Shown here: positions 1-64,000 of the stretch, in pieces
Layout: the number at the start of each line of letters is the position of its first letter
How positions within the stretch are numbered: position 1 is the stretch's first letter
NCBI GenBank assembly: GCA_017539045.1
Contig: JAFYHS010000012.1
Span: 109,124 to 173,123, forward strand
Length of the DNA stretch: 64,000 nucleotides
Direction of reading: 5' to 3'
Source of the DNA: Bacteroidales bacterium
GTDB lineage: Bacteria; Bacteroidota; Bacteroidia; Bacteroidales; F082
Program-made: the position numbers and the translations under genes
Notes under the pieces: generated by a model
What the model was told of the DNA's origin: nothing
Seen by the model: only the letters and a program-made list of their open reading frames with translations
Database searches by the model: none

Positions 1-390
1 TGCGAAAGTGTGGCCCGCCTTGATGATCTTGACTACTTCGTCATATTCCAAAGGGATGTCGAAAGTGCGGCGCCAGTCGTTGCCCGTCCCAATAGGAAGG
101 GCAGCCATGGTGATTTCATTGGTGGGAACGACATCCTGGGTGAAGATGCCGTTGATGACTTCGTTGTTGGTGCCGTCGCCACCCACCGCGATGAACTTGC
201 GATAGCCTTTCTCCACAATGGCGTTGCGGACGATTTCAATGGCGTGACGGGGATATTCGGTCAGTATGTCGTCAAAGTCAATGCCTTGGTCAATCAGTAT
301 CTGTTTGATCTCAGGCCAGTCTTTTCCCGATTTCCCCACCGAGGCCATCGGGTTGACGACCACTAACCATTTGCTGTTTTCTTCAGTCAT
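1..390 (-). CDS. Diacylglycerol/lipid kinase family protein (YegS/BmrU-like). Only the N-terminal 130 codons are present; the 3' end lies outside the window.
   Basis: Absent from the ORF track because it runs off the window edge. My translation of the minus strand from the ATG at 390-388 reads MTEENSKWLVVVNPMASVGKSGKDWPEIKQ...FIAVGGDGTNNEVINGIF. The GGDGT motif and layout match DAGK-catalytic-domain lipid kinases. Confidence 0.7.
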   Translation of the reverse strand, partial: MTEENSKWLVVVNPMASVGKSGKDWPEIKQILIDQGIDFDDILTEYPRHAIEIVRNAIVEKGYRKFIAVGGDGTNNEVINGIFTQDVVPTNEITMAALPIGTGNDWRRTFDIPLEYDEVVKIIKAGHTFA

Positions 391-433
391 AGAATGAGTC
401 AGTTTTACTTGTAAAATCTTTCGATTTCGGGGT

Positions 434-441
434 CAAAGATA
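434..441 (-). promoter_or_regulatory. Candidate Bacteroidetes -7 box (TATCTTTG) for the lipid kinase gene
   Basis: caaagata on the plus strand, about 44 nt upstream of the ATG at 390. Matches the TAnnTTTG consensus. Confidence 0.4.
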
Positions 442-553
442 AGAAATAAAACAATCAGTCAAGCCAAAAGTTCTCATCTTAAGAAAAAGAAAGGCCTTTT
501 TCGATTTTCTATCCGCCTTAATTTAAATATGTGTGGCGAAATGGATTTTTTTC

Positions 554-561
554 TATTTTTG
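554..561 (+). promoter_or_regulatory. Candidate -7 box (TATTTTTG) for the SusC-like gene
   Basis: Matches TAnnTTTG, 22 nt upstream of the ATG at 583. Confidence 0.45.
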
Positions 562-582
562 TCCCCAAAGTTATCAAATACC

Positions 583-3500
583 ATGTTTATGAAAAAGAAA
601 ACGCTACTTTTCCTTTTTTTCCTTGCATTATTGAGCCCGTTGGCCTCGCTTGCCCAAAGCCTGACGGTGAGCGGTAAAGTCATCTCGAGCGACGACGGCT
701 ACGGTCTCCCTGGCGTCACCATTCAGGTGAAAGGCACCACCTCGGGGACGACCACCGACCTCGATGGTAACTACTCTGTGAAAGCCGACAGCCAGGATGT
801 GCTGATTTTCAGCTATGTGGGCTTTAAGACCAAAGAGATTGCCATTAAAGGCAAGAATACGATCAACGTCACCCTTGAGACCGACGCCCAGATGCTCGAC
901 GACGTGGTGGTCACCGCCCTTGGCATCAAGCGTCAGAAACGTGAGCTGGGTTATGCCACCGAAGAGATCGGTGGCGAGATGATCGCCAAGTCGGGCTCGG
1001 GTAGCGTCATCAGCGCCTTAAGCGGCCGTTCGGCGGGTGTGCAGATCATCAACCCCAACGGCGTCGACGGCGGCTCGTCGCGTATCACCATCCGTGGTAA
1101 CAACAGCATCTTCGGCGACAACCAGCCCCTCATCGTCGTCGATGGCGTGCCGATGTCGAACGAAGGCGGTGTCACCGACTGGAGCGGTGGTCGTGACTGG
1201 GGTACGGCCTTGAACAACATCAACCAAGAGGACATCGAGAGCCTCGACATCCTGAAAGGCCCCACGGCGGCAGCTCTTTACGGCTCGCGTGGCGGCAACG
1301 GCGTGGTGCTCATCACCACCAAGAAAGGATCGAAACAACGCGGCCTCGGCATCAGCTACTCTGCCGGTTTCAAGATCACGACACCTTATCTCTACCGCAC
1401 AGTGCAAAACAAATACGGCGCCGGTGGCCCCATCACCTTCCATACGCCGACCCTGACGCCCATCGAAGGTATGACGGATGAGAATGGCAACCAAGTGTAT
1501 GAATACCCAGGCATCTATAGCGTCGACAACGGTCCGGCGGGCGAGCCCACCAACACTACCTTCGGCTACTATGGCGGCGCCCAGAGCTGGGGTCCCGCGA
1601 TGAACGGCGAGAGCGTCCTTTGGTGGGACGGCGTGGTGAGAAAATACGACCCCCAGCCCGACAACCTGAAGATGCTCTTCAAGAACGGCCACACGATGAA
1701 CCACAACGTCGCCTTCCAAAACGCTGGCGACTTTGGTAGCGTCCGTGTGTCGTTCACCGACTCGCGCACCGATGCCATCATTGATAACTGTAACTTGCGT
1801 CAGACCACGGTCAATGTGGGTACTTTGATCAATGTGTCGGAGAAGATCAAGGTCGATGTGTCGTTCAATTACTTGGATTACTACCGCCTTAACTCGCCTG
1901 AGATCGGTGAGTCGAACAGCAACTTCAACAAAGGTCTGCTTTATAGCTGGCCCCGCAGCTGGAAAGGCCTCGAGGTCACATCCTACGAGAACCCCGACGG
2001 CACAATGAACCAGTTTGACGGCTATCCTTATCAATACATCTACAACAGTACCTTCTGGACGTTCTACAACAACAACACGACCCTCGACCGTGACAAGATG
2101 TACGGCTCTGTTCGCCTGATGTACGACGTCACGCCTTGGTTGAGTGCTAGCGCCAAGGTGGCCTTGGACTGGACAGCCGACAACTACACCACCAAACACA
2201 AGCCCACCACCATCGACGGTATGGCGGGCGGCTACTACTCAAAGAGCAAGTCGAACTCCGTAACTCGCGACATGGATTTCTTGCTCACTGCTTATAAGGA
2301 CAAGATCTTTGGCTCAAAGTTCAATGTAAGTCTTTCAGCCGGTGGTGAACAGTATTATGGTTACCGCGATGGTTTGAATGGCTCCTCCGGCAGGTGGGCC
2401 TATGCCAACTTGTATGCCATCAACAACTACTCTAATGCTACTGAACGCACCTTTGGAGAGTCGATGTGGGAAAAACAAGTCAATTCGTTGTACGCTTTCT
2501 TCAATTTGAGTTACAGCGACTGGATGTTCTTGGATATCACTGGACGTAACGATTGGTCATCGACCCTGCCCATTACCAACAACAGTTACTTCTATCCCTC
2601 GGCTACGTTGAGTTTCGTGCCGACCTCGGCCTTCAAGGACTGGAACTGGGGCCCGGTGAACTACCTGAAACTAAGAGGTTCGTGGGCCCAGACCGCCAGC
2701 GACACCGAACCCTATCAGCTGACATATACTTATAACACGGGCTCTTTTGGCCATCAATTGTCGGCCACCTTGCCTTCCGTTGTGCCGCCTTTGGAGCTGA
2801 AGCCGCAACGTCAACGCGCTTATGAATTGGGCTTCGACTTGGGATTGGGTGCGCGTTTCAATATGGACTTCACCTATTATGACATCTATTCTTGGGACCA
2901 GATCCTTTCCTCGCCGTTGGCTCCTTCATCGGGTGCCAACAACGTGACCATCAACACGGGTGTGGTGACCAACAAGGGTATCGAGGCCATCTTGACCTAC
3001 GACATCGCCCAGGGCAAGGATTACGGCGTGCAGGTGGGTTTGAACCTCGCCCGTAACAAGAACCGTATCGTTGATCTGGCTGGTTCCGACATGTATCTTC
3101 TTTCCGAGATTTGGGGTTCCAACGGTCCTGCCATCGCGGTTGAAGAAGGAGAGGAGTATGGCACCATCTACGGATGGGACTATGTCTATGAATACACCAT
3201 GCCCGACGGTTCCGTCGTGGGACCGTTCTACGATGCCAACGGCAAGCCTTTGCCGCTCCTCAACGAGACGGGTACCACCTATCTGAAAACCAGCAATCGT
3301 GTGCCGATTGGCAACTGCGCGCCTTTGGTGACGGGAGGTATCAACCTGAGGGCTTCCTATAAGAACTGGTCGCTCTACGCCTTGATCGACGCCAAGTTGG
3401 GTGGTCAGATTTATTGCGCATCCTACGTGGTGGGTATGCAGACGGGTCAAAGTCTTGAGACGCTTTATGAACGTGAGGGCAATGGCTTGCCCTACTATGA

Positions 3501-3915
3501 AAACGGAGAGCTGCTGGGCAACTATGGCATCATCCTTCCTGGTTATTGCATCAACACCGAGACGGGCGAAGCCGTTGAGAACGAACATGTGGTGCATTAT
3601 CTCTACAAATACATGCCTAACTTCGGCGGCTGGGGCAACATCCTCAGCACCCCGGGCATCGTCAACAACACTTGGGTCAAGATGCGTGAGCTCTCGTTGA
3701 CCTTTGACTTCCCGCGCAAGTGGCTCGACAAGCAGAACCTCTTCAAGCAGGCCTCCATCTCCTTGGTGGGACGCGACCTGTTCTATTTCTACAAGACCCT
3801 GCCCGACAACATCAACCCCGAAGGCACCCAAGGCTCCGGCAACGCCCAAGGCCTCGAGTACGCCTCTTATCCTGGTTCTCGCTCATTTATGGTAACACTT
3901 AAAGTCAATCTCTAA
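583..3915 (+). CDS. SusC/RagA-family TonB-dependent outer-membrane receptor
   Basis: Signal peptide MFMKKKTLLFLFFLALLSPLASLAQ. Carboxypeptidase-regulatory-like N-domain (LTVSGKVISSDDGYGLPGVTIQVKGTTSGTTTDLDGNYSV), then a plug (DVVVTALGIKRQKRELGYA...LDILKGPTAAALYGSRGGNGVVLITTKKG). About 1100 aa, immediately followed by a SusD-like gene. I chose the ATG at 583 rather than the track start at 529. Confidence 0.9.
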   Translation: MFMKKKTLLFLFFLALLSPLASLAQSLTVSGKVISSDDGYGLPGVTIQVKGTTSGTTTDLDGNYSVKADSQDVLIFSYVGFKTKEIAIKGKNTINVTLETDAQMLDDVVVTALGIKRQKRELGYATEEIGGEMIAKSGSGSVISALSGRSAGVQIINPNGVDGGSSRITIRGNNSIFGDNQPLIVVDGVPMSNEGGVTDWSGGRDWGTALNNINQEDIESLDILKGPTAAALYGSRGGNGVVLITTKKGSKQRGLGISYSAGFKITTPYLYRTVQNKYGAGGPITFHTPTLTPIEGMTDENGNQVYEYPGIYSVDNGPAGEPTNTTFGYYGGAQSWGPAMNGESVLWWDGVVRKYDPQPDNLKMLFKNGHTMNHNVAFQNAGDFGSVRVSFTDSRTDAIIDNCNLRQTTVNVGTLINVSEKIKVDVSFNYLDYYRLNSPEIGESNSNFNKGLLYSWPRSWKGLEVTSYENPDGTMNQFDGYPYQYIYNSTFWTFYNNNTTLDRDKMYGSVRLMYDVTPWLSASAKVALDWTADNYTTKHKPTTIDGMAGGYYSKSKSNSVTRDMDFLLTAYKDKIFGSKFNVSLSAGGEQYYGYRDGLNGSSGRWAYANLYAINNYSNATERTFGESMWEKQVNSLYAFFNLSYSDWMFLDITGRNDWSSTLPITNNSYFYPSATLSFVPTSAFKDWNWGPVNYLKLRGSWAQTASDTEPYQLTYTYNTGSFGHQLSATLPSVVPPLELKPQRQRAYELGFDLGLGARFNMDFTYYDIYSWDQILSSPLAPSSGANNVTINTGVVTNKGIEAILTYDIAQGKDYGVQVGLNLARNKNRIVDLAGSDMYLLSEIWGSNGPAIAVEEGEEYGTIYGWDYVYEYTMPDGSVVGPFYDANGKPLPLLNETGTTYLKTSNRVPIGNCAPLVTGGINLRASYKNWSLYALIDAKLGGQIYCASYVVGMQTGQSLETLYEREGNGLPYYENGELLGNYGIILPGYCINTETGEAVENEHVVHYLYKYMPNFGGWGNILSTPGIVNNTWVKMRELSLTFDFPRKWLDKQNLFKQASISLVGRDLFYFYKTLPDNINPEGTQGSGNAQGLEYASYPGSRSFMVTLKVNL

Positions 3916-3927
3916 AATCGAAACATC

Positions 3928-5616
3928 ATGAAAAGATATATTCTCATCATTTGTGCAGTAACAATAGCTTTAGCCTCCTGCACCAAGAACTTCGAAGAGA
4001 TGAACAAAGACCCGTTCTCGCCGACGGGAACGACCATCGAGGCCTTGTTTAACGGTGTGGTAAGCTCCTTGCAGCAGAGCATGAACGAGCAGTTCTACCT
4101 GCAAAACGAGATTTGGTACCCTGAGACGGAACTCGGCGCCTTGACGTCAGAGTCATGGGGTAACTCGCAGATAGGAACCTCAGAGCTTTGGACGAACTAT
4201 TATCTCATGCTGTCCAACATCCGTGAGTTGGAGAAACGCTTCGATGCGTACAACGAGGAACAGGGCGATGATGCCGTTTGTGACAAGGTGCGTGCCCAAC
4301 TCAACATCCTGAAGGCCTATCAGACCTTTAAAGTCACGGATATCTTTGGCGATATGCCTTATTCGCAGGCGGGTCGTATTTGGGATAACCCCTCATCGCA
4401 GGCCACCATGAAACCCGAATGGGACACCCAAGAGAGCATCTACAAATCGCTGTTGGAAGAGCTGGTATGGTCGCGCGACCTCTTGCATGCCGACTCCGTC
4501 ACCACTGCTAGCGGCAACGATTATTACAAGCTGCCTTATGACGTGCTGCTCAACAACGACTACACACTTTGGGCCGAGTTTGCCAACTCCCTCATCTTGC
4601 GCCACGGCCTGCGTATGTACGACAAGGATCCCAACTATGCCACACCTTTGCTGGTGGAGGCCTATAATTTCATCTACTCGAAGTTGAGTGCTTCGGGTGG
4701 TGTGGCTACGGGAGGCGCCATCTGCTTGTGGCCCAGTGTGTTGGGCACTAGCTGGGACACCAACTGGTCGTTCCGCGAACATAAGCACCTCCGTATGGGT
4801 GAGACCATCTGGAGCTGCCTCTCCTCGACCGACGACATGGACGGCAGCGGCATCTTCGACTACCGCACCTACCTCTTCTTCGACACAAGCCACAAGAACG
4901 ACAGCTTCCCCGACGGTGCCTGGCGTCCTTACCCGCAGATCCGTACCCTTGAGACGCCCACCGAAGGTGGTTCGCCTTATGCCCAAAGCCGTGATGGCAG
5001 TTATACCTTCAAAGGCCCATCATGTCTCTTCTCTCCCTTCAATTACTATCTCACCCGTGACGAGAGATACGTGCCGCAGATACTGGTCACCTACGCCGAT
5101 GTGCTCTTCATGAAAGCCGAAATCGAGGTTAGGAACATTGGCGGTATCATGCCTCCGCTGAATGCCGACGAATCCATTCGTTCTGGCGTCTACCAATCGT
5201 TCCTCTTCTGGACCCACATACCGCAACAAACCAGCCGCTGGACTTATTTTTATACGCCATACACCAACTATATCGGCAATTTGGATATTTGGTCGTATTG
5301 CAACAACATGGCGGCCAACGTGATGAACTACGCCGTATGGATGAATCCCGAATATGACGGCAGTCAGGAGTTTTACCTGAAGATGATCTACGAGCAGCGT
5401 TGGCTCAACCTCTTCCGTCAGCCTTGGGAAGCCTGGGCCTTAGCCCGCCGCACCATGGCGACGCCGACCACCACCAACCATGCCAAGCTGACTTCGTTCC
5501 GTATGGAATATCCCCAGAAGGAAATCGAATACAACTATGAAAACTATGCCGCACAGCTCGCTCGCATGTCGCATGGCGACACGAGGCAAACCAAGGTGTG
5601 GTGGAATGAGTTTTAG
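3928..5616 (+). CDS. SusD/RagB-family nutrient-binding outer-membrane lipoprotein
   Basis: Lipoprotein signal with lipobox (MKRYILIICAVTIALASC). 562 aa, located 12 nt downstream of the SusC-like gene, with an N-terminal region typical of SusD-like_2 proteins. Confidence 0.85.
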   Translation: MKRYILIICAVTIALASCTKNFEEMNKDPFSPTGTTIEALFNGVVSSLQQSMNEQFYLQNEIWYPETELGALTSESWGNSQIGTSELWTNYYLMLSNIRELEKRFDAYNEEQGDDAVCDKVRAQLNILKAYQTFKVTDIFGDMPYSQAGRIWDNPSSQATMKPEWDTQESIYKSLLEELVWSRDLLHADSVTTASGNDYYKLPYDVLLNNDYTLWAEFANSLILRHGLRMYDKDPNYATPLLVEAYNFIYSKLSASGGVATGGAICLWPSVLGTSWDTNWSFREHKHLRMGETIWSCLSSTDDMDGSGIFDYRTYLFFDTSHKNDSFPDGAWRPYPQIRTLETPTEGGSPYAQSRDGSYTFKGPSCLFSPFNYYLTRDERYVPQILVTYADVLFMKAEIEVRNIGGIMPPLNADESIRSGVYQSFLFWTHIPQQTSRWTYFYTPYTNYIGNLDIWSYCNNMAANVMNYAVWMNPEYDGSQEFYLKMIYEQRWLNLFRQPWEAWALARRTMATPTTTNHAKLTSFRMEYPQKEIEYNYENYAAQLARMSHGDTRQTKVWWNEF

Positions 5617-5662
5617 TTTAGAGTTTAAAGTTTAGAGTAATTATAATTTAAAGTTAAAAGTT

Positions 5663-8314
5663 ATGAAAAAACTATCACTAATCCTAATGCTTTTGGCTTT
5701 CTCCTTTGGGATGAACGCCCAAGTTGAAAAGACCTTTACCTTCAATGATTATGGCGAAGGTCAAATCCTTAACGGTCAAGACGGCTGGTACGTCCGTGTA
5801 CACAGCGCAGGTAACGGCAGCATGGGTCCCATGTATACCGATTACCTTGGCCACTTCTGGGGCACCACGCCGGAAACGCCCACGGCCGACGAAACCCTGG
5901 GTGTGTTTTCGCACGCCTCCGGCACCAGTTTTGGCGACATCGCCACGCACGACATCACCCAATACGGCTTCGACTTCTCCAATGGCGGTGTCGTCGAGAT
6001 CGAATGCGACCAGCTGCGTGAGTGGTGGGGCACCCTGTTCGGCATCGGCTATGACGGCGATGGCGACGGCTCCGTCCTTCCTCCCATCATGGCAGCCCCC
6101 AATCACGCCCTCTACGAACCCATCACCCCCAATCCCAACAGCACCCTCCCCGATGGCGGCGTCTATTTTCTCCTCACGGGTAGCGACACCGATCCCCTCT
6201 TCATCAAAGGCGTGGTGTTGCCCAACAACACTCCTGCCTGCAACTTTACCCCTAACGTCACGGAAAAGAACTGGGCCCGCTATAAGGTTTCCATCGACCT
6301 GGATGCTAACGACGGCGCCGGTGCTGTCACCCTGTATGCGATGTATGATGTGCCTGGCGGCGAATGGGAAGCCGTGCCGGAATGCCAAGGAGTGAACGTA
6401 GGTCTGACTCCGGGCAGTGGCGATAAATACGACCCTGCCACATGGCACCACATCTTCATGCTCAACAGCGGCTGGTGTGGCTTCGATAACTTCACCGTTC
6501 GCCATTTCCCTGGCGGCTTGACGGCACAGTTCATCGACTTCACTGAAATCCCTGACCAGTTGGTCTACAACGAACCCATCACCCTTGAAGCCAGCGCCAC
6601 CTCGGGACTTCCTGTGACCTTTGAAGTCCTCCAAGGCCCTGCCACTATCGATGGTAACATTCTCACCCTCACCGGCGAAGAAGGCGTTGTGAAAGTACGC
6701 GCCTCACAGCCTGGCGATGGCACCCAATGGCAACCTGCCCCTGCGGTGAACCGTTCTTTCTATGTGGTCGACCCAGAGAACTACGAGCCTGAGATCACCA
6801 TCCGCCGTCCCTACGAAGGCACTAAGGTGTATATGCCCGATTTTGAAAATCCTGTGATGGTGGTGATCAGCGCTTATATCGACCATGGCTCCATCCTTAA
6901 GTTCGAAGAAGTAAAATGCAATGTCGATGGTCAAGAGCTGTATTTGAAGACCGATTATCCCAACAACCCCAACAACGGCTATTGGTACACCACCTGGACG
7001 CCTTCGGGTGAAGGTTCCTACAACATGACCGTATCCATCACCCAAACGGGTGGCAAGGTCACCACGGCTTCCAACACTTTCGATGTGACCACCGACTATG
7101 ACGACATGAACGTCTCAGCCCTCAATGGCGAGGTGGTGGTGAATACAACCTATTTTACTGCCTACGGCGAATACCCCTTCCCGACCCATGTCAACGCTTT
7201 CAATGCCATCAACTTGCATTATTTGCACAACTGCGTGAATGGTGACTGCAACACTTACGACCACCAGAGCTATCTCCGCGTGAAAAACTACCGTGGTGAA
7301 TGGGTGGAACTTTGCCGTTACATCACCCCGTTTGGTGTGGAATGCGTGGATGACCTCGATGTGACCGATTTCACCTCCGTGCTGCAAGGACTCGTCGAAT
7401 TTGAATATTATAGCGAACAGTATTCAACCGGTCAAGGTTACAACCCCACAGCCATCTTTGAATACACCAAAGGCATGCCGGAATATCCTTACGTTGATTT
7501 GCAAGAACTTTGGTATGGTAGCTATTCCTTCGGCGACTACGAGAACCTGTGCCCGCTCCCGATGCGTACAGTCGAGTTTGATCCTTGTGTCGAAAAGGCC
7601 AAGCTGCAACTCACAACCTCTGGACACAACTGGAGTGATACGGGCAACGGTGCCTACAACACGGGCAATGCCGCTGAGTTCTATGAAGCTACTCATAACA
7701 TTAATATCAATGGTGCCACAACCTACACGCAGCACCTCTGGGAAAACTGTACACCTAACCCTGCTGGTTGCCAGCCCCAAAACGGCACTTGGACTTATGC
7801 CCGTGCTGGTTGGTGCCCAGGCAGCATGACGATGGTTTGGGATTACAGCCTCGACGAATATCTCTCCGATGGCAAAGCGGATGTGCTCTATGAGTTCGAC
7901 CCGACCTACGTCGACCAATGCCACCCCAACTACCCCGACTGCGTGAGCGGCCAGAACAGCTGCCCGGATTGTACCAATTCCAGCAACCCGATCTTAAAGG
8001 TCTCCGGTAAGTTGGTGACCTACAGCCACAACACCGACATCCTGACGGAAGTTCCTGAATTGCCCGATGTGGACGCCGAACCCTTCAATGTGACCATCAC
8101 CCCCAACCCCGCGAGAGGCCAAATGACCATCACCACGGATTATGACAAAGGCAGCGCCAGCGTCGTCATCATCAACCCGCAAGGCGCCAAAGTGCGTGGC
8201 TTCAACGTGAATGGCCAGCGCACCATCGACGTGAGTGACCTGCCCTCGGGCATCTACTTTGTCCATATCATCGGTGGCAAGGTGGTGACGAGAAAGGTGA
8301 TGATTCAGAACTAA
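5663..8314 (+). CDS. Secreted PNGase F-like (peptide-N-glycosidase F domain) protein with a T9SS C-terminal sorting domain
   Basis: Signal peptide MKKLSLILMLLAFSFGMNAQ. Around nt 7200-7900 the motifs match the PNGase F sequence of Elizabethkingia as I recall it: CNTYDHQSYLRVKNYRGEWVELCRYITPF, DLDVTDFTSVLQG and TYARAGWCPGSM, against recalled GEWYEIGRFITPY, DVTDF and DRAGWCPG. The C-terminal ~75 aa (ITPNPARGQMTITT...LPSGIYFVHIIGGKVVTRKVMIQN) is a typical Por/T9SS CTD. Confidence 0.75.
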   Translation: MKKLSLILMLLAFSFGMNAQVEKTFTFNDYGEGQILNGQDGWYVRVHSAGNGSMGPMYTDYLGHFWGTTPETPTADETLGVFSHASGTSFGDIATHDITQYGFDFSNGGVVEIECDQLREWWGTLFGIGYDGDGDGSVLPPIMAAPNHALYEPITPNPNSTLPDGGVYFLLTGSDTDPLFIKGVVLPNNTPACNFTPNVTEKNWARYKVSIDLDANDGAGAVTLYAMYDVPGGEWEAVPECQGVNVGLTPGSGDKYDPATWHHIFMLNSGWCGFDNFTVRHFPGGLTAQFIDFTEIPDQLVYNEPITLEASATSGLPVTFEVLQGPATIDGNILTLTGEEGVVKVRASQPGDGTQWQPAPAVNRSFYVVDPENYEPEITIRRPYEGTKVYMPDFENPVMVVISAYIDHGSILKFEEVKCNVDGQELYLKTDYPNNPNNGYWYTTWTPSGEGSYNMTVSITQTGGKVTTASNTFDVTTDYDDMNVSALNGEVVVNTTYFTAYGEYPFPTHVNAFNAINLHYLHNCVNGDCNTYDHQSYLRVKNYRGEWVELCRYITPFGVECVDDLDVTDFTSVLQGLVEFEYYSEQYSTGQGYNPTAIFEYTKGMPEYPYVDLQELWYGSYSFGDYENLCPLPMRTVEFDPCVEKAKLQLTTSGHNWSDTGNGAYNTGNAAEFYEATHNININGATTYTQHLWENCTPNPAGCQPQNGTWTYARAGWCPGSMTMVWDYSLDEYLSDGKADVLYEFDPTYVDQCHPNYPDCVSGQNSCPDCTNSSNPILKVSGKLVTYSHNTDILTEVPELPDVDAEPFNVTITPNPARGQMTITTDYDKGSASVVIINPQGAKVRGFNVNGQRTIDVSDLPSGIYFVHIIGGKVVTRKVMIQN

Positions 8315-8340
8315 AAATCATCATTGTCACAATCATATAA

Positions 8341-8376
8341 AAATCCCTCTGCCGTTAGGCGGAGGGATTTTTTATA
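8341..8376 (+). terminator. Rho-independent terminator after the PNGase F-like gene
   Basis: aaatccctctgcc-gtta-ggcggagggattt followed by a T run. Confidence 0.75.
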
Positions 8377-8394
8377 ACATACCGAAAAAATCCG

Positions 8395-8402
8395 TACTTT
8401 TG
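8395..8402 (+). promoter_or_regulatory. Candidate -7 box (TACTTTTG) for proS
   Basis: Matches TAnnTTTG, followed by CA, 36 nt upstream of the ATG. Confidence 0.5.
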
Positions 8403-8437
8403 CAGCCTGAAAAACGAGAATAAAAAATCAACAAGAT

Positions 8438-10165
8438 ATGAAAGTTGCAACATTATTAGGCGAACGTTTCAAAAAGGCACCAGCCGACTGCGTTTTCGAC
8501 AGTCAGGCGCTGATGGTGCGTGGTGGATATATCAAGTCGGTGGGTACCGGCCTGTTTTCCTTCTTTATGCCAGCCAAGCGCATCGCGAAGAAGATCGAGA
8601 ATATCATCCGTGAGGAGATGGACCGCATCGATGGACAAGAAGTGATGTTCCCCGTCGTGATGCCGGGCACGCTGTGGCAAGAGTCAGGGCGTTACAACAG
8701 CATCGGCTCGGAGCTGCTCCGCTTCAAGGATCGCAATGGCATCGACATGGTGCTGGGTATGACCCACGAAGAAGCCGCCGTGCAGCTGGCTCGCGACGCC
8801 GCGAAGAGCTACACGCAGTATCCCTTTATGATTTACCAAATCCAGACCAAATTCCGCGACGAACCCCGTTCACGTGGCGGCTTGATCCGCACCCGTGAGT
8901 TCACGATGAAGGACGCCTACAGCTTCCACACCTCGCAAGAGGACTTGGAGCAATACTATGCCAAGGCCTATCATGCCTATGACCGCATCTTTGCCCGTGC
9001 TGGCGTGCCGCAGGTCGTGGCCGTCAAGTCCGACTCGGGCATGATGGGTGGCCGCATCTCGCACGAGTTCATGCTGCTCACCGACATTGGTGAGGACACC
9101 ATCGTCATCTGCCCCGAATGCGGTTACCGCTCCAACAGCGAAGCCGCCGATTGCATCGTCCACAACGAGGAGTATCCCATCGAGTCTTTGGAAGAGGTTT
9201 ACACCCCCGACCAAAAGACCATCGAAGATGTTTGCAACTACTTGCACAAGTCACCTCTGCAGTCCTGCAAGGCCGTGCTCTATCAGCGCAACATGGATGA
9301 CTCGTTAGTCATCGTCTTCTTGCGTGGAGACCTTGAGGTGAACGAGACCAAACTCCGTAACCTGCTGTGTGCCGAGGTGCATGCTGCCACCGTCACCCCC
9401 GAGATGGGTGTCTGTGCCGGCTTCATCGGTCCTAAGGGCTTGCCGGAAGGCATCACCGTGGTCTACGACGAGTCGCTGAAGACCTTAAACAGCTTCGTAG
9501 CGGGTGCCAACAAGGAAAACTACCACTACAAGGGCATGAATATGGCTCGCGACCTTGGCGAGGTAAAGTACGACAGCGTGGCCAAGGCCACCGCCGGCGG
9601 CATCTGTCCCGTGTGCGGCAAGCACAGCATCACCATCAGCCGCGGCATCGAGGTGGGCAACATCTTCCAACTTGGCACCAAGTACACCGAGTCGATGAAC
9701 ATGCAGTACCTCGACAGCGACAACACACTGAAATACCCCATCATGGGTTGTTACGGCATCGGCGTGGGTCGTTTGATTGCCTCTGTCTGCGAGGTGAGCC
9801 ACGACGACTACGGTCCGATATGGCCTATCACCATCGCCCCTTGGCAGGTGCAGATTTGTGCCCTGCGCATCGCTGATGAGAATGTGCGCCGCGTGGCCGA
9901 CAAACTTTACGAAGACTTGAAGAAGGCTGGCGTGGAAGTCATCTACGACAACCGCAACATCAGCGCCGGTGTGATGTTCTCCGACGCCGACTTGCTCGGC
10001 GTTCCGCTGCGCATCGTGGTCAGTCCGAAGACGCTGGAACGCAACGCCATTGAATTTGCCAGCCGCGACAAGAGCTTCAAGGCCGACCTCAATCCTGACA
10101 ATGTCGTCGGCGAGGTGAAGGCCAAGATTGCTGAGATGATTGCGGCGTTGACGCCTGAGTATTAA
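8438..10165 (+). CDS. proS: Proline--tRNA ligase, bacterial type with an INS/YbaK-like editing insertion
   Basis: 575 aa. Class II motifs are present (FRDEPRSRGGLIRTREFTMKDAYSF; GCYGIGVGRLIA) along with the internal editing-domain region and an anticodon-binding C-terminus. Confidence 0.9.
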   Translation: MKVATLLGERFKKAPADCVFDSQALMVRGGYIKSVGTGLFSFFMPAKRIAKKIENIIREEMDRIDGQEVMFPVVMPGTLWQESGRYNSIGSELLRFKDRNGIDMVLGMTHEEAAVQLARDAAKSYTQYPFMIYQIQTKFRDEPRSRGGLIRTREFTMKDAYSFHTSQEDLEQYYAKAYHAYDRIFARAGVPQVVAVKSDSGMMGGRISHEFMLLTDIGEDTIVICPECGYRSNSEAADCIVHNEEYPIESLEEVYTPDQKTIEDVCNYLHKSPLQSCKAVLYQRNMDDSLVIVFLRGDLEVNETKLRNLLCAEVHAATVTPEMGVCAGFIGPKGLPEGITVVYDESLKTLNSFVAGANKENYHYKGMNMARDLGEVKYDSVAKATAGGICPVCGKHSITISRGIEVGNIFQLGTKYTESMNMQYLDSDNTLKYPIMGCYGIGVGRLIASVCEVSHDDYGPIWPITIAPWQVQICALRIADENVRRVADKLYEDLKKAGVEVIYDNRNISAGVMFSDADLLGVPLRIVVSPKTLERNAIEFASRDKSFKADLNPDNVVGEVKAKIAEMIAALTPEY

Positions 10166-10169
10166 TATG

Positions 10170-10195
10170 TAGAGACGCGCCATGGCGCGCCTCTA
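10170..10195. repeat. Near-perfect 26-bp GC-rich palindrome centred on CCATGG
   Basis: tagagacgcgccatggcgcgcctcta, located between the convergent proS and nrdG ends. Confidence 0.6.
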
Positions 10196-10204
10196 TGGTG
10201 ATGA

Positions 10205-10241
10205 CAAAAAAATCCGACAGAATTACTCTGCCGGATTTTTT
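10205..10241. terminator. Bidirectional terminator between proS and nrdG
   Basis: aaaaaaatccgacag-aattact-ctgccggattttttt, a hairpin flanked by an A run and a T run. Confidence 0.7.
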
Positions 10242-10723
10242 TCTACCTCAGCGACCTTTTTGTTCTTTCGGAACCATTCCGTGATGTCCTTCACACGGCC
10301 GTCGGCCAAACGTTTCATCATGCGTTGGTTCGTGGTTGCGCTGTCCAAAGGACCTAGCTCAGCCACGTAACGTCCCACTTTGATGTAGTCGAAATGGTCG
10401 GTCGAAACGTTGTGGGGCAACTCGTTCTTGCCCGAATACCAGGCCACCTTGACGCCGTAGTTCTTCTTCACCTGATCGGCCAATTGTGCCACCGATTCGG
10501 GTTCGTTGTCACCGCCCATGAAGCACACACAGGTGATGCCCGTCTTGTATTGATCCACAAGGCGATACAACTCGGTGGTATCCAGCTGTTTGCCGCTGTT
10601 TTCCCACAAATATTTGCTGTGGCAACCGGGACATTGGTTGGGACAGTTAGTGATATTAATAGCAAGCGTAACCTCTTCCGGAACTTCCTGGAAGACGATA
10701 TCAAAATTGGCGTACTTTAACAT
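10223..10723 (-). CDS. nrdG: Anaerobic ribonucleoside-triphosphate reductase activating protein (radical SAM)
   Basis: MLKYANFDIVFQEVPEEVTLAINITNCPNQCPGCHSKYLW is the NrdG-type Cys cluster. The ATG at 10723 overlaps the nrdD stop by 7 nt. The track ORF start at 10858 would be an Arg/Pro-rich extension lying inside nrdD. Confidence 0.85.
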   Translation of the reverse strand: MLKYANFDIVFQEVPEEVTLAINITNCPNQCPGCHSKYLWENSGKQLDTTELYRLVDQYKTGITCVCFMGGDNEPESVAQLADQVKKNYGVKVAWYSGKNELPHNVSTDHFDYIKVGRYVAELGPLDSATTNQRMMKRLADGRVKDITEWFRKNKKVAEVEKNPAE

Positions 10724-12828
10724 CTGTCCATCTCCATTTTTCCATAGTGACGGCGGGCAGCTTCTTCTTGGCGCGGCTCGCTGAAATTGCTGACGCGCTT
10801 CAGGTAACCGATGATGCGGGTCAGGTAGTCGATGTTGTGGCTGTGACACTCGGGGCATTCCTTCAGGTAACGCTTGTCGATGTGGCCGCAGTCGTTACAA
10901 ATCGTGTTCGGGATGTTGAAGGTGAAGTAGTTGCAGCCTTCGCGAGCAGCCACGCGCAGCAGCTGGCGATACTGTTCCTTGGTGAGGTGTTCCTCCAGGT
11001 TGCAGTGCAAGGCCGAGCCGCCGGTGAGGTGCTTGATGTACTTCTCGCCGTGGAGACGGAACTTGTCCAACACGTTGGTGTTGGGGTCTTCCACGATGTA
11101 GAAGTAGCTATTGTAGCAGTCGCGGTGCACCTCGTAGCCGTCTTCCTTGTCCCACTTGGCATGCTTCACGCCCACGTTCTCGGCAGGGATCATCTCGCAG
11201 TTGAACATGAGGCCTTCTGCCTTGGAATAGTATTTCTTATTATACCTTTCGATGAGTCCGAGCACATCCTGCACAAACTTCTCGTATTCCGGGTTGTCCG
11301 AGATCTTGATCTTCAGGAACTCAGCGGCTTCCACGAGACCGTTCACGCCGATGGTGAGGTACTGGCGGCCCAGGTTGATGTAGCCGGCATCGAAGAGCGG
11401 CAACATGCCTTTCTTCTGCAGATCCTTCAGGTTTTCGTTGTAGCAAATCTGCACCTTGTGGCAGAGGTCGACGATTTCCTCGAGGAAGGTGAGGTAGTGC
11501 ATGTTGTTGCGTGTGGCATACTGGATGCAGCGGTTGAGGTTGATGGTGAGCACGCTCTTGGAGCCTGTGCTGACGCCACCGGCGCCGAGGGTGTAGCTGA
11601 AGCCGTTATCTTGGATCTCGTTACGCAGACGGCAGCACGACGACAGTGAGTCGGCGTTGTCGCTGAGGTAAGTGAAGAAGGAGTGGCCTTCCGAATACAT
11701 CTCAGCGGTGAAGTCACCCCATTCCTGGTCGATGACGTCGCCGTCTTTCGAGAGCAACGCCATCGTTTCTACCGGGAAGGTGAGCACACTCTTCAAGCGC
11801 TCGGCGTTGAACCACTTCATGAAACGTTTCTGGAGCCAGCTCAGCGACTCCCAATCGGGTTTCGAGCCATCGGGGAAGTAGAAGTTGCCAAACAGCGACT
11901 CGAAATAATAACGGTCATAGTAGGCGATGTTCCAGAACACCGACTGGTAGTTTCTTGCTCCTGCAGGTTGGTTCAAGGAATAGACAATCTGCTGGAAGCA
12001 GTCGGTGATGACCTTGTCGATGGTACGCGGTTTGAGCGAATGGTCGACAATTTCATCGGCACGTTTGTAATAGTCTGTACCATAGTCTTTCCCGATGAAA
12101 TAGTTCATATACATCAGGAACTCAGGCGTGGCACAGGCACCCGACAGCTGCGAGGAGACCATGAACACCATATTAATGAAGCCGCCGCAGAAGGAACGCA
12201 GCTTAGTGGGCGCTGAGGAGTTGCCGCCGATGGAGGCGGTGCCTTCGTTCAGCCAGGGGTACATGGTGATGGAGGCGCAATAGTTGGCCAACGAGGTCTC
12301 GTCGTTCTTATAAATGAAGTGGTTGTTGAGCAGGTAGAGGTAACGGTCGGCAAGCTCTTTGCCAAACACCGACTTGATGCGGTCCGTCAGCAAGCGGCGG
12401 TTGATGCGGATGAAGCTTGACTTAGGCAACTCGCCGATGAGCGTGGCGATGTTTTTCTTCTCCACGTTGGCGTTGGCGTCATACTTCGATCCAGTGGCCG
12501 CATTCGAGGCATTGCAATAGTTACTCAGAAACTCGATTTTCTCACGCACTTCGCGGTCTTCGGTGTGCTTCTGGCGGTACAGGATGTAGTTTTTGGCTAC
12601 CGTGTAATACTGTTCCGCCATCAAAGCGGTCTCCACCTGGTTTTGGATCTCTTCCACGGTGATGCCGTTGGTCACGCGGACACGGCTCAAAATACCGTTG
12701 AGGTCCTCATCGGTGGCATAAAAACCCGAGGCGAGAAACGCCTTGCTGATAGCTACTTTGATCTTGTCGAGTGAGAAGGCCTCCTTCTGACCATCTCTTT
12801 TTGTAATGTACAGTCCTCCGTTGCTCAT
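10717..12828 (-). CDS. nrdD: Anaerobic ribonucleoside-triphosphate reductase (class III)
   Basis: 703 aa with an N-terminal ATP-cone (LYITKRDGQKEAFSLDKIKVAISKAF), a C-terminal Zn ribbon (CNDCGHIDKRYLKECPECHS) and the glycyl-radical motif (TRIIGYLKRV). Confidence 0.95.
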   Translation of the reverse strand: MSNGGLYITKRDGQKEAFSLDKIKVAISKAFLASGFYATDEDLNGILSRVRVTNGITVEEIQNQVETALMAEQYYTVAKNYILYRQKHTEDREVREKIEFLSNYCNASNAATGSKYDANANVEKKNIATLIGELPKSSFIRINRRLLTDRIKSVFGKELADRYLYLLNNHFIYKNDETSLANYCASITMYPWLNEGTASIGGNSSAPTKLRSFCGGFINMVFMVSSQLSGACATPEFLMYMNYFIGKDYGTDYYKRADEIVDHSLKPRTIDKVITDCFQQIVYSLNQPAGARNYQSVFWNIAYYDRYYFESLFGNFYFPDGSKPDWESLSWLQKRFMKWFNAERLKSVLTFPVETMALLSKDGDVIDQEWGDFTAEMYSEGHSFFTYLSDNADSLSSCCRLRNEIQDNGFSYTLGAGGVSTGSKSVLTINLNRCIQYATRNNMHYLTFLEEIVDLCHKVQICYNENLKDLQKKGMLPLFDAGYINLGRQYLTIGVNGLVEAAEFLKIKISDNPEYEKFVQDVLGLIERYNKKYYSKAEGLMFNCEMIPAENVGVKHAKWDKEDGYEVHRDCYNSYFYIVEDPNTNVLDKFRLHGEKYIKHLTGGSALHCNLEEHLTKEQYRQLLRVAAREGCNYFTFNIPNTICNDCGHIDKRYLKECPECHSHNIDYLTRIIGYLKRVSNFSEPRQEEAARRHYGKMEMDRC

Positions 12829-12903
12829 AAAAGGTGCTCGTTTTCAAAAATTATTGATTATCAGGAAGTTTTCTGTTGGCTCGAGGGGGTAAACCTCGTT
12901 GTG

Positions 12904-12911
12904 CAAAGGTA
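12904..12911 (-). promoter_or_regulatory. Candidate -7 box (TACCTTTG) for nrdDG
   Basis: caaaggta on the plus strand. Implies a leader of about 70 nt. Confidence 0.4.
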
Positions 12912-12993
12912 AGTCATTTTGCTGTCATCAGTCAAATTAATTCTCAATTTTTTTGTCAACAAAATTATCAACAAGCTAATCAAGTGATTTATT

Positions 12994-13001
12994 TATCTTT
13001 G
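12994..13001 (+). promoter_or_regulatory. Candidate -7 box (TATCTTTG) for rnr
   Basis: Matches TAnnTTTG, followed by CA, 21 nt upstream of the ATG at 13022. Confidence 0.5.
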
Positions 13002-13021
13002 CAGAAAATTTCAGAATCATT

Positions 13022-15229
13022 ATGGCAAAAAAGAAAAAAATCGAGAATAAACTCAGCACTTTTACGAGTGTCATCTTAGGCATTTTCGCCGATCAGCCTT
13101 TCCGCCCAAAGAACTATAAGCAGGTCTGCAAGATCATGGGTATCAAGGACCAAGCCGGAAAGGATGTGGTCTATAATCTTCTTATCGACCTGAAAGACAA
13201 AGGATTGCTCAAGGAGGAACGCCCCTATAGTTACGTAATGAGCAACGCAGGCATGGCCCAATTTGGTCCCAAGACGAAATATGTGGAAGGCACGGTGGAG
13301 ATGAAGTCAACAGGCAAGGCCTACGTAGTGCGCGACGACGGCGAAGGCGAGGATATCTTCATTGCCGCCCAGGACACCTACAAGGCGCTGCATGGCGACC
13401 ACGTGCGCGTGGCCATGTTTCCCAAACGTAACAACAGCAAACCCGAAGGCGAGATTGTGGAGGTGCTCGAACGTCGCCACACCGAGTTTGTCGGTGTCCT
13501 CACCATCTCGCACGGCTATGTTTTTGTCCGCCCCGACGTGGAATGGATGCCGGTCGACATCTTCATCCCGCTTGGCGACCTGCGTGGTGCCAAAGACGGC
13601 ATGAAGGTCATTGTCCACTTGGTGGACTGGCCCGATGGCTCTGGCAACCCCTTTGGTGAGATTGTACGCGTGCTCGGCAAGCCAGGCGAGAACGACGTGG
13701 AAATGGAGTCTATCCTCGCCGCTCATGAGTATCCCATCGAGTTCCCGGAAAACGTGGAGCGTGAAGCCGCACAGATTCCAGTCAAGATCAGCGCAGCCGA
13801 GATCAAGAAACGCCGCGACTTCCGTAAGACCTTCACCATTACCATCGACCCGGCCGATGCCAAGGACTTCGACGACGCCATCAGCCTGCAGAAGATGAGC
13901 AATGGCCATTGGGAAGTGGGTGTCCACATCGCCGACGTGTCGCATTACGTGCGGAAAGGCTCCGCCATCGACAAGGAAGCCCTCGACCGCGGCACCTCGG
14001 TCTACCTCGTCGACCGCACCATCCCCATGCTGCCCGAGAAGCTCTGCAACAACGTCTGCTCACTCCGTCCCGATGAGGAGAAACTGACGTTCTCCGTCGT
14101 TTTCGAGATGGACGACGATGCCAAGATCTACGACAAGTGGATCGGCAAGACCATCATCAAGTCATGCCGCCGCTATACCTACGAGGAGGTGCAGACCATG
14201 ATCGAAGGTGGCCCAGGTGACTACAAGGATGAAATCTTGAAATTCAACAGTTTGGCTACCAAACTGCGTGAAAAACGCATGGAGGCAGGCAGCATCAACT
14301 TCCACTCGGAAGAGGTGCGTTTCATCCTCGACGAGAACAAAAAACCCATCGATACCTATGTGCGTGTACAGAACGAATCACATGAATTAATCGAAGACTT
14401 CATGTTGCTGGCCAACCGCACCGTGGCCGAGACCTTCGGCAAACCGGAGAGCCGATGGCACAACGACACCTTCGTGTATCGTGTCCACGACGAGCCTAAC
14501 CCCGAGAAACTCAACAAATTCATGCTGCTCATCTCGCGCTTGGGCTATTCGATGAACATCAGCAACCGCAGCACCTTGGTCAATTCCTATAATAAGCTCT
14601 TTGAGGACGTGGAAGGCAAGGGCGAGAAGAACCTCATCCAGACCGTCGCCCTGCGCACCATGGCCAAGGCCGTCTATAGCACCGACAACATCGGACACTA
14701 TGGCTTGGCCTTCGACTACTACACCCACTTCACCTCGCCCATCCGCCGCTATCCCGACCTCATGGTGCACCGATTAATAGAAAGGTATCTCATCGAAGGG
14801 CAAGGGTCGGTCAACAAGAAGGAATACGAAGAAATGTGCGTCCACGCCAGTGAGATGGAGAAACAGGCCGAAGAGATGGAACGCCAGAGCATCAAATACA
14901 AGCAGGCTGAATATCTGCAAGATAAGATTGGGCAGGTGTTTGAAGGTTTGGTCTCTGGCGTCAGCAAATGGGGTCTTTTCGTGGAGCTGAAAGGCAACAA
15001 ATGCGAGGGCTTGGTTCGCTATGAGGACCTCCCTGGCGATTATTATTACCTCGACGACGACAACTTCCGCGTCATCGGACAGGACACCGGGCGCATCATC
15101 CAACTGGGCGACGAAGTGCGTATCCGCGTGAAGGCCGTCGACCTCTTCAAACACAAGATGGACTTCGAGATGCTGGCCGACACACCCATGAAAATGAAGA
15201 AGTCGAAACAGAAAAGACGTCCGTATTAA
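13022..15229 (+). CDS. rnr: Ribonuclease R
   Basis: 735 aa. RNB-domain motifs are present (TITIDPADAKDFDDAISL; HYGLAFDYYTHFTSPIRRYPDLMVHR), followed by a C-terminal S1 domain and a basic tail. Confidence 0.95.
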   Translation: MAKKKKIENKLSTFTSVILGIFADQPFRPKNYKQVCKIMGIKDQAGKDVVYNLLIDLKDKGLLKEERPYSYVMSNAGMAQFGPKTKYVEGTVEMKSTGKAYVVRDDGEGEDIFIAAQDTYKALHGDHVRVAMFPKRNNSKPEGEIVEVLERRHTEFVGVLTISHGYVFVRPDVEWMPVDIFIPLGDLRGAKDGMKVIVHLVDWPDGSGNPFGEIVRVLGKPGENDVEMESILAAHEYPIEFPENVEREAAQIPVKISAAEIKKRRDFRKTFTITIDPADAKDFDDAISLQKMSNGHWEVGVHIADVSHYVRKGSAIDKEALDRGTSVYLVDRTIPMLPEKLCNNVCSLRPDEEKLTFSVVFEMDDDAKIYDKWIGKTIIKSCRRYTYEEVQTMIEGGPGDYKDEILKFNSLATKLREKRMEAGSINFHSEEVRFILDENKKPIDTYVRVQNESHELIEDFMLLANRTVAETFGKPESRWHNDTFVYRVHDEPNPEKLNKFMLLISRLGYSMNISNRSTLVNSYNKLFEDVEGKGEKNLIQTVALRTMAKAVYSTDNIGHYGLAFDYYTHFTSPIRRYPDLMVHRLIERYLIEGQGSVNKKEYEEMCVHASEMEKQAEEMERQSIKYKQAEYLQDKIGQVFEGLVSGVSKWGLFVELKGNKCEGLVRYEDLPGDYYYLDDDNFRVIGQDTGRIIQLGDEVRIRVKAVDLFKHKMDFEMLADTPMKMKKSKQKRRPY

Positions 15230-15239
15230 TAAAAATGTG

Positions 15240-15247
15240 TACTTTTG
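15240..15247 (+). promoter_or_regulatory. Candidate -7 box (TACTTTTG) for the lipoprotein/GT-C pair
   Basis: Matches TAnnTTTG, followed by CA, 25 nt upstream of the ATG at 15272. Confidence 0.45.
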
Positions 15248-15271
15248 CACCTGAAATAAAACATAAACACA

Positions 15272-16096
15272 ATGAAAAGAAGCATTAGATCAATGATGAT
15301 GGCCGTGGTGGCCATGTTTGCCATTTGTCTTTCCAGTTGTAGCCCCAAAGAGAGCATCCAAGTCTCACAACAAGAGATCTGGTTCCCGATCGAGGCTTGT
15401 ACCGATACCCTTGTTATTAATGCCAACTGCAATTGGTACATCGAAAAGAACGACAATGCCGACTGGTATACCATTTCGCCTATGGAAGGCGCCAAGGAAG
15501 TAGACGGCAAGATCACCGTTTCGGTCCAGGAATATGAGGGCGACCAGTTCCGGGATGCTTGGTTCACCATCATCTCCAAACACGGTCACATTCGCAGGTC
15601 GATATATGTCTCCCAAAACACCCTTCACATGGGTAGCATCACCAATAAGATTTTTGGTGTGATCAAAGACGAACAATGGGCTGTCGACTTTGAAGGCCAA
15701 ATCGTCGAAGACTCCTATAACGTTTTTGAAGGTAACCCTTATGACACTTCGGGCGGTTATCAGATGTATTTCCTCGACGATAGCGTAGGTATCCAGAGAG
15801 ACCATCACAAAAACGGTCCCGCTGTTTATTACCCCTTCAAATACTATTACAACCCCTTCGATCGTAGCCTGTTTTTGAAATTTGAAACGGTTGACGATTA
15901 CATTGAGAACTACACCGTTGAGGTGATGACAGCCACCGACTCCCTGTTCCGTTTTGTCCACGAGTTCAAACCCAAACAATGGGAGCGTTGTGATATGAGA
16001 AAGATCGGTATCATTGATCCTGACGCGAAGCTCGAATTCACGCGTTACCTGTCGAAACGCTCAGGCCGCGGTCCTATCTTTGACCTTAGCAAATAA
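15272..16096 (+). CDS. Hypothetical lipoprotein with an N-terminal BACON-like domain
   Basis: Lipobox (AICLSSCSP). The segment ISQQEIWFPIEACTDTLVINANCNWYIEKNDNADWYTISPMEGAKEVDGKITVSVQEYEGDQFRDAWFTIISKHGHIRRSIYVSQ follows the BACON pattern as I recall it. Confidence 0.5.
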   Translation: MKRSIRSMMMAVVAMFAICLSSCSPKESIQVSQQEIWFPIEACTDTLVINANCNWYIEKNDNADWYTISPMEGAKEVDGKITVSVQEYEGDQFRDAWFTIISKHGHIRRSIYVSQNTLHMGSITNKIFGVIKDEQWAVDFEGQIVEDSYNVFEGNPYDTSGGYQMYFLDDSVGIQRDHHKNGPAVYYPFKYYYNPFDRSLFLKFETVDDYIENYTVEVMTATDSLFRFVHEFKPKQWERCDMRKIGIIDPDAKLEFTRYLSKRSGRGPIFDLSK

Positions 16097-16098
16097 GG

Positions 16099-17508
16099 AT
16101 GAGCAAGAAATTGCTCCGTCACCTTGCCCTGTTTGGCGTGGGCGTCTATCTGTTGGCGCTCATCGTCATTAGTGTGGCGTTTCGTGACCATGCCCTACAA
16201 GCCAAGTGGATGATGTGGGGCATAGGCGAGGTACTGTTTTTCTTCCTGTTGACGACCGTCTTCTATCCCCGATGGAAGGACGACACGCCCAAGGCCTTTT
16301 GGCATAAGGTGTTTTGGACGGCTTTGGCCATCCGGGTAGTGTATGTGGTCGCCATCTCCTACTATTACTACTATCAGACGGGCATCGCCTTCGAATACAA
16401 TGCGGGCGACAGCCATGGGTATCATTCCACGGCCGCCTATCTCTCGCAGTGTGTCAGACATGGCTATGTGGCCTATATCTTCAAATACCTGAATGCCTAT
16501 ACCATGGGCTTCTCCGACCAAGGCTATCCGCTTTGGCTGACGCTGATCTATACCATCTTTGGTCGTAGTCTGCTGACGCCCAGGTTGTTCAAAGCCTTGA
16601 TGAGCGCCTATATGTGCATCGCGGTCTACAAGTTAGGCTCGCGCACCTTTGGCGAACGCACGGGCCGTTTGGCAGGCGTCATGTGCGTGTTTATGCCCAT
16701 CTTCATCCAGATGTGCGGTCTCCACACCAAGGAGGCTGAGATGATCTTCCTTACCGTCCTCGCCCTCGAGCGTATGGACAACCTCATCCGAAGCAAGAAA
16801 TACACCTTCTGGAACATCTTCTCGCCTATTCTCTTCACCGCCTTGACCTTCGGTTTCCGCACCATCATCGGCATGTGCCTGCTCTTTGCCTTCTTGGTAT
16901 TTGTGCTGCTCTCGCATCAAGACCTGGTGGGGAAGAAAGCCAAAATCATCACCAGCGCGGCAACGGTAGTGGTGTTTCTTGCCTTCCTCCTTTCGCCCAT
17001 AGGTTGGGAGATGAAGATTATCAACACGGTGAAATTCAGGCACTTGAATTATCAAGTTGAGAAATACGACAAGTTAGGCATGAAACACAATGAGTTGGCC
17101 CATGGCAAATATATGGCGCCCGCCGCTTTTGTGTTACCTCTTGCGCCTATGGTGGAGGAGAGCCCCGACCACAACAAGATGATTCATGGCAGCACTTATG
17201 TGAAGAACTTCCTGGCTTTCTTTGCGATGCTGGCCATCGTCATCGCTATCCGACAGCGGAAATGGCGCGATTTCTCTTTGATTGGGGCTTTCGAGCTGTC
17301 GTATCTGCTCCTCATCATGTTTTCTTTTGCAGCCAACTCGGAGAGGTATCACGAACCAGCCATCCCCATGATCGTATTAATGGGCGCTTATGCCATGACG
17401 CATCTGCGGCATAAAGACCTGAAACTCTTCTATGTATACTGCGGCGTGCTCTTCCTTGCCTTGATTGCCTGGAACTGGATGAAACTGTCGGCACGAGGCT
17501 TGGTGTAA
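16099..17508 (+). CDS. Polytopic membrane protein, GT-C-fold (ArnT/PMT-like) glycosyltransferase candidate
   Basis: 469 aa with many hydrophobic spans and an acidic first-loop motif (YNAGDSHGY). Starts 2 nt after the preceding lipoprotein gene. Its architecture resembles the 41057-42454 protein. Confidence 0.45.
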   Translation: MSKKLLRHLALFGVGVYLLALIVISVAFRDHALQAKWMMWGIGEVLFFFLLTTVFYPRWKDDTPKAFWHKVFWTALAIRVVYVVAISYYYYYQTGIAFEYNAGDSHGYHSTAAYLSQCVRHGYVAYIFKYLNAYTMGFSDQGYPLWLTLIYTIFGRSLLTPRLFKALMSAYMCIAVYKLGSRTFGERTGRLAGVMCVFMPIFIQMCGLHTKEAEMIFLTVLALERMDNLIRSKKYTFWNIFSPILFTALTFGFRTIIGMCLLFAFLVFVLLSHQDLVGKKAKIITSAATVVVFLAFLLSPIGWEMKIINTVKFRHLNYQVEKYDKLGMKHNELAHGKYMAPAAFVLPLAPMVEESPDHNKMIHGSTYVKNFLAFFAMLAIVIAIRQRKWRDFSLIGAFELSYLLLIMFSFAANSERYHEPAIPMIVLMGAYAMTHLRHKDLKLFYVYCGVLFLALIAWNWMKLSARGLV

Positions 17509-17548
17509 TTTTTTTCACGGAAAAACTTTGCGTTTCGTTAAAATGTTG

Positions 17549-17556
17549 TATCTTTG
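17549..17556 (+). promoter_or_regulatory. Candidate -7 box (TATCTTTG) for tRNA-Cys
   Basis: Matches TAnnTTTG, followed by CA, 36 nt upstream of the tRNA 5' end. Confidence 0.45.
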
Positions 17557-17591
17557 CAGCCGCAAATCGTAAGATTCAACGTAGTTAAAAG

Positions 17592-17662
17592 GGTACCTTG
17601 CCCGAGTGGTTAGGGATCGGTCTGCAAAACCGGGGACGGCGGTTCGAGTCCGCCAGGTACCT
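17592..17662 (+). tRNA. tRNA-Cys (GCA)
   Basis: Hand-folded cloverleaf. Acceptor stem GGTACCT/AGGTACC, 3-bp D stem CCC/GGG, anticodon stem TCGGT/ACCGG with loop CTGCAAA (anticodon GCA), T arm GGCGG-TTCGAGT-CCGCC, and discriminator U, which is typical of tRNA-Cys. CCA is not encoded. Confidence 0.9.
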
Positions 17663-17663
17663 C

Positions 17664-17689
17664 AAAAGCCTGCTTTGCAGGCTTTTTTT
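17664..17689 (+). terminator. Terminator after tRNA-Cys
   Basis: agcctgc-ttt-gcaggct followed by tttttt. Confidence 0.7.
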
Positions 17690-17720
17690 GTTTTCTTTGT
17701 TTTGAATCGCTAAGATTCCG

Positions 17721-17728
17721 TATTTTTG
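17721..17728 (+). promoter_or_regulatory. Candidate -7 box (TATTTTTG) for gltX
   Basis: Matches TAnnTTTG, 20 nt upstream of the ATG at 17748. Confidence 0.45.
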
Positions 17729-17747
17729 CCGCCTAAAACCATCAAAA

Positions 17748-19265
17748 ATGAAAGAAGTCAGAGTAAGATTTGCCCCCAGCCCGACGGGTCCTTTGCACAT
17801 CGGGGGCGTGCGTACCGCATTATATAACTACCTGTTTGCCAAGAAGAACGGTGGCAAGATGATCCTCCGTATTGAGGACACCGACCAAACCCGTTTCGTG
17901 CCTGGTGCCGAGCAATACATCGTCGAGTCGCTCGACTGGTGCGGCATCAAGTTCGACGAGAGCGACTATGTCGGCGGTGCGTTTGGTCCTTACAAACAGA
18001 GCAACCGCAAACACCTCTACAAACAATACAGCGACGAGTTGCTGGCCAAAGGCTGCGCCTACATCGCCTTCGACACCGCTGAGGAGCTTGACAAATACCG
18101 TAAGGAGGCCGAAGCCAACAAGCAGACATTCATCTATAACTGCCAAAGCCGCAAGCACTTGCGTAACAGCTTGACGATGAGCAAGGAAGAGGTCGACAGA
18201 CTGATGGCCGACGGCACACCTTACACGGTGCGTTTCATGATCCCTGAGGACCGTGAGATCGTCATGCACGACCTCATCCGTGGCGAGGTGCGTGTGCAAA
18301 CCAACACCCTCGACGACAAGGTTTTGTTCAAGAGCGACGGCATGCCCACCTATCACTTGGCTAACATCGTCGACGACCACCTGATGCAGATCAGCCACGT
18401 CATCCGTGGCGAGGAATGGCTGCCTTCGATGCCGCTCCACGTCATGCTCTACGAGGCCTTCGGTTGGGAGGCACCCCAGTTTGCCCACCTGCCCCTGCTG
18501 CTCAAACCCGACGGCAACGGCAAGCTCAGCAAACGCGACGGCGACCGCCTTGGCTTCCCCGTCTTCCCGATGTATTGGGTCGACCCCAAGACGGGTGACA
18601 CCGCCATGGGTTACAAGCAGTCGGGCTATTATCCTGAGGCTTTCATTAATATGCTGGCTTTGTTGGGTTGGAACCCCGGCACCGAGCAGGAGATCTTCAC
18701 CATGGACGAACTCATCCAGGCTTTCTCGCTCGAGCGTTGCAGCAAGAGCGGTGCCAAGTTCAATGTGGAGAAGACCAAGTGGTTCAACCACGAATGGCTT
18801 ATGCGTAAGTCGAACGAAGAGGTCGGCAAGGACTACCAAGCTTGGCTCAAGGCCGAGAAGAACCTCGACGTGCCGCTCGACTTCGCCGTGAAGGTGGCTG
18901 GCCTGGTGAAAGACCGCGTCAACTTTGTGAAGGAGATTTGGGATCAGAGTTTCTTCTTCTTTGAGGCGCCGACGGAATACGACCCCGTCACGGTGAAGAA
19001 ACGCTGGAAGGAGAACTCGGCTGAGACCATGCTCAAGGTGAAGGAAGTCATCAAAGGCATCGAGCCGTTCAGCTTGGCCAACATCGACGAGACCTTGAAC
19101 AACTGGATCACCTCCAATGAATTGAATATGGGCCTCGTGATGAACGGCCTTCGTCTGATGGTGGTGGGTGCCGGCAAGGGCCCGCACATCGGCGAGATTC
19201 TGGAGCTTCTTGGAAAAGAAGAGACGCTGAAACGCATCGACGCCGGCGTCAAGGTCTTAGGGTAA
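17748..19265 (+). CDS. gltX: Glutamate--tRNA ligase
   Basis: [27 protein letters not shown] (HIGH motif) and a KLSKRDG (KMSKS-like) motif; 505 aa. Confidence 0.95.
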
Positions 19266-20477
19266 GACGATGAATGAATGCGTGGTGATGCCTTTGGGTG
19301 TCACCACGTTCATTATATACAAGCCTGAGGTATAGGAGCTTGTATTCAGCATGGCTTTGTTTTCGTTAGGTAAAGGCAGTACTTCAACCGCCTGGCCAAG
19401 AAGATTGTAGATTCGGATTTGCTGCATGGGCGTTTCCGAAACAATTTGAAGTTGGTCTTTGGCGGGATTGGGATAAAGCGCTATCGTAATGCTTTCATTC
19501 TCAACCACGTCATGGTTTTGTAGGCCAGCCAAGGTCGCTACCAAACCCAAGTTGAGTTCGGTAAAGCGTTTGGACTGCTCCAAGTTGTTGACACTCAACC
19601 CTAACACATCCTGTCTTGAATGGATATACGGTGAGCTGGCACGGACGTCCTCGAAGGGATGGACGGCGGGGTAGCCGTTTCGGTTGAACGAGGAATAGTC
19701 GCTGTCGCCCCAAGCGAGCCAGTCCTGATGGATGGGCATGTCGGGAAAATAGGTATGGCTGAAGCCGTAAACATAATCGGCGATGGTCGAGTCCTGTGTG
19801 GTGTACATAAGGTGGACATGGATGTCGGAGCCTTCCTGTAGGTAGCCCGTCATATCGAGGTTGAAATACCCGACGATATCCATGCCTTGTTCGGCCATGT
19901 CGCGCGCATAGGCGGCGCTGCCCACGAGGCCGATCTCCTCGGCGCACCAGTTGGCATAGATGATACTCCTATCGAAAGTATGATTACTTAATAATCTGGC
20001 AGTTTCAAGGATGCCTGCCACCCCCGAGGCATTATCGTCGGCCCCCGGTGAACGTATGGTGTCAGGGTCCTCGCCGTCGTCGTTCCATGAGTCGTAATGG
20101 GCACCGCAGACGACAAACTCTTGAGGCGTTTTAGCACCCCATTGCACGGCGATGATGTTGTCAGCTGTTTCGATAGTGGAGTCGGGTACGGGGAAGTCGT
20201 GGAGCATCACTGTGTCGACGCCGAAAGCTTGGTAACGGCTTACAAGCCAGTCTTGTACCTCCCAGATATAACGGCTGTCATAACGTCGGTTATGGTAGGA
20301 ACAGAGGTGCTCGATATAGGCTTTGATGCTGTCGACCGCGACCGAGTCCATCAGTGCCCTGATCTGTGGGTTCTCCGAAGCCACCACAGGATAGGTATGC
20401 TCATAGATATGCGGCGCCTGAGCCCTTACCCCCAGACATCCTACCACCATCAACACTATAATCACCAACCTCTTCAT
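19257..20477 (-). CDS. M28-family aminopeptidase with a T9SS C-terminal sorting domain
   Basis: Metal-ligand context (GAHYDSW...[15 protein letters not shown]...[11 protein letters not shown]). C-terminal CTD ([17 protein letters not shown]...[23 protein letters not shown]). I prefer the ATG at 20477 ([21 protein letters not shown]) over the TTG at 20489. Confidence 0.8.
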
Positions 20478-20495
20478 TACTCTAAACAATAAACT

Positions 20496-21194
20496 CTAAA
20501 CTAACCCTTTGACATGCGGTTTCCCCGCAATGAAATCTTTCAGATAAAACGGCTCAAAATACGCCACATCCACAAACTGTTGCTTCTGCAAGGCCTGCTC
20601 TGCCAAGACACGCATATAAGCCGCCGAAGGTTTAAAACCTTTGATTATGTTTATATTTTTCTGATTCTCAAATAATTCACTCAACTTGGGTGCGCCATCG
20701 CCAAAGAGCCAAAGACGGTGGTCTTTTCTCAAGTCTTCAAACGAGTTTTCGTCGATGACCATGGCAGACGTGTCGTTGACTTTGTTCAAATTGGCATCGA
20801 ACACGGCGGCATAAACCTCCATCCTTCGAGCGTCGATCATGGGGATGAGCAGATCGGTGGGTTCGATTTGTCCGCCCAGTTTCTCCTTCATGCCATATGC
20901 CATGGCTTCCAAGGTGTCGATGGCCATTAGCGGGAGGTCGGCGGCATAGCATACACCCTTGGCTGTACTCACCCCGATGCGCAGACCTGTATAAGACCCA
21001 GGACCTTGGCTCACGGCCACGGCATCCAGCTTGGAATAGTCAATGCCAACCTCTTCCATCACCGCTTTGATGAAGTTGGTAATCTTTTCAGAATGAGCAT
21101 TTTGTCCTTCGGTCTCGCGCATCGCCAACGTACAACAAGCCGAGTTGAGTGCGACCGAACAAATCGGGGTCGCCGTTTCCAAACAAAGTATCAT
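20496..21194 (-). CDS. tsaB: tRNA threonylcarbamoyladenosine biosynthesis protein TsaB
   Basis: MILCLETATPICSVAL...VAVSQGPGSYTGLRIGVSTAKG is the TsaB/YeaZ signature; 232 aa. Confidence 0.85.
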   Translation of the reverse strand: MILCLETATPICSVALNSACCTLAMRETEGQNAHSEKITNFIKAVMEEVGIDYSKLDAVAVSQGPGSYTGLRIGVSTAKGVCYAADLPLMAIDTLEAMAYGMKEKLGGQIEPTDLLIPMIDARRMEVYAAVFDANLNKVNDTSAMVIDENSFEDLRKDHRLWLFGDGAPKLSELFENQKNINIIKGFKPSAAYMRVLAEQALQKQQFVDVAYFEPFYLKDFIAGKPHVKGLV

Positions 21195-21214
21195 TTGCTT
21201 ACGTTTTTATGAGG

Positions 21215-21222
21215 CAAAAATA
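21215..21222 (-). promoter_or_regulatory. Candidate -7 box (TATTTTTG) for the tsaB-M28 operon
   Basis: caaaaata on the plus strand, 21 nt upstream of the tsaB ATG. Confidence 0.4.
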
Positions 21223-21293
21223 GGCAAAAATCACGTTAAAACCACCCCTTGTTTATTTTATTAATAAAATAGTTGTGAAACCTAAGAAATTCT

Positions 21294-21301
21294 TATATTT
21301 G
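21294..21301 (+). promoter_or_regulatory. Candidate -7 box (TATATTTG) for the methyltransferase-galE operon
   Basis: Matches TAnnTTTG, followed by CA, in an AT-rich divergent intergenic region. Confidence 0.45.
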
Positions 21302-21367
21302 CAAGATTAATATGCCTTATTAGGCAATTTTGTATATGGTTGAATTAGAGTTCGTTAAGTAATCTTG

Positions 21368-23104
21368 ATGGGACTTAGGAGGCGGAGCTGTATCATGACG
21401 GAAACAAGCATTTTCATATCAAAGGCGACAAAAAGAAACTGGGACAAGCTGAAAAACAATGGTGATGACCGCCTGACGCGTAGGGCCAATAAGAGTCGTT
21501 CGCAGAAGGTCATCGTCCCCGACAGCTATGTCATAGCGGGCAGTCTGCCCCGTTTCGTGGAGGAACTGAGGCAACAGTGTCATCCCATCAACGACCTGAT
21601 TTTTAGCCTTTGTGCGATGAAGATTGAGCACAACAAGGTGAACGAGGCCAACGCCAAGCGTTTCTTTGAGGAGTATACCCATTATCAGCGTCTCGACCTT
21701 GAGGTGCCGCGACAGATCCTGAAGAACCGTTTCGACGACTGGATCGGCTTCGTGTATCAGTCGCTGACCGCCGAAGGTCGCCGTATCATGACGGGCTTGT
21801 ATTACACCAGCCCGACCATCGTCGACGAGATGCTGTCGGATGTGGAAGTGGTGGAGAACCAACGCTTCCTCGACCCCTGCTGCGGCAGCGGCATCTTCCT
21901 GATGAAGGCCAACGGCGCTCGCCCCGAACAGCTCTATGGCATCGACAACGACCCTCTCGCCGTGATGATCGCCAAAGCCAACCTCCTGGTGAAATTCAAT
22001 GATTCGGAGGTCTATCCCCAAATTTATCAGCTGGACTTCTTGTTGCATGCCGCTTCGGCTTTGGCAGGTTTGAAGTTCGATTACATCGTCACCAATCCGC
22101 CGTGGGGTAGTGAGAAACAAAGACATCATTCCTCGGAGATCATCTCCTCGAACGAACAGTCGACCTTGTTCTTCACTGAGTCATTCAAATTCCTGAACGC
22201 CAACGGGATATTGCATTTCTTGCTTCCCACCTCAGTGCTGAAGATCAAGGTTCATGCCGACTTCCGCCGTTTTGTCGGTCAGTCCACGAGCCTCGACACC
22301 ATCAAATGCTACCATGAGCGTTTCAAGGGTGTTTTCACCGATTTCATCAGCATGAAAGTCAGGAATAAAGCGGTGGAAGGAAGTCAGACCTATCTGGTGA
22401 AGACGGCCCACAACGAAGTCTACCGAAAGACATGGCAGGTGCAAGACGATGGCTTCTGCGCCATCCCCATGCTCGACGACCGCATCGAAGCCATCCTCAA
22501 CAAGGCGGAATGCCTGCGCCACGACGACCTCTCGCACAGCCAATGGGCGCTTGGCATCATCACAGGCAACAACGCCAAGGTGTTGAAGACTCGTCCGCGC
22601 AAAGGTTTGGAGCCCATCTATACGGGCAAGGACATCATCAAATATGGCTTGAAGAGAGCTAACCGTTATATCAAGTATAATCGCGTCGATTTCCAGCAGT
22701 GCGCCAAGGACGAGTTCTATCGCGCTAAGGAGAAACTGGTGTATAAGTTCGTGTCGAGTCGCCTCTGTTTCACCTACGACGACAAGCAGCGCCTCTTCCT
22801 CAACAGTGCCAACATCCTCATCCCCGAGGTAGACGGCATGAGTACCAAGACCGTGTTGGCGTTCCTGAACTCGGCGTTGTTTAACTTCTTGTATGCCAAA
22901 CGGTTTAATGATATCAAGATCCTCAAGGGCAACCTCTCGTCTTTGCCTTTCCCGAAGATCAGCGCTGAGCAAGACCAACAACTCTCAGCCTTAGTCGACC
23001 GTGCCTTGAAGGGCGATGTAGAAGCACAAGATGAGATGGATAGTTTGATTTATGATCTGTATCAGTTTGATGCAGAAGAAATAGCTTTAGTAAACTCGAT
23101 ATGA
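21368..23104 (+). CDS. N6-adenine DNA methyltransferase (gamma class) with a TaqI-like C-terminal target-recognition domain
   Basis: Motif I FLDPCCGSGIFL and motif IV IVTNPPWGS in gamma-class order, followed by a long C-terminal TRD. The start is ambiguous among TTG 21365, ATG 21368 and ATG 21395. The stop overlaps the galE start (ATGA at 23101-23104). Confidence 0.8.
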   Translation: MGLRRRSCIMTETSIFISKATKRNWDKLKNNGDDRLTRRANKSRSQKVIVPDSYVIAGSLPRFVEELRQQCHPINDLIFSLCAMKIEHNKVNEANAKRFFEEYTHYQRLDLEVPRQILKNRFDDWIGFVYQSLTAEGRRIMTGLYYTSPTIVDEMLSDVEVVENQRFLDPCCGSGIFLMKANGARPEQLYGIDNDPLAVMIAKANLLVKFNDSEVYPQIYQLDFLLHAASALAGLKFDYIVTNPPWGSEKQRHHSSEIISSNEQSTLFFTESFKFLNANGILHFLLPTSVLKIKVHADFRRFVGQSTSLDTIKCYHERFKGVFTDFISMKVRNKAVEGSQTYLVKTAHNEVYRKTWQVQDDGFCAIPMLDDRIEAILNKAECLRHDDLSHSQWALGIITGNNAKVLKTRPRKGLEPIYTGKDIIKYGLKRANRYIKYNRVDFQQCAKDEFYRAKEKLVYKFVSSRLCFTYDDKQRLFLNSANILIPEVDGMSTKTVLAFLNSALFNFLYAKRFNDIKILKGNLSSLPFPKISAEQDQQLSALVDRALKGDVEAQDEMDSLIYDLYQFDAEEIALVNSI

Positions 23105-24111
23105 AGATATTAGTCACAGGCGGTGCCGGTTTCATCGGCTCCCATACTTTGGTTGAACTCAACGCTGCAGGTCACGACACCGTAGTAGTCGATAACCTCA
23201 GTAACAGCAACCGCAAGTCGCTCGAGCGTGTGGCGGAACTGACAGGGAAAGAAATTCCCTTCTATGAAGTTGACATCCGCGACCGCAAAGGCCTCAACCG
23301 CGTGATGGAAGCCCATCACTTTGATGCTTGCATCCACTTCGCCGGACTGAAAGCTGTGGGCGAGAGCGTAGAGAAGCCGTGGGAATACTACGAAAACAAC
23401 ATCGGCGGCACGCTGACGCTCCTCGACGTGATGCGCCATCACGGCTGCAAGAACATCATCTTCTCTTCGTCGGCCACGGTCTACGGCGACCCAGCCATCA
23501 TCCCGATCACGGAGGAATGCCCTAAAGGACATTGCACCAATCCGTATGGCCAGACCAAGAGCATGCTCGAGGAGATTATGATGGACATGCAGAAGGCCGA
23601 CAAGGAATGGAACATCGTGCTGCTGCGCTATTTCAACCCCATCGGCGCCCACCCGAGCGGTAGGATAGGGGAGAACCCCAACGGCATCCCGAACAACTTG
23701 ATGCCTTATATAACACAAGTTGCTATTGGTAAGCGCAAGGAGTTAGGGGTTTTTGGTAACGATTACCCTACACCAGACGGTACCGGAGTTCGTGATTACA
23801 TCCACGTGTGTGACCTAGCAGCAGCACACGTTTGTGCGCTTAAGGCTATCATTCGTCAGAGTGGCATAGGAATTTATAATATTGGCACTGGTCATGGATA
23901 TAGTGTATTGGATATGGTTAAGGCGTTTATCCGCGTGAACGGAGTGGACGTTCCTTATAGCATTAAGCCACGTAGGGCTGGTGATATTGCTACTTGCTAT
24001 TGTAATCCTGCTAAAGCAAAAGCCGAACTCGGTTGGGAAGCTATATACGGTTTAGAGGAGATGGTTCGTGATAGCTGGAACTGGCAGAAAAACAACCCCA
24101 ATGGTTATTAA
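23101..24111 (+). CDS. galE: UDP-glucose 4-epimerase
   Basis: MKILVTGGAGFIGSHT...SSSATVYG...PYGQTKSM (YxxxK)...LRYFNPIGAHPSGRIGE; 336 aa. Confidence 0.95.
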   Translation: MKILVTGGAGFIGSHTLVELNAAGHDTVVVDNLSNSNRKSLERVAELTGKEIPFYEVDIRDRKGLNRVMEAHHFDACIHFAGLKAVGESVEKPWEYYENNIGGTLTLLDVMRHHGCKNIIFSSSATVYGDPAIIPITEECPKGHCTNPYGQTKSMLEEIMMDMQKADKEWNIVLLRYFNPIGAHPSGRIGENPNGIPNNLMPYITQVAIGKRKELGVFGNDYPTPDGTGVRDYIHVCDLAAAHVCALKAIIRQSGIGIYNIGTGHGYSVLDMVKAFIRVNGVDVPYSIKPRRAGDIATCYCNPAKAKAELGWEAIYGLEEMVRDSWNWQKNNPNGY

Positions 24112-24135
24112 TGTAAAGAGCCTATTCGACACAAT

Positions 24136-24177
24136 CATTCTCAAAGGAGTCATTGCGGACTCCGATCCGCAATCTCC
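24136..24177 (+). repeat. Hairpin repeat family A, copy A1
   Basis: cattctcaaaggagtcattgcggactccgatccgcaatctcc; internal stem attgcgga/tccgcaat. Lies 27 nt upstream of GIY-YIG gene 1. Confidence 0.85.
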
Positions 24178-24204
24178 TGAGCAACACGACACAACCCAAT
24201 AAAC

Positions 24205-24597
24205 ATGTCACATCAAGGCTTTGTTTACATACTAACAAACAAGTACAACACAACGTTGTATATTGGTGTGACTAATGATTTAAAACGTAGAATTGCCGAA
24301 CATAAACTCCATATTAATAGTGGGTTTAGTGACAAATACAACGTTGAAAAGCTTGTATATTACGAAACCCACGAACAAATGTATGATGCTATTTCGCGAG
24401 AGAAGCAACTGAAAAATTGGCATAGAAAGTGGAAAGAGGATTTAATAAAGGAAAACAATCCTGAGTGGAATGATTTAGCTGAAAGCATCGGTTTGGATGA
24501 AGAGTATGTGCAATCAGTAAAAGAGCATTATGAGGACATGAGTACTGCTGAAGCGTCGTCCAAAAGTGTAGGAGATTGCGGATCAAGTCCGCAATGA
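24205..24597 (+). CDS. GIY-YIG nuclease family protein (small URI-domain protein, COG2827-like) with an extended C-terminal tail
   Basis: GFVYILTNKYNTTLYIGVTNDLKRRIAEH...KLVYYETHEQMYDAISREKQLKNW covers the GIY...YIG, R and E motifs. The last 9 codons and the stop are supplied by an inverted copy of hairpin repeat family A. Confidence 0.85.
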   Translation: MSHQGFVYILTNKYNTTLYIGVTNDLKRRIAEHKLHINSGFSDKYNVEKLVYYETHEQMYDAISREKQLKNWHRKWKEDLIKENNPEWNDLAESIGLDEEYVQSVKEHYEDMSTAEASSKSVGDCGSSPQ

Positions 24598-24598
24598 C
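24571..24598 (-). repeat. Hairpin repeat family A, copy A3 (inverted)
   Basis: ggagattgcggatcaagtccgcaatgac is the reverse complement of the A1 core except in the loop. Overlaps the last codons and stop of GIY-YIG gene 1. Confidence 0.85.
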
Positions 24599-24673
24599 GT
24601 TTCACGGCGAAGTATATTCAAAATGCGCGGTTATTGTTATTACAGTTAGAAAAACCTACTTAAACAAATCATT

Positions 24674-24715
24674 CATTCTCAAAGGAGTCATTGCGGACTC
24701 CAATCCGCAATCTCC
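24674..24715 (+). repeat. Hairpin repeat family A, copy A2
   Basis: Identical to A1 over 42 nt except for one loop base (g to a). Lies 30 nt upstream of rfbA. Confidence 0.85.
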
Positions 24716-24745
24716 ATTTTTGTATAGACAATAAACACAATCAAT

Positions 24746-25672
24746 ATGAAAGGTATTGTATTAGCAGGCGGTTCTGGAACCCGTCTTTACCCCATCACCA
24801 AAGGCGTCAGCAAACAGCTGCTCCCCATCTACGACAAGCCGATGGTCTATTACCCCATCTCGGCCCTGATGCTCGCAGGCATCCGCGACATCCTCATCAT
24901 CAGCACCCCGTATGACTTGCCGGGCTTCCAGCGTTTGCTGGGCGACGGCTCCGACTACGGCGTCCACTTCGAGTATGCCGAACAGCCCTCACCCGATGGA
25001 CTGGCCCAGGCCTTCATCATCGGCGAGAAGTTCATCGGCGACGACTGCGCTTGTCTCGTGTTGGGCGACAACATCTTCTACGGCAGCGGCTTCACCAGCC
25101 TGCTTCGTAATGCTGTCAGAGACGCCGAGGAGAATAAGAAAGCCACCGTGTTTGGCTATTGGGTCAGCGACCCCGAGCGTTACGGCGTGGCCGAGTTCGA
25201 CCGCCAAGGCAACTGCCTCAGCATCGAGGAGAAGCCCAAGGAACCCAAGAGCAACTATGCCGTGGTGGGACTCTACTTCTATCCCAACAAGGTCGTCAAC
25301 GTGGCTAAGAACATCAAACCCTCGGCACGCGGAGAGTTGGAGATCACCACGGTGAACCAACGCTTCCTTGAAGACGGCGAGCTGAAGGTGCAGGTGTTTG
25401 GCCGTGGCTTCGCCTGGCTCGACACCGGAACACACGACAGCCTCTCGGAGGCCTCCACCTTCGTGGAAGTCATTGAGAAACGCCAAGGCCTGAAGATAGC
25501 TTGTCTCGAAGGCATCGCCTACCGCAACGGCTGGATCACTGAAGAGAAGATGCGTGAACTGGCCAAGCCCATGCTGAAGAACCAATACGGACAGTACCTT
25601 TTGAAGGTCATCGATGAATACAAGTCGGAGATCACTTCCGATACCTTGACGCATCCGCATAGAAACGAATAA
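24746..25672 (+). CDS. rfbA: Glucose-1-phosphate thymidylyltransferase
   Basis: [37 protein letters not shown]...[14 protein letters not shown]; a strong RmlA signature. Confidence 0.95.
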
Positions 25673-25683
25673 TAGCTTGAACC

Positions 25684-26892
25684 ATGAAAAGAACCATCAT
25701 CATCACTGGAGGCGCTGGCTTCATCGGCAATCACGTCGTTCGCCTCTTCGTCAACAAATATCCTGAATACAAGATCATCAACCTCGACAAGTTGACCTAC
25801 GCAGGCAACCTCGCCAACCTGAAGGACATCGAAGACAAGCCGAACTACCGCTTTGTCAAGATGGACATCTGCGACTTCGAGGGTGTCTACAAGTTGATGC
25901 AGGACGAACACGTCGACGGCATCATCCACCTCGCCGCCGAGAGCCATGTGGACCGCTCCATCAAAGACCCGTTCACCTTTGCGCAGACCAATGTGATGGG
26001 CACGCTGAGCCTGCTGCAGGCTGCCAAACTCTATTGGGAAGCCCAACCAGAGCCTTGGAAAGTTAAGGTCCCTGAGCCCGTCGAAGGGCCGACCATAAAA
26101 GACGGTGCTTCGACAGGCTCAGCAACCTGCGTTCCTTGCCGCTTCTACCACATCAGCACCGATGAGGTCTATGGTGCCTTGGAGCTGACCGACCCCGAAG
26201 GCATCATGCCTCCTTTCAGCACCAAGGCCAGCAGCGGACAGCACCACTTGGCCTATGGCAGCAAGTTCTTCACCGAAGACCTGAAATACCAACCCCATAG
26301 TCCCTATAGTGCCGCCAAGGCAAGCAGCGACCACTTTGTGCGCGCCTTCCACGACACCTACGGCATGCCCACGGTGGTGACCAACTGCTCCAACAACTAC
26401 GGCCCATACCAGTTCCCCGAGAAGCTGATCCCGCTGTTCATCAATAACATCCGTCACCGCAAGCCGCTGCCTGTCTACGGCAAAGGTGAGAACGTGCGCG
26501 ACTGGCTCTATGTGGAAGACCACGCCCGCGCCATCGACCTCATCTTCCATGAAGGCAAGGTGGCCGAGACCTACAACATCGGCGGCTTCAATGAGTGGAA
26601 GAACATCGACCTCATCAAGGTGTTGATCAATACCGTTGACCGCCTGCTGGGTCGTCCCGAAGGAGCCGATATGGACCTCATCACCTATGTCACCGACCGT
26701 GCCGGACATGATATGCGCTATGCCATCGACTCGACCAAACTCCAGAAAGAACTGGGTTGGGAGCCCAGCCTGCAGTTTGAGGAGGGCATTGAGAAGACCG
26801 TCCGTTGGTATCTCGATAACCAGGAATGGATGGACAACGTGACAAGTGGTGACTATCAGAAGTACTACGACGACATGTACAAAAACAGATAA
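25684..26892 (+). CDS. rfbB: dTDP-glucose 4,6-dehydratase carrying a ~20-aa in-frame repeat-derived insertion
   Basis: IIITGGAGFIGNH...HISTDEVYG...SPYSAAKASSDHFVRAF...VTNCSNNYGPYQFPEKLIP. At 402 aa it is longer than the RmlB sequences I recall. The extra segment KVPEPVEGPTIKDGASTGSAT coincides with hairpin element B1. Confidence 0.95.
   Translation: MKRTIIITGGAGFIGNHVVRLFVNKYPEYKIINLDKLTYAGNLANLKDIEDKPNYRFVKMDICDFEGVYKLMQDEHVDGIIHLAAESHVDRSIKDPFTFAQTNVMGTLSLLQAAKLYWEAQPEPWKVKVPEPVEGPTIKDGASTGSATCVPCRFYHISTDEVYGALELTDPEGIMPPFSTKASSGQHHLAYGSKFFTEDLKYQPHSPYSAAKASSDHFVRAFHDTYGMPTVVTNCSNNYGPYQFPEKLIPLFINNIRHRKPLPVYGKGENVRDWLYVEDHARAIDLIFHEGKVAETYNIGGFNEWKNIDLIKVLINTVDRLLGRPEGADMDLITYVTDRAGHDMRYAIDSTKLQKELGWEPSLQFEEGIEKTVRWYLDNQEWMDNVTSGDYQKYYDDMYKNR
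26067..26127 (+). repeat. Palindromic repeat family B, copy B1 (inside rfbB)
   Basis: ggtccctgagcccgtcgaagggccgacc-ataaaa-gacggtgcttcgacaggctcagcaacc, with imperfectly complementary arms. Confidence 0.8.
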
Positions 26893-29103
26893 ATGGACAA
26901 AGTAACTATCATTGACTACGACCGGATCTACAAGAACTTCATCGACGAAAAGTACTTGCATGACGGTCACGACGAATACTACTACCGCAACCAACAGGTG
27001 AAGAAACCCGAAGGCGGCTGGCGTCACCTGCGTTCCGACGAAATCGAACGCCTGGTGAAGAACAGCAACTCCGCCACCAACTGGGACGACATCTGGGTCA
27101 CCGACGAGTTCGACACCAACATGGTGCGCAACAACCACTTCTTTGGCATGGTGCGCATCGGTCGCGTGACGCGTAATGTGCTTCAATACCACGACCTGCG
27201 CGTGCCCATCGGCATCACCGACAGTAGCATCATCTCTTGCGACATCGGCGACGATGTAGCCATCCATGATGTTCATTATATGGCCAACTACATCATCGGC
27301 GACCGCACCATCCTTTTCAACATCCAGGAGATCTCCACCACCGACCACTCCAAGTTCGGCAACGGCACCATTAAGGAAGGTGAACCGGAAAGCGTACGCG
27401 TGTGGCTCGAGGTGATGAATGAGATTGGGAGCCGCAAAATCATGCCTTTCGACGGCATGACCACCGCTGATGCCTATCTCTGGGCCAAATACACCGACGA
27501 CACCCAGCTGCAAGCAAGACTAAAAGAGATTACCCAGGCCAGCGTCGACTTCCACCGTGGCTACTACGGCACCGTGGGTGAGTCATGTGTCATCAAGAAC
27601 TGCTGGATCCTGAAGGATGCCAAGGTGGGACCGCACTGTTACATCAAAGGCGCAAGCAAGCTGAAGAATGTCACCATCAACTCGTCGGAAGAAGAGCCTT
27701 CACAGATCGGTGAGGGTGTCATCCTCGTCAATGGTATCACGGGCTACGGCTGCCGTATCTTCTATTCGGTGGTGGCCACTCGCTTTGTCCTCGGCGACAA
27801 CTGTAACCTGAAATATGGCGCCCGCCTGATTAACTCTGTGTTGGGCGACAACTCCACCATCTCTTGCTGCGAGGTGTTGAACAACCTTATCTTCCCTTCA
27901 CACGAACAACACCACAATAACTCCTTCCTCATCTCCGCCTGTGTGATGGGACAGAGCAACATGGCCGCTGGTGCCACCATCGGCTCCAACCACAACAGCC
28001 GCGCCACCGATGGCGAGATCGTCGCCTCTCGTGGTTTCTGGCCTGGCCTTTGCTCCAGCATCAAGCACTCGTCGAGGTTCGCTTCCTTTACCCTGTTGTC
28101 GAAGGCCGACTACCCCAATGAACTCAACATCATGTTGCCGTTCTGCCTTGTCAACAACAACACGGCAGCCAATGAGCTAGAAGTCATGCCCGCCTACTGG
28201 TGGATGTACAACATGTACGCCATCGCTCGCAACACCTCGAAGTACATGAGTCGTGACAAGCGCAAGCGTAAGATACAAAACATCGAGTTCGAGACCCTTG
28301 CCCCTGACACCGTGGAAGAAATCATCGAAGGTCGCAAACTACTCGAGGTATGGGTCGCTAAGGCTTATCTCCGCAAGAAAGGCGAAAACCCTGAAAAATA
28401 TGAGTATTATGACCTGCGTGAATGCGGTAAAAACCTGCTCGACAACGAAGCCACTACGGTGAACTCGCTGGAGGTCTTCGGCGAGCATATGGAGAAAGGC
28501 AAGCGTAAGGTGCGCATCCTCAAGCCTTTGGAGGCATATCATGCCTATGGCGATATGATCACCTATTATGCCGTCACCAATTTACTGCATTATCTTGAGG
28601 CCCATCCTGAAACGGACATGGAAGGCATCGTCAACCACATGAAAGGCAAACGTCTGCGCAAATGGATTAACCTTGGCGGTCAGACCATGCCTGAGGAAAA
28701 TGTCGATCAGCTGCGTGCCGACATCCGCGAGGGCAAGCTCAACAATTGGGACGAGATACATCGCCGTTATGATGCGTTATGGCAAGACTATCCAGCGGAG
28801 AAGATGCGTCACGCCTATTTTGCGCTGATGTTCCTCTACAAGGACGACGCCGACGTGCTCACCAAGGAGATGTGGCATGAGAACCTGGAAAAAGCCATCT
28901 GTATACAACACTTCATCTGTGATCAGGTGTACGAGAGCCGCAAGAAAGACTACGACAACGAGTTCCGCAACGCCACCTTCCGCAACGAAGCGGAGAAGAT
29001 TGCCGTCATCGGCAAAATCGATGAAGTCTCCTTCGTTAAGCAGATCCGCAAAGAGACGGAAGATTTCGTGGCCTTAATCCAAAAATACAAAACCACCCAC
29101 TAA
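26893..29103 (+). CDS. Conserved protein of unknown function with a left-handed beta-helix core (DUF4954-like)
   Basis: 736 aa. Hexapeptide-like repeats run through the centre ([35 protein letters not shown]...[30 protein letters not shown]). The N-terminus resembles Bacteroidales DUF4954 proteins as I recall them. Starts on the nucleotide after the rfbB stop. Confidence 0.55.
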
Positions 29104-29138
29104 TTATCAATTGTCAATTATCAATTAAACTATACATT

Positions 29139-30898
<1,760 letters not shown>

Positions 30899-30933
30899 CT
30901 GAACAACTGATAACTGTCAACTGAACAACTGAA

Positions 30934-32223
30934 ATGAACATAGCTGTCGCAGGTACCGGCTACGTCGGCCTGAGCATCGCCACCCTGTTGGCCCAACACA
31001 ACCACGTCACCGCGGTGGATGTCATCCCCGAGAAGGTGGACTTGATCAACCATAAGAAGTCACCCATCCAGGACGAATATATCGAGAAATACTTGGCCGA
31101 GAAAGACTTGGACCTCACGGCCACCCTCGATGGTGCCGCAGCCTATCGCGACGCCGAGTTCGTCGTCATCGCCGCCCCCACCAACTACGACCCGCAGAAG
31201 AACTTCTTTGACACGAGCCACGTGGAAGAGGTCATCGACCTCGTCCTGAGCGTCAACCCTGATGCGGTGATGGTCATCAAGAGCACCATCCCTGTGGGTT
31301 ACACCCGTAGCCTCTACGTGAAGTATGCCGCCAAAGGCGTGAAGAAGTTCAACCTCTTGTTCTCGCCCGAGTTTCTGCGTGAGAGCAAGGCCTTGTATGA
31401 CAACCTCTATCCAAGTCGTATCATCGTGGGTTACCCCAAACCCATTCAGGGTTATGATGTGGAAAACGATGCCATCTGCAAAGTGGTCACTCAAGACTTG
31501 GAAGCCAAAGCACATCAGTTTGCTGATTTGCTGAAACAAGGTGCCATCAAGCAGGATGTGCCTACGCTCTTCATGGGCATGAAGGAGGCCGAGGCAGTGA
31601 AACTCTTCGCCAACACTTATCTGGCCCTGCGTGTGAGTTATTTCAATGAACTCGACACCTATGCCGAGGTGAAAGGCCTCGACCCGCAAGCTATCATCGA
31701 AGGCATCTGCCTCGACCCGCGCATCGGCACGCATTACAACAACCCATCGTTCGGTTATGGCGGTTACTGTCTGCCCAAGGACACCAAGCAGCTGTTGGCC
31801 AACTACGAGGACGTGCCGCAAAACATGATGAGTGCCATCGTGGAGAGCAACCGCACGCGCAAGGACTTCATCGCCGACCAGGTGCTGAAGAAAGCAGGCT
31901 ACTACGACCAAGGACAGTATAACGCTGCCCAGGAGAAACACTGCGTCATCGGCGTGTACCGCCTGACGATGAAGTCGAACAGCGACAACTTCCGTCAGAG
32001 CTCCATCCAAGGCGTGATGAAACGCATCAAAGCCAAAGGTGCGGTGGTCATCATCTACGAACCCACGCTGAAGGATGGCTCGACCTTCTTCGGCAGCCTG
32101 GTGGTCAACGACCTCGCCAAGTTCAAGGCTCAGAGCCAAGCCATTATCGCCAATCGTTATGATGCCTGCCTGGATGATGTAATCGATAAAGTTTATACAA
32201 GGGATATTTTTAAGAGGGACTAA
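30934..32223 (+). CDS. ugd: UDP-glucose 6-dehydrogenase
   Basis: [20 protein letters not shown]...FSPEFLRE...[10 protein letters not shown] (catalytic Cys); 429 aa. Confidence 0.9.
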
Positions 32224-32240
32224 ATAAGATGTAAAAGTGA

Positions 32241-32291
32241 GCTTTCCATGTCATACCGACCGACGTAGGAGGGAGTGTATCTATGGAAAGC
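32241..32291 (+). repeat. Hairpin repeat family C, copy C-a
   Basis: gctttccatgtcataccga...gagtgtatctatggaaagc; outer stem gctttccat/atggaaagc. Confidence 0.75.
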
Positions 32292-32327
32292 GGCACAAAG
32301 AAACAAGGTTTAAAGGACGGTTTTAGC

Positions 32328-32370
32328 AAGCATAGATACACTCGCCTTTTGGGCTCGGTATGACATGCTT
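32328..32370 (-). repeat. Hairpin repeat family C, copy C-b (inverted relative to C-a)
   Basis: aagcatagatacactc...tcggtatgacatgctt. Its reverse complement shares catgtcataccga...gagtgtatctatg with C-a. Confidence 0.75.
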
Positions 32371-32393
32371 TCTAAAACCTGCAGAAAAACAAA

Positions 32394-33788
32394 ATGTTCA
32401 ACAAAACTGACCCATCCTACTTTGACGGTCCATGGACCTTCGAGAAGACCGAACACGCCGTGCTCGGCCTCTGCAAGATCATCGATCGTTATGCCCATAA
32501 GCTGACACTGGAAGACCTGCAGAACGACTCACGTTGCGCCCGCATTCCGGACCTCAGCCTCGATAGGGTGCAGGAGGTCATCGCCGCCGTGGAAGCCAAG
32601 CTCTGGCGTGGTGCTAAGTTCTTCGAGAACGAGGTGATCTATCACACTGGTCCGCATCACGACGACATCATGTTGGGTCTCATGCCCTTCATCAACAGGC
32701 AGTTGAGGACGCCTACCAATCAGGTGCATTTCGCCATCATGACCTCGGGTTATCACTCCGTCACCGATGAATTCCTTCAGAATGCCTTGGAAGACACCTT
32801 GGACTACCTGCATCAAGGCCGCATCCAGATGGTGCTTTACCCCGATTTCTTTGAGCGGGGCTACCGTTTCAAGCAGGAGAAGGACATCCACCATTACCTC
32901 GACAACGTAGCCCGCAAAAACCCCGATGAGATGCGTCGTGGCTTCTGCCATCGCATCCTTCGCGATGCCGTAGGGCTGTGGGGGCTGAAGAACGTCGCCG
33001 ATGTGGAAGCACGCTTCAGGATGGAGATCGAAAACCTCAAGGAGGGTAAGCCCAACAGCAGTGAGCTCCAGAAGCTCAAAGGCGAGATCCGTGAGTTTGA
33101 AGAGGAGCTCGTCTGGGCCTATGCCGGCACCGCCTTGGACCATATCCATCATCTGAGGTTAGGGTTGTATGAAAGTAAAAGCGAGGTGCCTGAGCCTGTC
33201 GAAGGCCCGACTAATAATGAACCGGCCCTTCGACAAGCTCAGGGACCTTGGTCTCCCAACCGTCAGCGTGACGTCGAGCCCATCCTCAATCAATTGCGTG
33301 CGCTGAAGCCCACCGTCATCACCGTAGCCATTGACTCGGAGGGTCAAGGACCCAACACGCACTACAAGGTCATGCAGAGCATCGCCGAGGCCGTCAGGCT
33401 GTGGGGCGAGGAGGCCGACCTCAGCCAGCTGAGGATCTTCGGCTACCGTAACGTGTGGTCGACCTTCCATCCTGCTGAGGCCAACGTATACGTGCCCGTG
33501 TCGCTCAACGCTTTTGCAGTGTTCGAGAAGGCCTTCAAAGACAGTTACCTGACGCAATATAAGGCAGAGTTTCCCAATCCCGACTTCGACGGACCTTTCA
33601 GCGAGCTGGCGGAGCAGATTTGGGTGAAGAACTATAAGGATATCCAGTTCATCCTCGGGAAGAACTTCTTCTACGAAAACGACCACCCGCTCATTCGCGC
33701 CACGCATGGACTGATTTTCTTGAAGGAAATGGACGCGAAGGACTTTGTGGGCTTGGCGGAGGAGATGAAACAAAAGATAAATGTGTAG
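32394..33788 (+). CDS. PIG-L/LmbE-like domain protein (related to the C-terminal half of long Bacteroidales NagB-type proteins), carrying an in-frame repeat insertion
   Basis: HTGPHHDDIMLG resembles the PIG-L HPDD motif, and DSEGQGPNTHYK resembles the second conserved block as I recall it. The segment VPEPVEGPTNNEPALRQAQGPW coincides with hairpin element B2. Confidence 0.45.
   Translation: MFNKTDPSYFDGPWTFEKTEHAVLGLCKIIDRYAHKLTLEDLQNDSRCARIPDLSLDRVQEVIAAVEAKLWRGAKFFENEVIYHTGPHHDDIMLGLMPFINRQLRTPTNQVHFAIMTSGYHSVTDEFLQNALEDTLDYLHQGRIQMVLYPDFFERGYRFKQEKDIHHYLDNVARKNPDEMRRGFCHRILRDAVGLWGLKNVADVEARFRMEIENLKEGKPNSSELQKLKGEIREFEEELVWAYAGTALDHIHHLRLGLYESKSEVPEPVEGPTNNEPALRQAQGPWSPNRQRDVEPILNQLRALKPTVITVAIDSEGQGPNTHYKVMQSIAEAVRLWGEEADLSQLRIFGYRNVWSTFHPAEANVYVPVSLNAFAVFEKAFKDSYLTQYKAEFPNPDFDGPFSELAEQIWVKNYKDIQFILGKNFFYENDHPLIRATHGLIFLKEMDAKDFVGLAEEMKQKINV
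33185..33247 (+). repeat. Palindromic repeat family B, copy B2 (inside the PIG-L-like gene)
   Basis: ggtgcctgagcctgtcgaaggcccgac-taataatgaa-ccggcccttcgacaagctcagggacc. The arms pair at 19 of 21 positions by my count. Confidence 0.85.
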
Positions 33789-33791
33789 TTT

Positions 33792-33850
33792 AAGCCGCCT
33801 ATGTCATTCCAAGCGGAGGATGTGCGACTGGAATCTATAGGCGGCGGCTT
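33792..33850 (+). repeat. Hairpin repeat family C, copy C-c
   Basis: aagccgcctatgtcattccaagcggaggatgtgcgactggaatctataggcggcggctt; outer stem gccgcctat/ataggcggc and inner stem attcca/tggaat. Confidence 0.8.
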
Positions 33851-33873
33851 ACAATACTAACAAACAATCTATT

Positions 33874-34155
33874 TTGAATCAGTATTGGGTATATATGATG
33901 CAGAGTGCTAATGGACGAGCACTATATACAGGAGTCACAAACGACCTAGTTCGTCGTGTTGGAGAGCATAAAGAGGGCAAAGGGTCCTTTTTTACTGCAA
34001 AGTATAAATGTCATAAATTGGTTTATTATGAAGATTTTGGTTTGATGGACCAAGCCATTCTTAGAGAGAAGGAAATAAAGAATATGACACGGGCAGATAA
34101 AGAAAAGCTTATTGATACTATCAATCCACAACGACTAGATCTATTAGAACAATAA
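33874..34155 (+). CDS. GIY-YIG nuclease family protein (small URI-domain protein, COG2827-like)
   Basis: YWVYMMQSANGRALYTGVTNDLVRRVGEH...KLVYYEDFGLMDQAILREKEIKNM; 93 aa. The TTG start from the track preserves the first beta-strand. Sits between family C hairpins. Confidence 0.8.
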   Translation: MNQYWVYMMQSANGRALYTGVTNDLVRRVGEHKEGKGSFFTAKYKCHKLVYYEDFGLMDQAILREKEIKNMTRADKEKLIDTINPQRLDLLEQ

Positions 34156-34160
34156 AGATA

Positions 34161-34211
34161 GCCTTCCATGTCATTCCAAGTGGAGGTTGTGTGACTGGAA
34201 TCTATGGAAGG
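34161..34211 (+). repeat. Hairpin repeat family C, copy C-d
   Basis: gccttccatgtcattccaagtggaggttgtgtgactggaatctatggaaggc. The core is nearly identical to C-c, and the outer stem differs but still pairs. Confidence 0.8.
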
Positions 34212-34251
34212 CGGCATGAAAGAAAAGACATTAAATATATGACGGTATTAT

Positions 34252-34300
34252 AAAGCATAGATTCCAAACGCACGTTCCCCTGCAAGGAATGACATGCTTT
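34252..34300 (-). repeat. Hairpin repeat family C, copy C-e (inverted relative to C-d)
   Basis: aaagcatagattccaaacgcacgttcccctgcaaggaatgacatgcttt. Its reverse complement shares catgtcattcc...tggaatctatg with C-d. Confidence 0.75.
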
Positions 34301-34323
34301 ATAATCCCTGCAAAAACAACTCT

Positions 34324-34911
34324 ATGGACTTCCTATCTCACCATTGGCTCGACATCACCACCACGGCCCTCGGCCTGGCCTACATCCTCCTGGAATACAA
34401 GGCCAGCGTCTGGATGTGGGTCGTCGGCTTCGTGATGCAGAGCCTCGGCATCGTCTTATACTACCAGAAAGGCCTCTACGCCGACTGCGGCATGGAGTTC
34501 TACTACCTCGCCATGACCGTCTACGGTTTCATCGCCTGGATGCGTCACAAGCAGAAGGTCGCTGACCTCCCCATCCGTCACATGCCCAAGAAGATGGCCT
34601 TTATCTGGCTGGGTGCCGGTTTGGCGATCTGGGCTCTCATCTATTTCGTCTTGAGCCGTTTCACCAACTCCAACGTCCCTGTGGCCGATGCCTTCACCAC
34701 CGCCTTGAGCATCGTGGGCATCTGGGCTTTGGCACGCAAGTACCTCGAGCAGTGGTTCGTGTGGATTGTGGTCGACATCGTTACCAGCGCATTGTATTTC
34801 TACAAGGACATCCCCTTCAAGGCCAGCCTTTATGCCTTGTATGTCGTCATCGCGGTGTTCGGCTACTTCAAGTGGAAGAAGATGATGCAGGAAAAGGCCC
34901 AAACGGCCTGA
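34324..34911 (+). CDS. pnuC: Nicotinamide riboside transporter PnuC family
   Basis: The pattern of transmembrane spans and LEYKASVWMWVVGFVMQSLGIVLYYQKGLYADCGMEFYYLAMTVYGFIAW match PnuC. I chose the ATG at 34324 because the track start at 34294 lies inside hairpin C-e. Confidence 0.8.
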   Translation: MDFLSHHWLDITTTALGLAYILLEYKASVWMWVVGFVMQSLGIVLYYQKGLYADCGMEFYYLAMTVYGFIAWMRHKQKVADLPIRHMPKKMAFIWLGAGLAIWALIYFVLSRFTNSNVPVADAFTTALSIVGIWALARKYLEQWFVWIVVDIVTSALYFYKDIPFKASLYALYVVIAVFGYFKWKKMMQEKAQTA

Positions 34912-34950
34912 TAGCATAACAAGAATAACAAATCATAAATACATATAGCC

Positions 34951-35259
34951 ATGGATAAAATTAAAGATCAAATCACGAACAACATTGAGCAGGCCAAGTC
35001 GTTGGGCGACAGATTCCCCGCGCCTGTCATCGACAGAAAAGACGTCCATATCGTTGAGACGAAACTGAGAGCCTGCGGCTTAACGCGTTACAAAAGAAGT
35101 TACAAGATCGATTTCGACAACGGCGGTTGGATCTTGGTGGAATACACCTCAAAGGCCCCGAGCCGTACGGCTGCCACCACTGCCAACCGCAGTGAGGTAA
35201 AAGTCACCAGCAGCGACCCCTCGCTCAACTTCTCGGACTCTTGGGATGAGAAGGCGTAA
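34951..35259 (+). CDS. Hypothetical small protein
   Basis: 102-aa ORF with codon usage like its neighbours. No recognisable motif. Confidence 0.4.
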   Translation: MDKIKDQITNNIEQAKSLGDRFPAPVIDRKDVHIVETKLRACGLTRYKRSYKIDFDNGGWILVEYTSKAPSRTAATTANRSEVKVTSSDPSLNFSDSWDEKA

Positions 35260-35298
35260 GAAGGCTTCAAAAAGCTCATAAATAATACTTTTTATTAT

Positions 35299-36270
35299 AT
35301 GTACTCGAATCTTCAATTTCCTAAAGATTCTCTTTTTCTCATCACAGGTGGCGCCGGTTTTATTGGCTCCAACCTCTGCGAGGCTATTCTTAAACTAGGC
35401 TACAAAGTACGTTGTCTCGATGATTTAAGTACAGGCAAGCAGTCTAACGTGGATCCGTTTTTGGGCCATCCGAACTATGAGTTCATCAAAGGCGATATCA
35501 AGGATCTTGACACATGCATGAAAGCCTGCAAAGGAGTTGATTATGTGCTTAACGAAGCTGCTTGGGGCAGTGTGCCACGAAGCATTGAAATGCCTTTGTT
35601 CTATAGCCTAAACAACATTCAAGGCACTTTGAATATGCTTGAAGCCGCACGACAAAACAAAGTAAAAGCCTTTGTTTATGCTTCGAGCTCTTCTGTTTAT
35701 GGCGACGAAGCCCTTCTTCCCAAGCAAGAAGGCGTGGAAGGCAATCTACTTAGTCCATACGCTGTCTGCAAACGTTGTGATGAGGAATGGGCCAAGCAAT
35801 ATGCTAAGCATTACGGCTTGAAGACAATAGGACTTCGTTATTTCAATGTTTTTGGTAGACGCCAAGACCCCAATGGCGCCTATGCTGCGGTTTTGCCGAA
35901 GTTCATCAAGATGTTATTGAACGATGAAAGGCCGACCATCAACGGTGATGGTAAGCAAAGTCGTGATTTTACCTATATCGAAAACGTAATAGAAGCCAAC
36001 TTGAAGGCCTGCATGGCTCCTGATGAGGCTAGCGGAGAGGTCTTCAATATAGCCTATGGTGGCAGGGAGTATCTCATCGACATCTATCATACCTTGACCA
36101 AGGCATTAGGAAAAGATATTGAGCCTATCTTTGGCCCCGAAAGGCCTGGCGACATCAAACATTCCAACGCCGATATTTCTAAAGCAAAGCGATTGTTGGG
36201 GTATGACCCAGAATATGACTTCGAAAGGGGTCTAAATGAGGCCATTGAATGGTACAAAAACAATCTGTAA
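35299..36270 (+). CDS. NAD-dependent nucleotide-sugar epimerase, SDR family (WbpP/TviC-like)
   Basis: LITGGAGFIGSNL...ASSSSVYG...SPYAVCKRCDE (YxxxK)...LRYFNVFGRRQDPNGAYAAVLPKF; paired with the downstream TviB/WbpO-like dehydrogenase. Confidence 0.85.
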   Translation: MYSNLQFPKDSLFLITGGAGFIGSNLCEAILKLGYKVRCLDDLSTGKQSNVDPFLGHPNYEFIKGDIKDLDTCMKACKGVDYVLNEAAWGSVPRSIEMPLFYSLNNIQGTLNMLEAARQNKVKAFVYASSSSVYGDEALLPKQEGVEGNLLSPYAVCKRCDEEWAKQYAKHYGLKTIGLRYFNVFGRRQDPNGAYAAVLPKFIKMLLNDERPTINGDGKQSRDFTYIENVIEANLKACMAPDEASGEVFNIAYGGREYLIDIYHTLTKALGKDIEPIFGPERPGDIKHSNADISKAKRLLGYDPEYDFERGLNEAIEWYKNNL

Positions 36271-36291
36271 ACAATTAACACACACAATACA

Positions 36292-37560
36292 ATGAAAGAA
36301 ACAAAAATCTGTGTAATCGGTCTCGGTTACGTCGGCTTGCCTTTGGCACGCCTTTTTTCCACCAAGTATCCCACTGTTGGTTTCGACATGAGTCAAGCTC
36401 GTGTTGATGCCTTGATGAGCGGTCACGATGCCACGCTTGAAGTGGCTGACGACCTGTTGCAGGATGCCATCAAAAACCATGGTTTCAAATGCACCTGCAA
36501 GCTCGAAGACATCAAGGACTGCAACTTCTATGTGGTTGCTGTTCCCACACCAGTCGACAATGATAACAATCCCGACTTGACCCCGCTTGTGGGTGCAAGC
36601 ACTACTGTTGGTAAGGTCATTAGCAAGGGCGATGTGGTGGTATATGAATCCACCGTCTATCCTGGTGTCACCGAAGACGAATGTATTCCTGTGGTGGAGA
36701 AGGTCTCGGGCTTGAAGATGAATGTCGACTTTTATGGCGGCTATTCTCCTGAGCGCATCAATCCGGGTGACAAGCTGCACACTGTGGAGCACATCAAAAA
36801 AGTGACGAGTGGCAGCACGCCTGAAATTGGTAAGTACATCAACGAGGTGTACAGCTCGGTGATTACTGCTGGCACGCATCTCGCTCCTACCATCAAGGTG
36901 GCTGAAGCTGCCAAGGTGATTGAGAACTCGCAGCGCGACATCAACATCGCTTTCGTGAACGAGCTGAGCAAGATCTTCAACAAGATGGGTATCGACACCT
37001 TGGATGTTTTGGAGGCTGCCGGCACCAAGTGGAATTTCCTGCCTTTCCGTCCGGGACTCGTGGGTGGCCACTGCATTGGCGTGGACCCCTATTATCTGGC
37101 CCAATGCGCCAAGCGTTACGGTTACAACCCTGAGATTATCCTCGCTGGCCGTAGGATGAACGATGGCATGGGCGAGTATGTTGCCACCGAGACCATCAAG
37201 CTGATGCTGAAGAAAGGCATCCAGGTCTTGAACAGCGACATCCTCATCCTTGGTTTCACTTTCAAGGAGAACTGCCCCGATGTGCGCAACACCAAGGTCA
37301 TCGACATCTATAAGGCCTTGAAGGAGTACAACCTCAACATCACGGTATATGATCCTTGGGCTAACCCTGCCATCGTAAAACACGAATACGGCATTGAGGT
37401 GGTAAACGAGCTGCCTAAACAGCAGTTCGATGCTTGCATCGCAGCCGTTGCCCACAAGAAATTCGAGGGTTTGGATGTCCTCGGCCTGTTGAAGGAGCAC
37501 CACGTAGTGTATGACGTGAAGTGCACGTTGAATAGGAAGATGGTGGATGGGAGGCTTTGA
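36292..37560 (+). CDS. UDP-N-acetyl-hexosamine 6-dehydrogenase-type nucleotide-sugar dehydrogenase (TviB/WbpO/Cap5O-like)
   Basis: KICVIGLGYVGLPLA...GYSPERINPGD...GLVGGHCIGVDPYYL (catalytic Cys); 422 aa. Confidence 0.85.
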   Translation: MKETKICVIGLGYVGLPLARLFSTKYPTVGFDMSQARVDALMSGHDATLEVADDLLQDAIKNHGFKCTCKLEDIKDCNFYVVAVPTPVDNDNNPDLTPLVGASTTVGKVISKGDVVVYESTVYPGVTEDECIPVVEKVSGLKMNVDFYGGYSPERINPGDKLHTVEHIKKVTSGSTPEIGKYINEVYSSVITAGTHLAPTIKVAEAAKVIENSQRDINIAFVNELSKIFNKMGIDTLDVLEAAGTKWNFLPFRPGLVGGHCIGVDPYYLAQCAKRYGYNPEIILAGRRMNDGMGEYVATETIKLMLKKGIQVLNSDILILGFTFKENCPDVRNTKVIDIYKALKEYNLNITVYDPWANPAIVKHEYGIEVVNELPKQQFDACIAAVAHKKFEGLDVLGLLKEHHVVYDVKCTLNRKMVDGRL

Positions 37561-37669
37561 TAGTTTTTAGATTCTAATTCTATTTCAAGATACTCGTAAA
37601 TCAAATCCGTACGATAATAATGTGTTTGTATCTTATCAAATACGAAAGGGTAATTAATGTAAACTATTG

Positions 37670-38179
37670 ATGAAAAGAATTATTCTTTATATACGATCTG
37701 GTATTCTTAATATATGGCATTTTCATTCATTATCAAAAAAAATAGTATTTGGTAGAAATGTCAATATTGAGGGAAATGTTACTTTTGGCAAAAAAGTGAT
37801 TCTTGATGATAATGTTGAAGTAAGAAACAGAACCAAAGAAGAAGCCACTGTTGGAGATTTTGTATCTATCAATCGAAATACCGTAATCCGTGGAAAAGTA
37901 AATATTGGGGAATCAGTTTCTATAGCACCAAATTGTATGATTATCGGTGCAAATCATCATTTTGAAGATACCAAGAAATCAATAAAAGAACAAGGAGTTA
38001 AAACCAAAGGAATCGTTATCGAACCAGATGTTTGGATTGGAGCAAATTGTTGTGTATTAGATGGTGTGACAATTGGTAAAGGTTCTATAATTGGAGCTGG
38101 TTCAATTGTTACAAAAACAATTCCACCTATGAGTATCGCAGTTGGGAATCCTTGCAGGGTAATAAAACAAAGAACCTAA
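37670..38179 (+). CDS. Hexapeptide-repeat (left-handed beta-helix) acetyltransferase
   Basis: The repeats IGESVSIAPNCMIIGANHHF...VWIGANCCVLDGVTIGKGSIIGAGSIVTKTIPPMSIAVGNPCRVIK match the maltose/galactoside O-acetyltransferase-like pattern. Confidence 0.75.
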   Translation: MKRIILYIRSGILNIWHFHSLSKKIVFGRNVNIEGNVTFGKKVILDDNVEVRNRTKEEATVGDFVSINRNTVIRGKVNIGESVSIAPNCMIIGANHHFEDTKKSIKEQGVKTKGIVIEPDVWIGANCCVLDGVTIGKGSIIGAGSIVTKTIPPMSIAVGNPCRVIKQRT

Positions 38180-39609
38180 TGGGACTTAAAAACCAAGCAG
38201 TTAAAGGTGTTGCATGGACCTCTATAGGAACAATTGGGTCTGGGCTCTTGAATTTGTTGGTTACAATCATATTGGCAAGATTACTGACGCCACATGATTT
38301 TGGTATTATCGAATTGTTGGTTATTTTTTCTAGTTTGTCAGATATTATCGTAGATAGTGGTTTTTCGCAGGCTGTCATCAAGGACAATAATGCAACAGAT
38401 ACTGATTTATCCTCGGTGTTTTGGCTCAACTTGTCCATTGCAATAGTTTTGTATCTGATTTTGTTTTTTGCTTCTCCTTTTATTGCACGTTTTTATGATG
38501 CACCTATAATGGAAAATCTTTCTAAAGTGGTGTTTTTAACGATTATTTTTAATTCTTTATCTGTTATCCAAAATGCAAATCTCAGTAGAAAATTAGCATT
38601 TCGTCCTTTTGCTTTGGCATCGATTATTAGCATTGTTATATCGGGAAGTATAGCTATCTTTCTAGCAATGCAAGGTTATGGTGTGTGGGCTTTGGCGTTT
38701 AATTTGGTTGGTTTCAGTTTTTTTAGAATGTCTGTGTTATGGTTGTTAAGTGGTTGGCATCCAAAATTCAAATTTAGTCATGTTTCTGTAAAAAGATACT
38801 TTTCTTTCGGTGTAAATCTTTTAATTCAAGGGCTGTTAGATAAGCTGGTGACCAATTTGGAGTCACTTATCATTGGGAAAATATACACAAAACAACAACT
38901 TGGTTATTTTTCGCAAGGCCGTAAACTTGATTCTTATGTGACCCAAGCAACCAATAATATAGTCTTAAAAGTATCGTATCCAGTTCTGTCAAAAATCAAA
39001 AACAATGAAACTCATTTAAAAGAGGGGTATAGAACAATTGTGGGCGTGACAATGTGTTGTATATCTCCCATAATGGCAATCATGTTTTTTGGGGCCGAAT
39101 ATATCATGAATGGTGTTTTTGGCGTGCAATGGTTGCCAGCTACACCTTATCTTAGACTATGGTCGATCTGTGGTTGGTGCTTAGTTGTATATTCCATCTT
39201 TATAAACATATTTTTAGTGAAGGGGAAAAGCAAACAATTGTTGCACTGTTCTATAGCAAAACAGGTAATGAGGATATTGGTTATAATTTGTTTGGTGAGA
39301 ATCAGCATTATGCATATGATGTTGGGTATAGTTGCTGTTACGCTCCTTACAGGTTTGATGTATATTTTTTTCGGAGGAAAACTAATTGATTATTCATTAG
39401 GTGAGTTTTTTAAAGACATTTCAATTACTTTTATTTCAGTTGTGATCGCTGGTTTATCAGCTTTCATCATTACACCAATGATAATAGCTTCAAATGGCAT
39501 TTGTGCTTTGATAGTATTGGTTATGATTTTAAGTTTGGTTTACCTTTTATTATTGTTGTTGTTTAAGAGCCCATATTTACAAACTATTTTTTCAATTATA
39601 AAAAAATGA
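38179..39609 (+). CDS. Polysaccharide flippase (Wzx, MOP superfamily)
   Basis: About 477 aa with about 12 hydrophobic spans. N-terminus [42 protein letters not shown] is typical of Wzx. The ATG overlaps the upstream stop (TAATG). Confidence 0.8.
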
Positions 39610-40088
39610 AACGCTTAAAAAGTATATTCGGAATTTTTCTGTTGAGAAATGTTTATAGCGTACATCTATTTCATGTTCTTTCTAGAGGAAGGCTGCGCCC
39701 TGCCATATTGAGATTTTGTGGGGCAAAAGTTGGAAAAAATGTTCAGCTTGGGCCTTTTGTCTATTGGGACCCTCATCTTGATATGTTGGAAGTTGGAGAC
39801 AACGTAATTGTTAGTCCCCAGGCTTGTTTTATTTTTCATGACCGGGATTTGTCTGAGTTTGGTTATGGAAACTTGTATTTGAATGTTCCACACAAGTTAC
39901 AAAAAACAACCCTTTGCAATAATTGCAGAGTGGGAACACGTGCTTTAATTCTTCCAGGTGTAACGATTGGAGAAGGCGCGTGTGTGGGAGCTGGGGCGTT
40001 GGTGACAAAAGATGTCCCTGCTTGGTCAGTCGTGGCCGGCATCCCCGCCAAAATCATTAAAACATTTGCCCCAAGCGATGAGTTATAA
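39606..40088 (+). CDS. Hexapeptide-repeat acetyltransferase
   Basis: [44 protein letters not shown]; ATGA overlap with wzx. Confidence 0.7.
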
Positions 40089-41055
40089 AAAAACAATTGC
40101 CTCGTTTGTGGGAAAAACACCACTTTGGAGATTGGGAGAACCTTTCAGAAACATGCCGCGGATTTTGTTTTATCATGGCGTAACCCAAGGATATTATGAT
40201 GCAAAGGTACAAGCAAATCAAATACTACTAAAGGATTTCAAGGAGCAGATCGAGTTCTTAAAACGTCATTATGTATTCATTTCAATAGATGAGTTTTACG
40301 AACGGTTTATCCTTAAGGATAAGTTTTGTGGAAAGGAAATCATCCTTACTTTTGATGATGGATACAAAAACAATTTGACCATCGTTGCACCTTATCTTCA
40401 ATCTTTAGGCATTCCTTTCATTGTTTTTGTCTCCACCGGTTGTATTGAGGATTTTGTTCCGACTTATTATATTAGATCTGCTTTATTGTCGAAGAAACTT
40501 AGTAAAATTGATGTTACCACAATAAAAAAACAGTTTTCTATAACTGAAGAAACCATAATTCCCATATTGGAGGAATTAATAACTCTTATAAAAACATCCG
40601 ATGACATAGTAGTACAAAATGTTATAGCTGAGATAGAAATGCAATTGGGAGCCACTAATAGAGAGGAGATTAATAGTCATTTTGAATCTGAGCGCATTTT
40701 GTCATGGCGAGACGTTGTAGAACTTAATAATTTGGGTGCCATTATCGGTTCGCATTCAGTCAACCATAGCATTTTGCATAAGAACCAGCAAATTGAAACA
40801 ATAGATTATCAATTAAAAGAAAGCAAAAGGCAGATAATTGACCATGTCGGAAAATGTAGATATTTTGCTTTTCCTAACGGCGACCGCTTTTCTGTTTGTG
40901 CAGACTCTTTGAAACTTTCAAAAGACTATTATGACATGAGTTTTGCGGTTAATGGGAAGTCTGTTGGTTTTCAAGACCCCGTTTGTTACGTTTCGAGGAT
41001 TGGGGCGGCTTTTGAGTTAAGCATACTAAAAACACAGCTTTCATTATTATCATAG
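40078..41055 (+). CDS. Polysaccharide deacetylase family protein (NodB homology domain)
   Basis: [11 protein letters not shown]...[10 protein letters not shown] motifs. I prefer the ATG at 40078, which overlaps the preceding stop by 11 nt, over the track start at 40012. Confidence 0.7.
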
Positions 41056-41056
41056 T

Positions 41057-42454
41057 ATGATAGAAAACCAAATAATACGGAGGTCTTTGTTTTCTTACTT
41101 GATCCTCTTGTTGTTTTCGGTTTCTTTTACACTTATTGTGCAAGGATTTCAAGACTTTTTGTTGTCTTTTATCCTTCCTTTGTTTGACATTTTATTCTTA
41201 GATTATTATTATCACAAAGGGCTTGCTAAAACCGAAAAACACTTTGTTCTTTCAATCTTTTTTTGGTCATTATTTATAAGGGTTGTAACCGTCTTCGTGA
41301 TGGGCAAAATACTAATTGCCTATAATGGAATGCCTTTTATCTCCGAAAAGGATGATTTTATTTATCAAATGACCTCAGTAGAAATATTGGAACGGTGGAA
41401 GATGTCGGGTATCGGTTTTTATGACGATATTAGGTTTTCTTCTGATTCCTATTCTGGATTTCCGAATTTTAGCGCAGCTTTGATGTATCTATTTGGTACT
41501 TCGTTTTGGGTTCCTAGAATTGGTAACGCTTTCCTTTCTTCATTTACTGTCGTTTTGGGTTACAAGATGTGCAAAAAATATTCAACAATGGAATCGGCAA
41601 GATTTGTCGGTGTGTTGTTATGTCTTTTCCCTATTACAATCATTTTTTCTTCTCTTCAACTAAAGGACACACTACTACTATTCTTCATTGTGTTAGCTCT
41701 TTATGCTTCTATTGATATCTTACAAAACACCAAACCATTTAAGTCTATTATCTTACTAATCATTTCATTTCTTGGTATTTCTTTTGGCAGACCAGCAGCT
41801 ATTGTTCCTATTGCCGGTGGTCTTATATTTATAATGGTTCACAATCTATTTAATAAAAAATCTTACCATGGTTTTATAAAAGTTTTTAGTTTGGTGGTGG
41901 TTTTTGTGCTTTTAATCTATGCTTATCAGTATCTTAATTCTTTGGGGTTTGAATCAATGGGGGATTATTTTGAAACGCGTTCCGATTCGATGAGAAATAC
42001 AGGTATTCAGGATAGTAATTCTTTGATTAAAAACTATTCTATTTCTAGGTTTTTTGGTGCATATTTATATTTATTAGGAAGTTTCTTTATGCCCCCGGCT
42101 TTGTTAGTTGATCTTGGGGAAGTAATTAATTATCCCGCATGGGGAGTTTTGCAGCATTACGCTTTTTTGCCAGTTTTAGTACCAACCGTTTTTATTTGTT
42201 ACAAAAACCGCAAGGAACAACACATTCCTTTTTTCCTTTTAGTTGTTTATCTTTTATTCTTAGTTGGTCAAGCGAATTCCATGTTCACGGTGTTTTCGCC
42301 CAGACAAACAATGGGTAGTGTTTTTATTATGTACCTTTTAATCCCAATGTATCAACCAACAAAACAAAACTGGCACGGTTTGGTGTTGATACTATCTATA
42401 ATTGTTTTGGCTGCATATAATATTGTTCGCCTTTACTCGCATGGATTGTTTTAA
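41057..42454 (+). CDS. Polytopic membrane protein; candidate polymerase (Wzy-like) or GT-C-fold glycosyltransferase
   Basis: 465 aa and highly hydrophobic. It is the only non-Wzx polytopic protein in the locus. Its architecture resembles the 16099-17508 protein (acidic first loop SEKDDF, then ...GFPNFSAALMYLFG...). Confidence 0.5.
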   Translation: MIENQIIRRSLFSYLILLLFSVSFTLIVQGFQDFLLSFILPLFDILFLDYYYHKGLAKTEKHFVLSIFFWSLFIRVVTVFVMGKILIAYNGMPFISEKDDFIYQMTSVEILERWKMSGIGFYDDIRFSSDSYSGFPNFSAALMYLFGTSFWVPRIGNAFLSSFTVVLGYKMCKKYSTMESARFVGVLLCLFPITIIFSSLQLKDTLLLFFIVLALYASIDILQNTKPFKSIILLIISFLGISFGRPAAIVPIAGGLIFIMVHNLFNKKSYHGFIKVFSLVVVFVLLIYAYQYLNSLGFESMGDYFETRSDSMRNTGIQDSNSLIKNYSISRFFGAYLYLLGSFFMPPALLVDLGEVINYPAWGVLQHYAFLPVLVPTVFICYKNRKEQHIPFFLLVVYLLFLVGQANSMFTVFSPRQTMGSVFIMYLLIPMYQPTKQNWHGLVLILSIIVLAAYNIVRLYSHGLF

Positions 42455-42703
42455 AAGCTGTTCTTTAAATGCAACTAACTGACTATAAATCCTCTCAATA
42501 CGGCGTCATATTGATTGGGACAGCAATGAACCAACGAGTTTTTGGTATGTCATTAAAGACATGCCTATTGCCATCTCCGGGTGACTTATGTGTGGTGGTT
42601 AAGAATACTTGTTAATCTTTTATTTCCATTTCGCAAGTTGTTTGGTAACAGCAAATTAGAGTATTTACTTCGGTTTGAAGCCATCAATAGAAATGAATAT
42701 TGA

Positions 42704-43852
42704 ATGAACATAGCACTTCTAGCTTCTTGGAGCCTAGTCCAATCAGGTTCCTACATCTATATTCCTACCACGCATTATGTATATTTGAATTATGTGGCGG
42801 GCTTATATGATGAAGTTTATCTTATTAGCCCACTTTCAAAAGACGAGTCAAAAAAGAAGGGAAAGATTGTCAATTTTCCCAATGTGAGAATTATTCCGTT
42901 GCCTTATAATGGTAGTTATTTGGGCGCCTTGAAAAATAATATGGCATATCGTCGGGCTTTGCGTCAGGTGTGCGATAAGGTTGATGTGATTTATTGCCGA
43001 GTGCCCGACCCGTTCTCATGGATGCCCGCTCTGCTTTTCAAGAAGAAAACCATAATGCACTTCGTGGGCGACACAATCGATGCCACCCAACACAATGAAA
43101 AGTGGGGTTGGCTGAAGAAGCAAGTAATGATAGCTGGCTATCTGCCCGATTATTGGCTGACTTTGAAAGCCGCCCGAAGGAGCAAGGTCTATACCAATGG
43201 GCATCATTTGGCAGACAAATTGAAGAAGCATCGCATAAAGGCTATTCCTGTAATATCGTCAACCGTTTCTGAAAAAGATTTGCATGAGGACTTCAAAGCA
43301 TTGCCCATCGAAAAAGGGATCGTAAACATTACCTACATTGGCTACGTGCGCTTCGCCAAAGGAATGACTTGCTTGATGGAGTTTTGTAAGCGTTTGAAAA
43401 ACGAAAACATACAGTTCCATTTCCATTTGGTAGGTGTAGGGGAAATGTTTGATGATGTGAAAGCATTTATTGAGCGGGAAGTTTTGTCGGATAAAGTCAC
43501 CATGTATGGATATATTGATGATAAAGCAAAGATGAGCGAGATTTTACGGAATTCCGACCTGTTCTTTTTCCCATCCCTCTCTGAAGGGTCTCCTCGGGTG
43601 GTCATAGAAGCAATGGCCCAAGGAACATCTGTGATGTCCACCCCTGTAGGTTCGCTTCCTACAACCTTTGAAGATGGAAAGACGATTCGTTTCTTTGGCT
43701 TTGATGATGCTGAAAAAGCCATAGAAATAGTAAAAGAGTATCTCGCTGATCCTGTTTCTTTTGAAGCGCAACGGCAACTCGCCTACCGAATAGTGTCCGA
43801 ACGATTCACTATAGAGAAATTCCTTTCTAAAGTATTCAGTTATGAAGCATAA
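42704..43852 (+). CDS. Glycosyltransferase family 4 (GT-B)
   Basis: C-terminal EX7E region FFFPSLSEGSPRVVIEAMAQGTSVMSTPVGSLP. Confidence 0.85.
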   Translation: MNIALLASWSLVQSGSYIYIPTTHYVYLNYVAGLYDEVYLISPLSKDESKKKGKIVNFPNVRIIPLPYNGSYLGALKNNMAYRRALRQVCDKVDVIYCRVPDPFSWMPALLFKKKTIMHFVGDTIDATQHNEKWGWLKKQVMIAGYLPDYWLTLKAARRSKVYTNGHHLADKLKKHRIKAIPVISSTVSEKDLHEDFKALPIEKGIVNITYIGYVRFAKGMTCLMEFCKRLKNENIQFHFHLVGVGEMFDDVKAFIEREVLSDKVTMYGYIDDKAKMSEILRNSDLFFFPSLSEGSPRVVIEAMAQGTSVMSTPVGSLPTTFEDGKTIRFFGFDDAEKAIEIVKEYLADPVSFEAQRQLAYRIVSERFTIEKFLSKVFSYEA

Positions 43853-44354
43853 ACTATTGTTGATTTATTCGTGGTTGATTAGAACATTGCTTTTCTTTTT
43901 GCCAGATATTCCGTTTATTATGCGGTTTAGGGGGTGGCTTTATGGATTAGGGATGCTACATAAAGGCAAGAACTTTCAGTTGGCGCATTCCACTATTCTT
44001 AATACCATAGAAATGATATCAGTTGGAGAAAACGTATACATCGCAAATTTTTGTTCAATAATTGCCAACGGAAATATAACCATAGGTGATAACACTTTGT
44101 TTGGTCCAGGAGTGGTCATTTCATCTGGAAATCATAGATTTGAGGATGGTCTTTTCATCAAACAATCAGACAAAAAAGACGTGGCAATAGGAAAGAATAG
44201 TTGGGTGGCTGCAAATTGTACGATAGTCGGAGGCTCTGTTTTGCCAGAAAGTAGCATATTGGCCGCCAATTCTGTATTAACAAGCAAACTTGACGAGACT
44301 TTAGCAGGTTGTCTTTATGGTGGTACGCCAGCTAAATTTATCAAAAAGCTTTAA
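43842..44354 (+). CDS. Hexapeptide-repeat acetyltransferase (WcaF-like)
   Basis: ITIGDNTLFGPGVVISSGNHRF...VAIGKNSWVAANCTIVGGSVLPESSILAANSVL; overlaps the GT4 gene by 11 nt. Confidence 0.7.
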   Translation: MKHKLLLIYSWLIRTLLFFLPDIPFIMRFRGWLYGLGMLHKGKNFQLAHSTILNTIEMISVGENVYIANFCSIIANGNITIGDNTLFGPGVVISSGNHRFEDGLFIKQSDKKDVAIGKNSWVAANCTIVGGSVLPESSILAANSVLTSKLDETLAGCLYGGTPAKFIKKL

Positions 44355-44357
44355 TAC

Positions 44358-45347
44358 ATGCTCACCATCATCTGCCCCATCTACAACGAAGAAAAATACA
44401 TTGCCCGTTGCATTGAGAGCATATTGCGGCAGGATTATCCCAAAGATGATTTGGAAGTCCTTTTTGTGGATGGTATGAGTACCGACCACACAAGGGAAAT
44501 CATTGCCTCTTACCTGCCGCAATGCCCCTTTCTGCGTGTGCTCGACAATCCGCACAAGATTGTGCCTTACGCCATGAACAAAGGCATCAGCGAGGCCAAG
44601 GGCGATATCATCATGCGCATCGATGCACATACCTTCTATGAACCCAACTACTGCTCGGCCATCGTGAAAAGACTGAAGGAACTAGATGCCGACAATGTGG
44701 GTTGCGTGTGCAAGACGGATGTGCTTAACAAGACTTCCAAGACCTTGGCCATCCGCGAGGTGCTGAGCAACAAGTTCGGTGTGGGCAACTCGGCTTTTCG
44801 CACGGGCATCGAAGGGGTCAAAGAAGTAGACACGGTGCCTTTCGGCTGCTGGCCGAAGAGGGTGTTCGAAAAATATGGTCTATATGATGTACGTTTGGTG
44901 CGTAACCAAGACATTGAGCTGAGCAAGCGCATCATCAACGGTGGTGGTAAAATCTATATCATCCCCGATACCTTCTGCACCTATCTGGCGCGTGAGACTT
45001 TCAGCGACTTGGCCAAAAATAACTTCGGCAACGGCAAATGGAATATTCTCACGGTGTATTACACCCGTCAGATGAAGTCTTTGTCGCTACGCCATTTCAT
45101 CCCGTTGCTGTTTGTGTTGGGAGTCATCCTTCCTGCTTTAGTAGGCCTATTCTGGCATCCTGCTTTACTGTTGTCTGCTTTTGTACTACTTGTCTATTTG
45201 GTGGCTTTGTGCGGCATAAGTGCCCAACTCGCTGTTCAGAAGCATCTGAACTCTTTCTATCTCCTCTGGAGCTTCATCACCTTGCATTGCAGCTACGGAT
45301 GGGGGTCGCTAGTAGGTCTTCTTTCTTTGCCATTCAAAAAACGATAA
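44358..45347 (+). CDS. Glycosyltransferase family 2
   Basis: LTIICPIYNEEKYIARCIESILRQDYPKDDLEVLFVDGMSTDHTREII...RIDAH; C-terminal transmembrane spans. Confidence 0.9.
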   Translation: MLTIICPIYNEEKYIARCIESILRQDYPKDDLEVLFVDGMSTDHTREIIASYLPQCPFLRVLDNPHKIVPYAMNKGISEAKGDIIMRIDAHTFYEPNYCSAIVKRLKELDADNVGCVCKTDVLNKTSKTLAIREVLSNKFGVGNSAFRTGIEGVKEVDTVPFGCWPKRVFEKYGLYDVRLVRNQDIELSKRIINGGGKIYIIPDTFCTYLARETFSDLAKNNFGNGKWNILTVYYTRQMKSLSLRHFIPLLFVLGVILPALVGLFWHPALLLSAFVLLVYLVALCGISAQLAVQKHLNSFYLLWSFITLHCSYGWGSLVGLLSLPFKKR

Positions 45348-45353
45348 TCCCAC

Positions 45354-46004
45354 ATGTTCCTCAAATTCCTCTTCGACCGCCTCCTTTCCTTCCTTGGCCT
45401 TATCGTCCTTTCGCCGGTGATGCTGGTCGTGGCTATCCTCATCATGGTTAAGATGGGCGGCCCCGTGCTGTTCAAACAGCAACGCATAGGTAAGGATGGC
45501 AAGCAGTTTACTTTGGCAAAGTTCCGAACGATGAAGGCTGACCATGGCGGATCGTCGGTGAGCGTGGCGGGAGAGAGCCGCATCACCCCCTTAGGCGCCA
45601 AATTGCGTAAATACAAGCTGGATGAGCTGCCCGAGCTGTGGAACGTGCTCAGAGGCGACATGAGCTTCGTCGGCCCGCGACCCGATGTGCCTGGCTATGC
45701 TGATAGGCTGGAAGGCGACGACCGCGAGGTCTTGCTGTTGCGCCCCGGCATCACAGGACCCGCCTCGCTGAAGTACCGCAACGAAGAAGAAATGATCGCC
45801 GAGTATGTCGCACAAGCCAAAACACAAGGCGATTCCCGCTCAGAACAAGAGATAGCACTTTGGTATAACGACAACATGATTTGGCCCGACAAAGTGCGTA
45901 TCAACCGATATTACCTGCATCACTATTCCTTTGGCATGGATTTGAAGATGATCCTTGCCACCGTGCTGGGACGTCATATTTTGTATAACGGAGAAACCAT
46001 CTAA
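45354..46004 (+). CDS. Undecaprenyl-phosphate sugar phosphotransferase (small PglC/WcfS-type initiating transferase)
   Basis: LSPVMLVVAILIMVKMGGPVLFKQQRIGKDGKQFTLAKFRTM...DELPELWNVLRGDMSFVGPRP is the bacterial sugar transferase signature; 216 aa. Confidence 0.9.
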   Translation: MFLKFLFDRLLSFLGLIVLSPVMLVVAILIMVKMGGPVLFKQQRIGKDGKQFTLAKFRTMKADHGGSSVSVAGESRITPLGAKLRKYKLDELPELWNVLRGDMSFVGPRPDVPGYADRLEGDDREVLLLRPGITGPASLKYRNEEEMIAEYVAQAKTQGDSRSEQEIALWYNDNMIWPDKVRINRYYLHHYSFGMDLKMILATVLGRHILYNGETI

Positions 46005-47407
46005 TGATCAAAAAACGCATCTACCTCTGCCTCGCTCATATGAGCGACGCAGGCCTCGAACAGAAATATATACAAGAGGCCTTCGACACCAACTGGGTGG
46101 TGCCGCTGGGACCCAATGTCAATGGGTTTGAAAAGGACCTGGAGTCCTTTGTGAATGAGATTAAGGTCCCTGAGCTTGTCGAAGGGCCGACCTTCAATGA
46201 CGGCATTTCGACAGGCTCAACGACCTGCTTAAACAAACGTGTTGTTGCTCTCTCCGCCGGCACGGCGGCCATCCATCTCGCCTTAATCGCCTGCGGCGTG
46301 GGCCCTGGCGACGAGGTCATCGTGCAGTCGTTCACCTTCTGCGCCTCGTCCAACCCTATCACCTACCTCGGCGCGACCCCCGTCTTCGTCGACAGCGAGA
46401 AGGACTCGTGGAACATCGACCCCGAGCTGATGGAAGAGGCCATCCGCGACCGCATCGCCAAGACGGGCCGTAAGCCCAAGGCCATCGTGCCCGTGGCGCT
46501 CTATGGCATGCCTTACGACATCGACCGTATCATGGAGATTGCCAACCGCTACGACATCCCCGTCATCGAAGACGCCGCCGAAGGCTTCGGCAGCCGCTGG
46601 AAGGGACAGGTGCTGGGCACCTTCGGCCGTTATGGCGTACTCTCCTTCAACGGTAACAAGATGATCACCACCTCGGGTGGCGGCGCACTCATCTGCCCCG
46701 ACACACAGGCTTGGCAGCGCATCATGTGGCTGGCCACACAAGCCCGCGAGGCCTACCCTTATTACCAACATGAGGCCATTGGCTACAACTACCGCATGTC
46801 GAACATCTGCGCCGGCATCGGCCGTGGACAGATGACCGTCGCCAATGACCATATCAACCACCACAAGCATGTGCAGAAGATGTATGAGGAGCTGCTGGCT
46901 GGTGTGCTGGGCATACATGTCCACTCGCAGCCTTGTTCCCTTTACGACCGTCATGCCGGACTTGATCCGGCATCTCATGAGATTGCGGGTCAAGCCCGCA
47001 ATGACGGTATGCAGGGTGAGAAGTACGACAGTAACTATTGGTTATGCACCATCACCCTCGACCCAAGCCTGCACGTCAAAGGACAAGAAAACGCCTATAA
47101 GACCGTTATACAAGGTGCGGTAGGTGGTGCGGCAGGCGTGGTTCATGCCAGCAAGAGCGCCCACACCGACTGCGAGCCCAACGCCAACGTGGAGGCCTTG
47201 CGCGTCATCCTCGACCAGGCGGGCATCGAGGCAAGGCCCTTATGGAAGCCCATGCATAAACAGCCCGTCTATAAAGACGCTCCTGCCTATGTCAACGGCG
47301 TCAGCGAAAGCCTCTTCAAGGTAGGCATGTGCCTGCCCAGTGGCCCCTGTGTCAGCGACGAGGACGTGGACTATATCGTAACGTGTATCAAAAACGCTAT
47401 CATCTAA
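46004..47407 (+). CDS. DegT/DnrJ/EryC1-family sugar aminotransferase (PglE/WcfR-like) carrying two in-frame repeat-derived insertions
   Basis: EQKYIQEAFDTNWVVPLGPNV...ALSAGTAAIHLAL...SFNGNKMITTSGGGAL (PLP Lys)...YNYRMSNI...RPLWKPMHKQPVY. At 467 aa it is about 90 aa longer than family members I recall. Confidence 0.9.
   Translation: MIKKRIYLCLAHMSDAGLEQKYIQEAFDTNWVVPLGPNVNGFEKDLESFVNEIKVPELVEGPTFNDGISTGSTTCLNKRVVALSAGTAAIHLALIACGVGPGDEVIVQSFTFCASSNPITYLGATPVFVDSEKDSWNIDPELMEEAIRDRIAKTGRKPKAIVPVALYGMPYDIDRIMEIANRYDIPVIEDAAEGFGSRWKGQVLGTFGRYGVLSFNGNKMITTSGGGALICPDTQAWQRIMWLATQAREAYPYYQHEAIGYNYRMSNICAGIGRGQMTVANDHINHHKHVQKMYEELLAGVLGIHVHSQPCSLYDRHAGLDPASHEIAGQARNDGMQGEKYDSNYWLCTITLDPSLHVKGQENAYKTVIQGAVGGAAGVVHASKSAHTDCEPNANVEALRVILDQAGIEARPLWKPMHKQPVYKDAPAYVNGVSESLFKVGMCLPSGPCVSDEDVDYIVTCIKNAII
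46165..46225 (+). repeat. Palindromic repeat family B, copy B3 (inside the aminotransferase gene)
   Basis: ggtccctgagcttgtcgaagggccgacc-ttcaatga-cggcatttcgacaggctcaacgacc. Confidence 0.8.
46950..47005. repeat. Composite of two family A-like hairpins in opposite orientation, located inside the aminotransferase CDS
   Basis: gtcatgccggacttgatccggcatc + tcatga + gattgcgggtcaagcccgcaatgac. Translated in frame as RHAGLDPASHEIAGQARNDG. Confidence 0.8.
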
Positions 47408-47418
47408 ACAGCATCATT

Positions 47419-48447
47419 ATGAACAACCATGTAGTGATTATGGCCGGCGGCATAGGAAGCCGTTTCTGGCCGTTGAGCACACCTGAATATCCCAAACAGT
47501 TTATCGACATCCTGGGTTGTGGCCGCACGCTGATACAGCTGACGGTCGACCGCTTCGAAGGTCTCTGTCCCATGGACAACTTCTGGGTGGTGACCAACGC
47601 CGCCTATGTCGACATCGTGCGCCGACAGATTCCTTCCATCCCTGAGAGCCATATCCTGGCCGAGCCGGCAGCACGCAACACCGCGCCTTGCATCGCTTGG
47701 GCCTGCTGGCGCATCAAGGCGGAAGACTCCGACGCCAATGTGGTGGTGACGCCTGCCGACGCCGTAGTGATGAACCCCGTGGAGTTTAGGAGGGTGATGC
47801 GTAATGCCTTGGCCTTCACCGAGAATCACGACGCCATCGTCACGATAGGCATCAAGCCGTCGAGACCCGAGACGGGTTATGGCTACGTGGAAGCCGCGGA
47901 ACCCGTAGAAAACGAGATCCGTAAGGTGGCCGCCTTCAAGGAGAAGCCACAACGCGAGGTGGCTGAGCGTTACCTCGCTGCGGGCAACTACCTCTGGAAT
48001 GCCGGCATCTTCGTTTGGAATGTGGCTACCATCACCGAAGCCATCCGTACTTATAAGCCCAACATCGCTGCCGATATGGAACGCATGAGGACCGCTGCCG
48101 ATGTGCTGAGCATCTTCCCGCAGTGCGAGAAGATCAGCATCGACTTCGCCGTCATGGAACCCGCAGCTGCCGATGGCAAGGTCTATACCCACCCCGCCGA
48201 CTTCGGCTGGAGCGACCTCGGCAACTGGGCCTCGCTCTACGACAAGCTTGAGCACGATGCCGATGGCAACGGCATCGTCGGCAACGTCCATCTCTATGAA
48301 TGCCATAACTGCGTCGTCCATGCCGAAGACGCAACGAAAGTCGTCCTTCAAGGCCTCGACGATTACATCGTCTCGACCAAAGATGGCCGTATCTTGGTAT
48401 GTAAGCGTAGCGAGGAGCAGAGGATAAAAACATTCTCGGGTCAATAA
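47419..48447 (+). CDS. Mannose-1-phosphate guanylyltransferase
   Basis: MNNHVVIMAGGIGSRFWPLSTPEYPKQF...EPAARNTAPCIAWA...ETGYGYV. The track start at 47329 would overlap the aminotransferase gene by 79 nt. Confidence 0.85.
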   Translation: MNNHVVIMAGGIGSRFWPLSTPEYPKQFIDILGCGRTLIQLTVDRFEGLCPMDNFWVVTNAAYVDIVRRQIPSIPESHILAEPAARNTAPCIAWACWRIKAEDSDANVVVTPADAVVMNPVEFRRVMRNALAFTENHDAIVTIGIKPSRPETGYGYVEAAEPVENEIRKVAAFKEKPQREVAERYLAAGNYLWNAGIFVWNVATITEAIRTYKPNIAADMERMRTAADVLSIFPQCEKISIDFAVMEPAAADGKVYTHPADFGWSDLGNWASLYDKLEHDADGNGIVGNVHLYECHNCVVHAEDATKVVLQGLDDYIVSTKDGRILVCKRSEEQRIKTFSGQ

Positions 48448-48481
48448 TCCACTTTTTCTCTTGCCCAATCGCTTTATTTGT

Positions 48482-48489
48482 TATTTTTG
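48482..48489 (+). promoter_or_regulatory. Candidate -7 box (TATTTTTG) for mutAB
   Basis: Matches TAnnTTTG, followed by CA, 52 nt upstream of the ATG at 48541. Confidence 0.45.
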
Positions 48490-48540
48490 CAAATTGATTG
48501 AATATTTTAGCAATTCAAGAATATCAATAAATACAACAAC

Positions 48541-50391
48541 ATGGAAGAAAAGAAAAGACTCTTTGAGGAATTTCCTCCCGTGAGCACCCAGGAATGGGAA
48601 GCCGTCATCGAGAAGGACCTCAAAGGCGCTGACTACAACAAAAAGCTGGTTTGGCGTACGGCCGAAGGCTTCAACGTGAGGCCTTACTACCGTGCCGAGA
48701 ACCTGGCGGACATCCCTTGGACGGGCATGGCTCCCAACCAATTCCCCTATGTCCGCGGCAACAAACCCGAAGGCAACAACTGGCTCATCCGTCAGGACAT
48801 CACCGTGAAGGACGTGCATGAGGCCAACAAGATCGCCCTCAACGCCATCAGCCGCGGCGCCAACAGCATCGGCTTCAAGTTGGAGTACGACAAGCCTTAC
48901 GACACCATCGCCATCTCGACGCTGCTCAACGGCATCGACCAGAAGGCTGTGGAGATCAACTTCTACAACAACAAGTACCACTTGCCGATCCTCGAGATGC
49001 TCTCGAAGATCCCGGACATCAAGGGTTCGTTGAACTACGACCCGCTGACGCGTTATCTGCGTCGTGGTGTGTGGTATATCAACGAGGGTGCCGACATGGA
49101 ACTGGGCTACATCATGGTGAAAGCCGAGATGCCTGGCTTCGACACCATCGGCGTCAACGGCCACGTATTCACCAACGCCGGTGCCACCATCGTGCAGGAG
49201 ATGGCCTTCAGCCTCGCCGTGGGTGCCGAATATCTCGACAAACTCACCGAGAAAGGCCTGACCATCGACGAGATTGCACCCAAGATGCGCTTCAACATCG
49301 CTGTGGGTCAGAACTACTTCATGGAGCTGGCTAAGATGCGTGCCTATCGTCTGCTGTGGGCCAACATCGTGAAGGCCTACGGCGGCAAGGAAGAGAATGC
49401 CAAGATGCACATCCACGCCACCAACGCCGAACTCGGCATGAGCCTCTACGACGCTTACGTCAACATGCTGCGCACCACCACGGGCACGATGTCAGCCGTC
49501 CTCGGTGGCGTCGACTCGTTCACCGTGATGCCGTTCGACACGCCGTTTGAGATCCCCACCGACTTCGCCGACCGTATCGCACGCAACCAACAGCTCGTCC
49601 TCAAGGAAGAGGCCCACTTCGACAAGGTGGCCGACCCCGCCGCAGGTTCTTACTACATCGAGAACCTCACAGAGAGCCTGGCCGTGGCCGCTTGGGACCT
49701 GTTCAACAAGATCCAAGACGAAGGCGGCTATCTCGCAGCCGTCCGCAAGGGCATGATCCAAGGCCTCATCAAGGAGAGCGCTGCCAAGAAGTTCAGCAAC
49801 GTGGCTACCCGCCGCGAGACCATCCTGGGCACCAACCAGTTCCCGAACTTCACCGAGACGATGAAGTTCACGCCCGAGGCTTGGGTCTTCGAAGCCGACG
49901 ACCGCCGCGATGCCAATGCCGAGGTCGAGACCATCGTCACCTTCCGCGCTGCCCAGCAGTTCGAGAAGCTGCGTTTCGCCACTGACGTCTATGCCCAAGA
50001 CCACAAGCGTCCTGTGGCTTGGATGTTCACCTACGGCAACCTCGCCATGCGTAAGGCCCGTGCCAACTTCGCGTCTAACTTCTTCGCCTGCGCCGGCTTC
50101 CAAGTCGTCGACAACCCAGGCTTCAAGACCTTGGACGAAGGCATCGCCGCCGCCCGCGAAGTGAAGCCCGAGATCCTGGTCATCTGCTCTTCCGACGAGG
50201 AATATGGCGAAGGCAACGCCCTTAAGATCTACGAGGAGTTGAAGAACGAAACCATCGTGGTGCTTGCCGGTAACCCCGAAGGCACCATCGACATCCTCAA
50301 AGAAGCTGGCCTGAAGTATTTCATCCACGTCAAGAGCAACGTGCTTGATACCTTAACGGAATTCCAAAAGCAATTAGGTATAACGAAATAA
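48541..50391 (+). CDS. mutA: Methylmalonyl-CoA mutase small (beta) subunit
   Basis: 616 aa. The N-terminus (FPPVSTQEWEAVIEKDLKGADYNKKLVWRTAEGFNVRPYY) and its position immediately upstream of the large subunit fit MutA. Confidence 0.85.
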   Translation: MEEKKRLFEEFPPVSTQEWEAVIEKDLKGADYNKKLVWRTAEGFNVRPYYRAENLADIPWTGMAPNQFPYVRGNKPEGNNWLIRQDITVKDVHEANKIALNAISRGANSIGFKLEYDKPYDTIAISTLLNGIDQKAVEINFYNNKYHLPILEMLSKIPDIKGSLNYDPLTRYLRRGVWYINEGADMELGYIMVKAEMPGFDTIGVNGHVFTNAGATIVQEMAFSLAVGAEYLDKLTEKGLTIDEIAPKMRFNIAVGQNYFMELAKMRAYRLLWANIVKAYGGKEENAKMHIHATNAELGMSLYDAYVNMLRTTTGTMSAVLGGVDSFTVMPFDTPFEIPTDFADRIARNQQLVLKEEAHFDKVADPAAGSYYIENLTESLAVAAWDLFNKIQDEGGYLAAVRKGMIQGLIKESAAKKFSNVATRRETILGTNQFPNFTETMKFTPEAWVFEADDRRDANAEVETIVTFRAAQQFEKLRFATDVYAQDHKRPVAWMFTYGNLAMRKARANFASNFFACAGFQVVDNPGFKTLDEGIAAAREVKPEILVICSSDEEYGEGNALKIYEELKNETIVVLAGNPEGTIDILKEAGLKYFIHVKSNVLDTLTEFQKQLGITK

Positions 50392-50406
50392 GAAAGGAGC
50401 ATCACA

Positions 50407-52542
50407 ATGAAACCCAATTTTAAAGATATCAACATCAACGCTATACCTAAGAACAACGGCATCATCCTGCCGAACGGCGAGCTTTGGGAGACCCACGAAC
50501 ACATCATGGTGAAGCCTGCCTATACCGAGAAAGACCTCGAAGGCATGGAACACCTCAACTACGCCGCTGGTATCGCTCCCTTCCTCCGTGGACCTTACTC
50601 GACGATGTATGTGATGCGTCCTTGGACCATCCGTCAGTACGCCGGTTTCTCCACTGCTGAAGAATCCAACGCCTTCTACCGCCGTAACATCGCGGCAGGT
50701 CAGAAAGGTCTGTCCGTGGCCTTCGACTTGGCCACCCACCGTGGCTACGACGCCGACCACGAGCGCGTCATGGGCGACGTGGGTAAGGCTGGCGTGAGCA
50801 TCTGCTCCGTCGAAGACATGAAGGTCCTGTTCGACCAGATCCCGCTGAATAAGATGTCCGTCTCTATGACCATGAACGGTGCCGTGTTGCCGATCTTGGC
50901 CTTCTATATCGTCGCTGCCTTGGAGCAGGGTGCCAAGTACGAAGAGTTGCAAGGCACCATCCAGAACGATATCCTGAAGGAGTTCATGGTGCGTAACACC
51001 TATATCTATCCGCCTGAGTTCTCGATGCGCATTATCGCCGACATCTTCGAGTTTACCTCGCAGAACATGCCGAAGTTCAACAGCATCTCCATCTCGGGTT
51101 ACCACATGCAGGAAGCCGGTGCCACCTCCGACATCGAGATGGCTTATACCTTGGCCGACGGTTGGGACTACCTCCGCACCGGTGTCAAGGCTGGCTTGGA
51201 CATCGACGCCTTCGCACCGCGTCTGTCCTTCTTCTGGTGCTCGGGCATGAACCACTTCATGGAGATTGCCAAGATGCGTGCCGCCCGTATGCTGTGGGCC
51301 AAGATCGTAAGCACCTTCAACCCGAAGAGCACCAAGTCATTGGCCTTGCGTACCCACACGCAGACCTCTGGCTGGAGCCTTACCGAGCAAGACCCGTTCA
51401 ACAACGTGGCCCGTACCTGCATCGAGGCTATGGGCGCCGCCTTGGGTCACACCCAGTCGCTGCATACCAACGCTTTGGACGAAGCTATCGCTCTGCCCAC
51501 CGACTTTAGCGCCCGTATCGCACGTAACACCCAGATCTACATCCAGGAAGAGACCAACGTCTGCCGCGTGGTTGACCCGTGGGCTGGTTCCTACTACGTG
51601 GAGAGCCTTACCAACGAGATTGCCCACCGCGCTTGGGGTCACATCCAGGAGGTGGAAGCTATGGGTGGTATGGCCAAAGCCATCGAGACCGGTCTGCCTA
51701 AGATGCGTATCGAGGAAGCCTCAGCCCGCAAGCAGGCCCAAATCGACTCAGGTCGCGAGACCATCGTAGGTATCAACAAGTACCGCCTCGACCACGAAGA
51801 CCCCATCGAGACCTTGGAAATCGACAACACCGCCGTGCGCGAGTCGCAAATCAAGCGTCTGAAGGAGCTCCGCGCCAACCGCAACGAGGCCGACGTGCAG
51901 CGTTGCCTCGATGCCATCACCAAGTGCGCAGAGACCCACGAGGGCAACTTGCTGGCATTGGCTATTGAAGCCGCCAAGTGCCGCGCATCCTTGGGTGAGA
52001 TTTCGATGGCATGCGAGAAGGTCGCAGGCCGTTACAAAGCAGTTATCCGTTCAATTTCAGGAGTGTATTCTATGGAAACAAAAAACGATGCAAGATTTGA
52101 GGAGGCCTGCAAGATGGCTGACGAGTTTGCCAAGTTGGAAGGTCGTCGTCCGCGTATCATGGTTGCCAAGATGGGTCAGGACGGTCACGACCGTGGCGCC
52201 AAGGTGGTCGCCACCGGTTATGCCGACATCGGCTTCGATGTCGATATGGGCCCGTTGTTCCAGACGCCCGCCGAGGCTGCCAAGCAAGCTGTGGAGAACG
52301 ACGTCCACATCATGGGCGTGAGTTCGCTGGCCGCAGGTCACAAGACCCTCGTGCCTCAGGTGATTGAAGAGTTGGAGAAACTCGGTCGTCCTGACATCAT
52401 GGTCACTGTGGGTGGCGTGATTCCCGCCCAGGACTATCAGTTCCTCTACGACGCCGGCGCTGTGGCCATCTTCGGTCCCGGTACTCCCGTCAGCGAGTCC
52501 GCTATCAAGATGCTGGAACTGCTGCTGGCTGCCAGAAAATGA
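50407..52542 (+). CDS. mutB: Methylmalonyl-CoA mutase large (alpha) subunit, B12-dependent
   Basis: [37 protein letters not shown]...[18 protein letters not shown] and the C-terminal B12-binding domain ([12 protein letters not shown], containing the DxHxxG motif). Confidence 0.95.
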
Positions 52543-52556
52543 GCTTAGGCTAGAAT

Positions 52557-52591
52557 GAAAAAAGGGAGCGCCAATCGCGCTCCCTTTTTTT
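52557..52591. terminator. Bidirectional terminator between mutB and lspA
   Basis: aaaaaaa-gggagcgc-caatc-gcgctccc-ttttttt. Confidence 0.8.
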
Positions 52592-52593
52592 GT

Positions 52594-53235
52594 TTATTTC
52601 AACGTCTTCAGCCATTTCCACTGGAAGATGAGCATGTAGAACACGCCGATGGTTATGGCGGCGTCAGCGAAGTTGAAGATAGGTCGGAAAAAGATGAAAT
52701 GTCCGTCAGGGCCGAAGAAGAAATCGGGTAGCCAGGTGGCGTTCTCGCGGGCCACATCGATGATGGGGAAGTAGAGCATATCGACCACGCGCCCGTGTAG
52801 CCAGCCGGCATAACCGCCGCCGTCGGGGAAGAGCGTAGCAATCTGGGTGTAGGTGCTCTCGCTGAAGATGCGGCCGTAGAACACACTGTCGATGATGTTG
52901 CCCATGGCACCCGCCGTGATGAGGGCGATGCCAAACAACACACCGAACTTGGTGTCTTTCTTCGACAAACGGATCAAAATCCAGAACAAGGCAACGATGG
53001 CAACGATTCTAAAGATGCTAAGAGCCAGCTTTAAGAAGCCGCCACCGCCCAGCCAACCGAAGGCCATGCCATTGTTCTCTATGAACAACAACTTAAACCA
53101 ATTGCCGATGACAGGGGTTTCTTGACCGAGGGCCATAGTGGTCTTCACCCAAATCTTGAGGATTTGGTCGAAGAGTAGGATGAGGAAGATCACCACAAAC
53201 GACCACCAAAGGCCGCGGTTACCCTGCTTTTTCAC
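52594..53235 (-). CDS. lspA: Lipoprotein signal peptidase II
   Basis: DQILKIWV...FIENNGMAFG...GAMGNIIDSVFYG...FNFADAAITIG motifs. I prefer the GTG at 53235, which forms a GTGA overlap with the dksA-like stop. The track TTG start at 53262 is the alternative. Confidence 0.85.
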   Translation of the reverse strand: MKKQGNRGLWWSFVVIFLILLFDQILKIWVKTTMALGQETPVIGNWFKLLFIENNGMAFGWLGGGGFLKLALSIFRIVAIVALFWILIRLSKKDTKFGVLFGIALITAGAMGNIIDSVFYGRIFSESTYTQIATLFPDGGGYAGWLHGRVVDMLYFPIIDVARENATWLPDFFFGPDGHFIFFRPIFNFADAAITIGVFYMLIFQWKWLKTLK

Positions 53236-53621
53236 TTTTTCTTTAGTTTGACGTCGAGGCAACGGGTGGTGATGGGCACGCAGCGGAGACGCTCCTTGGG
53301 GATCAATCGGCCGGTCTCACAGCAGATGCCGTAGGTCTTGTTTTCGATGCGCATCAGAGCAAGCTCCAGGTTATGGATGTACTTCTCCTGACGGGCCACC
53401 AGACGGGCGTTTTCTTCTTTCTCAGCCACAGCATAGCCTTCTTCCAAGATCTTGAAAGTGGGAGCCGTGTCGTCGGTGCTATGTTCACCGCCGGAGAGGT
53501 TGGCTTGTAAGGTCTCCAAGCTGGCTTTGGCCTGTTCGAGCTTTTCGAGAATCAGTGCTTTGAATTCCTCAAGATCTTCATCTGAGTAACGCACTTGGGG
53601 AGCTTTCTTATTGTCGTCCAT
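53232..53621 (-). CDS. DksA/TraR-family C4 zinc-finger protein
   Basis: C-terminal YGICCETGRLIPKERLRCVPITTRC (a C4 finger) after a coiled-coil N-terminal part. The ileS-dksA-lspA gene order is typical of Bacteroidales. Confidence 0.8.
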   Translation of the reverse strand: MDDNKKAPQVRYSDEDLEEFKALILEKLEQAKASLETLQANLSGGEHSTDDTAPTFKILEEGYAVAEKEENARLVARQEKYIHNLELALMRIENKTYGICCETGRLIPKERLRCVPITTRCLDVKLKKK

Positions 53622-53637
53622 AGTAATATAGGTTGGT

Positions 53638-56600
53638 TTATTTCTTTTGAATCTTCAGTTTCACATTAATGCCTTCAACGAGTTCCTCAGCCTCCACGCC
53701 CTCCAAGGCATCCACCTCGGTGATGGTGGCCAGGGTCTCGTTGCAGATGTAGTCGCCATATTTTGCCACGGCGTTGTTGATCTTATCGTTCTTCTCGATG
53801 AGCAGCTCGATGCGGTCGGTCACCTCGAAACCACCCGTCTTACGGAGGTTCTGCACGCGGTTGACAATCTCGCGGGCGAGGCCTTCCTGCATCAGCTCGT
53901 CGGTAATGGTCATGTCAAGGGCCACGGTGAGGTCGTCCTGTGAGGTGACGGCCCAACCGGGGATGTCCTGCGTCGAGATCAAGGCATCTTCGAGGGTCAG
54001 CTCGACGTCGACGCCGTCCACATTGAGGTGGGTGCCGCCGTTCTTCTCGAAGGCATGGATCTCATCTTGGCTCATATTGGTGAAGTAAGCTTGGATTTGT
54101 TTCATCTGCTTGCCGTACTTCTTGCCCAAGGTCTTGAAGTTAGGCTTCACGTTCTTCACCAGAATGTTGTTGTCGGGCGAAAGGAACTCGATTTCCTTGA
54201 TGTTGACCTCGCTCTTGATGAGGTGCGACACCTTCTCGATCTGGGCTTTCATCTCCTCGTTGGCAACGGGGATCATGATCTTCGACAGGGGCTGACGTAC
54301 GCGGATGTTGGCTTTCTTACGCAGCGAGAGCACCAGTGAAGAGATGAGCTGAGCGGCTTCCATGCGTTCCTCCAAGGCCTTGTCGATGAAAGTCTTGTTG
54401 GCTTCGGGGAAGTCGGTCAGGTGGACCGACTCGGCCTTGTTGCGGCCTGTGACGTTGTTCAGGTCGCGGTAGAGCTGTTCGCTGAAGAACGGAGCGATGG
54501 GTGAGCTGAGGCGTGCCACGGTCTCGAGGCAGGTGTAGAGGGTCTGATAGGCCGACAGCTTGTCGGTGTTATCCTCGCTCTTCCAGAAACGGCGGCGCGA
54601 GAGACGCACGTACCAGTTGCTGAGGTGAGCATCGACGAAGTCGGCGATGGCACGACCGGCACGGGTAGGCTCATAGCTCTGATAGGCATTGTCCACTTCG
54701 AGGATGAGGGAGTTGAGCTCCGAGAGGATCCAGCGGTCGATTTCGGGACGCTCCTTGATGTCGATGTCGGCTTGACTATAGTCGAACTTGTCGATGTTGG
54801 CATACAAGGCGAAGAAGGCATAGGTGTTATACAAGGTTCCGAAGAACTTACGGCGCACCTCGTCCACGCCAGCCTCGTCAAACTTCAGGTTGTCCCAAGG
54901 CTGCGAGTTGGTGATCATGTACCAACGCACGGCATCGGCACCGTATTTCTCGATGGCACCGAAGGGGTCGACGGCATTGCCCAGACGTTTCGACATCTTG
55001 TTGCCGTTCTTGTCGAGCACCAAGCCGTTGGAGATGACGTTCTTGTAGGCCACGCTGTCGAAGCACATCGTTGCGATGGCATGCAGGGTGAAGAACCAAC
55101 CACGGGTTTGGTCGACGCCCTCGGCGATGAAGTCGGCCGGGAATACGTCCTTGCCCAGTTGGCCTTTCTTGCCCATGTAGTGGTATTGGGCATACGGCAT
55201 GGCGCCGCTGTCGAACCACACGTCGATGAGGTCGGGTTCGCGCATCATCTTCTTTCCGCTTGCGGAGCAGAGGATGACGCCGTCGATATAAGGTCTATGC
55301 AGGTCGAACTTGGTGTAGTCGTCGCTGGCATAGGGGTTCTCTTTCATAAAGCCCGCCTTGATGGACTTCTCGATCTCGTTGCGGAGCTCTTCGACGCTGC
55401 CGATGCAGATCTCTTCCTTGCCGTCTTCGGTGCGCCAGATGGGCAGCGGCGTGCCCCAGTAACGCGAGCGCGACAGGTTCCAGTCGACGAGGTTCTCCAG
55501 CCAGTTGCCGAAACGGCCACTACCGGTGGCTTCGGGCTTCCAGTTGATGGTCTTGTTGAGTTCAATCATACGGTCTTTCAAGGCCGTGGTCTTGATGAAC
55601 CAGCTGTCGAGGGGATAGTAGAGCACGGGTTTGTCGGTGCGCCAGCAGTGCGGGTAGTTGTGCGTATGTTTCTCGCTCTTGAAGAGCTTGCCTTGTTCCT
55701 TGAGGAGCATCACGATGTCGACGTCGAGGCTCTTGTCCTTCTCGGTCTTGGTGGGGTCGTAGGCGTTCTTCACGAACTGGCCGGCGTAGGGGCGGTAGGC
55801 CTCCACGTCCATGCAGTTCTTGACGAACTCGGGGTCGAGGTCTTCGATACGGAAGAACTTACCTGTGCGGTCAACCATAGGCTGCGGCTTGCCATCCTTG
55901 TCGATCATCTGCAAGGGCGGGATGCCAGCGGCGGCGGCCACGCGCTTGTCGTCGGCGCCGAAGGTGGGTGCGATGTGGACGATACCCGTACCGTCCTCGG
56001 TGGTGACGTAGTCGCCAGGGATGATGCGGAAGGCACCTTCGCCCGGGTTGACCCAAGGAATCAGCTGTTCGTATTCGATGCCGACGAGGTCCTTACCTTT
56101 GTACTCGGCAATGACTTCGGGGGCTTCCTTGAACATCGTCTCCACCAAGGCTTTAGCCATCAGGATCTGGCAGGGCTCTTCTGTGTAAGGATGCACAGTC
56201 TTGAGCAGCACATAGTCGATATTAGGACCAACACAAAGAGCAGTGTTGCTCGGCAGAGTCCAAGGTGTGGTCGTCCACGCAATGGCGTGTGTGTCTTTCC
56301 ATTTCTCGCCTTTCAATTTGAACAAGGCAACGCAAGTCAAATCCTTCACGTCGCGATAGCAGCCGGGCATGTTCAGTTCGTGTGAGCTGAGGCCAGTGCC
56401 AGCGGCAGGCGAATAAGGTTGGATGGTATAGCCTTTATAGAGCAGGCCTTTGTTATAGAGGTCTTTCAGCAGGAACCACAAGGTCTCGATGTAGTCGTTG
56501 GTGAAGGTGATATAGGGATCGTTGAGGTTGACCCAGTAGCCCATTTTACGGGTGAGGTCGTCCCACATATCCTTGTATTTCATCACCTCTTCACGGCAGG

Positions 56601-56961
56601 CGCGGTTATAGTCGTCGACACTGATCTTCTTGCCGATGTCTTCCTTGGTGATGCCGAGTTTCTTCTCTACGCCCAGTTCGACGGGCAGGCCGTGGGTGTC
56701 CCAGCCGGCCTTACGCACCACGTGTTTGCCTTTCAGGGTCTGGTAGCGGCAAACCACGTCTTTGATCGAGCGGGCCATCACATGGTGGATGCCCGGGGTG
56801 CCGTTGGCGCTCGGTGGACCTTCATAAAACACAAAAGCATTGTCCTTGTCGCGATTGTCAAGGCTCTTTTGGAAGGTGTCGTTCTCTTCCCAATACTTTC
56901 GGATGGCATCAGCTGTCTCGGTGAGATTCAGCTGTTTATATTCCTTGTAGTTGTTGTTCAT
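53638..56961 (-). CDS. ileS: Isoleucine--tRNA ligase
   Basis: FVFYEGPPSANGTPGIHHVMAR (HIGH region), GNKMSKRLGN (KMSKS), and a CP1 editing region; 1107 aa. Confidence 0.95.
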   Translation of the reverse strand: MNNNYKEYKQLNLTETADAIRKYWEENDTFQKSLDNRDKDNAFVFYEGPPSANGTPGIHHVMARSIKDVVCRYQTLKGKHVVRKAGWDTHGLPVELGVEKKLGITKEDIGKKISVDDYNRACREEVMKYKDMWDDLTRKMGYWVNLNDPYITFTNDYIETLWFLLKDLYNKGLLYKGYTIQPYSPAAGTGLSSHELNMPGCYRDVKDLTCVALFKLKGEKWKDTHAIAWTTTPWTLPSNTALCVGPNIDYVLLKTVHPYTEEPCQILMAKALVETMFKEAPEVIAEYKGKDLVGIEYEQLIPWVNPGEGAFRIIPGDYVTTEDGTGIVHIAPTFGADDKRVAAAAGIPPLQMIDKDGKPQPMVDRTGKFFRIEDLDPEFVKNCMDVEAYRPYAGQFVKNAYDPTKTEKDKSLDVDIVMLLKEQGKLFKSEKHTHNYPHCWRTDKPVLYYPLDSWFIKTTALKDRMIELNKTINWKPEATGSGRFGNWLENLVDWNLSRSRYWGTPLPIWRTEDGKEEICIGSVEELRNEIEKSIKAGFMKENPYASDDYTKFDLHRPYIDGVILCSASGKKMMREPDLIDVWFDSGAMPYAQYHYMGKKGQLGKDVFPADFIAEGVDQTRGWFFTLHAIATMCFDSVAYKNVISNGLVLDKNGNKMSKRLGNAVDPFGAIEKYGADAVRWYMITNSQPWDNLKFDEAGVDEVRRKFFGTLYNTYAFFALYANIDKFDYSQADIDIKERPEIDRWILSELNSLILEVDNAYQSYEPTRAGRAIADFVDAHLSNWYVRLSRRRFWKSEDNTDKLSAYQTLYTCLETVARLSSPIAPFFSEQLYRDLNNVTGRNKAESVHLTDFPEANKTFIDKALEERMEAAQLISSLVLSLRKKANIRVRQPLSKIMIPVANEEMKAQIEKVSHLIKSEVNIKEIEFLSPDNNILVKNVKPNFKTLGKKYGKQMKQIQAYFTNMSQDEIHAFEKNGGTHLNVDGVDVELTLEDALISTQDIPGWAVTSQDDLTVALDMTITDELMQEGLAREIVNRVQNLRKTGGFEVTDRIELLIEKNDKINNAVAKYGDYICNETLATITEVDALEGVEAEELVEGINVKLKIQKK

Positions 56962-56988
56962 AAGATACTATGCTCCTATTTTAAGGCG

Positions 56989-56996
56989 CAAAGATA
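56989..56996 (-). promoter_or_regulatory. Candidate -7 box (TATCTTTG) for ileS-dksA-lspA
   Basis: caaagata on the plus strand, 28 nt upstream of the ileS ATG. Confidence 0.45.
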
Positions 56997-57031
56997 CGAA
57001 ATCTTAATGAATGGGTAACAAAGAATGTGTT

Positions 57032-57832
57032 TTATTCCATTCTTTCCGCGCAAAACGCGGTCAAATCACGCAGTGCCTCGATGATTTCCGAAGGCGGGAA
57101 GCCTCCAAGGGCTTGCAAAGCTTTGTCGTGATAAATGGGAAGTAAAGCTTGGGCTTGTTCCAAGTTTTCCCCATCAAGGAGGTCGTCGCGGAGCTGGAAG
57201 AGGATGCCGAAGTTGATGCCGAAGTTGGCGATTTGCTGGACTTGTTCGGACGTAGCATTCACCGAGAGGGCCCCTGCGGCACAGCAGGAACGCATCAGCA
57301 TGGCGGTTTTTCTTGTTATGATGTCTAAATAGGCATCGGTTGTAACCGATGCATCTTGCATCAGTTCCCCTTCGCTCATGGCAGCGGTGGTGCGTAGCAT
57401 CTCCTGTAGGATGGCATGGTCGCCAGGCTCGCTGAGCAGAAGCATGGCCTTAGCCAAAAGGAAATCACCGGCCAGCACGGCCGACAGGTTGCCGAACTGG
57501 GCTTTCACGGAGCTTCTGCCGCGGCGTTCGTCGGCATCGTCCACCACATCGTCGTGGAGAAGCGTGGCGCTGTGCACCAACTCCACAAAGGTGGCTGCAC
57601 GCACTGTCCGTTCGTTGACTTGGCCAAAGAGCTTCGCGCACAATAGCACCAACACGGGACGAAGCCGCTTGCCGCGCGTGTCGCCCACGTAGCGCATGAT
57701 GCTGTTCATAGGCTCGGTGTCGGCATGTAAAGTCTTCTCGAAGAAGGCCTCAAATTGTGCCAACTCCGTGGCGATGGGGGATATGATTTGTGCCAATTCT
57801 TTCACGGCTGCAAAAATAGAATAAAATTGCAC
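57032..57832 (-). CDS. Polyprenyl synthetase family protein (unusually short; start uncertain)
   Basis: First Asp-rich motif LLHDDVVDDADERRG and second FQLRDDLLD. It lacks the GK...D...K segment normally found after the second motif. The track start is a GTG at 57832; alternatives are discussed in the findings. Confidence 0.7.
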   Translation of the reverse strand: MQFYSIFAAVKELAQIISPIATELAQFEAFFEKTLHADTEPMNSIMRYVGDTRGKRLRPVLVLLCAKLFGQVNERTVRAATFVELVHSATLLHDDVVDDADERRGRSSVKAQFGNLSAVLAGDFLLAKAMLLLSEPGDHAILQEMLRTTAAMSEGELMQDASVTTDAYLDIITRKTAMLMRSCCAAGALSVNATSEQVQQIANFGINFGILFQLRDDLLDGENLEQAQALLPIYHDKALQALGGFPPSEIIEALRDLTAFCAERME

Positions 57833-57841
57833 GATATTTGA

Positions 57842-57849
57842 TATCTTTG
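57842..57849 (+). promoter_or_regulatory. Candidate -7 box (TATCTTTG) for the alpha-2-macroglobulin gene
   Basis: Matches TAnnTTTG, 27 nt upstream of the ATG at 57876. Confidence 0.45.
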
Positions 57850-57875
57850 CGTTATAATTTGCAAACCATTATATC

Positions 57876-60800
57876 ATGAAATACAAGGGTATCATCATCG
57901 CTGCGGCAACGCTTTTGGTCGTTGGCGCCCTCTCTTTTGCGTCGACGAACACTTTGACGAAAGTCCCGGCAGCACCTAAAAACAATTATGAAGACATGTG
58001 GAAAAAAGTAAAGGAAAACCTCGACAAGAACCTGCCTGAATCGGCAGAGAAGGAGCTGGATGCCATTGAGCAACAGGCTGCAAAAGACAAAAATGACATA
58101 CAACTGCTGAAGACCTACCTCTATCGACAAAAGATCTTCCAGTTCACCGTCGAGGAAGACCCCGACCAACACTTCATCCAATATGCCGAGTCGAAGATCG
58201 GGCAACTGGACGAGGTGTGCAACGCCCTCTTGCACGAAGAAATCGCCAAGGCTTACGCCAACTATCTGGAGTCGAACGAATGGACTATCAACGAAAACCT
58301 GCCCATCGATGGCGATATCTCCAAGGTAGAGATGAAAAATTGGGACAAGGAGAGTTTCAAGACGCGCATCAACCAACACTATGACGAGGCGCTGAAGCCC
58401 ATCGAGGCACTGAAAAAAGCCAAGACCGCAGATTTCATGGAGCTGTTTGAAAACAAGAACAACAACGAGGAAAACATCGAATACGAAGCCTCGCTCTTCG
58501 AGTTTATGTTCCACCGCGTGGCCAAATATTATCAAGAAGAGGCCAACGCCGACCAAGCCGAGGGCGACACCGAAAAGTGGTGGCTGCCCGCCAAGGACTT
58601 CGTGAAAGCCGACTTGGGCGATTTCGACAACCCGCTTGTCAAATGTCTGAAAATCTATCAGGAACTGATTGCCTACAACCTCAAAAACTCGAATGAGGAT
58701 GTTTTGATTTACAACGATTTCAAGCGTTTTGAATTCGTCAACAACACCCTCGGCATCCTTCTCCATTACACGCAATACCAAGTCGCAATGGAGGACCTGA
58801 AGGCGCAACACAAAGAAAACCCACTTTCTGCTGAAATCACAGCATTGATAGCGCGAAACTTGATGAACCAATACGAGAACAATATCGAGGACAGCACTTA
58901 TTTCGACAACTACAAGAAAGCCAAGACGATGTGCGAAGAGGCCATCGCCAAGTTCCCGAAGTCACAGGGCGCGAAAAACTGCGAAAACCTCATCAAACGC
59001 ATTGAGGAGCCGCAAATCGACCTGACTTTGAATAAAGTGCAACTGCCCAACGAGGCCATCCCCGCCGTGTTGGAATACAAAAACACGACTGCACCTTATT
59101 ATAGAATCGTGAAAGTCAGCGAGAAAGAATTGAGCAAATTGAATACTATGCAAAAGGAGGATTTGCTCAAGGAATTGAACAAAAAAATGCCCGTCGCGGA
59201 GCAGGACCTCATGTTGCCCGCTGAAACCGACTATCGCAGCCACAGCACCTTGATTGCCTTGCCCGCTTTGGAGGAAGGCATCTACTACCTGACTGCCACC
59301 ACCAAACAAGGTGTCAAGAGTGAGGATAAAACGTTGGTACTCACTTTCCAAGTCTCCAACCTCGGTTATATCGTTGACCAAAAGGACGAAAAAATGACCG
59401 TAGTGACCGTGGACCGCAAAACGGGGAAAACCGTGGAAGGCGTCACCGTGGAACTCTACCGTCGCGAGTGGGACTACAAAGCCCGCGAACACAAGACCAT
59501 CATCATCGCCACGATGAAGTCCGACAAAAACGGTCGCGCCGTGCTTGATGGCAAAGTGGGCAGCAACAATTCCTTTGGCATCAACCTGCGCAAAGGCGAT
59601 GACAACCTGCTTGCGAACAACCAATTCAGCCTCAATGAGCGATACAAGAACAACAACGAGGTGTACGAAACGAAACTCTTCACCGACCGCGCCATCTATC
59701 GTCCCGGTCAGACCGTTTACTTCCAAGGTATCGTGACGCGCCGCCAAGGTGAAGACTTGAGCCTTGTGAACAATTATTCGGAAAAGGTTTCTTTCCGCGA
59801 TGCCAACTGGCAAGAGATCAGTTCGGCCAACTTTAACACCGACGAATACGGCTCATTCAGCGGCTCTTTTGTCATCCCCTCCGACAGGCTGAACGGCGTG
59901 TTCCACCTCAACGCCAATCGTGGCAGCGTGACCATCCGTGTGGAGGAATACAAACGCCCGACTTTCGAGGTGACTTTTGAACAGCCGAAAGAGCAATACA
60001 AACTGAACCAAGAAGTTACAGTGCGCGGCGACGTGAAAGCCTACGCCGGTTTCGGCTTGGACGATGTGGAATACAGCTACCGTGTCGTCCGCAAGACCTC
60101 CTTCCCGTGGCGTTGCTGGTGGTGGTGGTACCCAGTCGTCGATGACGAGCAAATCGCCCACGGCAAGGCCCGCACCGACGAAAACGGCAAGTTCGCCATC
60201 ACCTTCAACCTGAAGCCTTCCAAGACCATCGCGCCGGAGAAACAGCCTATGTTCACCTACGAAATCGAGGTGACCGCCACGAGCAAGCAGGGCGAAACCC
60301 ACGCCGACACTTACAGCATTCGTGCGGGCTACAACGAAATCGCCATCAGCACCGACTTGCCCCGCACCATCGAGAAATCAGACATCGGCAAGTACCAAAT
60401 CACTGTGAGCAACCTCAGTTGGCAGCCCGCCAAGAGCCGCATTTCGCGGAAGATTTACCGCTATGACGACAAGGCCAAGATTAATTATTTCGAGGCGATG
60501 CAACATTTGGAAGTCCTTGACCGACAATTGCATAGTGATGAACAATTGAACAAACTTTTCCCTGAATACAGTTTCTATGACAAGCGAACCAAGACTTTGG
60601 TCGATGAGGCCGAAATTATGGTGGACGACAAGGCCAAGTTCTTGGAAGGCAAGACTTTGGAATCTGGGAATTATGTCATGGAACTCAAGAGTTTGGACGA
60701 TCCCTTGGCTGTAATGACGGAGGAATTCACTATTTACGAGAATGAAGCCAAAAAGATGCCTTATACCGCTATGGTTTGGAGCGATGTGGACAAATCGACC

Positions 60801-63800
60801 GCCCATCCCGGCGACGAAATCCATTTCAGCATCGGCAGTTCGGCCAAGGATGTGGACATTTGGGTGCAGTTGCTCCATGGCGACGAAATCCGTCTGGACA
60901 AGAAAATCACCGTCAGCAACAGTGTGCAGACCTTTACTTATAAGGTGACCGAAGGCGACCGTGGTGGCCTCAATTTCCGTTATGTCCTCTTGAAGGAAAA
61001 TGCTTTCAGGACTGGTGACGATCATATTTCCGTGCCTTTCGACAACTATGATTTGGACGTGAAATTGGCCACCGTGCGCGACAAACTCAACCCCGGTGCT
61101 GAAGAGACTTGGGAAGTGACCGTCAACGACTACAAGAAAAAACCTTTGGAGGCCGCTTTACTGGCTGGAATGTATGATGCCTCATTGGATGAATTTGAAC
61201 GCAATTACTGGAGTTTCAGTTTGTCGCCTTGGGGCCCACGCAGTTTCCGTTTTTCCACCTGTGCGCACGACTTCACCTCATCCAACACGGGGCTGGAATA
61301 CTTTTATTTCGCTGAACTCTTCAACTTCAGCCTGCCTTCTGATGCGCCCTTCTTTGATTTTGGATATGGCTTCGGAATGCGCCGTTATAGAAAAGGTGGG
61401 CGTGTGCTTTATGATGTTGTGGAAGAATATGCCGCACCGATGGAAGCGGGAGCAGCGTTAGAGAAATCCTCCAATTCAGTGGATTACGAAATCCCCTTGG
61501 TGGCACAAAATGCTGCGGATGAAGAAATGGTCGAAATAACGAAACAAGAAGGCGTTTATCTTTATGAATCAGAAGGACAGAACGAAAAAACCGAAGAATT
61601 CGCCGAGCCCACCCTCCGCGAGAACTTCAACGAGACCGCCTTCTTCTTCCCGCAACTGCGCACGAACAACGACGGTAGCGCGACCTTCAGCTTCACCATG
61701 CCCGATGCCCTCACACGTTGGCGCCTGATGCTGTTGGCTTACACCAAGGACCGCAAGACTGGCAGCAAGGACTACACTTTCACTTCGTCGAAGCCCGTGA
61801 TGATTATGGCCGACATGCCGCGCTATATGTACGACAACGACGAACTATGGTTTGTGGCCAACGTCATCAACACGGGCGATGAGCCTGTCACGCCCAAGGC
61901 GAAACTCGAGATTTTTGATGCGGGCACGATGCAACCTGTGAATTTGATTGTTATGGACGGCCCTTCGACAGGCTCAGGGACCTACACGATACCGATGGAA
62001 ACCATACAGCCCGGTCGCAGCAAGGAAGTACGCTGGAAAGTGAAGGGACAATATGATTTGAGTCTGTTGGCCTTCCGTTTCACGGCCTACGCGGGACAGT
62101 TCAGTGATGCCGAGCAGCATCTCCTGCCCGTGTTGAGCAGCGAAATCTTCATGACGCAAACCCTGCCCATCACCGTGAAGGCCGAGACCGAGAAAACCTT
62201 CGACTTCGAGGCCATCGCCAACCCCGACAGCCACGAGCGCGACTACAGCCTGACCTTGAACTTCAGCACCAACCCCGTGTGGTACGCCGTGCAGGCCCTG
62301 CCTTACCTGGCCAACGTCAGCACCGACCGCGCCGAGACGGCCTTCTATGTGTTCTATGCCAACACGCTTTCGTCCTACATCGCCGACCACATCCCGAACC
62401 TCTTGAACTACATCAAGAAATGGCAAATCGAGACGCCCGATGCCCTGCTCTCGCAACTCGAGAAAGACCAAGACTTGAAAGCCATCATGTTGCAAGAAAC
62501 GCCGTGGGTACTTGAGGCCAAGAGCGAAACCGAGCAACGTAGCCGCATCGCCAACCTGTTTGAAATCAACACGCTGCGCGGCCAACAAACCCGTGCGCTG
62601 CAACTCATCCAGCAGAAACAGAAATACAATGGCGGCTGGCCTTGGATGGATGGAATGCCCGAGAGTCCCTACATCAGCACCTATATCTTGAGCGGCTTCG
62701 GCAAGTTGCAGAAGATGGGCGCTTGGAGTTCGTTGAGCAAGGCCGACCAAAACACCGCCCAAAGCATCTGCGACAAGGCCGTGCGTTACCTCGAATACGA
62801 AGTGGCCGAGACCTATCGCAACATGAAGCGTTACAGCAAAGGCAAAGACTGGCCCATCGGTTCCAGCACTTTGAACGAACTCTATGCCTTGAGTTTCTTC
62901 AAGGAGCAAAACTCTGACAAGGACTTTGCCACGGCCAAGAAATACTACCTTGGCAGCCTCGACAAGGAGTGGACTTCGTTCAATTTCAACCAACGCTCGA
63001 AGGGAGCCTTGGTGCTCTACCGCAACGGCAACGAAAAGACCGCCAAGCTGATGATTCAGAGTTTCAAGGAATGTGCCCAGAAAAACGAGCAAATCGGCAT
63101 GTACTGGCCGAAGAAATACTTCTCGTTTGAATCGCATATCGCCACCCACGCCAACATCATGGCCGCCTTCGCCGAGATTGACCAGAACCAGGAGATGATT
63201 GACGAACTGCGTGTGTGGCTGCTGACCCAGAAGCAGACCAACAAATGGGAAAACTCCGCCTCCACCGCCGATGCCATCTATGCCCTGCTCATGCGCGGCA
63301 GCGATTGGTTCGAGGAAGGGAAGGAAGTCATCCTGCGCTTCGGCAACACGCCTATCAGCACCGAGGGCGGCGTAGCCGGCACGGGCTTCATCCAACGCCG
63401 TTGGAACGCCAACGAAGTGACACAAGACATGCGTCAACTCACCGTCAACAACCCGACCCCGCACTTGGTCTGGGGCGGTCTGTTCCGCCAGTATTTCGTC
63501 CCGATTGACGAAGTCAAGAGCGACGAGTCGGGCTTTACCATCAAGCGCGAGTTGTTTGTGGAGACGGTCACTGACAAGGGCAAGAAACTTGTTCCCGTGG
63601 AGAAGCAAGCCTTGAAAGTCGGTGACAAACTGACTGTGAAGATCACCTTCACCAGCCAGCAAGACATGAGTTTCGTCTTCATCAAGGACCTCCGCGCCGC
63701 CGGTTTCGAGCCGATAGAGCAGATCTCGCGCTATGAATACAACGACCGCATGAGCTACTACCAGAGCAACACCGACACCGACATGGAGTTCTTCATCGAG

Positions 63801-63950
63801 TTCCTGCCCAAGGGCACGCATCAGGTGGAATACAGCATGTTCGTCACCAAGGAAGGCTACCTCAACAACGGCTACGCCTTGATACAGTGTCAGTATGCGC
63901 CGGAGTTCAGTGCGTATTCTGACGGCATGCGCGTGAAGGTAGGGGAGTAA
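57876..63950 (+). CDS. Alpha-2-macroglobulin family protein (large MG-domain protein; no CxEQ thioester seen)
   Basis: 2024 aa with a signal peptide, repeated MG-like beta-sandwich segments, a TED-like region (QKYNGGWPWMDGMPESPYISTYILSGFGKL) and a C-terminal receptor-binding-like domain. Confidence 0.8.
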   Translation: MKYKGIIIAAATLLVVGALSFASTNTLTKVPAAPKNNYEDMWKKVKENLDKNLPESAEKELDAIEQQAAKDKNDIQLLKTYLYRQKIFQFTVEEDPDQHFIQYAESKIGQLDEVCNALLHEEIAKAYANYLESNEWTINENLPIDGDISKVEMKNWDKESFKTRINQHYDEALKPIEALKKAKTADFMELFENKNNNEENIEYEASLFEFMFHRVAKYYQEEANADQAEGDTEKWWLPAKDFVKADLGDFDNPLVKCLKIYQELIAYNLKNSNEDVLIYNDFKRFEFVNNTLGILLHYTQYQVAMEDLKAQHKENPLSAEITALIARNLMNQYENNIEDSTYFDNYKKAKTMCEEAIAKFPKSQGAKNCENLIKRIEEPQIDLTLNKVQLPNEAIPAVLEYKNTTAPYYRIVKVSEKELSKLNTMQKEDLLKELNKKMPVAEQDLMLPAETDYRSHSTLIALPALEEGIYYLTATTKQGVKSEDKTLVLTFQVSNLGYIVDQKDEKMTVVTVDRKTGKTVEGVTVELYRREWDYKAREHKTIIIATMKSDKNGRAVLDGKVGSNNSFGINLRKGDDNLLANNQFSLNERYKNNNEVYETKLFTDRAIYRPGQTVYFQGIVTRRQGEDLSLVNNYSEKVSFRDANWQEISSANFNTDEYGSFSGSFVIPSDRLNGVFHLNANRGSVTIRVEEYKRPTFEVTFEQPKEQYKLNQEVTVRGDVKAYAGFGLDDVEYSYRVVRKTSFPWRCWWWWYPVVDDEQIAHGKARTDENGKFAITFNLKPSKTIAPEKQPMFTYEIEVTATSKQGETHADTYSIRAGYNEIAISTDLPRTIEKSDIGKYQITVSNLSWQPAKSRISRKIYRYDDKAKINYFEAMQHLEVLDRQLHSDEQLNKLFPEYSFYDKRTKTLVDEAEIMVDDKAKFLEGKTLESGNYVMELKSLDDPLAVMTEEFTIYENEAKKMPYTAMVWSDVDKSTAHPGDEIHFSIGSSAKDVDIWVQLLHGDEIRLDKKITVSNSVQTFTYKVTEGDRGGLNFRYVLLKENAFRTGDDHISVPFDNYDLDVKLATVRDKLNPGAEETWEVTVNDYKKKPLEAALLAGMYDASLDEFERNYWSFSLSPWGPRSFRFSTCAHDFTSSNTGLEYFYFAELFNFSLPSDAPFFDFGYGFGMRRYRKGGRVLYDVVEEYAAPMEAGAALEKSSNSVDYEIPLVAQNAADEEMVEITKQEGVYLYESEGQNEKTEEFAEPTLRENFNETAFFFPQLRTNNDGSATFSFTMPDALTRWRLMLLAYTKDRKTGSKDYTFTSSKPVMIMADMPRYMYDNDELWFVANVINTGDEPVTPKAKLEIFDAGTMQPVNLIVMDGPSTGSGTYTIPMETIQPGRSKEVRWKVKGQYDLSLLAFRFTAYAGQFSDAEQHLLPVLSSEIFMTQTLPITVKAETEKTFDFEAIANPDSHERDYSLTLNFSTNPVWYAVQALPYLANVSTDRAETAFYVFYANTLSSYIADHIPNLLNYIKKWQIETPDALLSQLEKDQDLKAIMLQETPWVLEAKSETEQRSRIANLFEINTLRGQQTRALQLIQQKQKYNGGWPWMDGMPESPYISTYILSGFGKLQKMGAWSSLSKADQNTAQSICDKAVRYLEYEVAETYRNMKRYSKGKDWPIGSSTLNELYALSFFKEQNSDKDFATAKKYYLGSLDKEWTSFNFNQRSKGALVLYRNGNEKTAKLMIQSFKECAQKNEQIGMYWPKKYFSFESHIATHANIMAAFAEIDQNQEMIDELRVWLLTQKQTNKWENSASTADAIYALLMRGSDWFEEGKEVILRFGNTPISTEGGVAGTGFIQRRWNANEVTQDMRQLTVNNPTPHLVWGGLFRQYFVPIDEVKSDESGFTIKRELFVETVTDKGKKLVPVEKQALKVGDKLTVKITFTSQQDMSFVFIKDLRAAGFEPIEQISRYEYNDRMSYYQSNTDTDMEFFIEFLPKGTHQVEYSMFVTKEGYLNNGYALIQCQYAPEFSAYSDGMRVKVGE
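61957..61982 (+). repeat. Palindromic repeat family B, right-arm-only copy B4 (inside the alpha-2-macroglobulin gene)
   Basis: gacggcccttcgacaggctcagggacc matches the right arms of B1-B3. No left arm is present upstream. Confidence 0.65.
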
Positions 63951-63953
63951 GGG

Positions 63954-63980
63954 GTGTGTCGAAGACACACACTCTTATTT
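63954..63980 (+). terminator. Possible terminator hairpin after the alpha-2-macroglobulin gene
   Basis: gtgtgtc-gaa-gacacac followed by actcttattt, a weak T tract. Confidence 0.3.
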
Positions 63981-64000
63981 ACCCCATACGTAGTGTGGGG

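Follow-up and report, generated by a model that had tools for sequence, protein, structure and literature searches.

A probable Ssn/SRM unit in a Bacteroidales bacterium: a small GIY-YIG nuclease gene associated with copies of its own hairpin

Genes and hairpins at the ssn1 locus

The window analyzed is the whole stretch of 64,000 nucleotides of DNA from a Bacteroidales bacterium. A small GIY-YIG gene, called ssn1, resides in it between a galE-like and an rfbA-like gene, along with three copies (A1, A2 and A3) of a hairpin repeat, designated SRM in keeping with the assignment discussed below.

23101-24111: galE-like epimerase gene, 5' neighbor of the ssn1 unit
24132-24177, + strand: candidate SRM copy A1, a 17-nt conserved 5' flank followed by the hairpin core (24149-24176)
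24205-24597, + strand: ssn1, 130-aa single-domain GIY-YIG nuclease of probable Ssn type (predicted catalytic residues Y8, Y19 and E66)
24571-24598, - strand: candidate SRM copy A3, opposite in orientation to A1, overlapping the ssn1 3' end
24670-24715, + strand: candidate SRM copy A2, direct repeat of A1, 31 nt 5' of rfbA
24746-25672: rfbA-like NTP-transferase (nucleotidyltransferase) gene, 3' neighbor of the ssn1 unit

A1 and A2 form a 46-nt direct repeat, are 96% identical and 538 nt apart; both are, as resulting from the comparison of repeats within the window, reverse-complementary to the 24570-24598 region. In the initial annotation the repeat had been described as a 42-nt sequence, found at 24136-24177 and 24674-24715 and varying at a single loop base; the description is confirmed, the full repeat measuring 46 nt. 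The A1 core is laid out as GTC-ATTGCGGA-loop-TCCGCAAT-CTC, and is placed 28 nt 5' of the ssn1 start, its tag being directed away from the gene. As single-stranded DNA, A1 folds at -11.4 kcal/mol (z = -4.3), and features an outer GGAG/CTCC stem. A3 codes for the terminal GDCGSSPQ residues of the ssn1 protein and for its TGA stop. The presence of an inverted hairpin at the end of the ORF had been correctly noted; its contribution had been given as 9 codons plus stop, and amounts to 8 sense codons followed by the stop. The order reported earlier, a GIY-YIG gene between inverted hairpins (A1/A3) and a direct copy (A2) beyond it, within the galE-rfbA gap, was found at the same coordinates throughout. 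The same hairpin type had also been assigned to a coding gene at 46950-47005, where a doublet is indeed found, in frame, in ORF 46004-47407.

All five copies found in the window (A1, A2, A3 and the doublet pair) conform to the scheme GTC-AT[6 bp]-loop-[6 bp]AT-C, with a CTC tail. Stems are 8 bp long and begin with AT, loops measure 5-6 nt. Three copies carry a CGTC tag, the other two, A1 and A2, an AGTC tag. Stems vary by compensating changes (TGCCGGA/TCCGGCA, TTGCGGA/TCCGCAA, TTGCGGG/CCCGCAA), tag and tail being constant. A strict hairpin pattern occurs twice in the window, against an expectation of 0.06; with a general detector (GTC, AT-first stem, C) 5 copies were identified there, and 20 shuffles yielded no match. 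Folded as single-stranded DNA, the hairpins have energies between -8 and -11 kcal/mol and z-scores between -4 and -6. The hairpins of the window are not due to chance.

Hairpins sitting, as these do, between co-directional genes may be ordinary RNA elements, terminators or mRNA stabilizers, the GIY-YIG gene being either incidental or a free-standing homing endonuclease. CTCCATTTTT is found directly 3' of A2, and because of this T-run A2 also resembles an intrinsic terminator, and scores as such. Neither A1 nor A3 is accompanied by a T-run, however, and other hairpins reside in frame within coding sequences. Tag and tail are moreover conserved independently of the stem, and stems both compensate and match across gene ends. 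A Rfam scan of the 23000-26000 region, carried out at a permissive threshold, detected no known RNA family, a chance match to a miRNA being the only output. An RNA element of this sort is regarded as highly improbable.

The ssn1 protein and the published Ssn/SRM system

The pairing of a small GIY-YIG enzyme with its own hairpin has been described in N. meningitidis (Chenal et al., Nat Commun 2025, PMC11893778), in which SsnA is a 94-aa single-domain GIY-YIG protein (CDD cd10448) with Y6, Y17 and E64 as catalytic residues. SsnA binds the hairpin repeat NTS (CGTCATTCCCGCGMAVGCGGGAATCYRG) as single-stranded DNA only, and on one strand only; it acts on neither RNA nor double-stranded DNA, a result which also argues against the window hairpins being RNA elements. 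The cut is made a few nucleotides upstream of the NTS, 5' of the hairpin. The three bases preceding the palindrome (GTC) are required for cutting, the C following it for binding, and transformation by NTS-bearing DNA is lowered about five-fold by SsnA. Three SsnA homologues cleave their own motifs. An SRM is found nearby in 71% of the homologous genes, on both sides in 42%; the NTS-ssnA-NTS arrangement was likened by the same authors to IS elements and to RAYT/REP, and domestication was proposed (PMC11893778). Bacteroidota are not mentioned in the main text of the article, and nothing altering the Ssn/SRM picture was found among the later papers searched.

PF01541 (E = 5.5e-18, residues 5-78) is the only significant Pfam domain of the ssn1 protein. 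Y8, Y19 and E66 are invariant positions in the alignment of homologues, and exhibit a Y-11-Y-47-E spacing identical to that of the SsnA residues. In the AF2 model (pLDDT 85.6) the GIY-YIG core is accompanied by one extra C-terminal helix, predicted with confidence at residues 99-118. The tail (~120-130) appears disordered, and is mostly hairpin read-through, residues 123-130 being encoded by the SRM. No PDB chain was retrieved at E <= 0.01 by sequence search. The nearest solved folds found by Foldseek are UPF0213 BH0048 (1ZG2; E = 1e-3), then Slx1, and no Ssn structure emerged in the PDB from either search. A weak match to TIGR01453 (group I intron endonuclease), which would favor a homing endonuclease of the I-TevI type, is limited to residues 5-38 and scores 23.6 bits, far under the cut-off of 56.05. 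Because the NCBIfam match is sub-threshold this identification was rejected; neither Pfam nor the AF2 model, in addition, revealed a DNA-binding domain.

UPF0213/YhbQ-type proteins and Slx1 share with ssn1 the small GIY-YIG core, and are set apart from it by a different motif set (…GFT.KY…REKQLK.W.R.WK..LI…NP.W.DL). We know of no hairpin repeats for the UPF0213/YhbQ and Slx1 families. The first ~95 residues of the ssn1 protein in turn share 50-59% identity (E = 1e-34 to 1e-37) with proteins of 95-97 aa, the genes of which (loci L159, L175 and L207) are bracketed by exact NTS-consensus motifs. Through these proxies, i.e. identity to proteins with NTS-consensus flanks, ssn1 groups with the cd10448-type Ssn, and the "UPF0213-type" label given to it initially had to be dropped, UPF0213/YhbQ being the nearest solved fold only. 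The notion that such small GIY-YIG proteins have no assigned function is likewise outdated since the Ssn work (PMC11893778).

Single domain, catalytic triad, hairpins on both sides and the GTC/C motif determinants, traits of an Ssn, are all found in ssn1. As in the published system, the gene is bracketed by inverted GTC-tagged hairpins whose stem begins with AT and is followed by a C, the repeats are dispersed as singlets and inverted doublets near genes for surface structures, and a small single-domain GIY-YIG protein with Y-11-Y-47-E spacing occurs in paralogues each provided with its own hairpin type. Differences concern the length of the enzyme (130 aa vs. 94 aa; ssn1 is 35 aa longer, with the extra C-terminal helix), the 3' SRM, which in ssn1 lies within the coding sequence and provides the stop codon, the stem (TTGCGGA/G) and the CTC tail, which are outside the published search pattern, and the host, a Bacteroidales bacterium. 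The window doublet is intragenic and in frame; among the NTS copies of N. meningitidis just 2% are intragenic. Taken together, these comparisons assign to the ssn1 unit a probability of roughly 0.8 of being an Ssn/SRM unit, made up by a small GIY-YIG nuclease gene and copies of its hairpin. The locus is a Bacteroidales example of a nuclease/hairpin pairing already published in 2025, and for this reason opens no new field. The idea, put forward in the initial annotation, of a selfish or domesticated nuclease-plus-hairpin system built on a GIY-YIG enzyme is essentially right, and corresponds to Ssn/SRM (PMC11893778). With the window, the range of this system would also take in Bacteroidales of gut or rumen, represented by a subfamily of longer enzymes (130 aa); the window further adds to it the TTGCGG stem class, a paralogue (ssn2) with its own hairpin and a polymorphic 75-nt in-frame doublet.

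The degenerate SRM pattern used in the published census, HGTCWYN(0-2)YYVSBRHN(0-5)WNVSBRGN(0-2)RNCYNB, matches none of the five window hairpins. The canonical NTS does match it, and the sole match in the window, at 45122, corresponds to chance level. Since the pattern is a search tool derived from 29 genomes, and carries no functional definition, the failure is put down to the limits of the pattern, and is not read as excluding the hairpins from the family. Judging from the motif, the TTGCGG stem class falls outside the reach of the published census; current censuses therefore probably undercount the family.

Judging from its homology to the enzymes characterized in Neisseria, N. elongata, N. 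wadsworthii and Wolbachia, the ssn1 protein would bind its hairpin only in single-stranded DNA, and only the strand reading GTC-AT…AT-C, the cut being made on the 5' side of the GTC tag, a few nucleotides away. Binding would depend on the stem and on the C that follows, cutting on the GTC triplet. Under the binding and cutting rules of Ssn, dispersed SRM copies would mark cut sites in single-stranded DNA, which may come from transformation, conjugation, replication or repair. The effect of such cutting in Neisseria is to shorten homology, and recombination is lowered at loci flanked by SRMs. A similar role is proposed here because SRM copies are located in and around surface-polysaccharide genes in the window genome; shaping the exchange of surface-polysaccharide loci would be the most likely function of ssn1/SRM. 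Both the cleavage specific for single-stranded DNA and the biological role in the host are what we infer for ssn1 from the enzymes already characterized.

Paralogues and homologues and their hairpins

A second gene of the same type, with a hairpin of its own, is also found in the window.

33794-33845, + strand: candidate ssn2-type SRM, upstream copy (GTC tag, ATTCCA/TGGAAT stem, then C)
33874-34155, + strand: ssn2, 93-aa paralogue, GIY-YIG protein of probable Ssn type (predicted catalytic residues Y7, Y18 and E65)
34161-34212, + strand: candidate ssn2-type SRM, downstream copy
~34254-34299, - strand: candidate ssn2-type SRM, inverted and more diverged (…GATTCC…GGAATGAC…), 3' of ssn2, read from the sequence

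The ssn2 protein matches the family profile at E = 8e-28, is 48% identical to ssn1, and its Y7, Y18 and E65 residues have the same 11/47 spacing as those of SsnA. An outer 9-bp stem (GCCGCCTAT/ATAGGCGGC in the upstream, GCCTTCCAT/ATGGAAGGC in the downstream copy) is retained through compensatory changes between the two copies. A third paralogue (91 aa), bracketed by inverted halves of another repeat (GGTCCCTGAGCCTGTCGAAGGGCC), was detected in the relative L132; this repeat is also present in the window, as in-frame doublets. Each of the three paralogues carries its own hairpin type. Two or three enzyme/hairpin pairs per genome would represent naturally orthogonal specificities for cutting single-stranded DNA, a property wanted by the discoverers of the system for biotechnology.

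Relatives of the ssn1 protein number in the thousands, most of them on very short contigs; the closest named ones are from Prevotella and Bacteroidales MAGs. Of 30 homologues aligned, about 20 retain the hairpin-encoded GDCGSSPQ tail, with identities reaching down to ~60%. The identical ssn1 protein always adjoins galE where found. Several assemblies end exactly at the 3' hairpin of ssn1, as expected of a multicopy sequence. Close homologues keep both hairpins and the GDCGSSPQ tail, whether syntenic (L132/L133) or non-syntenic (L131). The MTase-galE-linked position is also that of a 72%-identical homologue, which has both the upstream and the stop-codon hairpin; GalE of the relative concerned is 89.6% identical. 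At locus L131 a 75%-identical homologue is set in an unrelated context with the same three-hairpin layout, A1-gene-A3-A2. A homologue of 66% identity, located at the edge of variable defence islands, has a CCTC-tagged variant (TCATTCCGGA…TCCGGAATC) in several copies on its flanks.

More distant relatives were monitored in 80 metagenomic loci, encoding proteins 44-68% identical to ssn1. A hairpin is found within 200 nt upstream of the gene in 30 of the 80 loci (1.8 expected; binomial tail 1e-28), and between -45 and +200 of the stop codon in 41 (2.2 expected; binomial tail 5e-42), the expectation being derived from the 0.114 hairpins per kb counted in the same loci at >200 nt from the gene. Hairpins reside at both gene ends in 24 of the 80 loci according to the strict detector. 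The enrichment is ~17-fold over the background of the same loci; it bears out the association of the hairpins with GIY-YIG genes elsewhere on which the earlier interpretation depended, and, being specific to ssn gene ends, is at odds with a population of ordinary RNA elements. The nearest upstream hairpin has + orientation in 24 of 30 loci, the nearest downstream one - orientation in 34 of 41; tags therefore point outward, as in solo doublets. As in ssn1, the 3' hairpin overlaps the stop codon in 14 of the 41 loci. Stem sequences are diverse among loci, examples being TTCCCGCG, TGCTGAAC, TCGCCCGG and TTGCGGGC. Between the 5' and 3' ends of a single gene, nonetheless, stems differ at 1.04 positions out of 8 only, vs. 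3.05 between loci, a match not attained in any of 10000 permutations.

Searching in the opposite direction, with one genome per species, the exact TTGCGG hairpin was found at at least 120 loci, mostly in Bacteroidota among the matches listed; among the same matches, other phyla too carry hairpins with the 20 specified bases identical. Of 162 hairpins (matches listed, one genome per species), a single one overlapped a GIY-YIG gene. This figure would at first seem to speak against an association, and is what one would predict for a repeat scattered over genomes that have one or a few enzyme genes each. This rarity being expected of a dispersed repeat, the informative test is the one leading from the gene to the hairpin.

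Intragenic doublets and comparison with REP families

A further hairpin pair is hosted by an aminotransferase gene of the window.

46939-47013, strand not assigned: inverted SRM doublet insertion (candidate SRM), 75 nt, placed in frame within the gene (46004-47407) for a DegT-type aminotransferase

The doublet is made up by the 46950-46976 (+) and 46979-47005 (-) elements, with tags outward. Of 17 aminotransferase orthologues (84-94% identical), 6 have the 25-residue segment encoded by the insertion, LYDRHAGLDPASHEIAGQARNDGMQ; the segment is absent from some which are 93-94% identical to the window protein. The insertion was mapped on orthologues in the 84-94% identity range, a 32%-identical homologue being too distant. 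Filled and empty alleles, aligned as DNA, exhibit one clean 75-nt difference at ~46939-47013, the junction of which is ambiguous by 1-2 nt; no target-site duplication is evident in the same alignment. A second position, at residues ~55-78 of the aminotransferase, hosts different elements in different orthologues: a PELVEGP-type doublet, a single TTGCGG SRM (EIAGQARND), or a hairpin belonging to yet another, third family (VETQCIASLQ). Other orthologues have short tandem repeats there, or no element. The comparison shows that hairpin units are rapidly gained or lost in frame, a statement which implies neither the process responsible nor a role of Ssn.

In-frame intragenic copies and frequent inverted dimers have been reported for the CGTC-tagged REP superfamily, defined by a CGTC/TGTC tag, an 8-9 bp AT-first stem, a 4-5 nt loop and a short unpaired tail (Di Nocera et al. 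2013, PMC3733652). The superfamily includes Neisseria dRS3 and Rickettsia RPE-4 and RPE-6, is found in Bacteroidetes among other phyla, and is said to "apparently lack a dedicated transposase"; no enzyme partner is found in that article (PMC3733652). The window hairpins correspond to the description in the tag, the 8-bp AT-first stem, the short tail and the inverted doublet at 46950-47005. They diverge from it in the CTC tail, the usual one being CCA, and in the AGTC tag of A1 and A2, which replaces CGTC. Our own synthesis, offered for testing, is that SRMs may be the CGTC-tagged REP superfamily, and Ssn its "missing" enzyme. The equation is a present, unpublished reading, as the 2013 classification is not cited in the Ssn article (PMC11893778). 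The polymorphic in-frame insertions in polysaccharide genes provide a concrete test of repeat mobility; combined with the 2013 classification, they could tell whether Ssn is the long-missing enzyme of the superfamily.

The resemblance of the ssn1 unit to REP/RAYT, suggested in the initial annotation, holds for the architecture and fails for both enzyme and tag. REP elements are mobilized by RAYTs, whose genes are flanked by inverted REPs. The ssn1 gene likewise lies between inverted hairpins, the repeat being otherwise dispersed as singlets and inverted doublets; recognition of hairpins in single-stranded DNA, and a repeat class for each paralogue, would be shared features as well, on the Ssn/SRM side by analogy. 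RAYTs are, in contrast, IS200/IS605-type Y1 HUH enzymes acting through a covalent tyrosine intermediate, whereas Ssn proteins, unrelated in fold, act by GIY-YIG hydrolysis; the REP tag is GTAG, that of the window hairpins (C/A)GTC. Membership in the REP/RAYT (REPIN) group was rejected on enzyme and tag. Transposition is supported for REPINs; for SRMs the likeness is one of architecture only.

SRM singlets and doublets might nonetheless be non-autonomous, REPIN-like mobile DNA, spread by Ssn nicking and by host replication or repair, an explanation held to be rather unlikely. Two nicks would release or expose a hairpin unit, and hairpin-gene-hairpin would be, in this doubtful scheme, the autonomous form. 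Such a process is compatible with the Ssn/SRM assignment, either as the origin of the system or as a second activity of it. Several observations are in line with it. The ssn1 gene lies between inverted hairpins with outward tags, a geometry proper of solo doublets; the 75-nt doublet is precise, and its distribution patchy even among closely related orthologues; one and the same codon position of the aminotransferase gene holds alternative hairpin families. The three-hairpin unit recurs at the unrelated locus L131, assemblies break at the hairpin as they would at multicopy sequence, many phyla carry hairpins with 20 identical specified bases among the matches listed, and CGTC-tagged REPs were reported to be without a dedicated transposase (PMC3733652).

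Other data point away from mobility. No target-site duplication marks the 75-nt insertion, and presence or absence of the doublet may equally be the outcome of a precise deletion or of allelic recombination. GIY-YIG nucleases hydrolyze DNA without a covalent intermediate, and for this reason cannot rejoin strands as HUH/Y1 transposases do. The galE-linked position of ssn1 is kept in a relative at 90% identity in GalE and 72% in Ssn, which argues for long vertical inheritance; the identical protein, too, is never seen out of the galE context. The 75-nt polymorphism and the alternative-hairpin hot spot are compatible with SRM mobility, and do not prove it. If true, SRM spread by Ssn nicking would make Ssn/SRM a counterpart of REPIN/RAYT based on a nuclease alone. 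In Bacteroidales, in-frame insertion of the hairpins into surface-polysaccharide genes could conceivably, if with little likelihood, be a way of generating protein-length variants. The length of the aminotransferase varies from 454 to 490 aa, even inside one 90%-identity cluster.

Hairpin families with probable nuclease partners

Repeats of the PELVEGP type, with core CCTGAGCCNGTCGAAGGGCC, are inserted in frame in several genes of the window, mostly as inverted doublets, and encode peptides such as VPEPVEGP…ALRQAQGP.

PELVEGP-type repeats in the window
~26060-26130, within the rfbB-like ORF 25684-26892
~33188-33250, within ORF 32394-33788
~46165-46235, within ORF 46004-47407
~61960

In L132, a relative syntenic with the ssn1 locus, a GIY-YIG paralogue of 91 aa (8582-8857) is flanked by inverted halves of the same repeat, and the PELVEGP-type family is therefore probably a third type of SRM (Ssn-related motif), endowed with its own nuclease. 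The second paralogue of Ssn type in the window, ssn2 (33874-34155), encodes 93 aa and is flanked by hairpins differing in type from those of ssn1; in the copies at 33794-33845 and 34161-34212 the outer 9-bp stems are preserved by compensating substitutions.

Hairpins flanking ssn2
33794-33845
34161-34212
~34254-34299

Variation in the aminotransferase gene

Three indel hot spots were found on aligning the aminotransferase (window 46004-47407) with its orthologues P0121-P0239 (alignment A3). Hairpin or tandem-repeat insertions at these sites vary between orthologues, some lacking any, and proteins 75-94% identical range from 415 to 490 aa in length.

Indel hot spots in alignment A3
residues ~55-78
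residues ~317-341
residue ~431

Gene neighbourhoods and distribution

The end of an ORF resembling an N6-adenine methyltransferase (21365-23104) overlaps the start of galE by 4 nt; its syntenic counterpart in L132 was called as Eco57I/TaqI_C type, and the order methyltransferase-galE-ssn is also kept in L132 and the syntenic relative L133. The Ssn homologue P0060, identical across contigs L134-L143, follows a mannose-6-phosphate isomerase gene and lies at the boundary of a defence-type island whose content differs between contigs: some have a reverse transcriptase together with SLATT and DprA-like genes, others have AAA_15/AAA_21 ATPases instead.

A scan of one genome per species for exact matches to the TTGCGG-type hairpin, defined by 20 bases, gave at least 120 loci (L004-L123); the matches listed include MAGs classified in widely separated phyla (Endomicrobia, Defluviitaleaceae, Sulfurovum, Pirellulaceae, Burkholderiaceae), a distribution that may reflect either horizontal spread or binning error. 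Several record names among the MAGs carrying the hairpin resemble termite-gut sample identifiers. In a Chitinophagaceae MAG (L051, 847-1251) five copies of the TTGCGG-type hairpin, irregularly spaced and all on the same strand, lie inside 400 nt, a cluster recalling the NIME/NTS clusters of Neisseria.

Follow-up and report, generated by a model that had tools for sequence, protein, structure and literature searches.

The window, that is, the whole stretch of DNA that was analysed, comprises 64,000 nt of contig JAFYHS010000012.1 from a rumen Bacteroidales host. A hairpin unit of 50-65 nt is present in five copies in the window, each with a variable outer stem that encloses a conserved core, ATGTCAT...ATCTAT. 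The pattern ATGTCAT-N20-45-ATCTAT occurred five times in the window, compared to 0.04 occurrences expected from shuffles, and all five copies lie at 32.2-34.3 kb, where the genes ugd, orf464, ssn-1 and pnuC follow one another. When the five units were folded as single-stranded DNA, all of them adopted the predicted hairpin, with z values from -2.4 to -5.7.

Two types of unit can be distinguished. Unit 1 (32241-32291, + strand) is an SRM-like hairpin of the ATAC type, with the layout gctttcc-ATGTCATACC...GTGTATCTAT-ggaaagc, an outer stem gctttcc/ggaaagc and the core ATGTCATACCGA..GAGTGTATCTAT (z = -2.4). Unit 2 (32319-32379, - strand; core 32332-32366) is an inverted short form of this type, and its outer stem, ggttttagcaagc/gctttctaaaacc, reaches 13-15 bp, positions 32319-32333 pairing with 32365-32379 (15 nt, 93%; z = -5.3); a near-identical copy with the same outer stem was found at a locus of another genome. 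The other three are of the T type. Unit 3 (33793-33848, + strand; z = -4.1), gccgcct-ATGTCATTCCA...TGGAATCTAT-aggcggc, lies directly upstream of ssn-1, an arrangement that recurs in six other loci. Unit 4 (34160-34215, + strand; z = -3.7) flanks ssn-1 on the downstream side and at the same time forms the left half of a module upstream of pnuC, the right half of which is the inverted unit 5 (34244-34308, - strand; core 34257-34295; outer stem ggtattataaagc/gctttataatccc; z = -5.7), followed by a 15-nt tail (34309-34323) and the ATG of pnuC at 34324. The original prediction had located the hairpins to within about 2 nt, and both its outer stems (gctttccat/atggaaagc, gccgcctat/ataggcggc and gccttccat/atggaaggc) and its inner stems (atac/gtat vs. 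attcca/tggaat) had been read correctly; unit 2 had been given its right place but too small an extent, as its outer stem is longer than proposed.

Units 1 and 2 form module 1, an insertion of about 170 nt (32224-32393, + strand) that separates the stop codon of ugd (32221-32223) from the ATG of orf464 (32394); in it, a lead of 17 nt precedes unit 1, a spacer leads on to unit 2, and a tail of 14 nt closes the insertion. As had been proposed, the same A(+)-spacer-B(-) architecture is found in the second copy, module 2, since 32225-32400 and 34145-34325 align with 80% column identity. The spacer blocks GGCGGCA, AAAGAAA, TTAAA, GACGGT and AAGCATAGAT are common to both modules, as is the tail CCTGCA(R)AAAAC, which had been recognized from the beginning ahead of both ATGs (cctgcaRaaaac), and the end of the core and the ATG are separated by 27 nt in module 1 and by 28 nt in module 2. 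An in-frame ATG at 34294, listed as the start of the pnuC open reading frame, was rejected, as it falls within unit 5 and homologues begin with ATGGAYTTCC, which supports the start at 34324 adopted in the original prediction. Folding of the whole modules gave z = -5.0 for module 1 and -3.4 for module 2.

The location of a module directly upstream of two starts, at nearly equal distance and with a common tail, is what would be expected of a structured cis-regulatory RNA leader, either riboswitch-like or a translational operator, acting on the downstream gene. Against this, the hairpins of a module are mutual inverted copies, so that a transcript would carry one in sense and the other in antisense, and the downstream genes, the PIG-L-like orf464 and pnuC, are unrelated and offer no obvious ligand logic. 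A search of the window with Rfam 15 at the gathering threshold returned only a tRNA at 17592, and at E <= 1 the region 32100-34400 yielded only sub-threshold miRNA-like matches on an unrelated palindrome (33177-33256). Likewise, the terminator scan revealed no T-run or terminator-like site in or beside any unit, the flanks of which are GGCGG or CTGCA; the promoter scan, which does not cover promoters of the Bacteroidetes type, found no sigma-70-like site in the modules, and a search of the modules by eye did not find TAnnTTTG.

GIY-YIG genes beside the units and the NTS/SRM core

The ssn-1 gene (33874-34155, + strand), 1.5 kb downstream of module 1, encodes a 93-aa single-domain GIY-YIG nuclease and is the candidate for the cognate enzyme of the T-type units. 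Its start is probably a TTG codon, as the first GIY strand is thereby kept, the next ATG being at 33898. The protein matches Pfam PF01541 (GIY-YIG) over residues 3-76 (E = 3.6e-16) with no other domain found; no NCBIfam model matches it, and the nearest solved structures are only the UPF0213 proteins 1zg2 (E = 1e-8) and 1ywl (E = 2e-5). Pairing of such a gene with such hairpins was first described in 2025 (PMC11893778), when Ssn, a GIY-YIG nuclease of about 94 aa specific for single-stranded DNA, was shown to bind the NTS/SRM hairpin CGTCATTCCCGCG..GCGGGAATC (Chenal 2025, PMC11893778). Cleavage by this family (cd10448) is site-specific, confined to one strand of single-stranded DNA and located upstream of the hairpin. 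Alignment of Ssn-1 with homologues flanked by SRMs or NTSs and with PDB 1zg2 showed that Tyr7, Tyr18 and Glu65 are conserved, corresponding with the same spacing to the catalytic residues Y6, Y17 and E64 of SsnA (numbering from Chenal 2025, PMC11893778).

As in the published systems, ssn-1 lies between oriented hairpin repeats, here units 3 and 4. All of its close relatives (73-98% identical, in the same six loci in which unit 3 recurs) are flanked by these same units, and in the at least 117 loci collected by means of the unit, the only GIY-YIG matches were those adjoining units. Compared to a homologue directly beside an exact NTS, taken as a proxy for SsnA, Ssn-1 is 40% identical (E = 1.5e-20) and Ssn-2, the product of a second gene in the window, gives E = 6e-34, the published criterion for SsnA homology being E < 1e-10 (PMC11893778). 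Two further homologues, 48-54% identical to Ssn-1, are both flanked by SRMs that match the published search expression.

The second set occupies 24149-24712 (+ strand) and consists of ssn-2 together with short SRM-variant hairpins, GTCATTGCGGAC..TCCGCAATC, at 24149-24174 (+), 24574-24598 (-) and 24687-24712 (+). The ssn-2 gene (24205-24597, + strand), detected as an HMM match, encodes 130 aa with a Pfam GIY-YIG match of E = 5.5e-18 and 48% identity to Ssn-1, its greater length being due to the frame running on into the downstream SRM; the gene and its own SRM variant are arranged in the canonical order +/ssn/-. The pattern of this short variant occurred four times, with none expected. Two more short SRM-like hairpins, GTCATGCCGGACTTGATCCGGCATC (+) and GTCATTGCGGGCTTGACCCGCAATC (-), form a convergent pair at 46950-47005.

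For the NTS/SRM hairpin, it was shown experimentally that the GTC upstream of the palindrome matters for cleavage and the C after it for binding (Chenal 2025, PMC11893778), and in Neisseria changes in the palindrome sequence abolished SsnA activity (PMC11893778). The core GTCAT(T/A)CC...ATC of the units matches this hairpin: all units read (T)GTC-ATTCC...GGAAT-C or GTC-ATAC...GTAT-C, with GTC 5' and C 3' of a palindrome that begins with AT, although these positions were largely fixed beforehand by the search pattern with which the copies were collected. Aligned with the NTS, the core GTCAT-TCC...GGA-ATC is identical at the GTC, at AT...AT and at the trailing C. Differences were also evident, as the tag is TGTC instead of CGTC, the inner stem is 5-6 bp, and the interior is about 20 nt compared to 0-5, being occupied by a second small stem in the T type or by a CGA/GAGT internal loop in the ATAC type. 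In addition, a covarying outer stem of 7-15 bp, which the NTS does not have, encloses the predicted cut site.

The published SRM search sequence (HGTCWY N0-2 YYVSBRH N0-5 WNVSBRG N0-2 RNCYNB; PMC11893778) matched none of the five units nor the short ssn-2 variant, and its only match in the window, at 45122, looks like a chance occurrence. Membership is therefore argued from the core positions and the associated gene. When genomes were scanned for the exact NTS, 120 loci were returned; two of these carry an ssn gene, neither from Neisseria, and the exact NTS copies found in other phyla form +/- pairs of the same kind as those described here.

Empty and occupied operon junctions in related genomes

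The origin of the modules was apparent from the corresponding junctions of close relatives. In a genome whose proteins are 97% identical, the ugd|orf464 junction is TAATG, without any module, and the gap between both genes is 0-8 nt in seven other loci (L207, L208, L210, L211, L213, L216 and L217). The orf464|pnuC junction is empty (TAAcATG) in L207, L208 and L216, whereas an orthologous solo module occupies it in L199 and L209. Taking both junctions together, relatives have either no insertion, a solo module, a module accompanied by ssn, or other SRM variants. Both modules are therefore insertions at sites that in close relatives consist of directly adjoining stop and start codons, and the constant distance of 27-28 nt to the ATG arises because the right end of the element itself fills a junction of zero length.

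This bears directly on the RNA leader, as close relatives express the same genes with abutting stop and start codons and without a module. As the insertions lie inside operons, the modules must either be transcribed or supply transcription, and a side effect on the translation of orf464 and pnuC is likely, to which extent the leader reading is favoured.

No target-site duplication could be discerned at the stop|ATG junctions or at a junction within a GH3 gene described below, and the ssn-less module keeps the terminal inverted units of its ssn-bearing counterpart, neither junction having a visible duplication. Insertion into pre-existing palindromes, such as terminators, was considered as the source of the outer stems and discarded, because intragenic copies also carry outer stems and the empty junctions have no palindrome. 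The alternation of hairpins and ORFs also resembles integron attC sites with gene cassettes; this was set aside by reasoning that the ORFs are conserved syntenic neighbours, whereas the hairpins vary.

Covariation and placement of units in other genomes

To assess conservation of the structure, copies were collected with the core search pattern from at least 117 loci, and covariation was analysed in a set of 110 units from many genomes. The seven outer-stem pairs next to the core were paired in 89-100% of the units, with three to six pair types each; none of 500 shuffles reached the observed value, and slid registers gave at most 47% pairing. This strong covariation of the outer stem means that the hairpin is maintained, in agreement with the original prediction that its structure is under selection. 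Mismatches on the GTCAT strand were G-T in 30 cases and A-C in 10, an excess that points to this strand as the one that probably folds.

Covariation would equally be expected of an RNA leader, but the placement of the units would not. The original prediction had named covariation and a preference for positions upstream of start codons as the observations to be sought among other copies: the former is present, which supports the structure, and elsewhere the latter is not, which counts against a leader. Orientation relative to genes was unbiased (22 units on the same strand, 26 on the opposite), and the median distance was 134 nt to the downstream start vs. 80 nt from the upstream stop. Moreover, about 20% of the units lie in frame within real genes, among them mfd, topA and GH3, in either orientation. 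Taken together with the empty junctions, these data make a regulatory leader a very improbable reading of the modules.

The intragenic copies were found in linkers of functional genes, where in-frame inserts, made of units and of a second repeat family, add 13-37 residues. In a GH3 series, a single codon position was found either empty or with a forward, an inverted, a nested or a doubly nested insertion, insertions being nested in the loops of one another. The presence of units in frame inside genes in both orientations fits selfish DNA and not a transcript signal.

Among the 83 intergenic units that could be classified, 24 lie between convergent genes, compared to 95 of the 569 intergenic regions in the same loci, and 11 between divergent genes, compared to 82 of the 569; the units are thus over-represented in the former and under-represented in the latter. 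This distribution, together with the stability of the hairpins downstream of stop codons, could indicate that they act mainly as REP-like transcript elements, that is, as terminators, attenuators or stabilizers of the 3' end of the upstream mRNA, the ssn link being incidental; RNA roles have been proposed for many REPs (Di Nocera 2013, PMC3733652). However, purifying selection on any inserted DNA equally predicts the convergent-gene bias, none of the units is followed by a T-run, and nothing was detected in the modules by the terminator scan. If a terminator had come between genes that used to be coupled, orf464 and pnuC would be silenced, and copies sit inside mfd, topA, GH3 and other genes. 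As this explanation also leaves unaccounted for the invariant ATGTCAT/ATCTAT core and the tight flanking of ssn, it is considered unlikely.

Pairing of units is not restricted to the window. Sixteen convergent +/- pairs were found in other genomes, with gaps of 20-79 nt and a conserved spacer pattern, and in one locus units form an alternating tandem array with a period of 161 nt. A likeness of spacers across modules, GGCGG-N-AAAGRA..CTTRAAT-GACGG, is visible by eye alone, and BLAST of the spacers against other loci gave no matches.

Most units have no ssn nearby (more than 100 loci), and for the ATAC type, represented by 27 distinct units in other genomes, no ssn was found within about 4 kb of any of them in our sample. 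Such isolation would suit units that are substrates of another enzyme, such as a RAYT/IS200-type HUH transposase or a different recombinase, with the GIY-YIG gene as a mere passenger, and a short 5' tag, opposite-orientation dimers and mosaic arrays typify REP/RAYT systems too. On the other hand, when held against the features of GTAG REP/RAYT systems, the units showed no GTAG tag, the tag being (C/T)GTC, and the unit-flanked gene is GIY-YIG and not HUH; CGTC-type repeats were found to flank neither RAYT nor IS200 genes (Di Nocera 2013, PMC3733652). The flanking by units is specific to ssn and conserved across phyla, and binding and cutting of the NTS hairpin have been demonstrated for a homologous enzyme (PMC11893778), so we give very little credence to another enzyme.

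Relation to known repeats and proposed function

The above results support, with good confidence, the identification of the double-hairpin module as a non-autonomous inverted pair of SRM hairpins, belonging to the NTS/'CGTC-tagged REP' superfamily of DNA repeats. Like NTS/SRM hairpins, the units are multicopy, clustered, mostly intergenic and often arranged as +/- pairs, although intragenic copies amount to about 20% here and to 2% in N. meningitidis; rumen Bacteroidales hosts were not discussed in the description of Ssn (Chenal 2025, PMC11893778).

CGTC-tagged REPs have CGTC at one end, a stem of 8-9 bp, a loop of 4-5 nt and a CCA-like tail, and include Neisseria dRS3 and Rickettsia RPE-4 and RPE-6, with no dedicated transposase known at the time (Di Nocera 2013, PMC3733652). 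The units share with them the short tagged palindrome whose stem opens with complementary A-T, the opposite-orientation dimers, the presence in Bacteroidetes and the in-frame intragenic copies, notably in replication/repair genes (here mfd and topA). They differ in that the first tag base is T, in being much longer and bipartite with an outer stem, and in a tail that is CTAT plus the outer stem, falling outside the CGTC-tagged REPs as strictly defined; the short ssn-2 variant, AGTCATTGCGGAC..TCCGCAATCTCC, is closer to these repeats than the five units. A further difference is that an associated GIY-YIG gene is evident here.

The modules also resemble larger composite elements. NIMEs of Neisseria are bounded by dRS3 and enterobacterial BIMEs are pairs of REPs, and both share with the modules two inverted hairpins joined by a semi-conserved linker and alternating tandem arrays, although the linkers found here are unrelated to either and BIMEs belong to the GTAG-REP/RAYT system. 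As in MITEs and solo IS derivatives, both inverted end units of the ssn cassette are retained in the module that lacks ssn, and this module is likewise polymorphic for presence or absence between close relatives; in contrast, there is no visible target-site duplication, and the associated protein is a nuclease without known strand-transfer activity. Rickettsia palindromic elements (RPE) are known for in-frame insertion in genes, and the units likewise sit in frame in functional genes, but the sequence families are different (RPE-4/6 excepted, being CGTC-type) and the insertions described here nest within each other's loops.

Of the functions that had been offered for the module, the evidence favours a putative nuclease recognition substrate, through the NTS/SRM core and the unit-flanked ssn gene, and lends no support to a leader, a cis-regulatory RNA or a terminator. 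By homology with Neisseria SsnA, each unit would fold into a hairpin on one DNA strand when single-stranded, presenting the palindrome that begins with AT between the GTC triplet on its 5' side and the C on its 3' side, and an Ssn-family GIY-YIG nuclease would bind this hairpin and cut the single-stranded DNA a few nucleotides upstream, which in these units would place the cut within the outer stem, in its 5' arm. Formation of this stem would leave the predicted cut site base-paired, which may not suit an enzyme specific for single strands. The candidate enzymes are Ssn-1 and, for the ATAC-type units of module 1, perhaps a different paralogue.

The A(+)-spacer-B(-) module corresponds to the cassette at 33.8-34.3 kb, [unit - ssn - unit - spacer - inverted unit], in a form that lacks ssn, and could have originated by recombination between the direct units flanking ssn or by spreading in trans like a MITE, BIME or NIME. 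By analogy with Neisseria, a possible benefit to the cell may be that recombination with incoming single-stranded DNA is restricted or modulated. Both cleavage and mobility of the units are inferred. It is conceivable, though rather doubtful, that they constitute a distinct class of actively mobile, GIY-YIG-driven hairpin element, bipartite, with a self-renewing outer stem and able to flip in place, which inserts at stop/start junctions of operons, in frame in protein linkers and in the loops of existing hairpin units, as the GH3 alleles would suggest.

Because the Bacteroidales SRM class described here is missed by the published pattern, the published counts of SRM-associated ssn genes are probably underestimates. 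An argument that SRM-ssn-SRM cassettes, and their pairs lacking ssn, behave like mobile DNA calls for evidence of the type found here: in genomes 77-97% identical, the same junctions occur naturally as empty, solo-module or ssn-bearing alleles. The units also affect the annotation of rumen MAGs, through spurious starts such as that of pnuC at 34294 and through MSF..ES peptide inserts, and there is practical interest in the new hairpin/enzyme pairs as reagents for the cleavage of single-stranded DNA. As they split translationally coupled genes and sit in frame in housekeeping genes, the units bear on operon expression in their hosts. If the distinct mobile class proved true, the role of the single-domain Ssn would go beyond that of a restriction-like factor for incoming single-stranded DNA, and it would be the enzyme by which a prokaryotic mobile DNA of a new kind transposes or homes.

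Hairpin units between ugd and pnuC

The hairpins lie in a gene series formed by a gfo-like gene (29930-30898), ugd (30934-32223), a PIG-L-like ORF of 464 aa (orf464; 32394-33788), an ORF of 93 aa (33874-34155) and pnuC (34324-34911), followed by sugar-nucleotide genes. The 93-aa ORF encodes a single-domain GIY-YIG nuclease (Pfam E = 3.6e-16) and is named ssn-1 here. Among the loci compared, those closest to the window were from RUG13196, with 97-99% amino acid identity across five genes, and from a Limimorpha MAG. Further downstream, G+C falls to 35-39% at 38000-44000 compared to ~52% in the remainder, and this segment of a polysaccharide-gene region may have been horizontally acquired.

When the 64-kb window was scanned with the pattern ATGTCAT-N20-45-ATCTAT, five matches were found against 0.04 expected, and no copy of this hairpin unit was detected outside 32.2-34.3 kb. 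Units 1 (32241-32291, +) and 2 (32319-32379, -) form module 1, upstream of orf464; unit 3 (33793-33848, +) lies 25 nt upstream of ssn-1; and units 4 (34160-34215, +; 4 nt downstream of ssn-1) and 5 (34244-34308, -) form module 2, upstream of pnuC. Each unit is closed by a variable outer stem (7-15 bp). Inside it lie two invariant boxes, 5' ATGTCAT and 3' ATCTAT, whose outermost AT dinucleotides pair with each other and leave an internal loop of GTC opposite CT, followed by an inner stem and a variable interior. The inner stem is ATAC/GTAT in units 1-2 (ATAC-type) and ATTCC(A)/(T)GGAAT in units 3-5 (T-type). Folded as single-stranded DNA, all five adopt this common structure (z-scores -2.4 to -5.7). 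The two A(+)-spacer-B(-) modules of the window align at 80% identity across ~180 columns, a stretch that takes in parts of the spacer and a tail of 14-15 nt. The coordinates, stems and compensatory differences of the original prediction were correct, except that the outer stems of the inverted units are much longer and had to be extended to 32319-32379 and 34244-34308. Its start for pnuC, 34324, is also the real one; the ATG at 34294 given in the ORF list is a spurious start within unit 5.

The window also contains a second ssn-family GIY-YIG gene, ssn-2 (24205-24597; 130 aa, 48% identical to ssn-1), with a galE-like gene on one side and an rfbA-like gene on the other. A short hairpin of a type different from units 1-5, GTCATTGCGGAC..TCCGCAATC, flanks it at 24149 (+), 24574 (-) and 24687 (+), giving a +/gene/-/+ layout over 24149-24712; the ssn-2 frame continues into the downstream hairpin, so that its C-terminus reads ..GDCGSSPQ. 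A convergent pair of short hairpins similar to Ssn-related motifs (SRM), GTCATGCCGGACTTGATCCGGCATC (+) and GTCATTGCGGGCTTGACCCGCAATC (-), with different stem sequences, was found at 46950-47005.

Relation to Ssn nucleases and Ssn-related motifs

A scan with the core pattern, using one genome per species, yielded at least 117 loci, most of those listed being from rumen or gut Bacteroidales MAGs (F082, P3, RUG bins and 'Candidatus Limimorpha'). A shorter-loop form, ATGTCATTCCCGC....GCGGGAATCTAT, present in Anaerolineales, Nitrospirota and KSB1, led to the literature on the nuclease SsnA and its Neisseria target hairpin, NTS. Contigs of the 'Candidatus Limiplasma sp.' MAG DAIOUZ01 (loci L029, L075, L100 and L201; L numbers denote loci from other genomes) carry Bacteroidales-type units and Bacteroidales orf464 synteny although the MAG is labelled as a Firmicute, and it is probably mis-binned or mislabelled.

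SsnA is a 94-aa single-domain GIY-YIG protein that binds the NTS hairpin (CGTCATTCCCGCGMAVGCGGGAATCYRG) solely as single-stranded DNA and on one strand only, cutting a few nt upstream; the three bases directly 5' of the palindrome, GTC, control cleavage, the C 3' of it controls binding, alteration of the palindrome abolished activity in Neisseria, and ssn genes of various phyla are flanked by SRM (Chenal et al. 2025, PMC11893778). The window units share exactly with NTS the GTC, the AT-initiated palindrome and the trailing C. The same superfamily had been catalogued as 'CGTC-tagged REPs', which include Neisseria dRS3 and Rickettsia RPE-4/6, occur in Bacteroidetes, form opposite-orientation dimers, have intragenic copies in repair genes and were without a known dedicated transposase as of 2013 (Di Nocera et al. 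2013, PMC3733652).

The association between units and ssn genes is reciprocal. Close relatives of ssn-1 (73-98% identical; L118-L122 and L234) were all flanked by T-type units, and the only GIY-YIG genes found with a family HMM in the at least 117 loci collected by their units abut units. More distant relatives (48-54% identity) from an alphaproteobacterium and a KSB1 bacterium (L124 and L166) showed a +/ssn/- layout with hairpins that fit the published SRM regex, and a gammaproteobacterial homologue directly beside an exact NTS (L360) matched ssn-1 at E = 1.5e-20. Tyr7, Tyr18 and Glu65 of ssn-1 occupy the aligned positions at which mutations inactivate SsnA. The module appears to belong to a known kind, Ssn/SRM alias CGTC-type REPs, in a NIME/BIME-like pair. 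The published degenerate SRM pattern matched none of units 1-5 nor the ssn-2 hairpins, and the module is a structural variant that escapes this motif. Among the loci listed, no ATAC-type unit from another genome had an ssn gene nearby. In a Limimorpha MAG (L086:1-700 and about 1200-1900), A-class (+) and B-class (-) units alternate in tandem arrays of 161-nt period with linkers of 29 nt and 50 nt, resembling BIME or NIME.

Covariation and the folding strand

The original prediction held that the structure is maintained, and an alignment of 110 distinct T-type units with 13-nt flanks bears this out. Each of the seven outer-stem pairs beside the core was formed in 89-100% of units and occurred as 3-6 pair types. 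Covariation over the whole structure was 0.42 compared to 0.14 in shuffled alignments, none of 500 shuffles reaching 0.42; 82% of cells were paired, compared to at most 47% in slid registers. The invariant core columns are uninformative in this respect. As the flanks lie outside the search pattern, the outer-stem covariation is not an ascertainment artefact. On the GTCAT strand, G-T pairs exceeded A-C mismatches (30 vs. 10), which fits with this being the folding strand. The ATAC-type units have perfect outer stems of 10-12 bp with very different sequences, and their apical stem covaries (GCC/GGC, ACC/GGT, GGC/GCC). Such stems, diverse yet perfect, might result from selection, from intrastrand repair while the hairpin is formed, or from renewal each time a unit is copied.

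By analogy with the homologous characterised system, an Ssn nuclease would bind the hairpin on the GTCAT strand in DNA made single-stranded by replication, repair, conjugation or transformation, and would nick a few nt 5' of it; the outer stem, if formed, would bury the predicted nick site.

Insertion at gene junctions and within genes

Comparison of 80 loci with orf464 relatives showed a conserved gfo-ugd-orf464-pnuC order, and that both modules are insertions. Between ugd and orf464, the stop overlaps the start in L198 (...GATTAATGTTT; 97% identical) and the gap is 0-8 nt in seven further relatives, whereas in the window it is 170 nt and corresponds to module 1. Other lineages carry here hairpin-pair insertions of other SRM variants, either of GTCATTGCGG type (L234 and L206; 2400-2500) or of a CCATTCCCGCGCAGCGGGAATC type without the GTC tag (L200 and L219; 2340-2500); several independent invasions of this stop-start junction have thus occurred.

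The orf464-pnuC junction is TAAcATG in L207, L208 and L216 and ATGTAATGG in L217; it holds a solo A-spacer-B module in L199 and L209, unit-ssn-unit-spacer-unit in the window, and a module followed by this same series in L234. Taking away the segment between the two direct A units of the ssn cassette leaves the solo module, so that recombination between these units would yield it. In place of the cassette, the closest relative, L198, has here (3886-4320) a gene for a 23S-rRNA-intervening-sequence protein of 115 aa (Pfam PF05635, E = 2.6e-27), bracketed by short repeats of TTGATAATTGA / TTCAATTTTCAAT type.

The original prediction had offered a mobile leader or terminator, a structured cis-regulatory RNA or a nuclease recognition substrate as possible readings of the modules. 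The features expected of an RNA leader or terminator are absent from them, and the fixed distance to the ATG arises because the element's own right end abuts a start codon to which the preceding stop was once directly adjacent. Elsewhere, the median distance of units was 134 nt to the downstream start vs. 80 nt from the upstream stop (listed loci). As both modules now part formerly translationally coupled genes, the operon mRNA very probably includes them, and they may alter orf464 and pnuC translation as a side effect only.

According to crude ORF calls on the at least 117 loci collected by their units, the intergenic units among the listed loci lay between tandem (48), convergent (24) or divergent (11) genes, those in tandem regions sharing the gene strand in 22 cases and opposing it in 26. 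Around 32 of the 164 listed units lay 150 nt or more inside open frames that were 200 aa or longer, an intragenic share of ~20% of sampled units; for NTS in N. meningitidis, the reported share is 2% (Chenal et al. 2025, PMC11893778). Host genes confirmed by Pfam were mfd, with the identical site in three genomes, topA, and genes for an FAD oxidase, GH95, a Mur ligase (two units), a TolC-like protein and GH3. SRM-like units in frame in real genes were located at L057:3955-3994, L104:3937-3976, L075:6298-6337, L006:1930-1969, L082:4690-4725, L106:3746-3781, L021:5054-5093 and 6011-6050, and L007:3586-3622.

An allelic series was found at one codon position of a β-glucosidase gene, in the linker that joins the GH3 C-terminal domain to the Fn3-like domain (L037:1980-2100, L042, L108 and L398-L477; 80 metagenome contigs). 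The empty allele reads ...VSK-MDTLCK..., a forward T-type unit adds 14 aa (AMSFQ...RESMA), and another allele has an inverted T-type unit. In the nested allele, an inverted ATAC-type unit, which brings a separate 10-bp outer stem, sits in the loop of a degenerate T-type unit; triple-nested alleles have, within the ATAC-type unit, a third small hairpin, GAAATGC...GCATTC (GAAATGCWWWGCATTC..). Every allele is in frame. The series suggests repeated insertion into hairpin loops plus in-place inversion.

The orf464 gene itself carries an inverted pair of an unrelated repeat, GGTCCCTGAGCYTGTCGAAGGGCCG (33184-33248; also at 46169-46230 and 61964-61990), which adds 22 residues (VPEPVEGPTNNEPALRQAQGPW) in frame. 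L198 and L199 share this insert, L202 and L207 have half of it, and L210, L213 and the 90%-identical L234 lack it. The family is common in Bacteroidales loci, at times adjoins SRM units (L028 and L036) and gives spurious sub-threshold miRNA matches in Rfam.

The interest of the finding lies in the clean natural evidence of mobility around the module, more than in the module itself.

Follow-up and report, generated by a model that had tools for sequence, protein, structure and literature searches.

A probable REP/BIME-like palindromic repeat of an apparently undescribed family, carried in frame by a PIG-L-like gene of a Bacteroidales bacterium

Palindromic 'selfish DNA' read in frame within proteins is a curiosity, known mostly from Rickettsia and from a few REP families. 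REP families usually co-evolve with a lineage-specific RAYT, and in the arrangement called a REPtron the cognate single-copy RAYT gene is flanked by repeats, the REPs being many, dispersed and mostly extragenic. Elements of the IS200/IS605 type leave no target duplication and insert beside a short specific motif in single-stranded DNA. Rickettsia palindromic elements (RPEs) were reportedly the subject of a study by Ogata and colleagues in 2000, 'Selfish DNA in protein-coding genes of Rickettsia', and are taken up in PMC3733652 and PMC1166351. REPINs have been treated by Bertels & Rainey (2011; PMC3116915), BIMEs of E. coli have Y and Z types of REP, and in-frame intragenic copies of REPs have occasionally been recorded in loops (PMC3733652; PMC6006769). 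A superfamily of CGTC-tagged REPs occurs in Alphaproteobacteria, Sphingomonads included, and in Bacteroidetes, and has no dedicated transposase; its members are mostly head-to-head dimers, which encode 20-30 aa where they are intragenic, and are defined by a stem of 8-9 bp that opens with two A-T pairs, a loop of 4-5 nt, a tag reading CGTC (or TGTC/CCTC) and a short tail similar to CCA (PMC3733652).

Within the 64-kb stretch of DNA analysed here (the window), from a gut/rumen Bacteroidales bacterium, an imperfect palindrome of 65 bases, termed B2 (33184-33248), lies inside a gene whose product is a putative sugar-modifying enzyme (Table 1). We consider, at a probability of about three in four, that B2 belongs to the non-autonomous palindromic repeats of the REP/REPIN/BIME type, as an intragenic copy that preserves the reading frame and is composed of two inverted stem-loop units of ~21-26 nt with a short spacer; the closest known kinds are REPIN/BIME-type REPs and RPEs. 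Of the 21 positions in the shorter version of the arms, CCTGAGCCTGTCGAAGGCCCG and CGGCCCTTCGACAAGCTCAGG, 19 pair, and the extended arms, of 26 nt each with 13 nt between them, are 88% complementary. The 83-nt B2 region is predicted to fold as RNA at -45.2 kcal/mol, compared with -21.3 +/- 3.1 for dinucleotide shuffles (z = -7.8; 0 of 200 shuffles equally good), and, one terminator aside, the 64 kb contains no further long hairpin. It is translated as VPEPVEGPTNNEPALRQAQGPW within the 464-aa ORF, whose frame is uninterrupted; the gene tolerates the insert because it is a whole number of codons long and has no stop in the frame used. The left arm is read as PE[PL]VEGP in B2 and also in two further copies in the window, B1 and B3. 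The right arm is read in another frame, as ALRQAQG in B2 compared with ASTGSA in B1 and ISTGST in B3, a difference that results from an arm-to-arm distance of 34 nt in B2 as against 32 nt in the other two. On arm pairing, on the open reading frame and on the shared and differing frames of the arms, the sequence of 33185-33247 agrees with what an earlier note on this DNA had described.

PIG-L/LmbE proteins are marked by a Rossmann-like PIG-L fold and an N-terminal (A/P)H(P)DD metal-binding motif. In the host protein, GPHHDD at residues 86-91 is invariant, and the top Foldseek matches were LnmX, diacetylchitobiose deacetylase and MshB (top entries 5bmo, 8bgn, 4xm1 and 1q74; probability 0.97-1.0, TM 0.44-0.52 on the target), which makes the label 'PIG-L-like', given to the gene beforehand, a reasonable one. 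A Pfam profile search and a PDB sequence search with the host protein gave no match, and NCBIfam PRK02122 aligned with the C-terminal part only, at a score under its cut-off. In the AF2 model (pTM 0.76) the insert, residues ~260-286, falls between a strand (251-255) and a helix (290-304), with residues 260-284 modelled as coil at pLDDT<50. The insert is thus predicted to add 22 disordered residues to a surface loop at a fold-compatible position, and we infer that the enzyme most likely carries them as neutral passengers.

Table 1. Window coordinates of the host gene, of the parts of B2 and of the other family B copies
Feature	Position	Strand	Description
Host gene	32394..33788	+	464-aa PIG-L/LmbE-like putative deacetylase; neighbourhood of polysaccharide biosynthesis
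Remodelled left flank of B2	33171..33188	+	GAAAGTAAAAGCGAGGTG (ESKSEV) in place of empty-allele AGCAATGGGGAAGGCTTC (SNGEGF)
B2 left arm	33184..33209	+	AGGTGCCTGAGCCTGTCGAAGGCCCG; includes family core CCTGAGCYYGTCGAAGGSCCG; peptide (V)PEPVEGP
B2 loop	33210..33222	+	13 nt, ACTAATAATGAAC; peptide TNNE
B2 right arm	33223..33248	+	CGGCCCTTCGACAAGCTCAGGGACCT; perfect-complement type; peptide PALRQAQGP
Net inserted segment	33189..33254	+	66 nt = 22 codons, PEPVEGPTNNEPALRQAQGPWS; from DNA comparison with empty alleles L127 and L001
B1	26066..26128	+	Canonical asymmetric family B, in frame in dTDP-glucose 4,6-dehydratase RfbB, ORF 25684-26892; peptide VPEPVEGPTIKDGASTGSAT
B3	46164..46226	+	Canonical asymmetric family B, in frame in DegT/LegC-type aminotransferase, ORF 46004-47407; peptide VPELVEGPTFNDGISTGSTT
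B4	61958..61983	+	Lone right arm CGGCCCTTCGACAGGCTCAGGGACCT, in frame in bacterial alpha-2-macroglobulin, ORF 57876-63950; peptide DGPSTGSGT

Synteny around the host gene is conserved in orthologues, and many of these are filled at the PIG-L site, the loop between their arms measuring 13 or 28 nt. A short protein loop of fixed form, GFYTGDIFTPQPxxxRD, is found in every orthologue at 48-57% identity, and eight close orthologues are empty as well (GFYS[NH]xE[GD]FPNR[QE]RD), among them L127 at 90% identity; the empty allele encodes 441/442 aa. Judged from these alignments, B2 is an insertion into an ancestrally short loop, with a net gain of 66 nt and remodelling of 18 nucleotides on its left. 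The presence/absence polymorphism that the earlier note had proposed to look for among orthologues therefore exists, its view that a palindromic repeat has entered a PIG-L-like gene in frame is supported by the empty orthologues, L127 included, and the segment is not a part of a conserved domain that every orthologue shares. Filled alleles were compared with empty ones at two sites and showed no target-site duplication, and no precise empty/filled junction was seen at the B2 site, the 18 nt to the left of the palindrome having been replaced and not interrupted; classical transposition is therefore not demonstrated. Both of the empty sites compared carry GAAGGC at the junction. An A-rich ...GTAAAAGCTAAGGTC leader precedes other Bacteroidales copies, and because the left flank of B2 resembles it, that flank probably belongs to the inserted unit.

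Arm copies with up to three mismatches occur at four loci of the window (chance expectation, 0), and in four of its genes an in-frame copy has left the ORF intact. The Pfam/NCBIfam profiles of RfbB and DegT are broken into two stretches at the insert. Among RfbB orthologues, the B1 site is empty in five, and in two others the arm types are swapped with the orientation of the loop unchanged. The window also holds a second repeat family, family A (GTCATTGCGGA-loop-TCCGCAAT), which conforms to the definition of CGTC-tagged REPs and which in some orthologues sits in the same PIG-L loop as B2.

Family B is usually asymmetric: each arm folds into a 5-bp stem of its own with a loop of 11 nt (GAGCYYGTCGA or the complement), whose sequence hardly varies from phylum to phylum. 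Of 56 full elements drawn from many genomes, only B2 has a right arm that complements its left arm exactly; right arms in the other elements carry compensatory changes that preserve their own small stem (GTGC/GCAC in 22, GGGC/GCCC in 11, GTCC/GGAC in three and GTGG/CCAC in two). Pair counting in the 5-bp stem gave 93.9% paired, with both sides changed in four of the five pairs, and the stem scored 0.42 for covariation, compared with 0.09 for shuffles (0 of 500) and no more than 0.046 for slid partners. Across orthologues, the variable YY/RR positions of the two long arms showed no covariation with each other, which leaves the long hairpin without support of this kind. Since it is the intra-arm stems that covary, B1 and B3 represent the canonical asymmetric form and not decayed copies. 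The conserved object is the nucleic acid and not the peptide, because the same site is read in alternative frames (PEPVEGP or SLSLSKGP at the PIG-L site, depending on lineage) and because arm types are swapped in RfbB. The earlier note had called B2 the best-preserved copy of the family and had taken its high complementarity as a sign of recent insertion. No other copy matches B2 in self-complementarity, but this property is not canonical for the family; the argument for recency fails on this account, with one exact-complement right arm in 56 elements, and again because the perfect-type element is found in orthologues that are ~62% identical at synonymous sites.

Beyond the window, the arm core was found in Sphingomonadales, Chloroflexota, Actinomycetes, Betaproteobacteria, CPR bacteria and Bacteroidales; Rickettsiales were absent among the matches listed. 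The 21-base core spans at least eight phyla, often within real genes, and a genome scan for it returned at least 120 loci where an estimated few would be expected by chance. Sphingobium chromids carry the core at up to 14 places per ~1-Mb replicon, none of them under an annotated feature. All 46 of the 46 arms in 407 kb of related DNA near the host gene lie in long ORFs, and at independently sampled Bacteroidales loci ~12 of 32 arms are mid-ORF, in ten unrelated Pfam families. The core CCTGAGC presents TGA in only one of its six frames, and the sense-strand readings (10:19) are near the 2:3 expected from a single stop-containing frame. Paired arms in other genomes (56 pairs) have spacers of ~10-45 nt, and are flanked by (T)AAGGTC / GACCT in Bacteroidales and by CCGTTCGC / GCGAACGG in Proteobacteria and Chloroflexota. 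Family B apparently constitutes an undescribed repeat family. An Rfam scan at gathering threshold, covering the window and seven element-bearing loci, reported tRNAs only; full-text literature searches with the arm sequences and the peptides FDKLRANG and LRQAQGE matched no paper, searches by concept turned up no report of family B, and its peptide signatures are absent from the intragenic-REP tables of PMC3733652 (Di Nocera et al. 2013).

When 4400 ORFs of the 120 loci (~8 kb per genome) were clustered all against all, no ORF family recurred beside the element, and a motif scan of 1.6 Mb found no RAYT (HUH/Y-motif) ORF, over only ~8 kb per genome, a span in which a single-copy gene would mostly escape notice. 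GIY-YIG nucleases were rejected as the mobiliser in Bacteroidales, 0 of 15 such genes having a B arm within 400 nt; one anecdotal case of a GIY-YIG gene with family B was noticed in Sphingomonas. As for vehicles, there were no phage matches, and plasmid matches consisted of the ~1 Mb Sphingobium replicons and two partial matches only.

Pairwise synonymous identity at the B2 site, compared with kinship ignored, was 0.80 in the arms and 0.62 +/- 0.065 as the reference, with 0 of 208 windows as high. Among those orthologues the 28-nt loops have diverged, the arms being ~80% identical at synonymous positions. The arms thus appear to be kept constant at synonymous positions while the loop drifts, and we take the complementarity of B2 to reflect constraint, not youth. 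Instead of recognition by a mobiliser, concerted evolution or a host-level function could underlie this excess conservation of the arms.

The PIG-L loop also varies between genes that are 95-99.5% identical, where it is empty or is occupied by family B or by the second (CGTC-type) repeat family; half elements and nested arms, the latter exactly at the loop apexes of existing elements, are further states, and differences between such near-identical genes are limited to 60-120 nt. To judge by these alleles, the loop is a hot spot with continuing turnover. In the host-gene tree the empty L127 is sister to L126 and the window, with flanking DNA ~95% identical. Given the fast turnover of the loop among near-identical genes, it is plausible that the window lineage gained its filled allele within ~5% DNA divergence of L127, and short-patch allelic replacement is more likely than fresh transposition as the route of that gain. 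Filled alleles have non-palindromic flanks in common, so the patchy distribution may largely reflect recombination and not mobility of the element. Under the reading of B2 as a REP-type repeat, a trans-acting factor would read the conserved loop in single-stranded DNA (or RNA), and the same factor would account for both the spread of the family and the constraint on its sequence. New arms would prefer the apex of existing arms, or GAAGGY motifs mimicking an arm, the latter idea being drawn from two sites, and filled alleles would then pass between related lineages via short-patch homologous replacement.

The earlier note's view, a recent de novo transposition by an active element with near-perfect arms as the mark of youth, seems to us distinctly unlikely. 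The position of L127, the nearest empty allele, speaks in its favour and implies that the filled state was gained, or the empty state regained, recently in a small clade. Yet L130, L002, L134, L161 and others, with host genes at 80-88% identity, share this perfect-type element, read in one and the same frame and preceded by an identical non-palindromic flank (TATGAAAGTAAAAGCGAGGTG/C); the loops have diverged and the arms have not, no target duplication is present, and, B1 and B3 being asymmetric, one would not expect a fresh copy drawn from the genome's own pool to be of the perfect type. That the 22 residues are instead an original, functional part of the enzyme, with an incidental palindrome in the DNA, can be given almost no credence. 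An intact ORF and the occurrence of the segment in many orthologues would fit such an origin, but the empty alleles, comprising all distant and eight close orthologues, refute it, and the same DNA turns up in unrelated genes and in other phyla, its reading frame at the site differs between lineages, and the stretch it encodes is predicted to be disordered.

The constraint on the arms brings in two further explanations. The hairpin may have been exapted and kept for a host role, for example at the level of mRNA, by slowing ribosomes between two folding units or by modulating the stability of the message, or at the level of DNA, as a structure to which gyrase or nucleoid proteins bind, in the manner of E. 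coli BIMEs. This would suit a synonymous conservation that exceeds anything else in the gene, the very stable predicted RNA hairpin (-45 kcal/mol) and the placement of the element, in the AF2 model, exactly between a beta-strand and the next helix; it nevertheless looks unlikely, since close relatives have no element at the site, or another repeat family or a half element, the variable YY/RR positions show no compensatory changes between the long arms, and covariation backs the small intra-arm stems and not the long hairpin. Concerted evolution without selection, in which arms are overwritten from other copies (by ectopic gene conversion or by repair after hairpin cleavage) or replaced by new insertions into the old element, is possible but doubtful. 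Arms nested exactly at loop apexes, the swapped arm types of RfbB with their loop orientation kept and the rapid turnover of the site are all in keeping with it. At the PIG-L site, however, nearly all element-bearing orthologues have the rare perfect-type right arm, the asymmetric type prevailing elsewhere, and the persistence of this rare type argues for descent at the site and not for resampling from the genomic pool.

The occurrence of one core in many phyla and unrelated genes would call either for unusually easy horizontal spread or for a widely shared constraining factor, neither of which is explained by the picture of REPs co-evolving with a lineage-specific RAYT. More tentatively, and with the odds against it, family B could be a DNA module, mobile or structural, that is pan-bacterial and as yet undescribed: a stem-loop of ~21 nt with one 11-nt loop sequence common to Bacteroidota, Chloroflexota, Proteobacteria, Actinomycetota and CPR bacteria, conserved because a broadly distributed, single-strand-specific non-RAYT enzyme or a universal host factor would read it; landing in existing hairpins, the module would turn enzyme loops into cassette-like hypervariable sites in ~99% identical strains. 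Covariation marks the small hairpin with its conserved loop as the selected object, which offers a concrete substrate for biochemical searches for an enzyme. Loops of biosynthetic enzymes appear as fast-turnover cassettes between near-identical strains, which is relevant to strain typing and bears on how proteins gain new loops; in annotation, such segments yield spurious 'hypothetical' peptides and split domain matches.

Among known systems, MITEs and the PATEs derived from IS200/IS605 resemble family B in being small and non-autonomous, with hairpin-forming ends. The arms of family B are mutual complements and not a pair of similar subterminal hairpins on one strand, and no parent IS was found. 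DDE-type MITEs combine TIRs with a target-site duplication; the arms of B2 could pass as TIRs, but there is no duplication, which argues against a MITE of this type. CGTC-tagged REPs are set apart from family B by their definition, given its GC-rich 5-bp stem and 11-nt loop. The likeness to RPEs is closer, these being palindromes in frame in many unrelated housekeeping genes, with the ORF kept and a fold-compatible peptide added, and with members of one family in both coding and non-coding DNA. RPE-1 is longer, AT-rich and known from Rickettsia only, whereas family B is GC-rich and present in many phyla, and we know of no case described for RPEs in which different repeat families alternate at one loop. 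From REPs, family B departs in several respects: the GT[AG]G foot of the hairpin, a conserved tetranucleotide of REPs and the guide for RAYT, is lacking (there is no GTAG/GTGG and no CGTC), the stem has just 5 bp and the loop is unusually long (11 nt) and conserved in sequence, no RAYT was found nearby in the ~8 kb surveyed per genome, the core is conserved across at least eight phyla and not bound to a lineage, and in Bacteroidales a large share of the copies is intragenic. It nonetheless has in common with REPs, REPINs and BIMEs a short imperfect palindromic unit that folds alone, the joining of two inverted units and a spacer into a larger hairpin, a systematic difference between the paired units (heterodimers, comparable to Y and Z), and an occurrence as singlets, tandem clusters and dispersed copies that leave no target-site duplication.

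The B2 arms, 26 nt each, are 88% complementary, and the shorter 21-nt arms that the earlier note had described do pair at 19 of 21 positions. Modelled as RNA, the B2 region reaches –45.2 kcal/mol, compared to –21.3 ± 3.1 in shuffled sequences (z = –7.8), and a hairpin scan of the 64 kb returned B2, one terminator and no others. An arm with up to three mismatches is present at four loci in the window (0 expected), all four of them within plus-strand ORFs in which the frame is kept. The note's translation and frame statements were also correct: because the arm-to-arm distance is 34 nt in B2, relative to 32 nt in B1 and B3, translation of the B2 right arm is in another frame.

Family B elements and other features in the window and in comparison loci (L numbers) from other genomes and metagenomes
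Feature	Locus	Position	Strand	Description
B2	window	33184-33248	+	left arm AGGTGCCTGAGCCTGTCGAAGGCCCG, 13-nt spacer, right arm CGGCCCTTCGACAAGCTCAGGGACCT; in the PIG-L/LmbE-like host gene
B1	window	26066-26128	+	right arm GGTGCTTCGACAGGCTCAGCAACCT; in dTDP-glucose 4,6-dehydratase (RfbB)
B3	window	46164-46226	+	right arm GGCATTTCGACAGGCTCAACGACCT; in DegT/LegC aminotransferase
B4	window	61958-61983	+	single right arm; in alpha-2-macroglobulin
Family A, direct copies	window	24132-24177, 24670-24715		GTCATTGCGGA-loop-TCCGCAAT with CGTC/AGTC tag
Family A, inverted copy	window	24572-24599		as for the direct copies
Family A dimer	window	46947-47008		in frame, head-to-head, ACCGTCATGCCGGACTTGATCCGGCATCTCATGAGATTGCGGGTCAAGCCCGCAATGACGGT, read DRHAGLDPASHEIAGQARNDG; in DegT/LegC ORF 46004-47407
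GIY-YIG nuclease gene, 93 aa	window	33874-34155		directly downstream of host gene
Third hairpin family	window	33793-33848, 34160-34215		direct copies, 84% identical, flanking the 93-aa GIY-YIG gene
Second GIY-YIG nuclease gene, 130 aa	window	24205-24597		48% identical to the 93-aa one; bracketed by family A repeats
Insert with swapped arm types	L161, L133	6834-6886, 9028-9080		at the RfbB site
GIY-YIG-like ORF	L078, Sphingomonas contig	3103-3392		its end lies 43 nt away from a family B arm
Left-arm tandem array	L019, betaproteobacterial MAG	3783-3951		head-to-tail, period about 37 nt
Left-arm tandem array	L007, Vulcanimicrobiota MAG	about 7500-7598		head-to-tail, period about 37 nt
23S_rRNA_IVP/bAvd-like small genes	L001	4332-5226		
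23S_rRNA_IVP/bAvd-like small genes	L002	1544-1903, 6918-7292		

A search with the 464-aa host protein returned more than 5000 related proteins, and in the best 120 relatives (79–95% identical, 441 to 503 aa) nearly all length variation is located at the B2 site. Since the gene neighbourhood is conserved across orthologues (Glucosamine_iso, GFO_IDH, UDP-glucose dehydrogenase, host gene, PnuC), orthology is secure, and the ancestral state was judged from 80 orthologous metagenome loci. All orthologues at 48–57% identity have a fixed short loop, GFYTGDIFTPQPxxxRD, and in eight close orthologues, among them L127 (90% identical to the query), the loop matches it in length and reads GFYS[NH]xE[GD]FPNR[QE]RD. 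The presence/absence polymorphism for which the earlier note had proposed a check was therefore found, and the alignments show that B2 is an insertion and the short loop ancestral. Empty-allele DNA reads ...TAT AGC AAT GGG GAA GGC TTC/CCC AAC CGT, compared to ...TAT GAA AGT AAA AGC GAG GTG [CCTGAG...GGGACCTTGGTCT] CCC AAC CGT in the window, a net gain of 66 nt, i.e., 22 codons. In this comparison the 18 nt to the left of the palindrome are exchanged, not simply interrupted, and no target duplication was found. The exchanged stretch, GTAAAAGCGAGGTG, is similar to the leader GTAAAAGCTAAGGTC ahead of other Bacteroidales copies, so the inserted unit is probably longer than the palindrome.

Neither Pfam nor a PDB sequence search gave a match to the host protein, and NCBIfam PRK02122 matched its C-terminal part only, with a score under the cut-off. 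The best structural matches of an AlphaFold2 model (55 orthologues, pTM 0.76) were the PIG-L/LmbE deacetylases LnmX, diacetylchitobiose deacetylase and MshB, with probabilities of 0.97–1.0. Because residues 260–284, between strand 251–255 and helix 290–304, have pLDDT <50 and no secondary structure in the model, the insert is predicted to be a disordered loop extension of the enzyme.

The note had regarded B2 as the best-preserved family B copy, and its complementary arms as a sign of relatively recent insertion. Arm types were analyzed in 56 full elements, in which the left arm is constant by design of the search pattern, and the right arm is hardly ever its exact complement. The four bases either side of TTCGACRRGCTCA are GTGC/GCAC (22), GGGC/GCCC (11), GTCC/GGAC (3), GTGG/CCAC (2) or ATGG/CCAT (1); the true complement (GCCC/GGG) occurs in 1 of the 56, B2 itself. 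These right-arm variants keep an intra-arm 5-bp stem and break the pairing with the left arm. Across 46 right arms, 93.9% of cells are paired, relative to 75.4 ± 1.7 in shuffles, four of the five stem pairs are changed on both sides, and the covariation score is 0.42, relative to 0.09 in shuffles (0/500 reach 0.42) and at most 0.046 for slid partners. Together, stem retention and covariation show that each arm is a small stem-loop unit, whose loop of 11 nt (GAGCYYGTCGA or its complement) is nearly invariant across phyla; in a full element, two of these units are joined in inverted orientation as a heterodimer. The B1 right arm is the commonest type (GTGC/GCA) and that of B3 another variant, so both elements represent the canonical, asymmetric form and are not decayed. 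B2 and B4 have the rare perfect-complement type, and B2 is thus better described as atypical than as best preserved.

At the PIG-L site, eleven orthologues have a full element, with a perfect-type right arm in 11/11 and a loop of 13 or 28 nt. At codons with the same amino acid, third-position identity is 80% in the arms (554/693 comparisons) and 62% in the remaining host gene, and none of 208 other 14-codon windows matches the arms (mean 0.62, sd 0.065, maximum 0.77). The 28-nt loops are recognisably homologous and freely diverged in sequence. The element is therefore an old one at this position, with arms kept constant in their nucleotide sequence. In L136, L137, L149 and L155 the left arm is read in an alternative frame, SLSLSKGP, and at RfbB the arm types are swapped in two lineages (below); it is not the peptide that is conserved. 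Given constrained arms in an old element and an asymmetric canonical form, complementarity does not support recent insertion; the earlier note's observation stands, and of its interpretation the insertion is supported and the recency is not. The two loop classes differ by 15 nt (five codons) with few intermediates, and divide L002, L128, L135, L146 and L161 from the window, L126, L130, L134 and L156.

Despite the element's age, the PIG-L loop turns over fast. Its states include full elements, left halves, right halves, nested arms, composites, empty sites and family A, the second, CGTC-type repeat family, as GGAGTCATTGCGGACTCCGATCCGCAATCTCC, read GVIADSDPQSP and matching the window copies at 24132 and 24670; L004/L005 and L167 have this insert in B2's very loop. 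When the loop is left out of the host-gene tree, its tips show these states intermixed: L127 (empty) groups as sister to L126 (full) plus the window, L152 (empty) lies beside L156 (full), and L132 (B, nested) beside L140 (composite). Flanking DNA in these pairs is 95–99.5% identical, with divergence restricted to 60–120 nt at the loop. The filled alleles of the window, L126 and L130 have a common non-palindromic flank, TATGAAAGTAAAAGCGAGGTG/C, from which we infer that much of the patchiness stems from an old cassette exchanged between alleles in short patches rather than from repeated fresh transposition. The RfbB site shows similar turnover, with five empty alleles, two arm-type orientations and two unrelated fillers. 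In L161 and L133 the arm types are exactly swapped relative to B1, YY/RR positions included, so that the insert reads VAEPVEAP...GPSTGSGT vs VPEPVEGP...GASTGSAT. Since the loop (ACC-N6-GACGG) keeps its orientation despite the swapped arms, a simple whole-element inversion does not account for the swap. The fillers are a tandem AATGCGG-type repeat in L160, read RNAECGMRNAEF, and an unrelated DPDFRLPSSIF segment in L162; the RfbB loop, too, accepts several repeat kinds. With B3 and a family A dimer, the DegT/LegC aminotransferase is one gene with inserts of two repeat families.

L126, L127 and L137 share the 93-aa GIY-YIG protein at 98.9% identity, the host gene of L137 being just 81% identical, and in L132 and L142 the GIY-YIG gene is found across the host gene from its position in the window, which gives it the look of a mobile cassette. 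In L150 and L161, too, GIY-YIG genes lie amid A-type repeats. CGTC REPs have been reported without a dedicated transposase (PMC3733652), and the family A/GIY-YIG association may merit testing. The L078 ORF is similar to the window's second GIY-YIG gene (E = 1.5e-6); its closeness to a family B arm is a single case and may be coincidence. In related genomes, the 23S_rRNA_IVP/bAvd-like genes sit in intergenic slots of this polysaccharide locus where the window has the GIY-YIG gene or nothing, and small accessory genes seem to gather in such slots.

Beyond the window, 596 Gb of genomes, one per species, were scanned for the core CCTGAGCYYGTCGAAGGSCCG, which occurred at no fewer than 120 loci, compared to about 2 chance matches at uniform composition and <10 allowing for GC-rich genomes, by our own estimate. 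Among the matches listed are isolates of Sphingopyxis, Porphyrobacter, Sphingomonas, Sphingobium, Hephaestia, Microbacterium and Rathayibacter, closed Dehalococcoidia chromosomes, Betaproteobacteria, Acidobacteria, Binatia, Anaeromyxobacter, Saccharibacteria, Peribacteria, and numerous rumen and gut Bacteroidales MAGs. Flanks are lineage-specific (CCGTTCGC...GCGAACGG in Proteobacteria and Chloroflexota, GGTC...GACC in Bacteroidales and Actinomycetes), which argues against contamination. Sphingobium replicons of ~1 Mb have up to 14 copies each, 0 under an annotated feature; no family B was found in phage records. The arms in L019 and L007 form tandem arrays, not inverted pairs.

Family B is intragenic as a general habit. 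Across 407 kb of DNA from related Bacteroidales, 46/46 arms lie within ORFs of at least 150 aa, corresponding to about 6–7 independent sites and no significant departure from coding density; among loci sampled by arm presence alone, about 12 of 32 arms lie well within long ORFs. Pfam matches show these latter ORFs to encode an FGE-sulfatase domain protein, a Tricorn-like protease, a PHP phosphoesterase, DNA polymerase X (Saccharibacteria), topoisomerase I (Pseudomonadales MAG), a radical-SAM enzyme, diphosphomevalonate decarboxylase, an NqrF-like reductase, a solute-binding protein and an EEP nuclease. Sense-strand readings PEPVEG/LSLSKG and GPSTGSG/ALRQAQ/RPFD stand at 10:19; random insertion, filtered solely by the TGA in one CCTGAGC frame, would give about 2:3.

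In six nested forms one arm lies inside another, at the apex of the 11-nt loop of the outer one (e.g., CCTGAGCCTGT/TCCTGAGCCTGTCGAAGGACG/CGAAGGGCCG and GCCCTTCGAC/ACCCTTCGACAAGCTCAGGGATC/GCTCAGGGAC). GAAGGC lies exactly at the junction in both empty sites, PIG-L and RfbB, and the empty RfbB site, CCTGAG-N6-GAAGGC, resembles an arm in the same reading frame. The nested arms and these junctions, the latter from two genes only, weakly suggest insertion into or beside arm-like hairpins. With about 8 kb surveyed per genome, no ORF family recurred beside family B, a scope in which a single-copy enzyme would usually escape, and no ORF with motifs of RAYT, the REP-associated transposase, was found in 1.6 Mb. 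No Rfam family matched, and we place low confidence in any specific mobilisation mechanism.

We consider B2 likely, at roughly three chances in four, to be a selfish or structural repeat of REPIN/BIME-like kind, present as an in-frame copy in a tolerant loop that is a hot spot. Rickettsia RPEs are established in-frame palindromic repeats, and family B is alike in coding habit. Intragenic GTAG/CGTC REP dimers encode 20–30 aa (PMC3733652), and REPs occur within tnpA_REP genes of subclass 2.4 (PMC6006769). Family A matches the published CGTC-type REP definition. Family B, its arm sequences and peptides not found in the literature searched, has neither the GT[AG]G nor the CGTC foot of REP families and differs from them in stem and loop geometry; its inverted heterodimer is the architecture of REPINs and of the E. 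coli BIME, with its Y and Z REP types. Core conservation across phyla to the extent seen in family B is unusual for REPs; it would merit a specialist's study, as would the cassette-like turnover of the loop.

Follow-up and report, generated by a model that had tools for sequence, protein, structure and literature searches.

Within the window, by which we mean the whole 64,000-nucleotide stretch of Bacteroidales DNA analyzed here, two small genes for GIY-YIG proteins lie 9 kb apart in one genome. Both are flanked on two sides by oriented hairpins, gene 1 by A-1 upstream and by A-3 and A-2 downstream, gene 2 by C-c upstream and by C-d and C-e downstream. Further copies of both hairpin types stand alone elsewhere in the window.

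24132..24177, plus strand: hairpin A-1 (stem-loop 24149-24175), GGAG-TC-ATTGCGGA-CTCCGA-TCCGCAAT-CTCC, 30 nt upstream of gene 1
24205..24597, plus strand: gene 1, second Ssn-like GIY-YIG paralogue, 130 aa
24573..24598, minus strand: hairpin A-3, inverted copy that overlaps the gene 1 3' end
24670..24715, plus strand: hairpin A-2 (stem-loop 24687-24713), direct repeat of A-1, 96% identical
32240..32294, plus strand: hairpin C-a, solo forward copy with no adjoining gene
32319..32379, minus strand: hairpin C-b, inverted partner of C-a
33792..33851, plus strand: hairpin C-c, forward, ends ∼22 nt before gene 2 begins; folds as DNA at -15.7 kcal/mol (z -3.9)
33874..34155, plus strand: gene 2, predicted Ssn-like single-domain GIY-YIG nuclease, 93 aa, TTG start
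34160..34215, plus strand: hairpin C-d, forward, beginning 5 nt past the gene 2 stop
34247..34305, minus strand: hairpin C-e, inverted partner of C-d (core 34256-34295)
46947..47008, no strand assigned: solo A-type dimer, head-to-head (46950-46975 on the plus and 46980-47005 on the minus strand), both tagged CGTCAT

Two Divergent GIY-YIG Proteins

Residues 3-76 of the gene 2 protein match the Pfam GIY-YIG family (PF01541, E 3.6e-16), and the Pfam search returned no domain beyond it. NCBIfam holds no informative family for the protein of either gene. The AlphaFold model of the gene 2 protein (pLDDT 88) has the GIY-YIG fold, and its top structural matches are the GIY-YIG domains of UPF0213 BH0048, Slx1, and UvrC. 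The closest solved structures are 1ZG2 (E 2e-5) and Slx1 (TM ∼0.63), at sequence identities of 23-31%. The catalytic Tyr/Tyr/Glu residues (Y7, Y18, and E65) are invariant across our homologue alignment and correspond to Y6, Y17, and E64, which have been mutated in the Neisseria meningitidis nuclease SsnA. Gene 2 differs by 8 synonymous and 0-1 nonsynonymous changes from two near-identical copies found in other samples; it is thus under purifying selection, as expected of a maintained gene.

The gene 1 protein contains the same GIY-YIG domain followed by a 37-aa C-terminal extension, which is absent from the canonical family. Its C-terminal GDCGSSPQ is encoded by the inverted A hairpin.

Hairpins Around the Two Genes

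A first-pass annotation of this DNA had described the two proteins as sharing the GIY-YIG core but as otherwise divergent, and had placed gene 2 between the direct copies C-c and C-d, with an inverted copy, C-e, behind them. Our analysis bears this out. The two proteins share 48% identity over 91 aa, and a 40-nt hairpin core has exactly two occurrences in this DNA, 33801-33840 and 34168-34207, both on the plus strand and with 0 mismatches (0 of 100 shuffled sequences contained it). C-e is present and inverted, spanning 34247-34305. The wider direct repeat, comparing 33793-33848 with 34160-34215, is 84% identical. C-d and C-e form a forward-36 nt-inverted dimer of the kind seen in BIMEs, and C-e folds with -27.1 on the minus strand and -21.1 on the plus strand. 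The solo pair C-a/C-b is located between a UDP-glucose dehydrogenase gene and a 464-aa ORF, 1.5 kb upstream of the gene 2 locus.

All five C copies adopt a two-tier fold (z -3.4 to -5.7 compared with shuffles), in which a copy-variable outer stem is combined with a conserved ATG/TAT closure and a 2-nt TC bulge. The inner stem is ATTCC/GGAAT (ATAC/GTAT in C-a and C-b), and the central segment measures ∼14-24 nt. The A-type hairpins are shorter: GTCATTGCGGACTCCGATCCGCAATCT is found at 24149 and at 24687, in both cases on the plus strand, and CGTCATTGCGGGCTTGACCCGCAATC at 46980-47005 is a further example of the type.

Comparison of the A and C hairpins reveals a skeleton in common, G-TC-AT[stem]-loop-[stem']AT-C(T), with A reading GTC-ATTGCGGA-CTCCGA-TCCGCAAT-C and C reading GTC-ATTCC…GGAAT-C. 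The stem arms are separated by a 5-6-nt CTNGA loop in A and by ∼14-24 nt in C, and only C has the extended, covarying outer stem and the immediate flanks CATG…CTATG. No Rfam family was identified at the window hairpins, whether gathering thresholds or a permissive E-value was applied. A scan for intrinsic terminators found no window hairpin with a T-tract or a terminator-like score, and a sigma-70 promoter scan found nothing at these positions.

The C Hairpin as a Selected Structure

A loose hairpin scan (GTC[AT]…C, at least 7 pairs) performed no better than shuffles (59 versus 49 matches) and was replaced by stricter, class-specific patterns. The strict GTCAT…ATC scan produces ∼6 chance matches per window and misses three of the five C copies. 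From all fetched loci we gathered 324 unique C-type copies, using a collecting pattern that fixes both bases of the closing pair. Seven positions of the outer stem are Watson-Crick paired in 79-95% of these copies, with several base-pair types per position. RNAalifold recovered the two-tier hairpin from 30 diverse copies, with compensatory changes at 8 of 15 pairs, and at most outer-stem positions both sides have changed in 12-19 of the 30 sequences. By this comparison of copies, the C hairpin is a selected structure.

Mismatches in the outer stem are G·T in 98 cases and A·C in 36; the closing pair is G·T in all 30 aligned copies, both of its bases being fixed by the collecting pattern. Because G·T is favored and the complementary strand would carry A·C instead, selection acts on one folded strand. 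Such a strand bias would be expected if the binder were specific for single strands.

Each Protein Clade Occurs with Its Own Hairpin Class

For a protein-centered sample, exact protein sequences were looked up in public assemblies, most of which were rumen metagenomes. Hairpins lying up to 450 nt from each gene were counted, and the loci were clustered by their outer flanks. C-type hairpins surround the relatives of gene 2 (82-100% identical) in all contexts, and short A-type hairpins, for example CCTCATTCCGGACTTGATCCGGAATC, CCTCATGCCGCACTTGATGCGGCATC, and CTCATTGCGGGCGTAGACCAGCAATC, surround those of gene 1 (60-66% identical) in all contexts. The four flank clusters of clade 1 each contain 2-4 A and 0 C hairpins. 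The eight flank clusters of clade 2 each contain 1-8 C and 0 A hairpins; six of these eight are robust, the other two being short contigs. A partition of this kind over 12 clusters has a chance probability of 1/495 if the clusters are taken as independent.

A hairpin-centered metagenome scan for CATGTCATTCC-N14-32-GGAATCTATG returned at least 120 loci (886 kb). Among the matches listed, 113 of 120 C-hairpin loci are without a GIY-YIG gene, and all seven GIY-YIG genes found at such loci are of the gene 2 type, one of them being cut by a contig end. C hairpins are thus mostly solo and dispersed through intergenic DNA. Strict A-type hairpins are present in 10 of the at least 120 C-hairpin loci (0 in shuffles), so that both classes occur on the same contigs, and yet they do not mix around genes.

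The statistical pairing of protein clade and hairpin class is real. The first-pass annotation had proposed cognate nuclease/hairpin pairs, to be looked for as a one-to-one association in relatives, and this pattern is supported: each clade has its own class in every related locus fetched, and the association is perfect over the 12 flank clusters, with no swap. Its further claim, of a different hairpin family for each paralogue, stands in part. Each paralogue does have a class of its own, but A and C are related and represent variants of one superfamily. The idea of pairing is also not new, because cognate nuclease/hairpin pairs have been demonstrated experimentally for Ssn and its NTS repeats (PMC11893778).

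Homologues in Many Phyla Point to Probable Membership of Both Genes in the Ssn Family

Ssn proteins are single-domain GIY-YIG nucleases of ∼94 aa that belong to CDD family cd10448, with N. meningitidis SsnA measuring 94 aa (Chenal et al., Nat Commun 2025, PMC11893778). Hairpin repeats termed NTS/SRM, with the NTS consensus CGTCATTCCCGCGMAVGCGGGAATCYRG, flank the genes of this family; one or more SRMs lie no farther than 5 kb from 71% of ssnA homologues, and for 42% there is an SRM on both sides (PMC11893778). The repeat is bound and cut as ssDNA only, on one strand only, a few nt upstream, and SsnA does not bind RNA (PMC11893778). Cleavage depends critically on the three bases preceding the palindrome, and binding on the C that follows it (PMC11893778). 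Ssn homologues cut their own repeats with partial cross-reactivity and have partly distinct specificities, and in Neisseria the system modulates natural transformation (PMC11893778).

To place the window proteins, we used an alignment of both paralogues as query against one genome per species, which yielded more than 596 relatives from many phyla, and kept 80 homologue loci for flank analysis. Many of the 80 flanks contain GTCAT-stem-loop-stem-ATC hairpins. The density of hairpins with the strict skeleton is 0.73/kb up to 400 nt from the gene and 0.042/kb beyond 1 kb, a 17-fold difference, and the usual layout is a same-strand hairpin upstream (median 55 nt) and an inverted hairpin downstream (median 29 nt).

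The published SRM motif, HGTCWYN(0-2)YYVSBRHN(0-5)WNVSBRGN(0-2)RNCYNB, which we take as a hand-made search heuristic and not as a family definition, adjoins the gene at 6 of the 80 homologue loci and misses 74 (0.12/kb near the gene versus 0.009/kb). It matched none of the 10 hairpins in the window, where its one match, at 45122, is unrelated. Because most hairpin variants escape this motif, counts of Ssn-associated repeats are too low, at least for rumen Bacteroidales.

One homologue provides a bridge to the published system. Locus L042, from an uncultured gammaproteobacterium, contains a gene bracketed on its upstream side, at a distance of 9 nt, by TGTCATTCCCGCGCAGGCGGGAATCCAG, which agrees with the NTS consensus at 27 of 28 positions, and on its downstream side, at a distance of 4 nt, by an inverted partner. 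Its protein shares 53% identity with gene 2 and 51% with gene 1, and its residues Tyr6, Tyr17, and Glu64 are exactly those mutated in SsnA. Loci L081 and L091 have similar NTS-type flanks, and homologues at 49-53% identity have near-canonical NTS flanks. Because gene 1 and gene 2 share 48% identity with each other, as compared with 51-53% to the gammaproteobacterial homologue, their separation is old and has been maintained. A protein search seeded with the L042 protein returned no Neisseria protein among the 120 matches listed.

The GIY-YIG domain and the length of ∼93 aa give gene 2 the single-domain make-up that characterizes the Ssn family. We propose that gene 2 and the C hairpins form an Ssn-type module in which the C hairpins are the local version of SRM/NTS, an assignment to which we give a probability of roughly 0.7 and which was made indirectly, via the NTS-flanked L042 protein and the published description. 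The genome contains a second such module, made up of gene 1 and the A hairpins.

Gene and Hairpins Move as a Unit

In locus L003, the 535-nt block 33789-34323 is absent, and the stop codon of the upstream ORF and the ATG of pnuC are 1 nt apart. Given this spacing, the block, which comprises C-c, gene 2, C-d, and C-e, is an insertion. In L002-L011, a 90%-identical gene is located one intergenic region upstream, at the site where the window has C-a/C-b alone, and at this occupied site a direct repeat comprising 17 nt of the hairpin 5' arm, AGCCTCCTATGTCATTC, flanks the gene. L001 encodes an identical protein and carries one extra forward/inverted hairpin pair, and L112 contains two tandem copies of the gene where L113 contains one. 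Related genomes differ in where the gene and hairpin unit lies and in how many copies of it they carry; since gene and hairpins are absent or differently placed at orthologous sites, the cassette moves.

Comparison with Known Systems

The window modules resemble the published Ssn system in several respects. The gene 2 product is a ∼93-aa single-domain protein whose catalytic Tyr/Tyr/Glu residues are spaced as in Ssn, oriented repeats with GTC before an AT-initiated stem and C after it flank the gene, many solo hairpins are dispersed, and the C type also contains GTCATTCC…GGAATCTA, as does the NTS. They differ in their host, a rumen Bacteroidales lineage, and in having two divergent paralogues in one genome with one hairpin class each, both being predicted nucleases known from sequence. 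The C type further differs in its covarying outer 10-bp stem, its 2-nt TC bulge, and the ∼24 nt between its inner arms, and it is longer than any described SRM. The partly hairpin-encoded C-terminal extension of gene 1 is another difference.

The CGTC-tagged REP superfamily is defined by a CGTC, TGTC, or CCTC tag, an 8-9-bp stem starting A-T, T-A, and a 4-5-nt loop; it occurs in Bacteroidetes, includes the Neisseria dRS3 repeat as CGTC-1, and was described as having "no dedicated transposase" (Di Nocera et al., BMC Genomics 2013, PMC3733652). The A type fits this description in its tag, its 8-bp stem with an A-T/T-A start, its 5-6-nt loop, and its head-to-head dimers. The C type has the tag and obeys the AT rule but departs from the definition in the sizes of its stem and loop, and is much longer than the four described CGTC families. 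The repeats described here also differ in that they flank GIY-YIG genes.

RAYT/REP systems (REPtrons) and BIMEs likewise have a gene embedded among dispersed extragenic hairpins, clade-specific hairpin families, dimers of alternating orientation, and a conserved tag beside a covarying stem. Their enzyme, however, is an HUH/Y1 (IS200/IS605-type) transposase and their tag is GTAG, as compared with a GIY-YIG nuclease and (C/T/A)GTC here. We therefore reject membership in the RAYT/REP systems, the resemblance being one of working only. With the I-TevI-type homing endonucleases the window genes share the GIY-YIG catalytic domain, the small mobile ORF, and presence/absence polymorphism at orthologous sites, but the window proteins have no DNA-binding domain or linker, the genes lie outside introns and phages, and repeated hairpins take the place of a unique dsDNA target. 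UPF0213/YhbQ and Slx1 provide the GIY-YIG domains nearest in solved structure to the gene 2 protein; identity to UPF0213 and Slx1 is in the low range given above, UPF0213/YhbQ genes have not been reported as hairpin-flanked, and Slx1 requires Slx4 and cuts branched dsDNA.

DISCUSSION

We infer the enzymatic activity, the cleaved strand and site, the specificity, and the biological role of the window proteins by analogy with SsnA. In the mechanism that we propose, the GTCAT-bearing strand would become single-stranded during replication, during entry of conjugative or transforming DNA, or in transcription bubbles, and the exposed strand would fold into the hairpin. The nuclease would then bind the hairpin via its oriented flanks, GTC before the stem and C after it, and would cut a few nt upstream. 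Cleavage could affect incoming or replicating ssDNA and could also affect the spread of hairpins and cassette, either directly or via repair and recombination. We further infer that each paralogue prefers its own hairpin variant. Exclusive recognition is not assured, because published homologues cross-cleave and because A and C share the most critical flanks. The pairing of clade and class may reflect biochemical specificity or the shared descent of a cassette, and the association that we observe would fit both.

The latter possibility can be put more sharply: both paralogues might recognize any GTCAT…ATC hairpin, gene and flanks descending as one cassette that homologous recombination between like repeats moves into like repeats only. 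The GTC/AT…AT/C flanks shared by A and C are those reported as most critical, and some foreign SRMs are cross-cleaved by the published homologues (PMC11893778); the 17-nt direct repeat in L002 and the C pair at the window's empty site would also fit recombination through hairpin homology. We give co-inheritance without specificity a modest chance, since no swap is seen in 12 flank clusters despite the presence of both hairpin types on the same contigs, since the separation of the paralogues is old and maintained (48% versus 51-53% to the gammaproteobacterial homologue), and since stems vary within a clade while the class features stay fixed, namely the CTNGA loop in A and the CATG…CTATG closure and long center in C. 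It is also conceivable that the unit is a selfish mobile cassette, whose nuclease would be chiefly a homing or transposition enzyme, analogous to the RAYT of a REPtron, rather than one that serves the host; gene and hairpin would have inserted at hairpin sites, and the solo hairpins would have been seeded by the nuclease. This would account for the absence of the whole 535-nt block in L003, the 90%-identical gene in the neighboring intergenic region of L002-L011, the two tandem copies in L112 versus one in L113, the extra hairpin pair in L001, and the 113 of 120 listed C-hairpin loci without a gene, and the forward and inverted bracketing resembles the terminal inverted repeats of IS elements. 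GIY-YIG nucleases of this size are, however, not known to have transposition or strand-transfer chemistry, and passive movement by repeat recombination would be possible. A function in the host would also be consistent with the purifying selection and the wide vertical retention, and the sole experimental data concern ssDNA restriction that affects transformation (PMC11893778). We thus regard a primarily selfish role as rather unlikely. Neither co-inheritance nor a selfish cassette is exclusive of the Ssn-type module, and both are compatible with it.

That the hairpins act at the RNA level, as terminators, mRNA stabilizers, or small RNAs unrelated to a nuclease gene that merely lands between genes, is suggested by their intergenic location, their stable structures, and the tolerance of G·U-compatible pairs, and many REPs have been proposed to act as RNA (Di Nocera 2013, PMC3733652). 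Such a role is poorly supported and very improbable here: there is no Rfam match, no T-tract or terminator-like hairpin, and both orientations are seen relative to neighboring genes, whereas hairpins are enriched 17-fold beside GIY-YIG genes across phyla; SsnA, moreover, does not bind RNA (PMC11893778). We reject it. A small ORF between directly repeated, imperfect hairpins that is absent from the orthologous site could likewise suggest an integron-like gene cassette bounded by folded attC-type recombination sites. Sites of the attC type have the R''/R' consensus RYYYAAC/GTTRRRY. The core GTCAT…ATCT does not contain it, there is no integrase (IntI) among the neighboring genes, and the hairpins are dispersed and not arrayed, with a cargo that is invariably of the GIY-YIG family. 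An integron cassette is thus effectively refuted, and the Ssn-type module remains our preferred interpretation.

Nuclease/hairpin systems of this kind are already known (Chenal et al. 2025, PMC11893778), and the value of the locus is bounded because the general phenomenon has been published. New here are the membership of rumen Bacteroidales, the two co-resident paralogue/hairpin pairs, and the clear empty and occupied sites. Also new is the C hairpin as an extended variant, with an extra outer stem and a long center, that escapes the published SRM motif. A bolder proposal, which we consider doubtful, is that one Bacteroidales genome houses two (possibly three) orthogonal Ssn/hairpin pairs, each nuclease recognizing and propagating its own class only, in a cassette that moves actively. 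Were this the case, Ssn would supply the dedicated enzyme that the CGTC-type REP superfamily has long lacked, and the C hairpin, in its extended form, would represent a new recognition architecture.

The locus provides a natural test case within one genome, in which two deeply diverged Ssn paralogues (48%) are accompanied by distinct hairpin classes that share the critical flanks. As the diverged paralogues are each locked to their own class, it offers a compact setting in which the determinants of hairpin specificity could be mapped for a 93-aa nuclease, which is of relevance given that Ssn enzymes are promoted as site-specific ssDNA cutters. Our analysis links the CGTC-tagged REPs that were "orphan" in 2013 to GIY-YIG genes in Bacteroidales, and the empty and occupied sites show the movement of the cassette.

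Palindromes and hairpins read as protein

Besides hairpin families A and C, which surround the two Ssn-like GIY-YIG genes, the window contains a third repeat family, a palindrome of ∼70 nt found at four positions:

33184-33255, palindrome copy inside a 464-aa ORF (32394-33788)
26063-26130, palindrome copy
46157-46228, palindrome copy
61951-61983, palindrome copy

The arms of this palindrome read AGGTCCCTGAGC..GTCGAAGGGCCG, and its predicted DNA fold has an energy of -20 to -25 kcal/mol (z -5 to -7). Read in frame within the 464-aa ORF, the 33184-33255 copy encodes the peptide VPEPVEGPTNNEPALRQAQGPWSP. In the related locus L002 the orthologue comprises 440 aa and has no palindrome-encoded segment; the L003 orthologue (458 aa) contains a related one. 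The palindrome at 33184-33255 is an in-frame insertion into this gene, and in this respect it resembles the Rickettsia palindromic elements (RPEs).

Our protein alignment A1, which includes both GIY-YIG paralogues and their relatives, reveals that an inverted A-type hairpin (24572-24599) is translated as the C-terminal tail of gene 1, the 130-aa paralogue, so that this ORF extends across the repeat located at its 3' side. The tail peptide is kept among relatives, the hairpin-encoded versions being …GDCGSSPQ, GDRGSSPR, and ADCGSSPQ. In loci L103-L111, a gene-1-type gene (P0180, ∼3001-3375) is located directly 5' of a ComF-like phosphoribosyltransferase gene and dprA, both of which belong to DNA uptake and processing. 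This proximity may be a coincidence, yet Ssn from Neisseria affects transformation.

Variation in and around the gene 2 block

Gene 2, the 93-aa paralogue among C-type hairpins, starts with TTG in the window (33874), in L001 and in L182, and with ATG in relatives. Genes of this type show a tandem duplication polymorphism (L112 3001-3769 versus L113 3001-3279): L112, L114, and L115 have two identical genes with one inverted and one forward hairpin between them, and L113 has one gene.

A 23-nt mini-insert, ATGCT[AC]TGCATTCGACG[AT]AGTCA, recurs within C-type hairpins, positioned between …GGAA and ATCTATG, at these sites:

L092, ∼2715-2770
L112 and L113, 3' of the gene

L112 and L113 differ at the mini-insert, which is thus polymorphic. 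It explains the secondary length mode of C-type hairpins at 64-66 nt and possibly also the 83-nt mode.

Downstream of gene 2, the inverted hairpin C-e provides the ATG that opens the longest pnuC ORF (window 34294-34323); comparison with orthologous sequences suggests that the real pnuC start is the ATG at 34324 (MDFLSHHW). In L002 (11810-12157) and L004 (6294-6641), the site that corresponds to the gene 2 block holds a small four-helix-bundle gene (Pfam 23S_rRNA_IVP), another small gene type recurrent in Bacteroidales intergenic regions.

A third GIY-YIG clade

The 3' end of a UDP-GlcNAc 2-epimerase gene is the insertion site of a third GIY-YIG clade, whose proteins have 96 aa:

L002, 17374-17661
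L004, 11855-12142
L019 and L024, around position 5000

The epimerase gene has its last codons in duplicate, followed by a palindrome resembling family B, a further repeat class. Bacteroidaceae homologues (L014, L019, L024, and L032) are flanked by GTCATCCTGAGCGNAGTCGAAGGATCT. Because these flanks have CCTGAGC..GTCGAAGG in common with family B, the third clade may likewise be paired with a hairpin family.

Base composition

Within the polysaccharide-biosynthesis region of the window, 38000-44000 forms a low-GC block (35-39%, compared with about 52% elsewhere). This block is probably a variable capsule or O-antigen segment that is exchanged horizontally.
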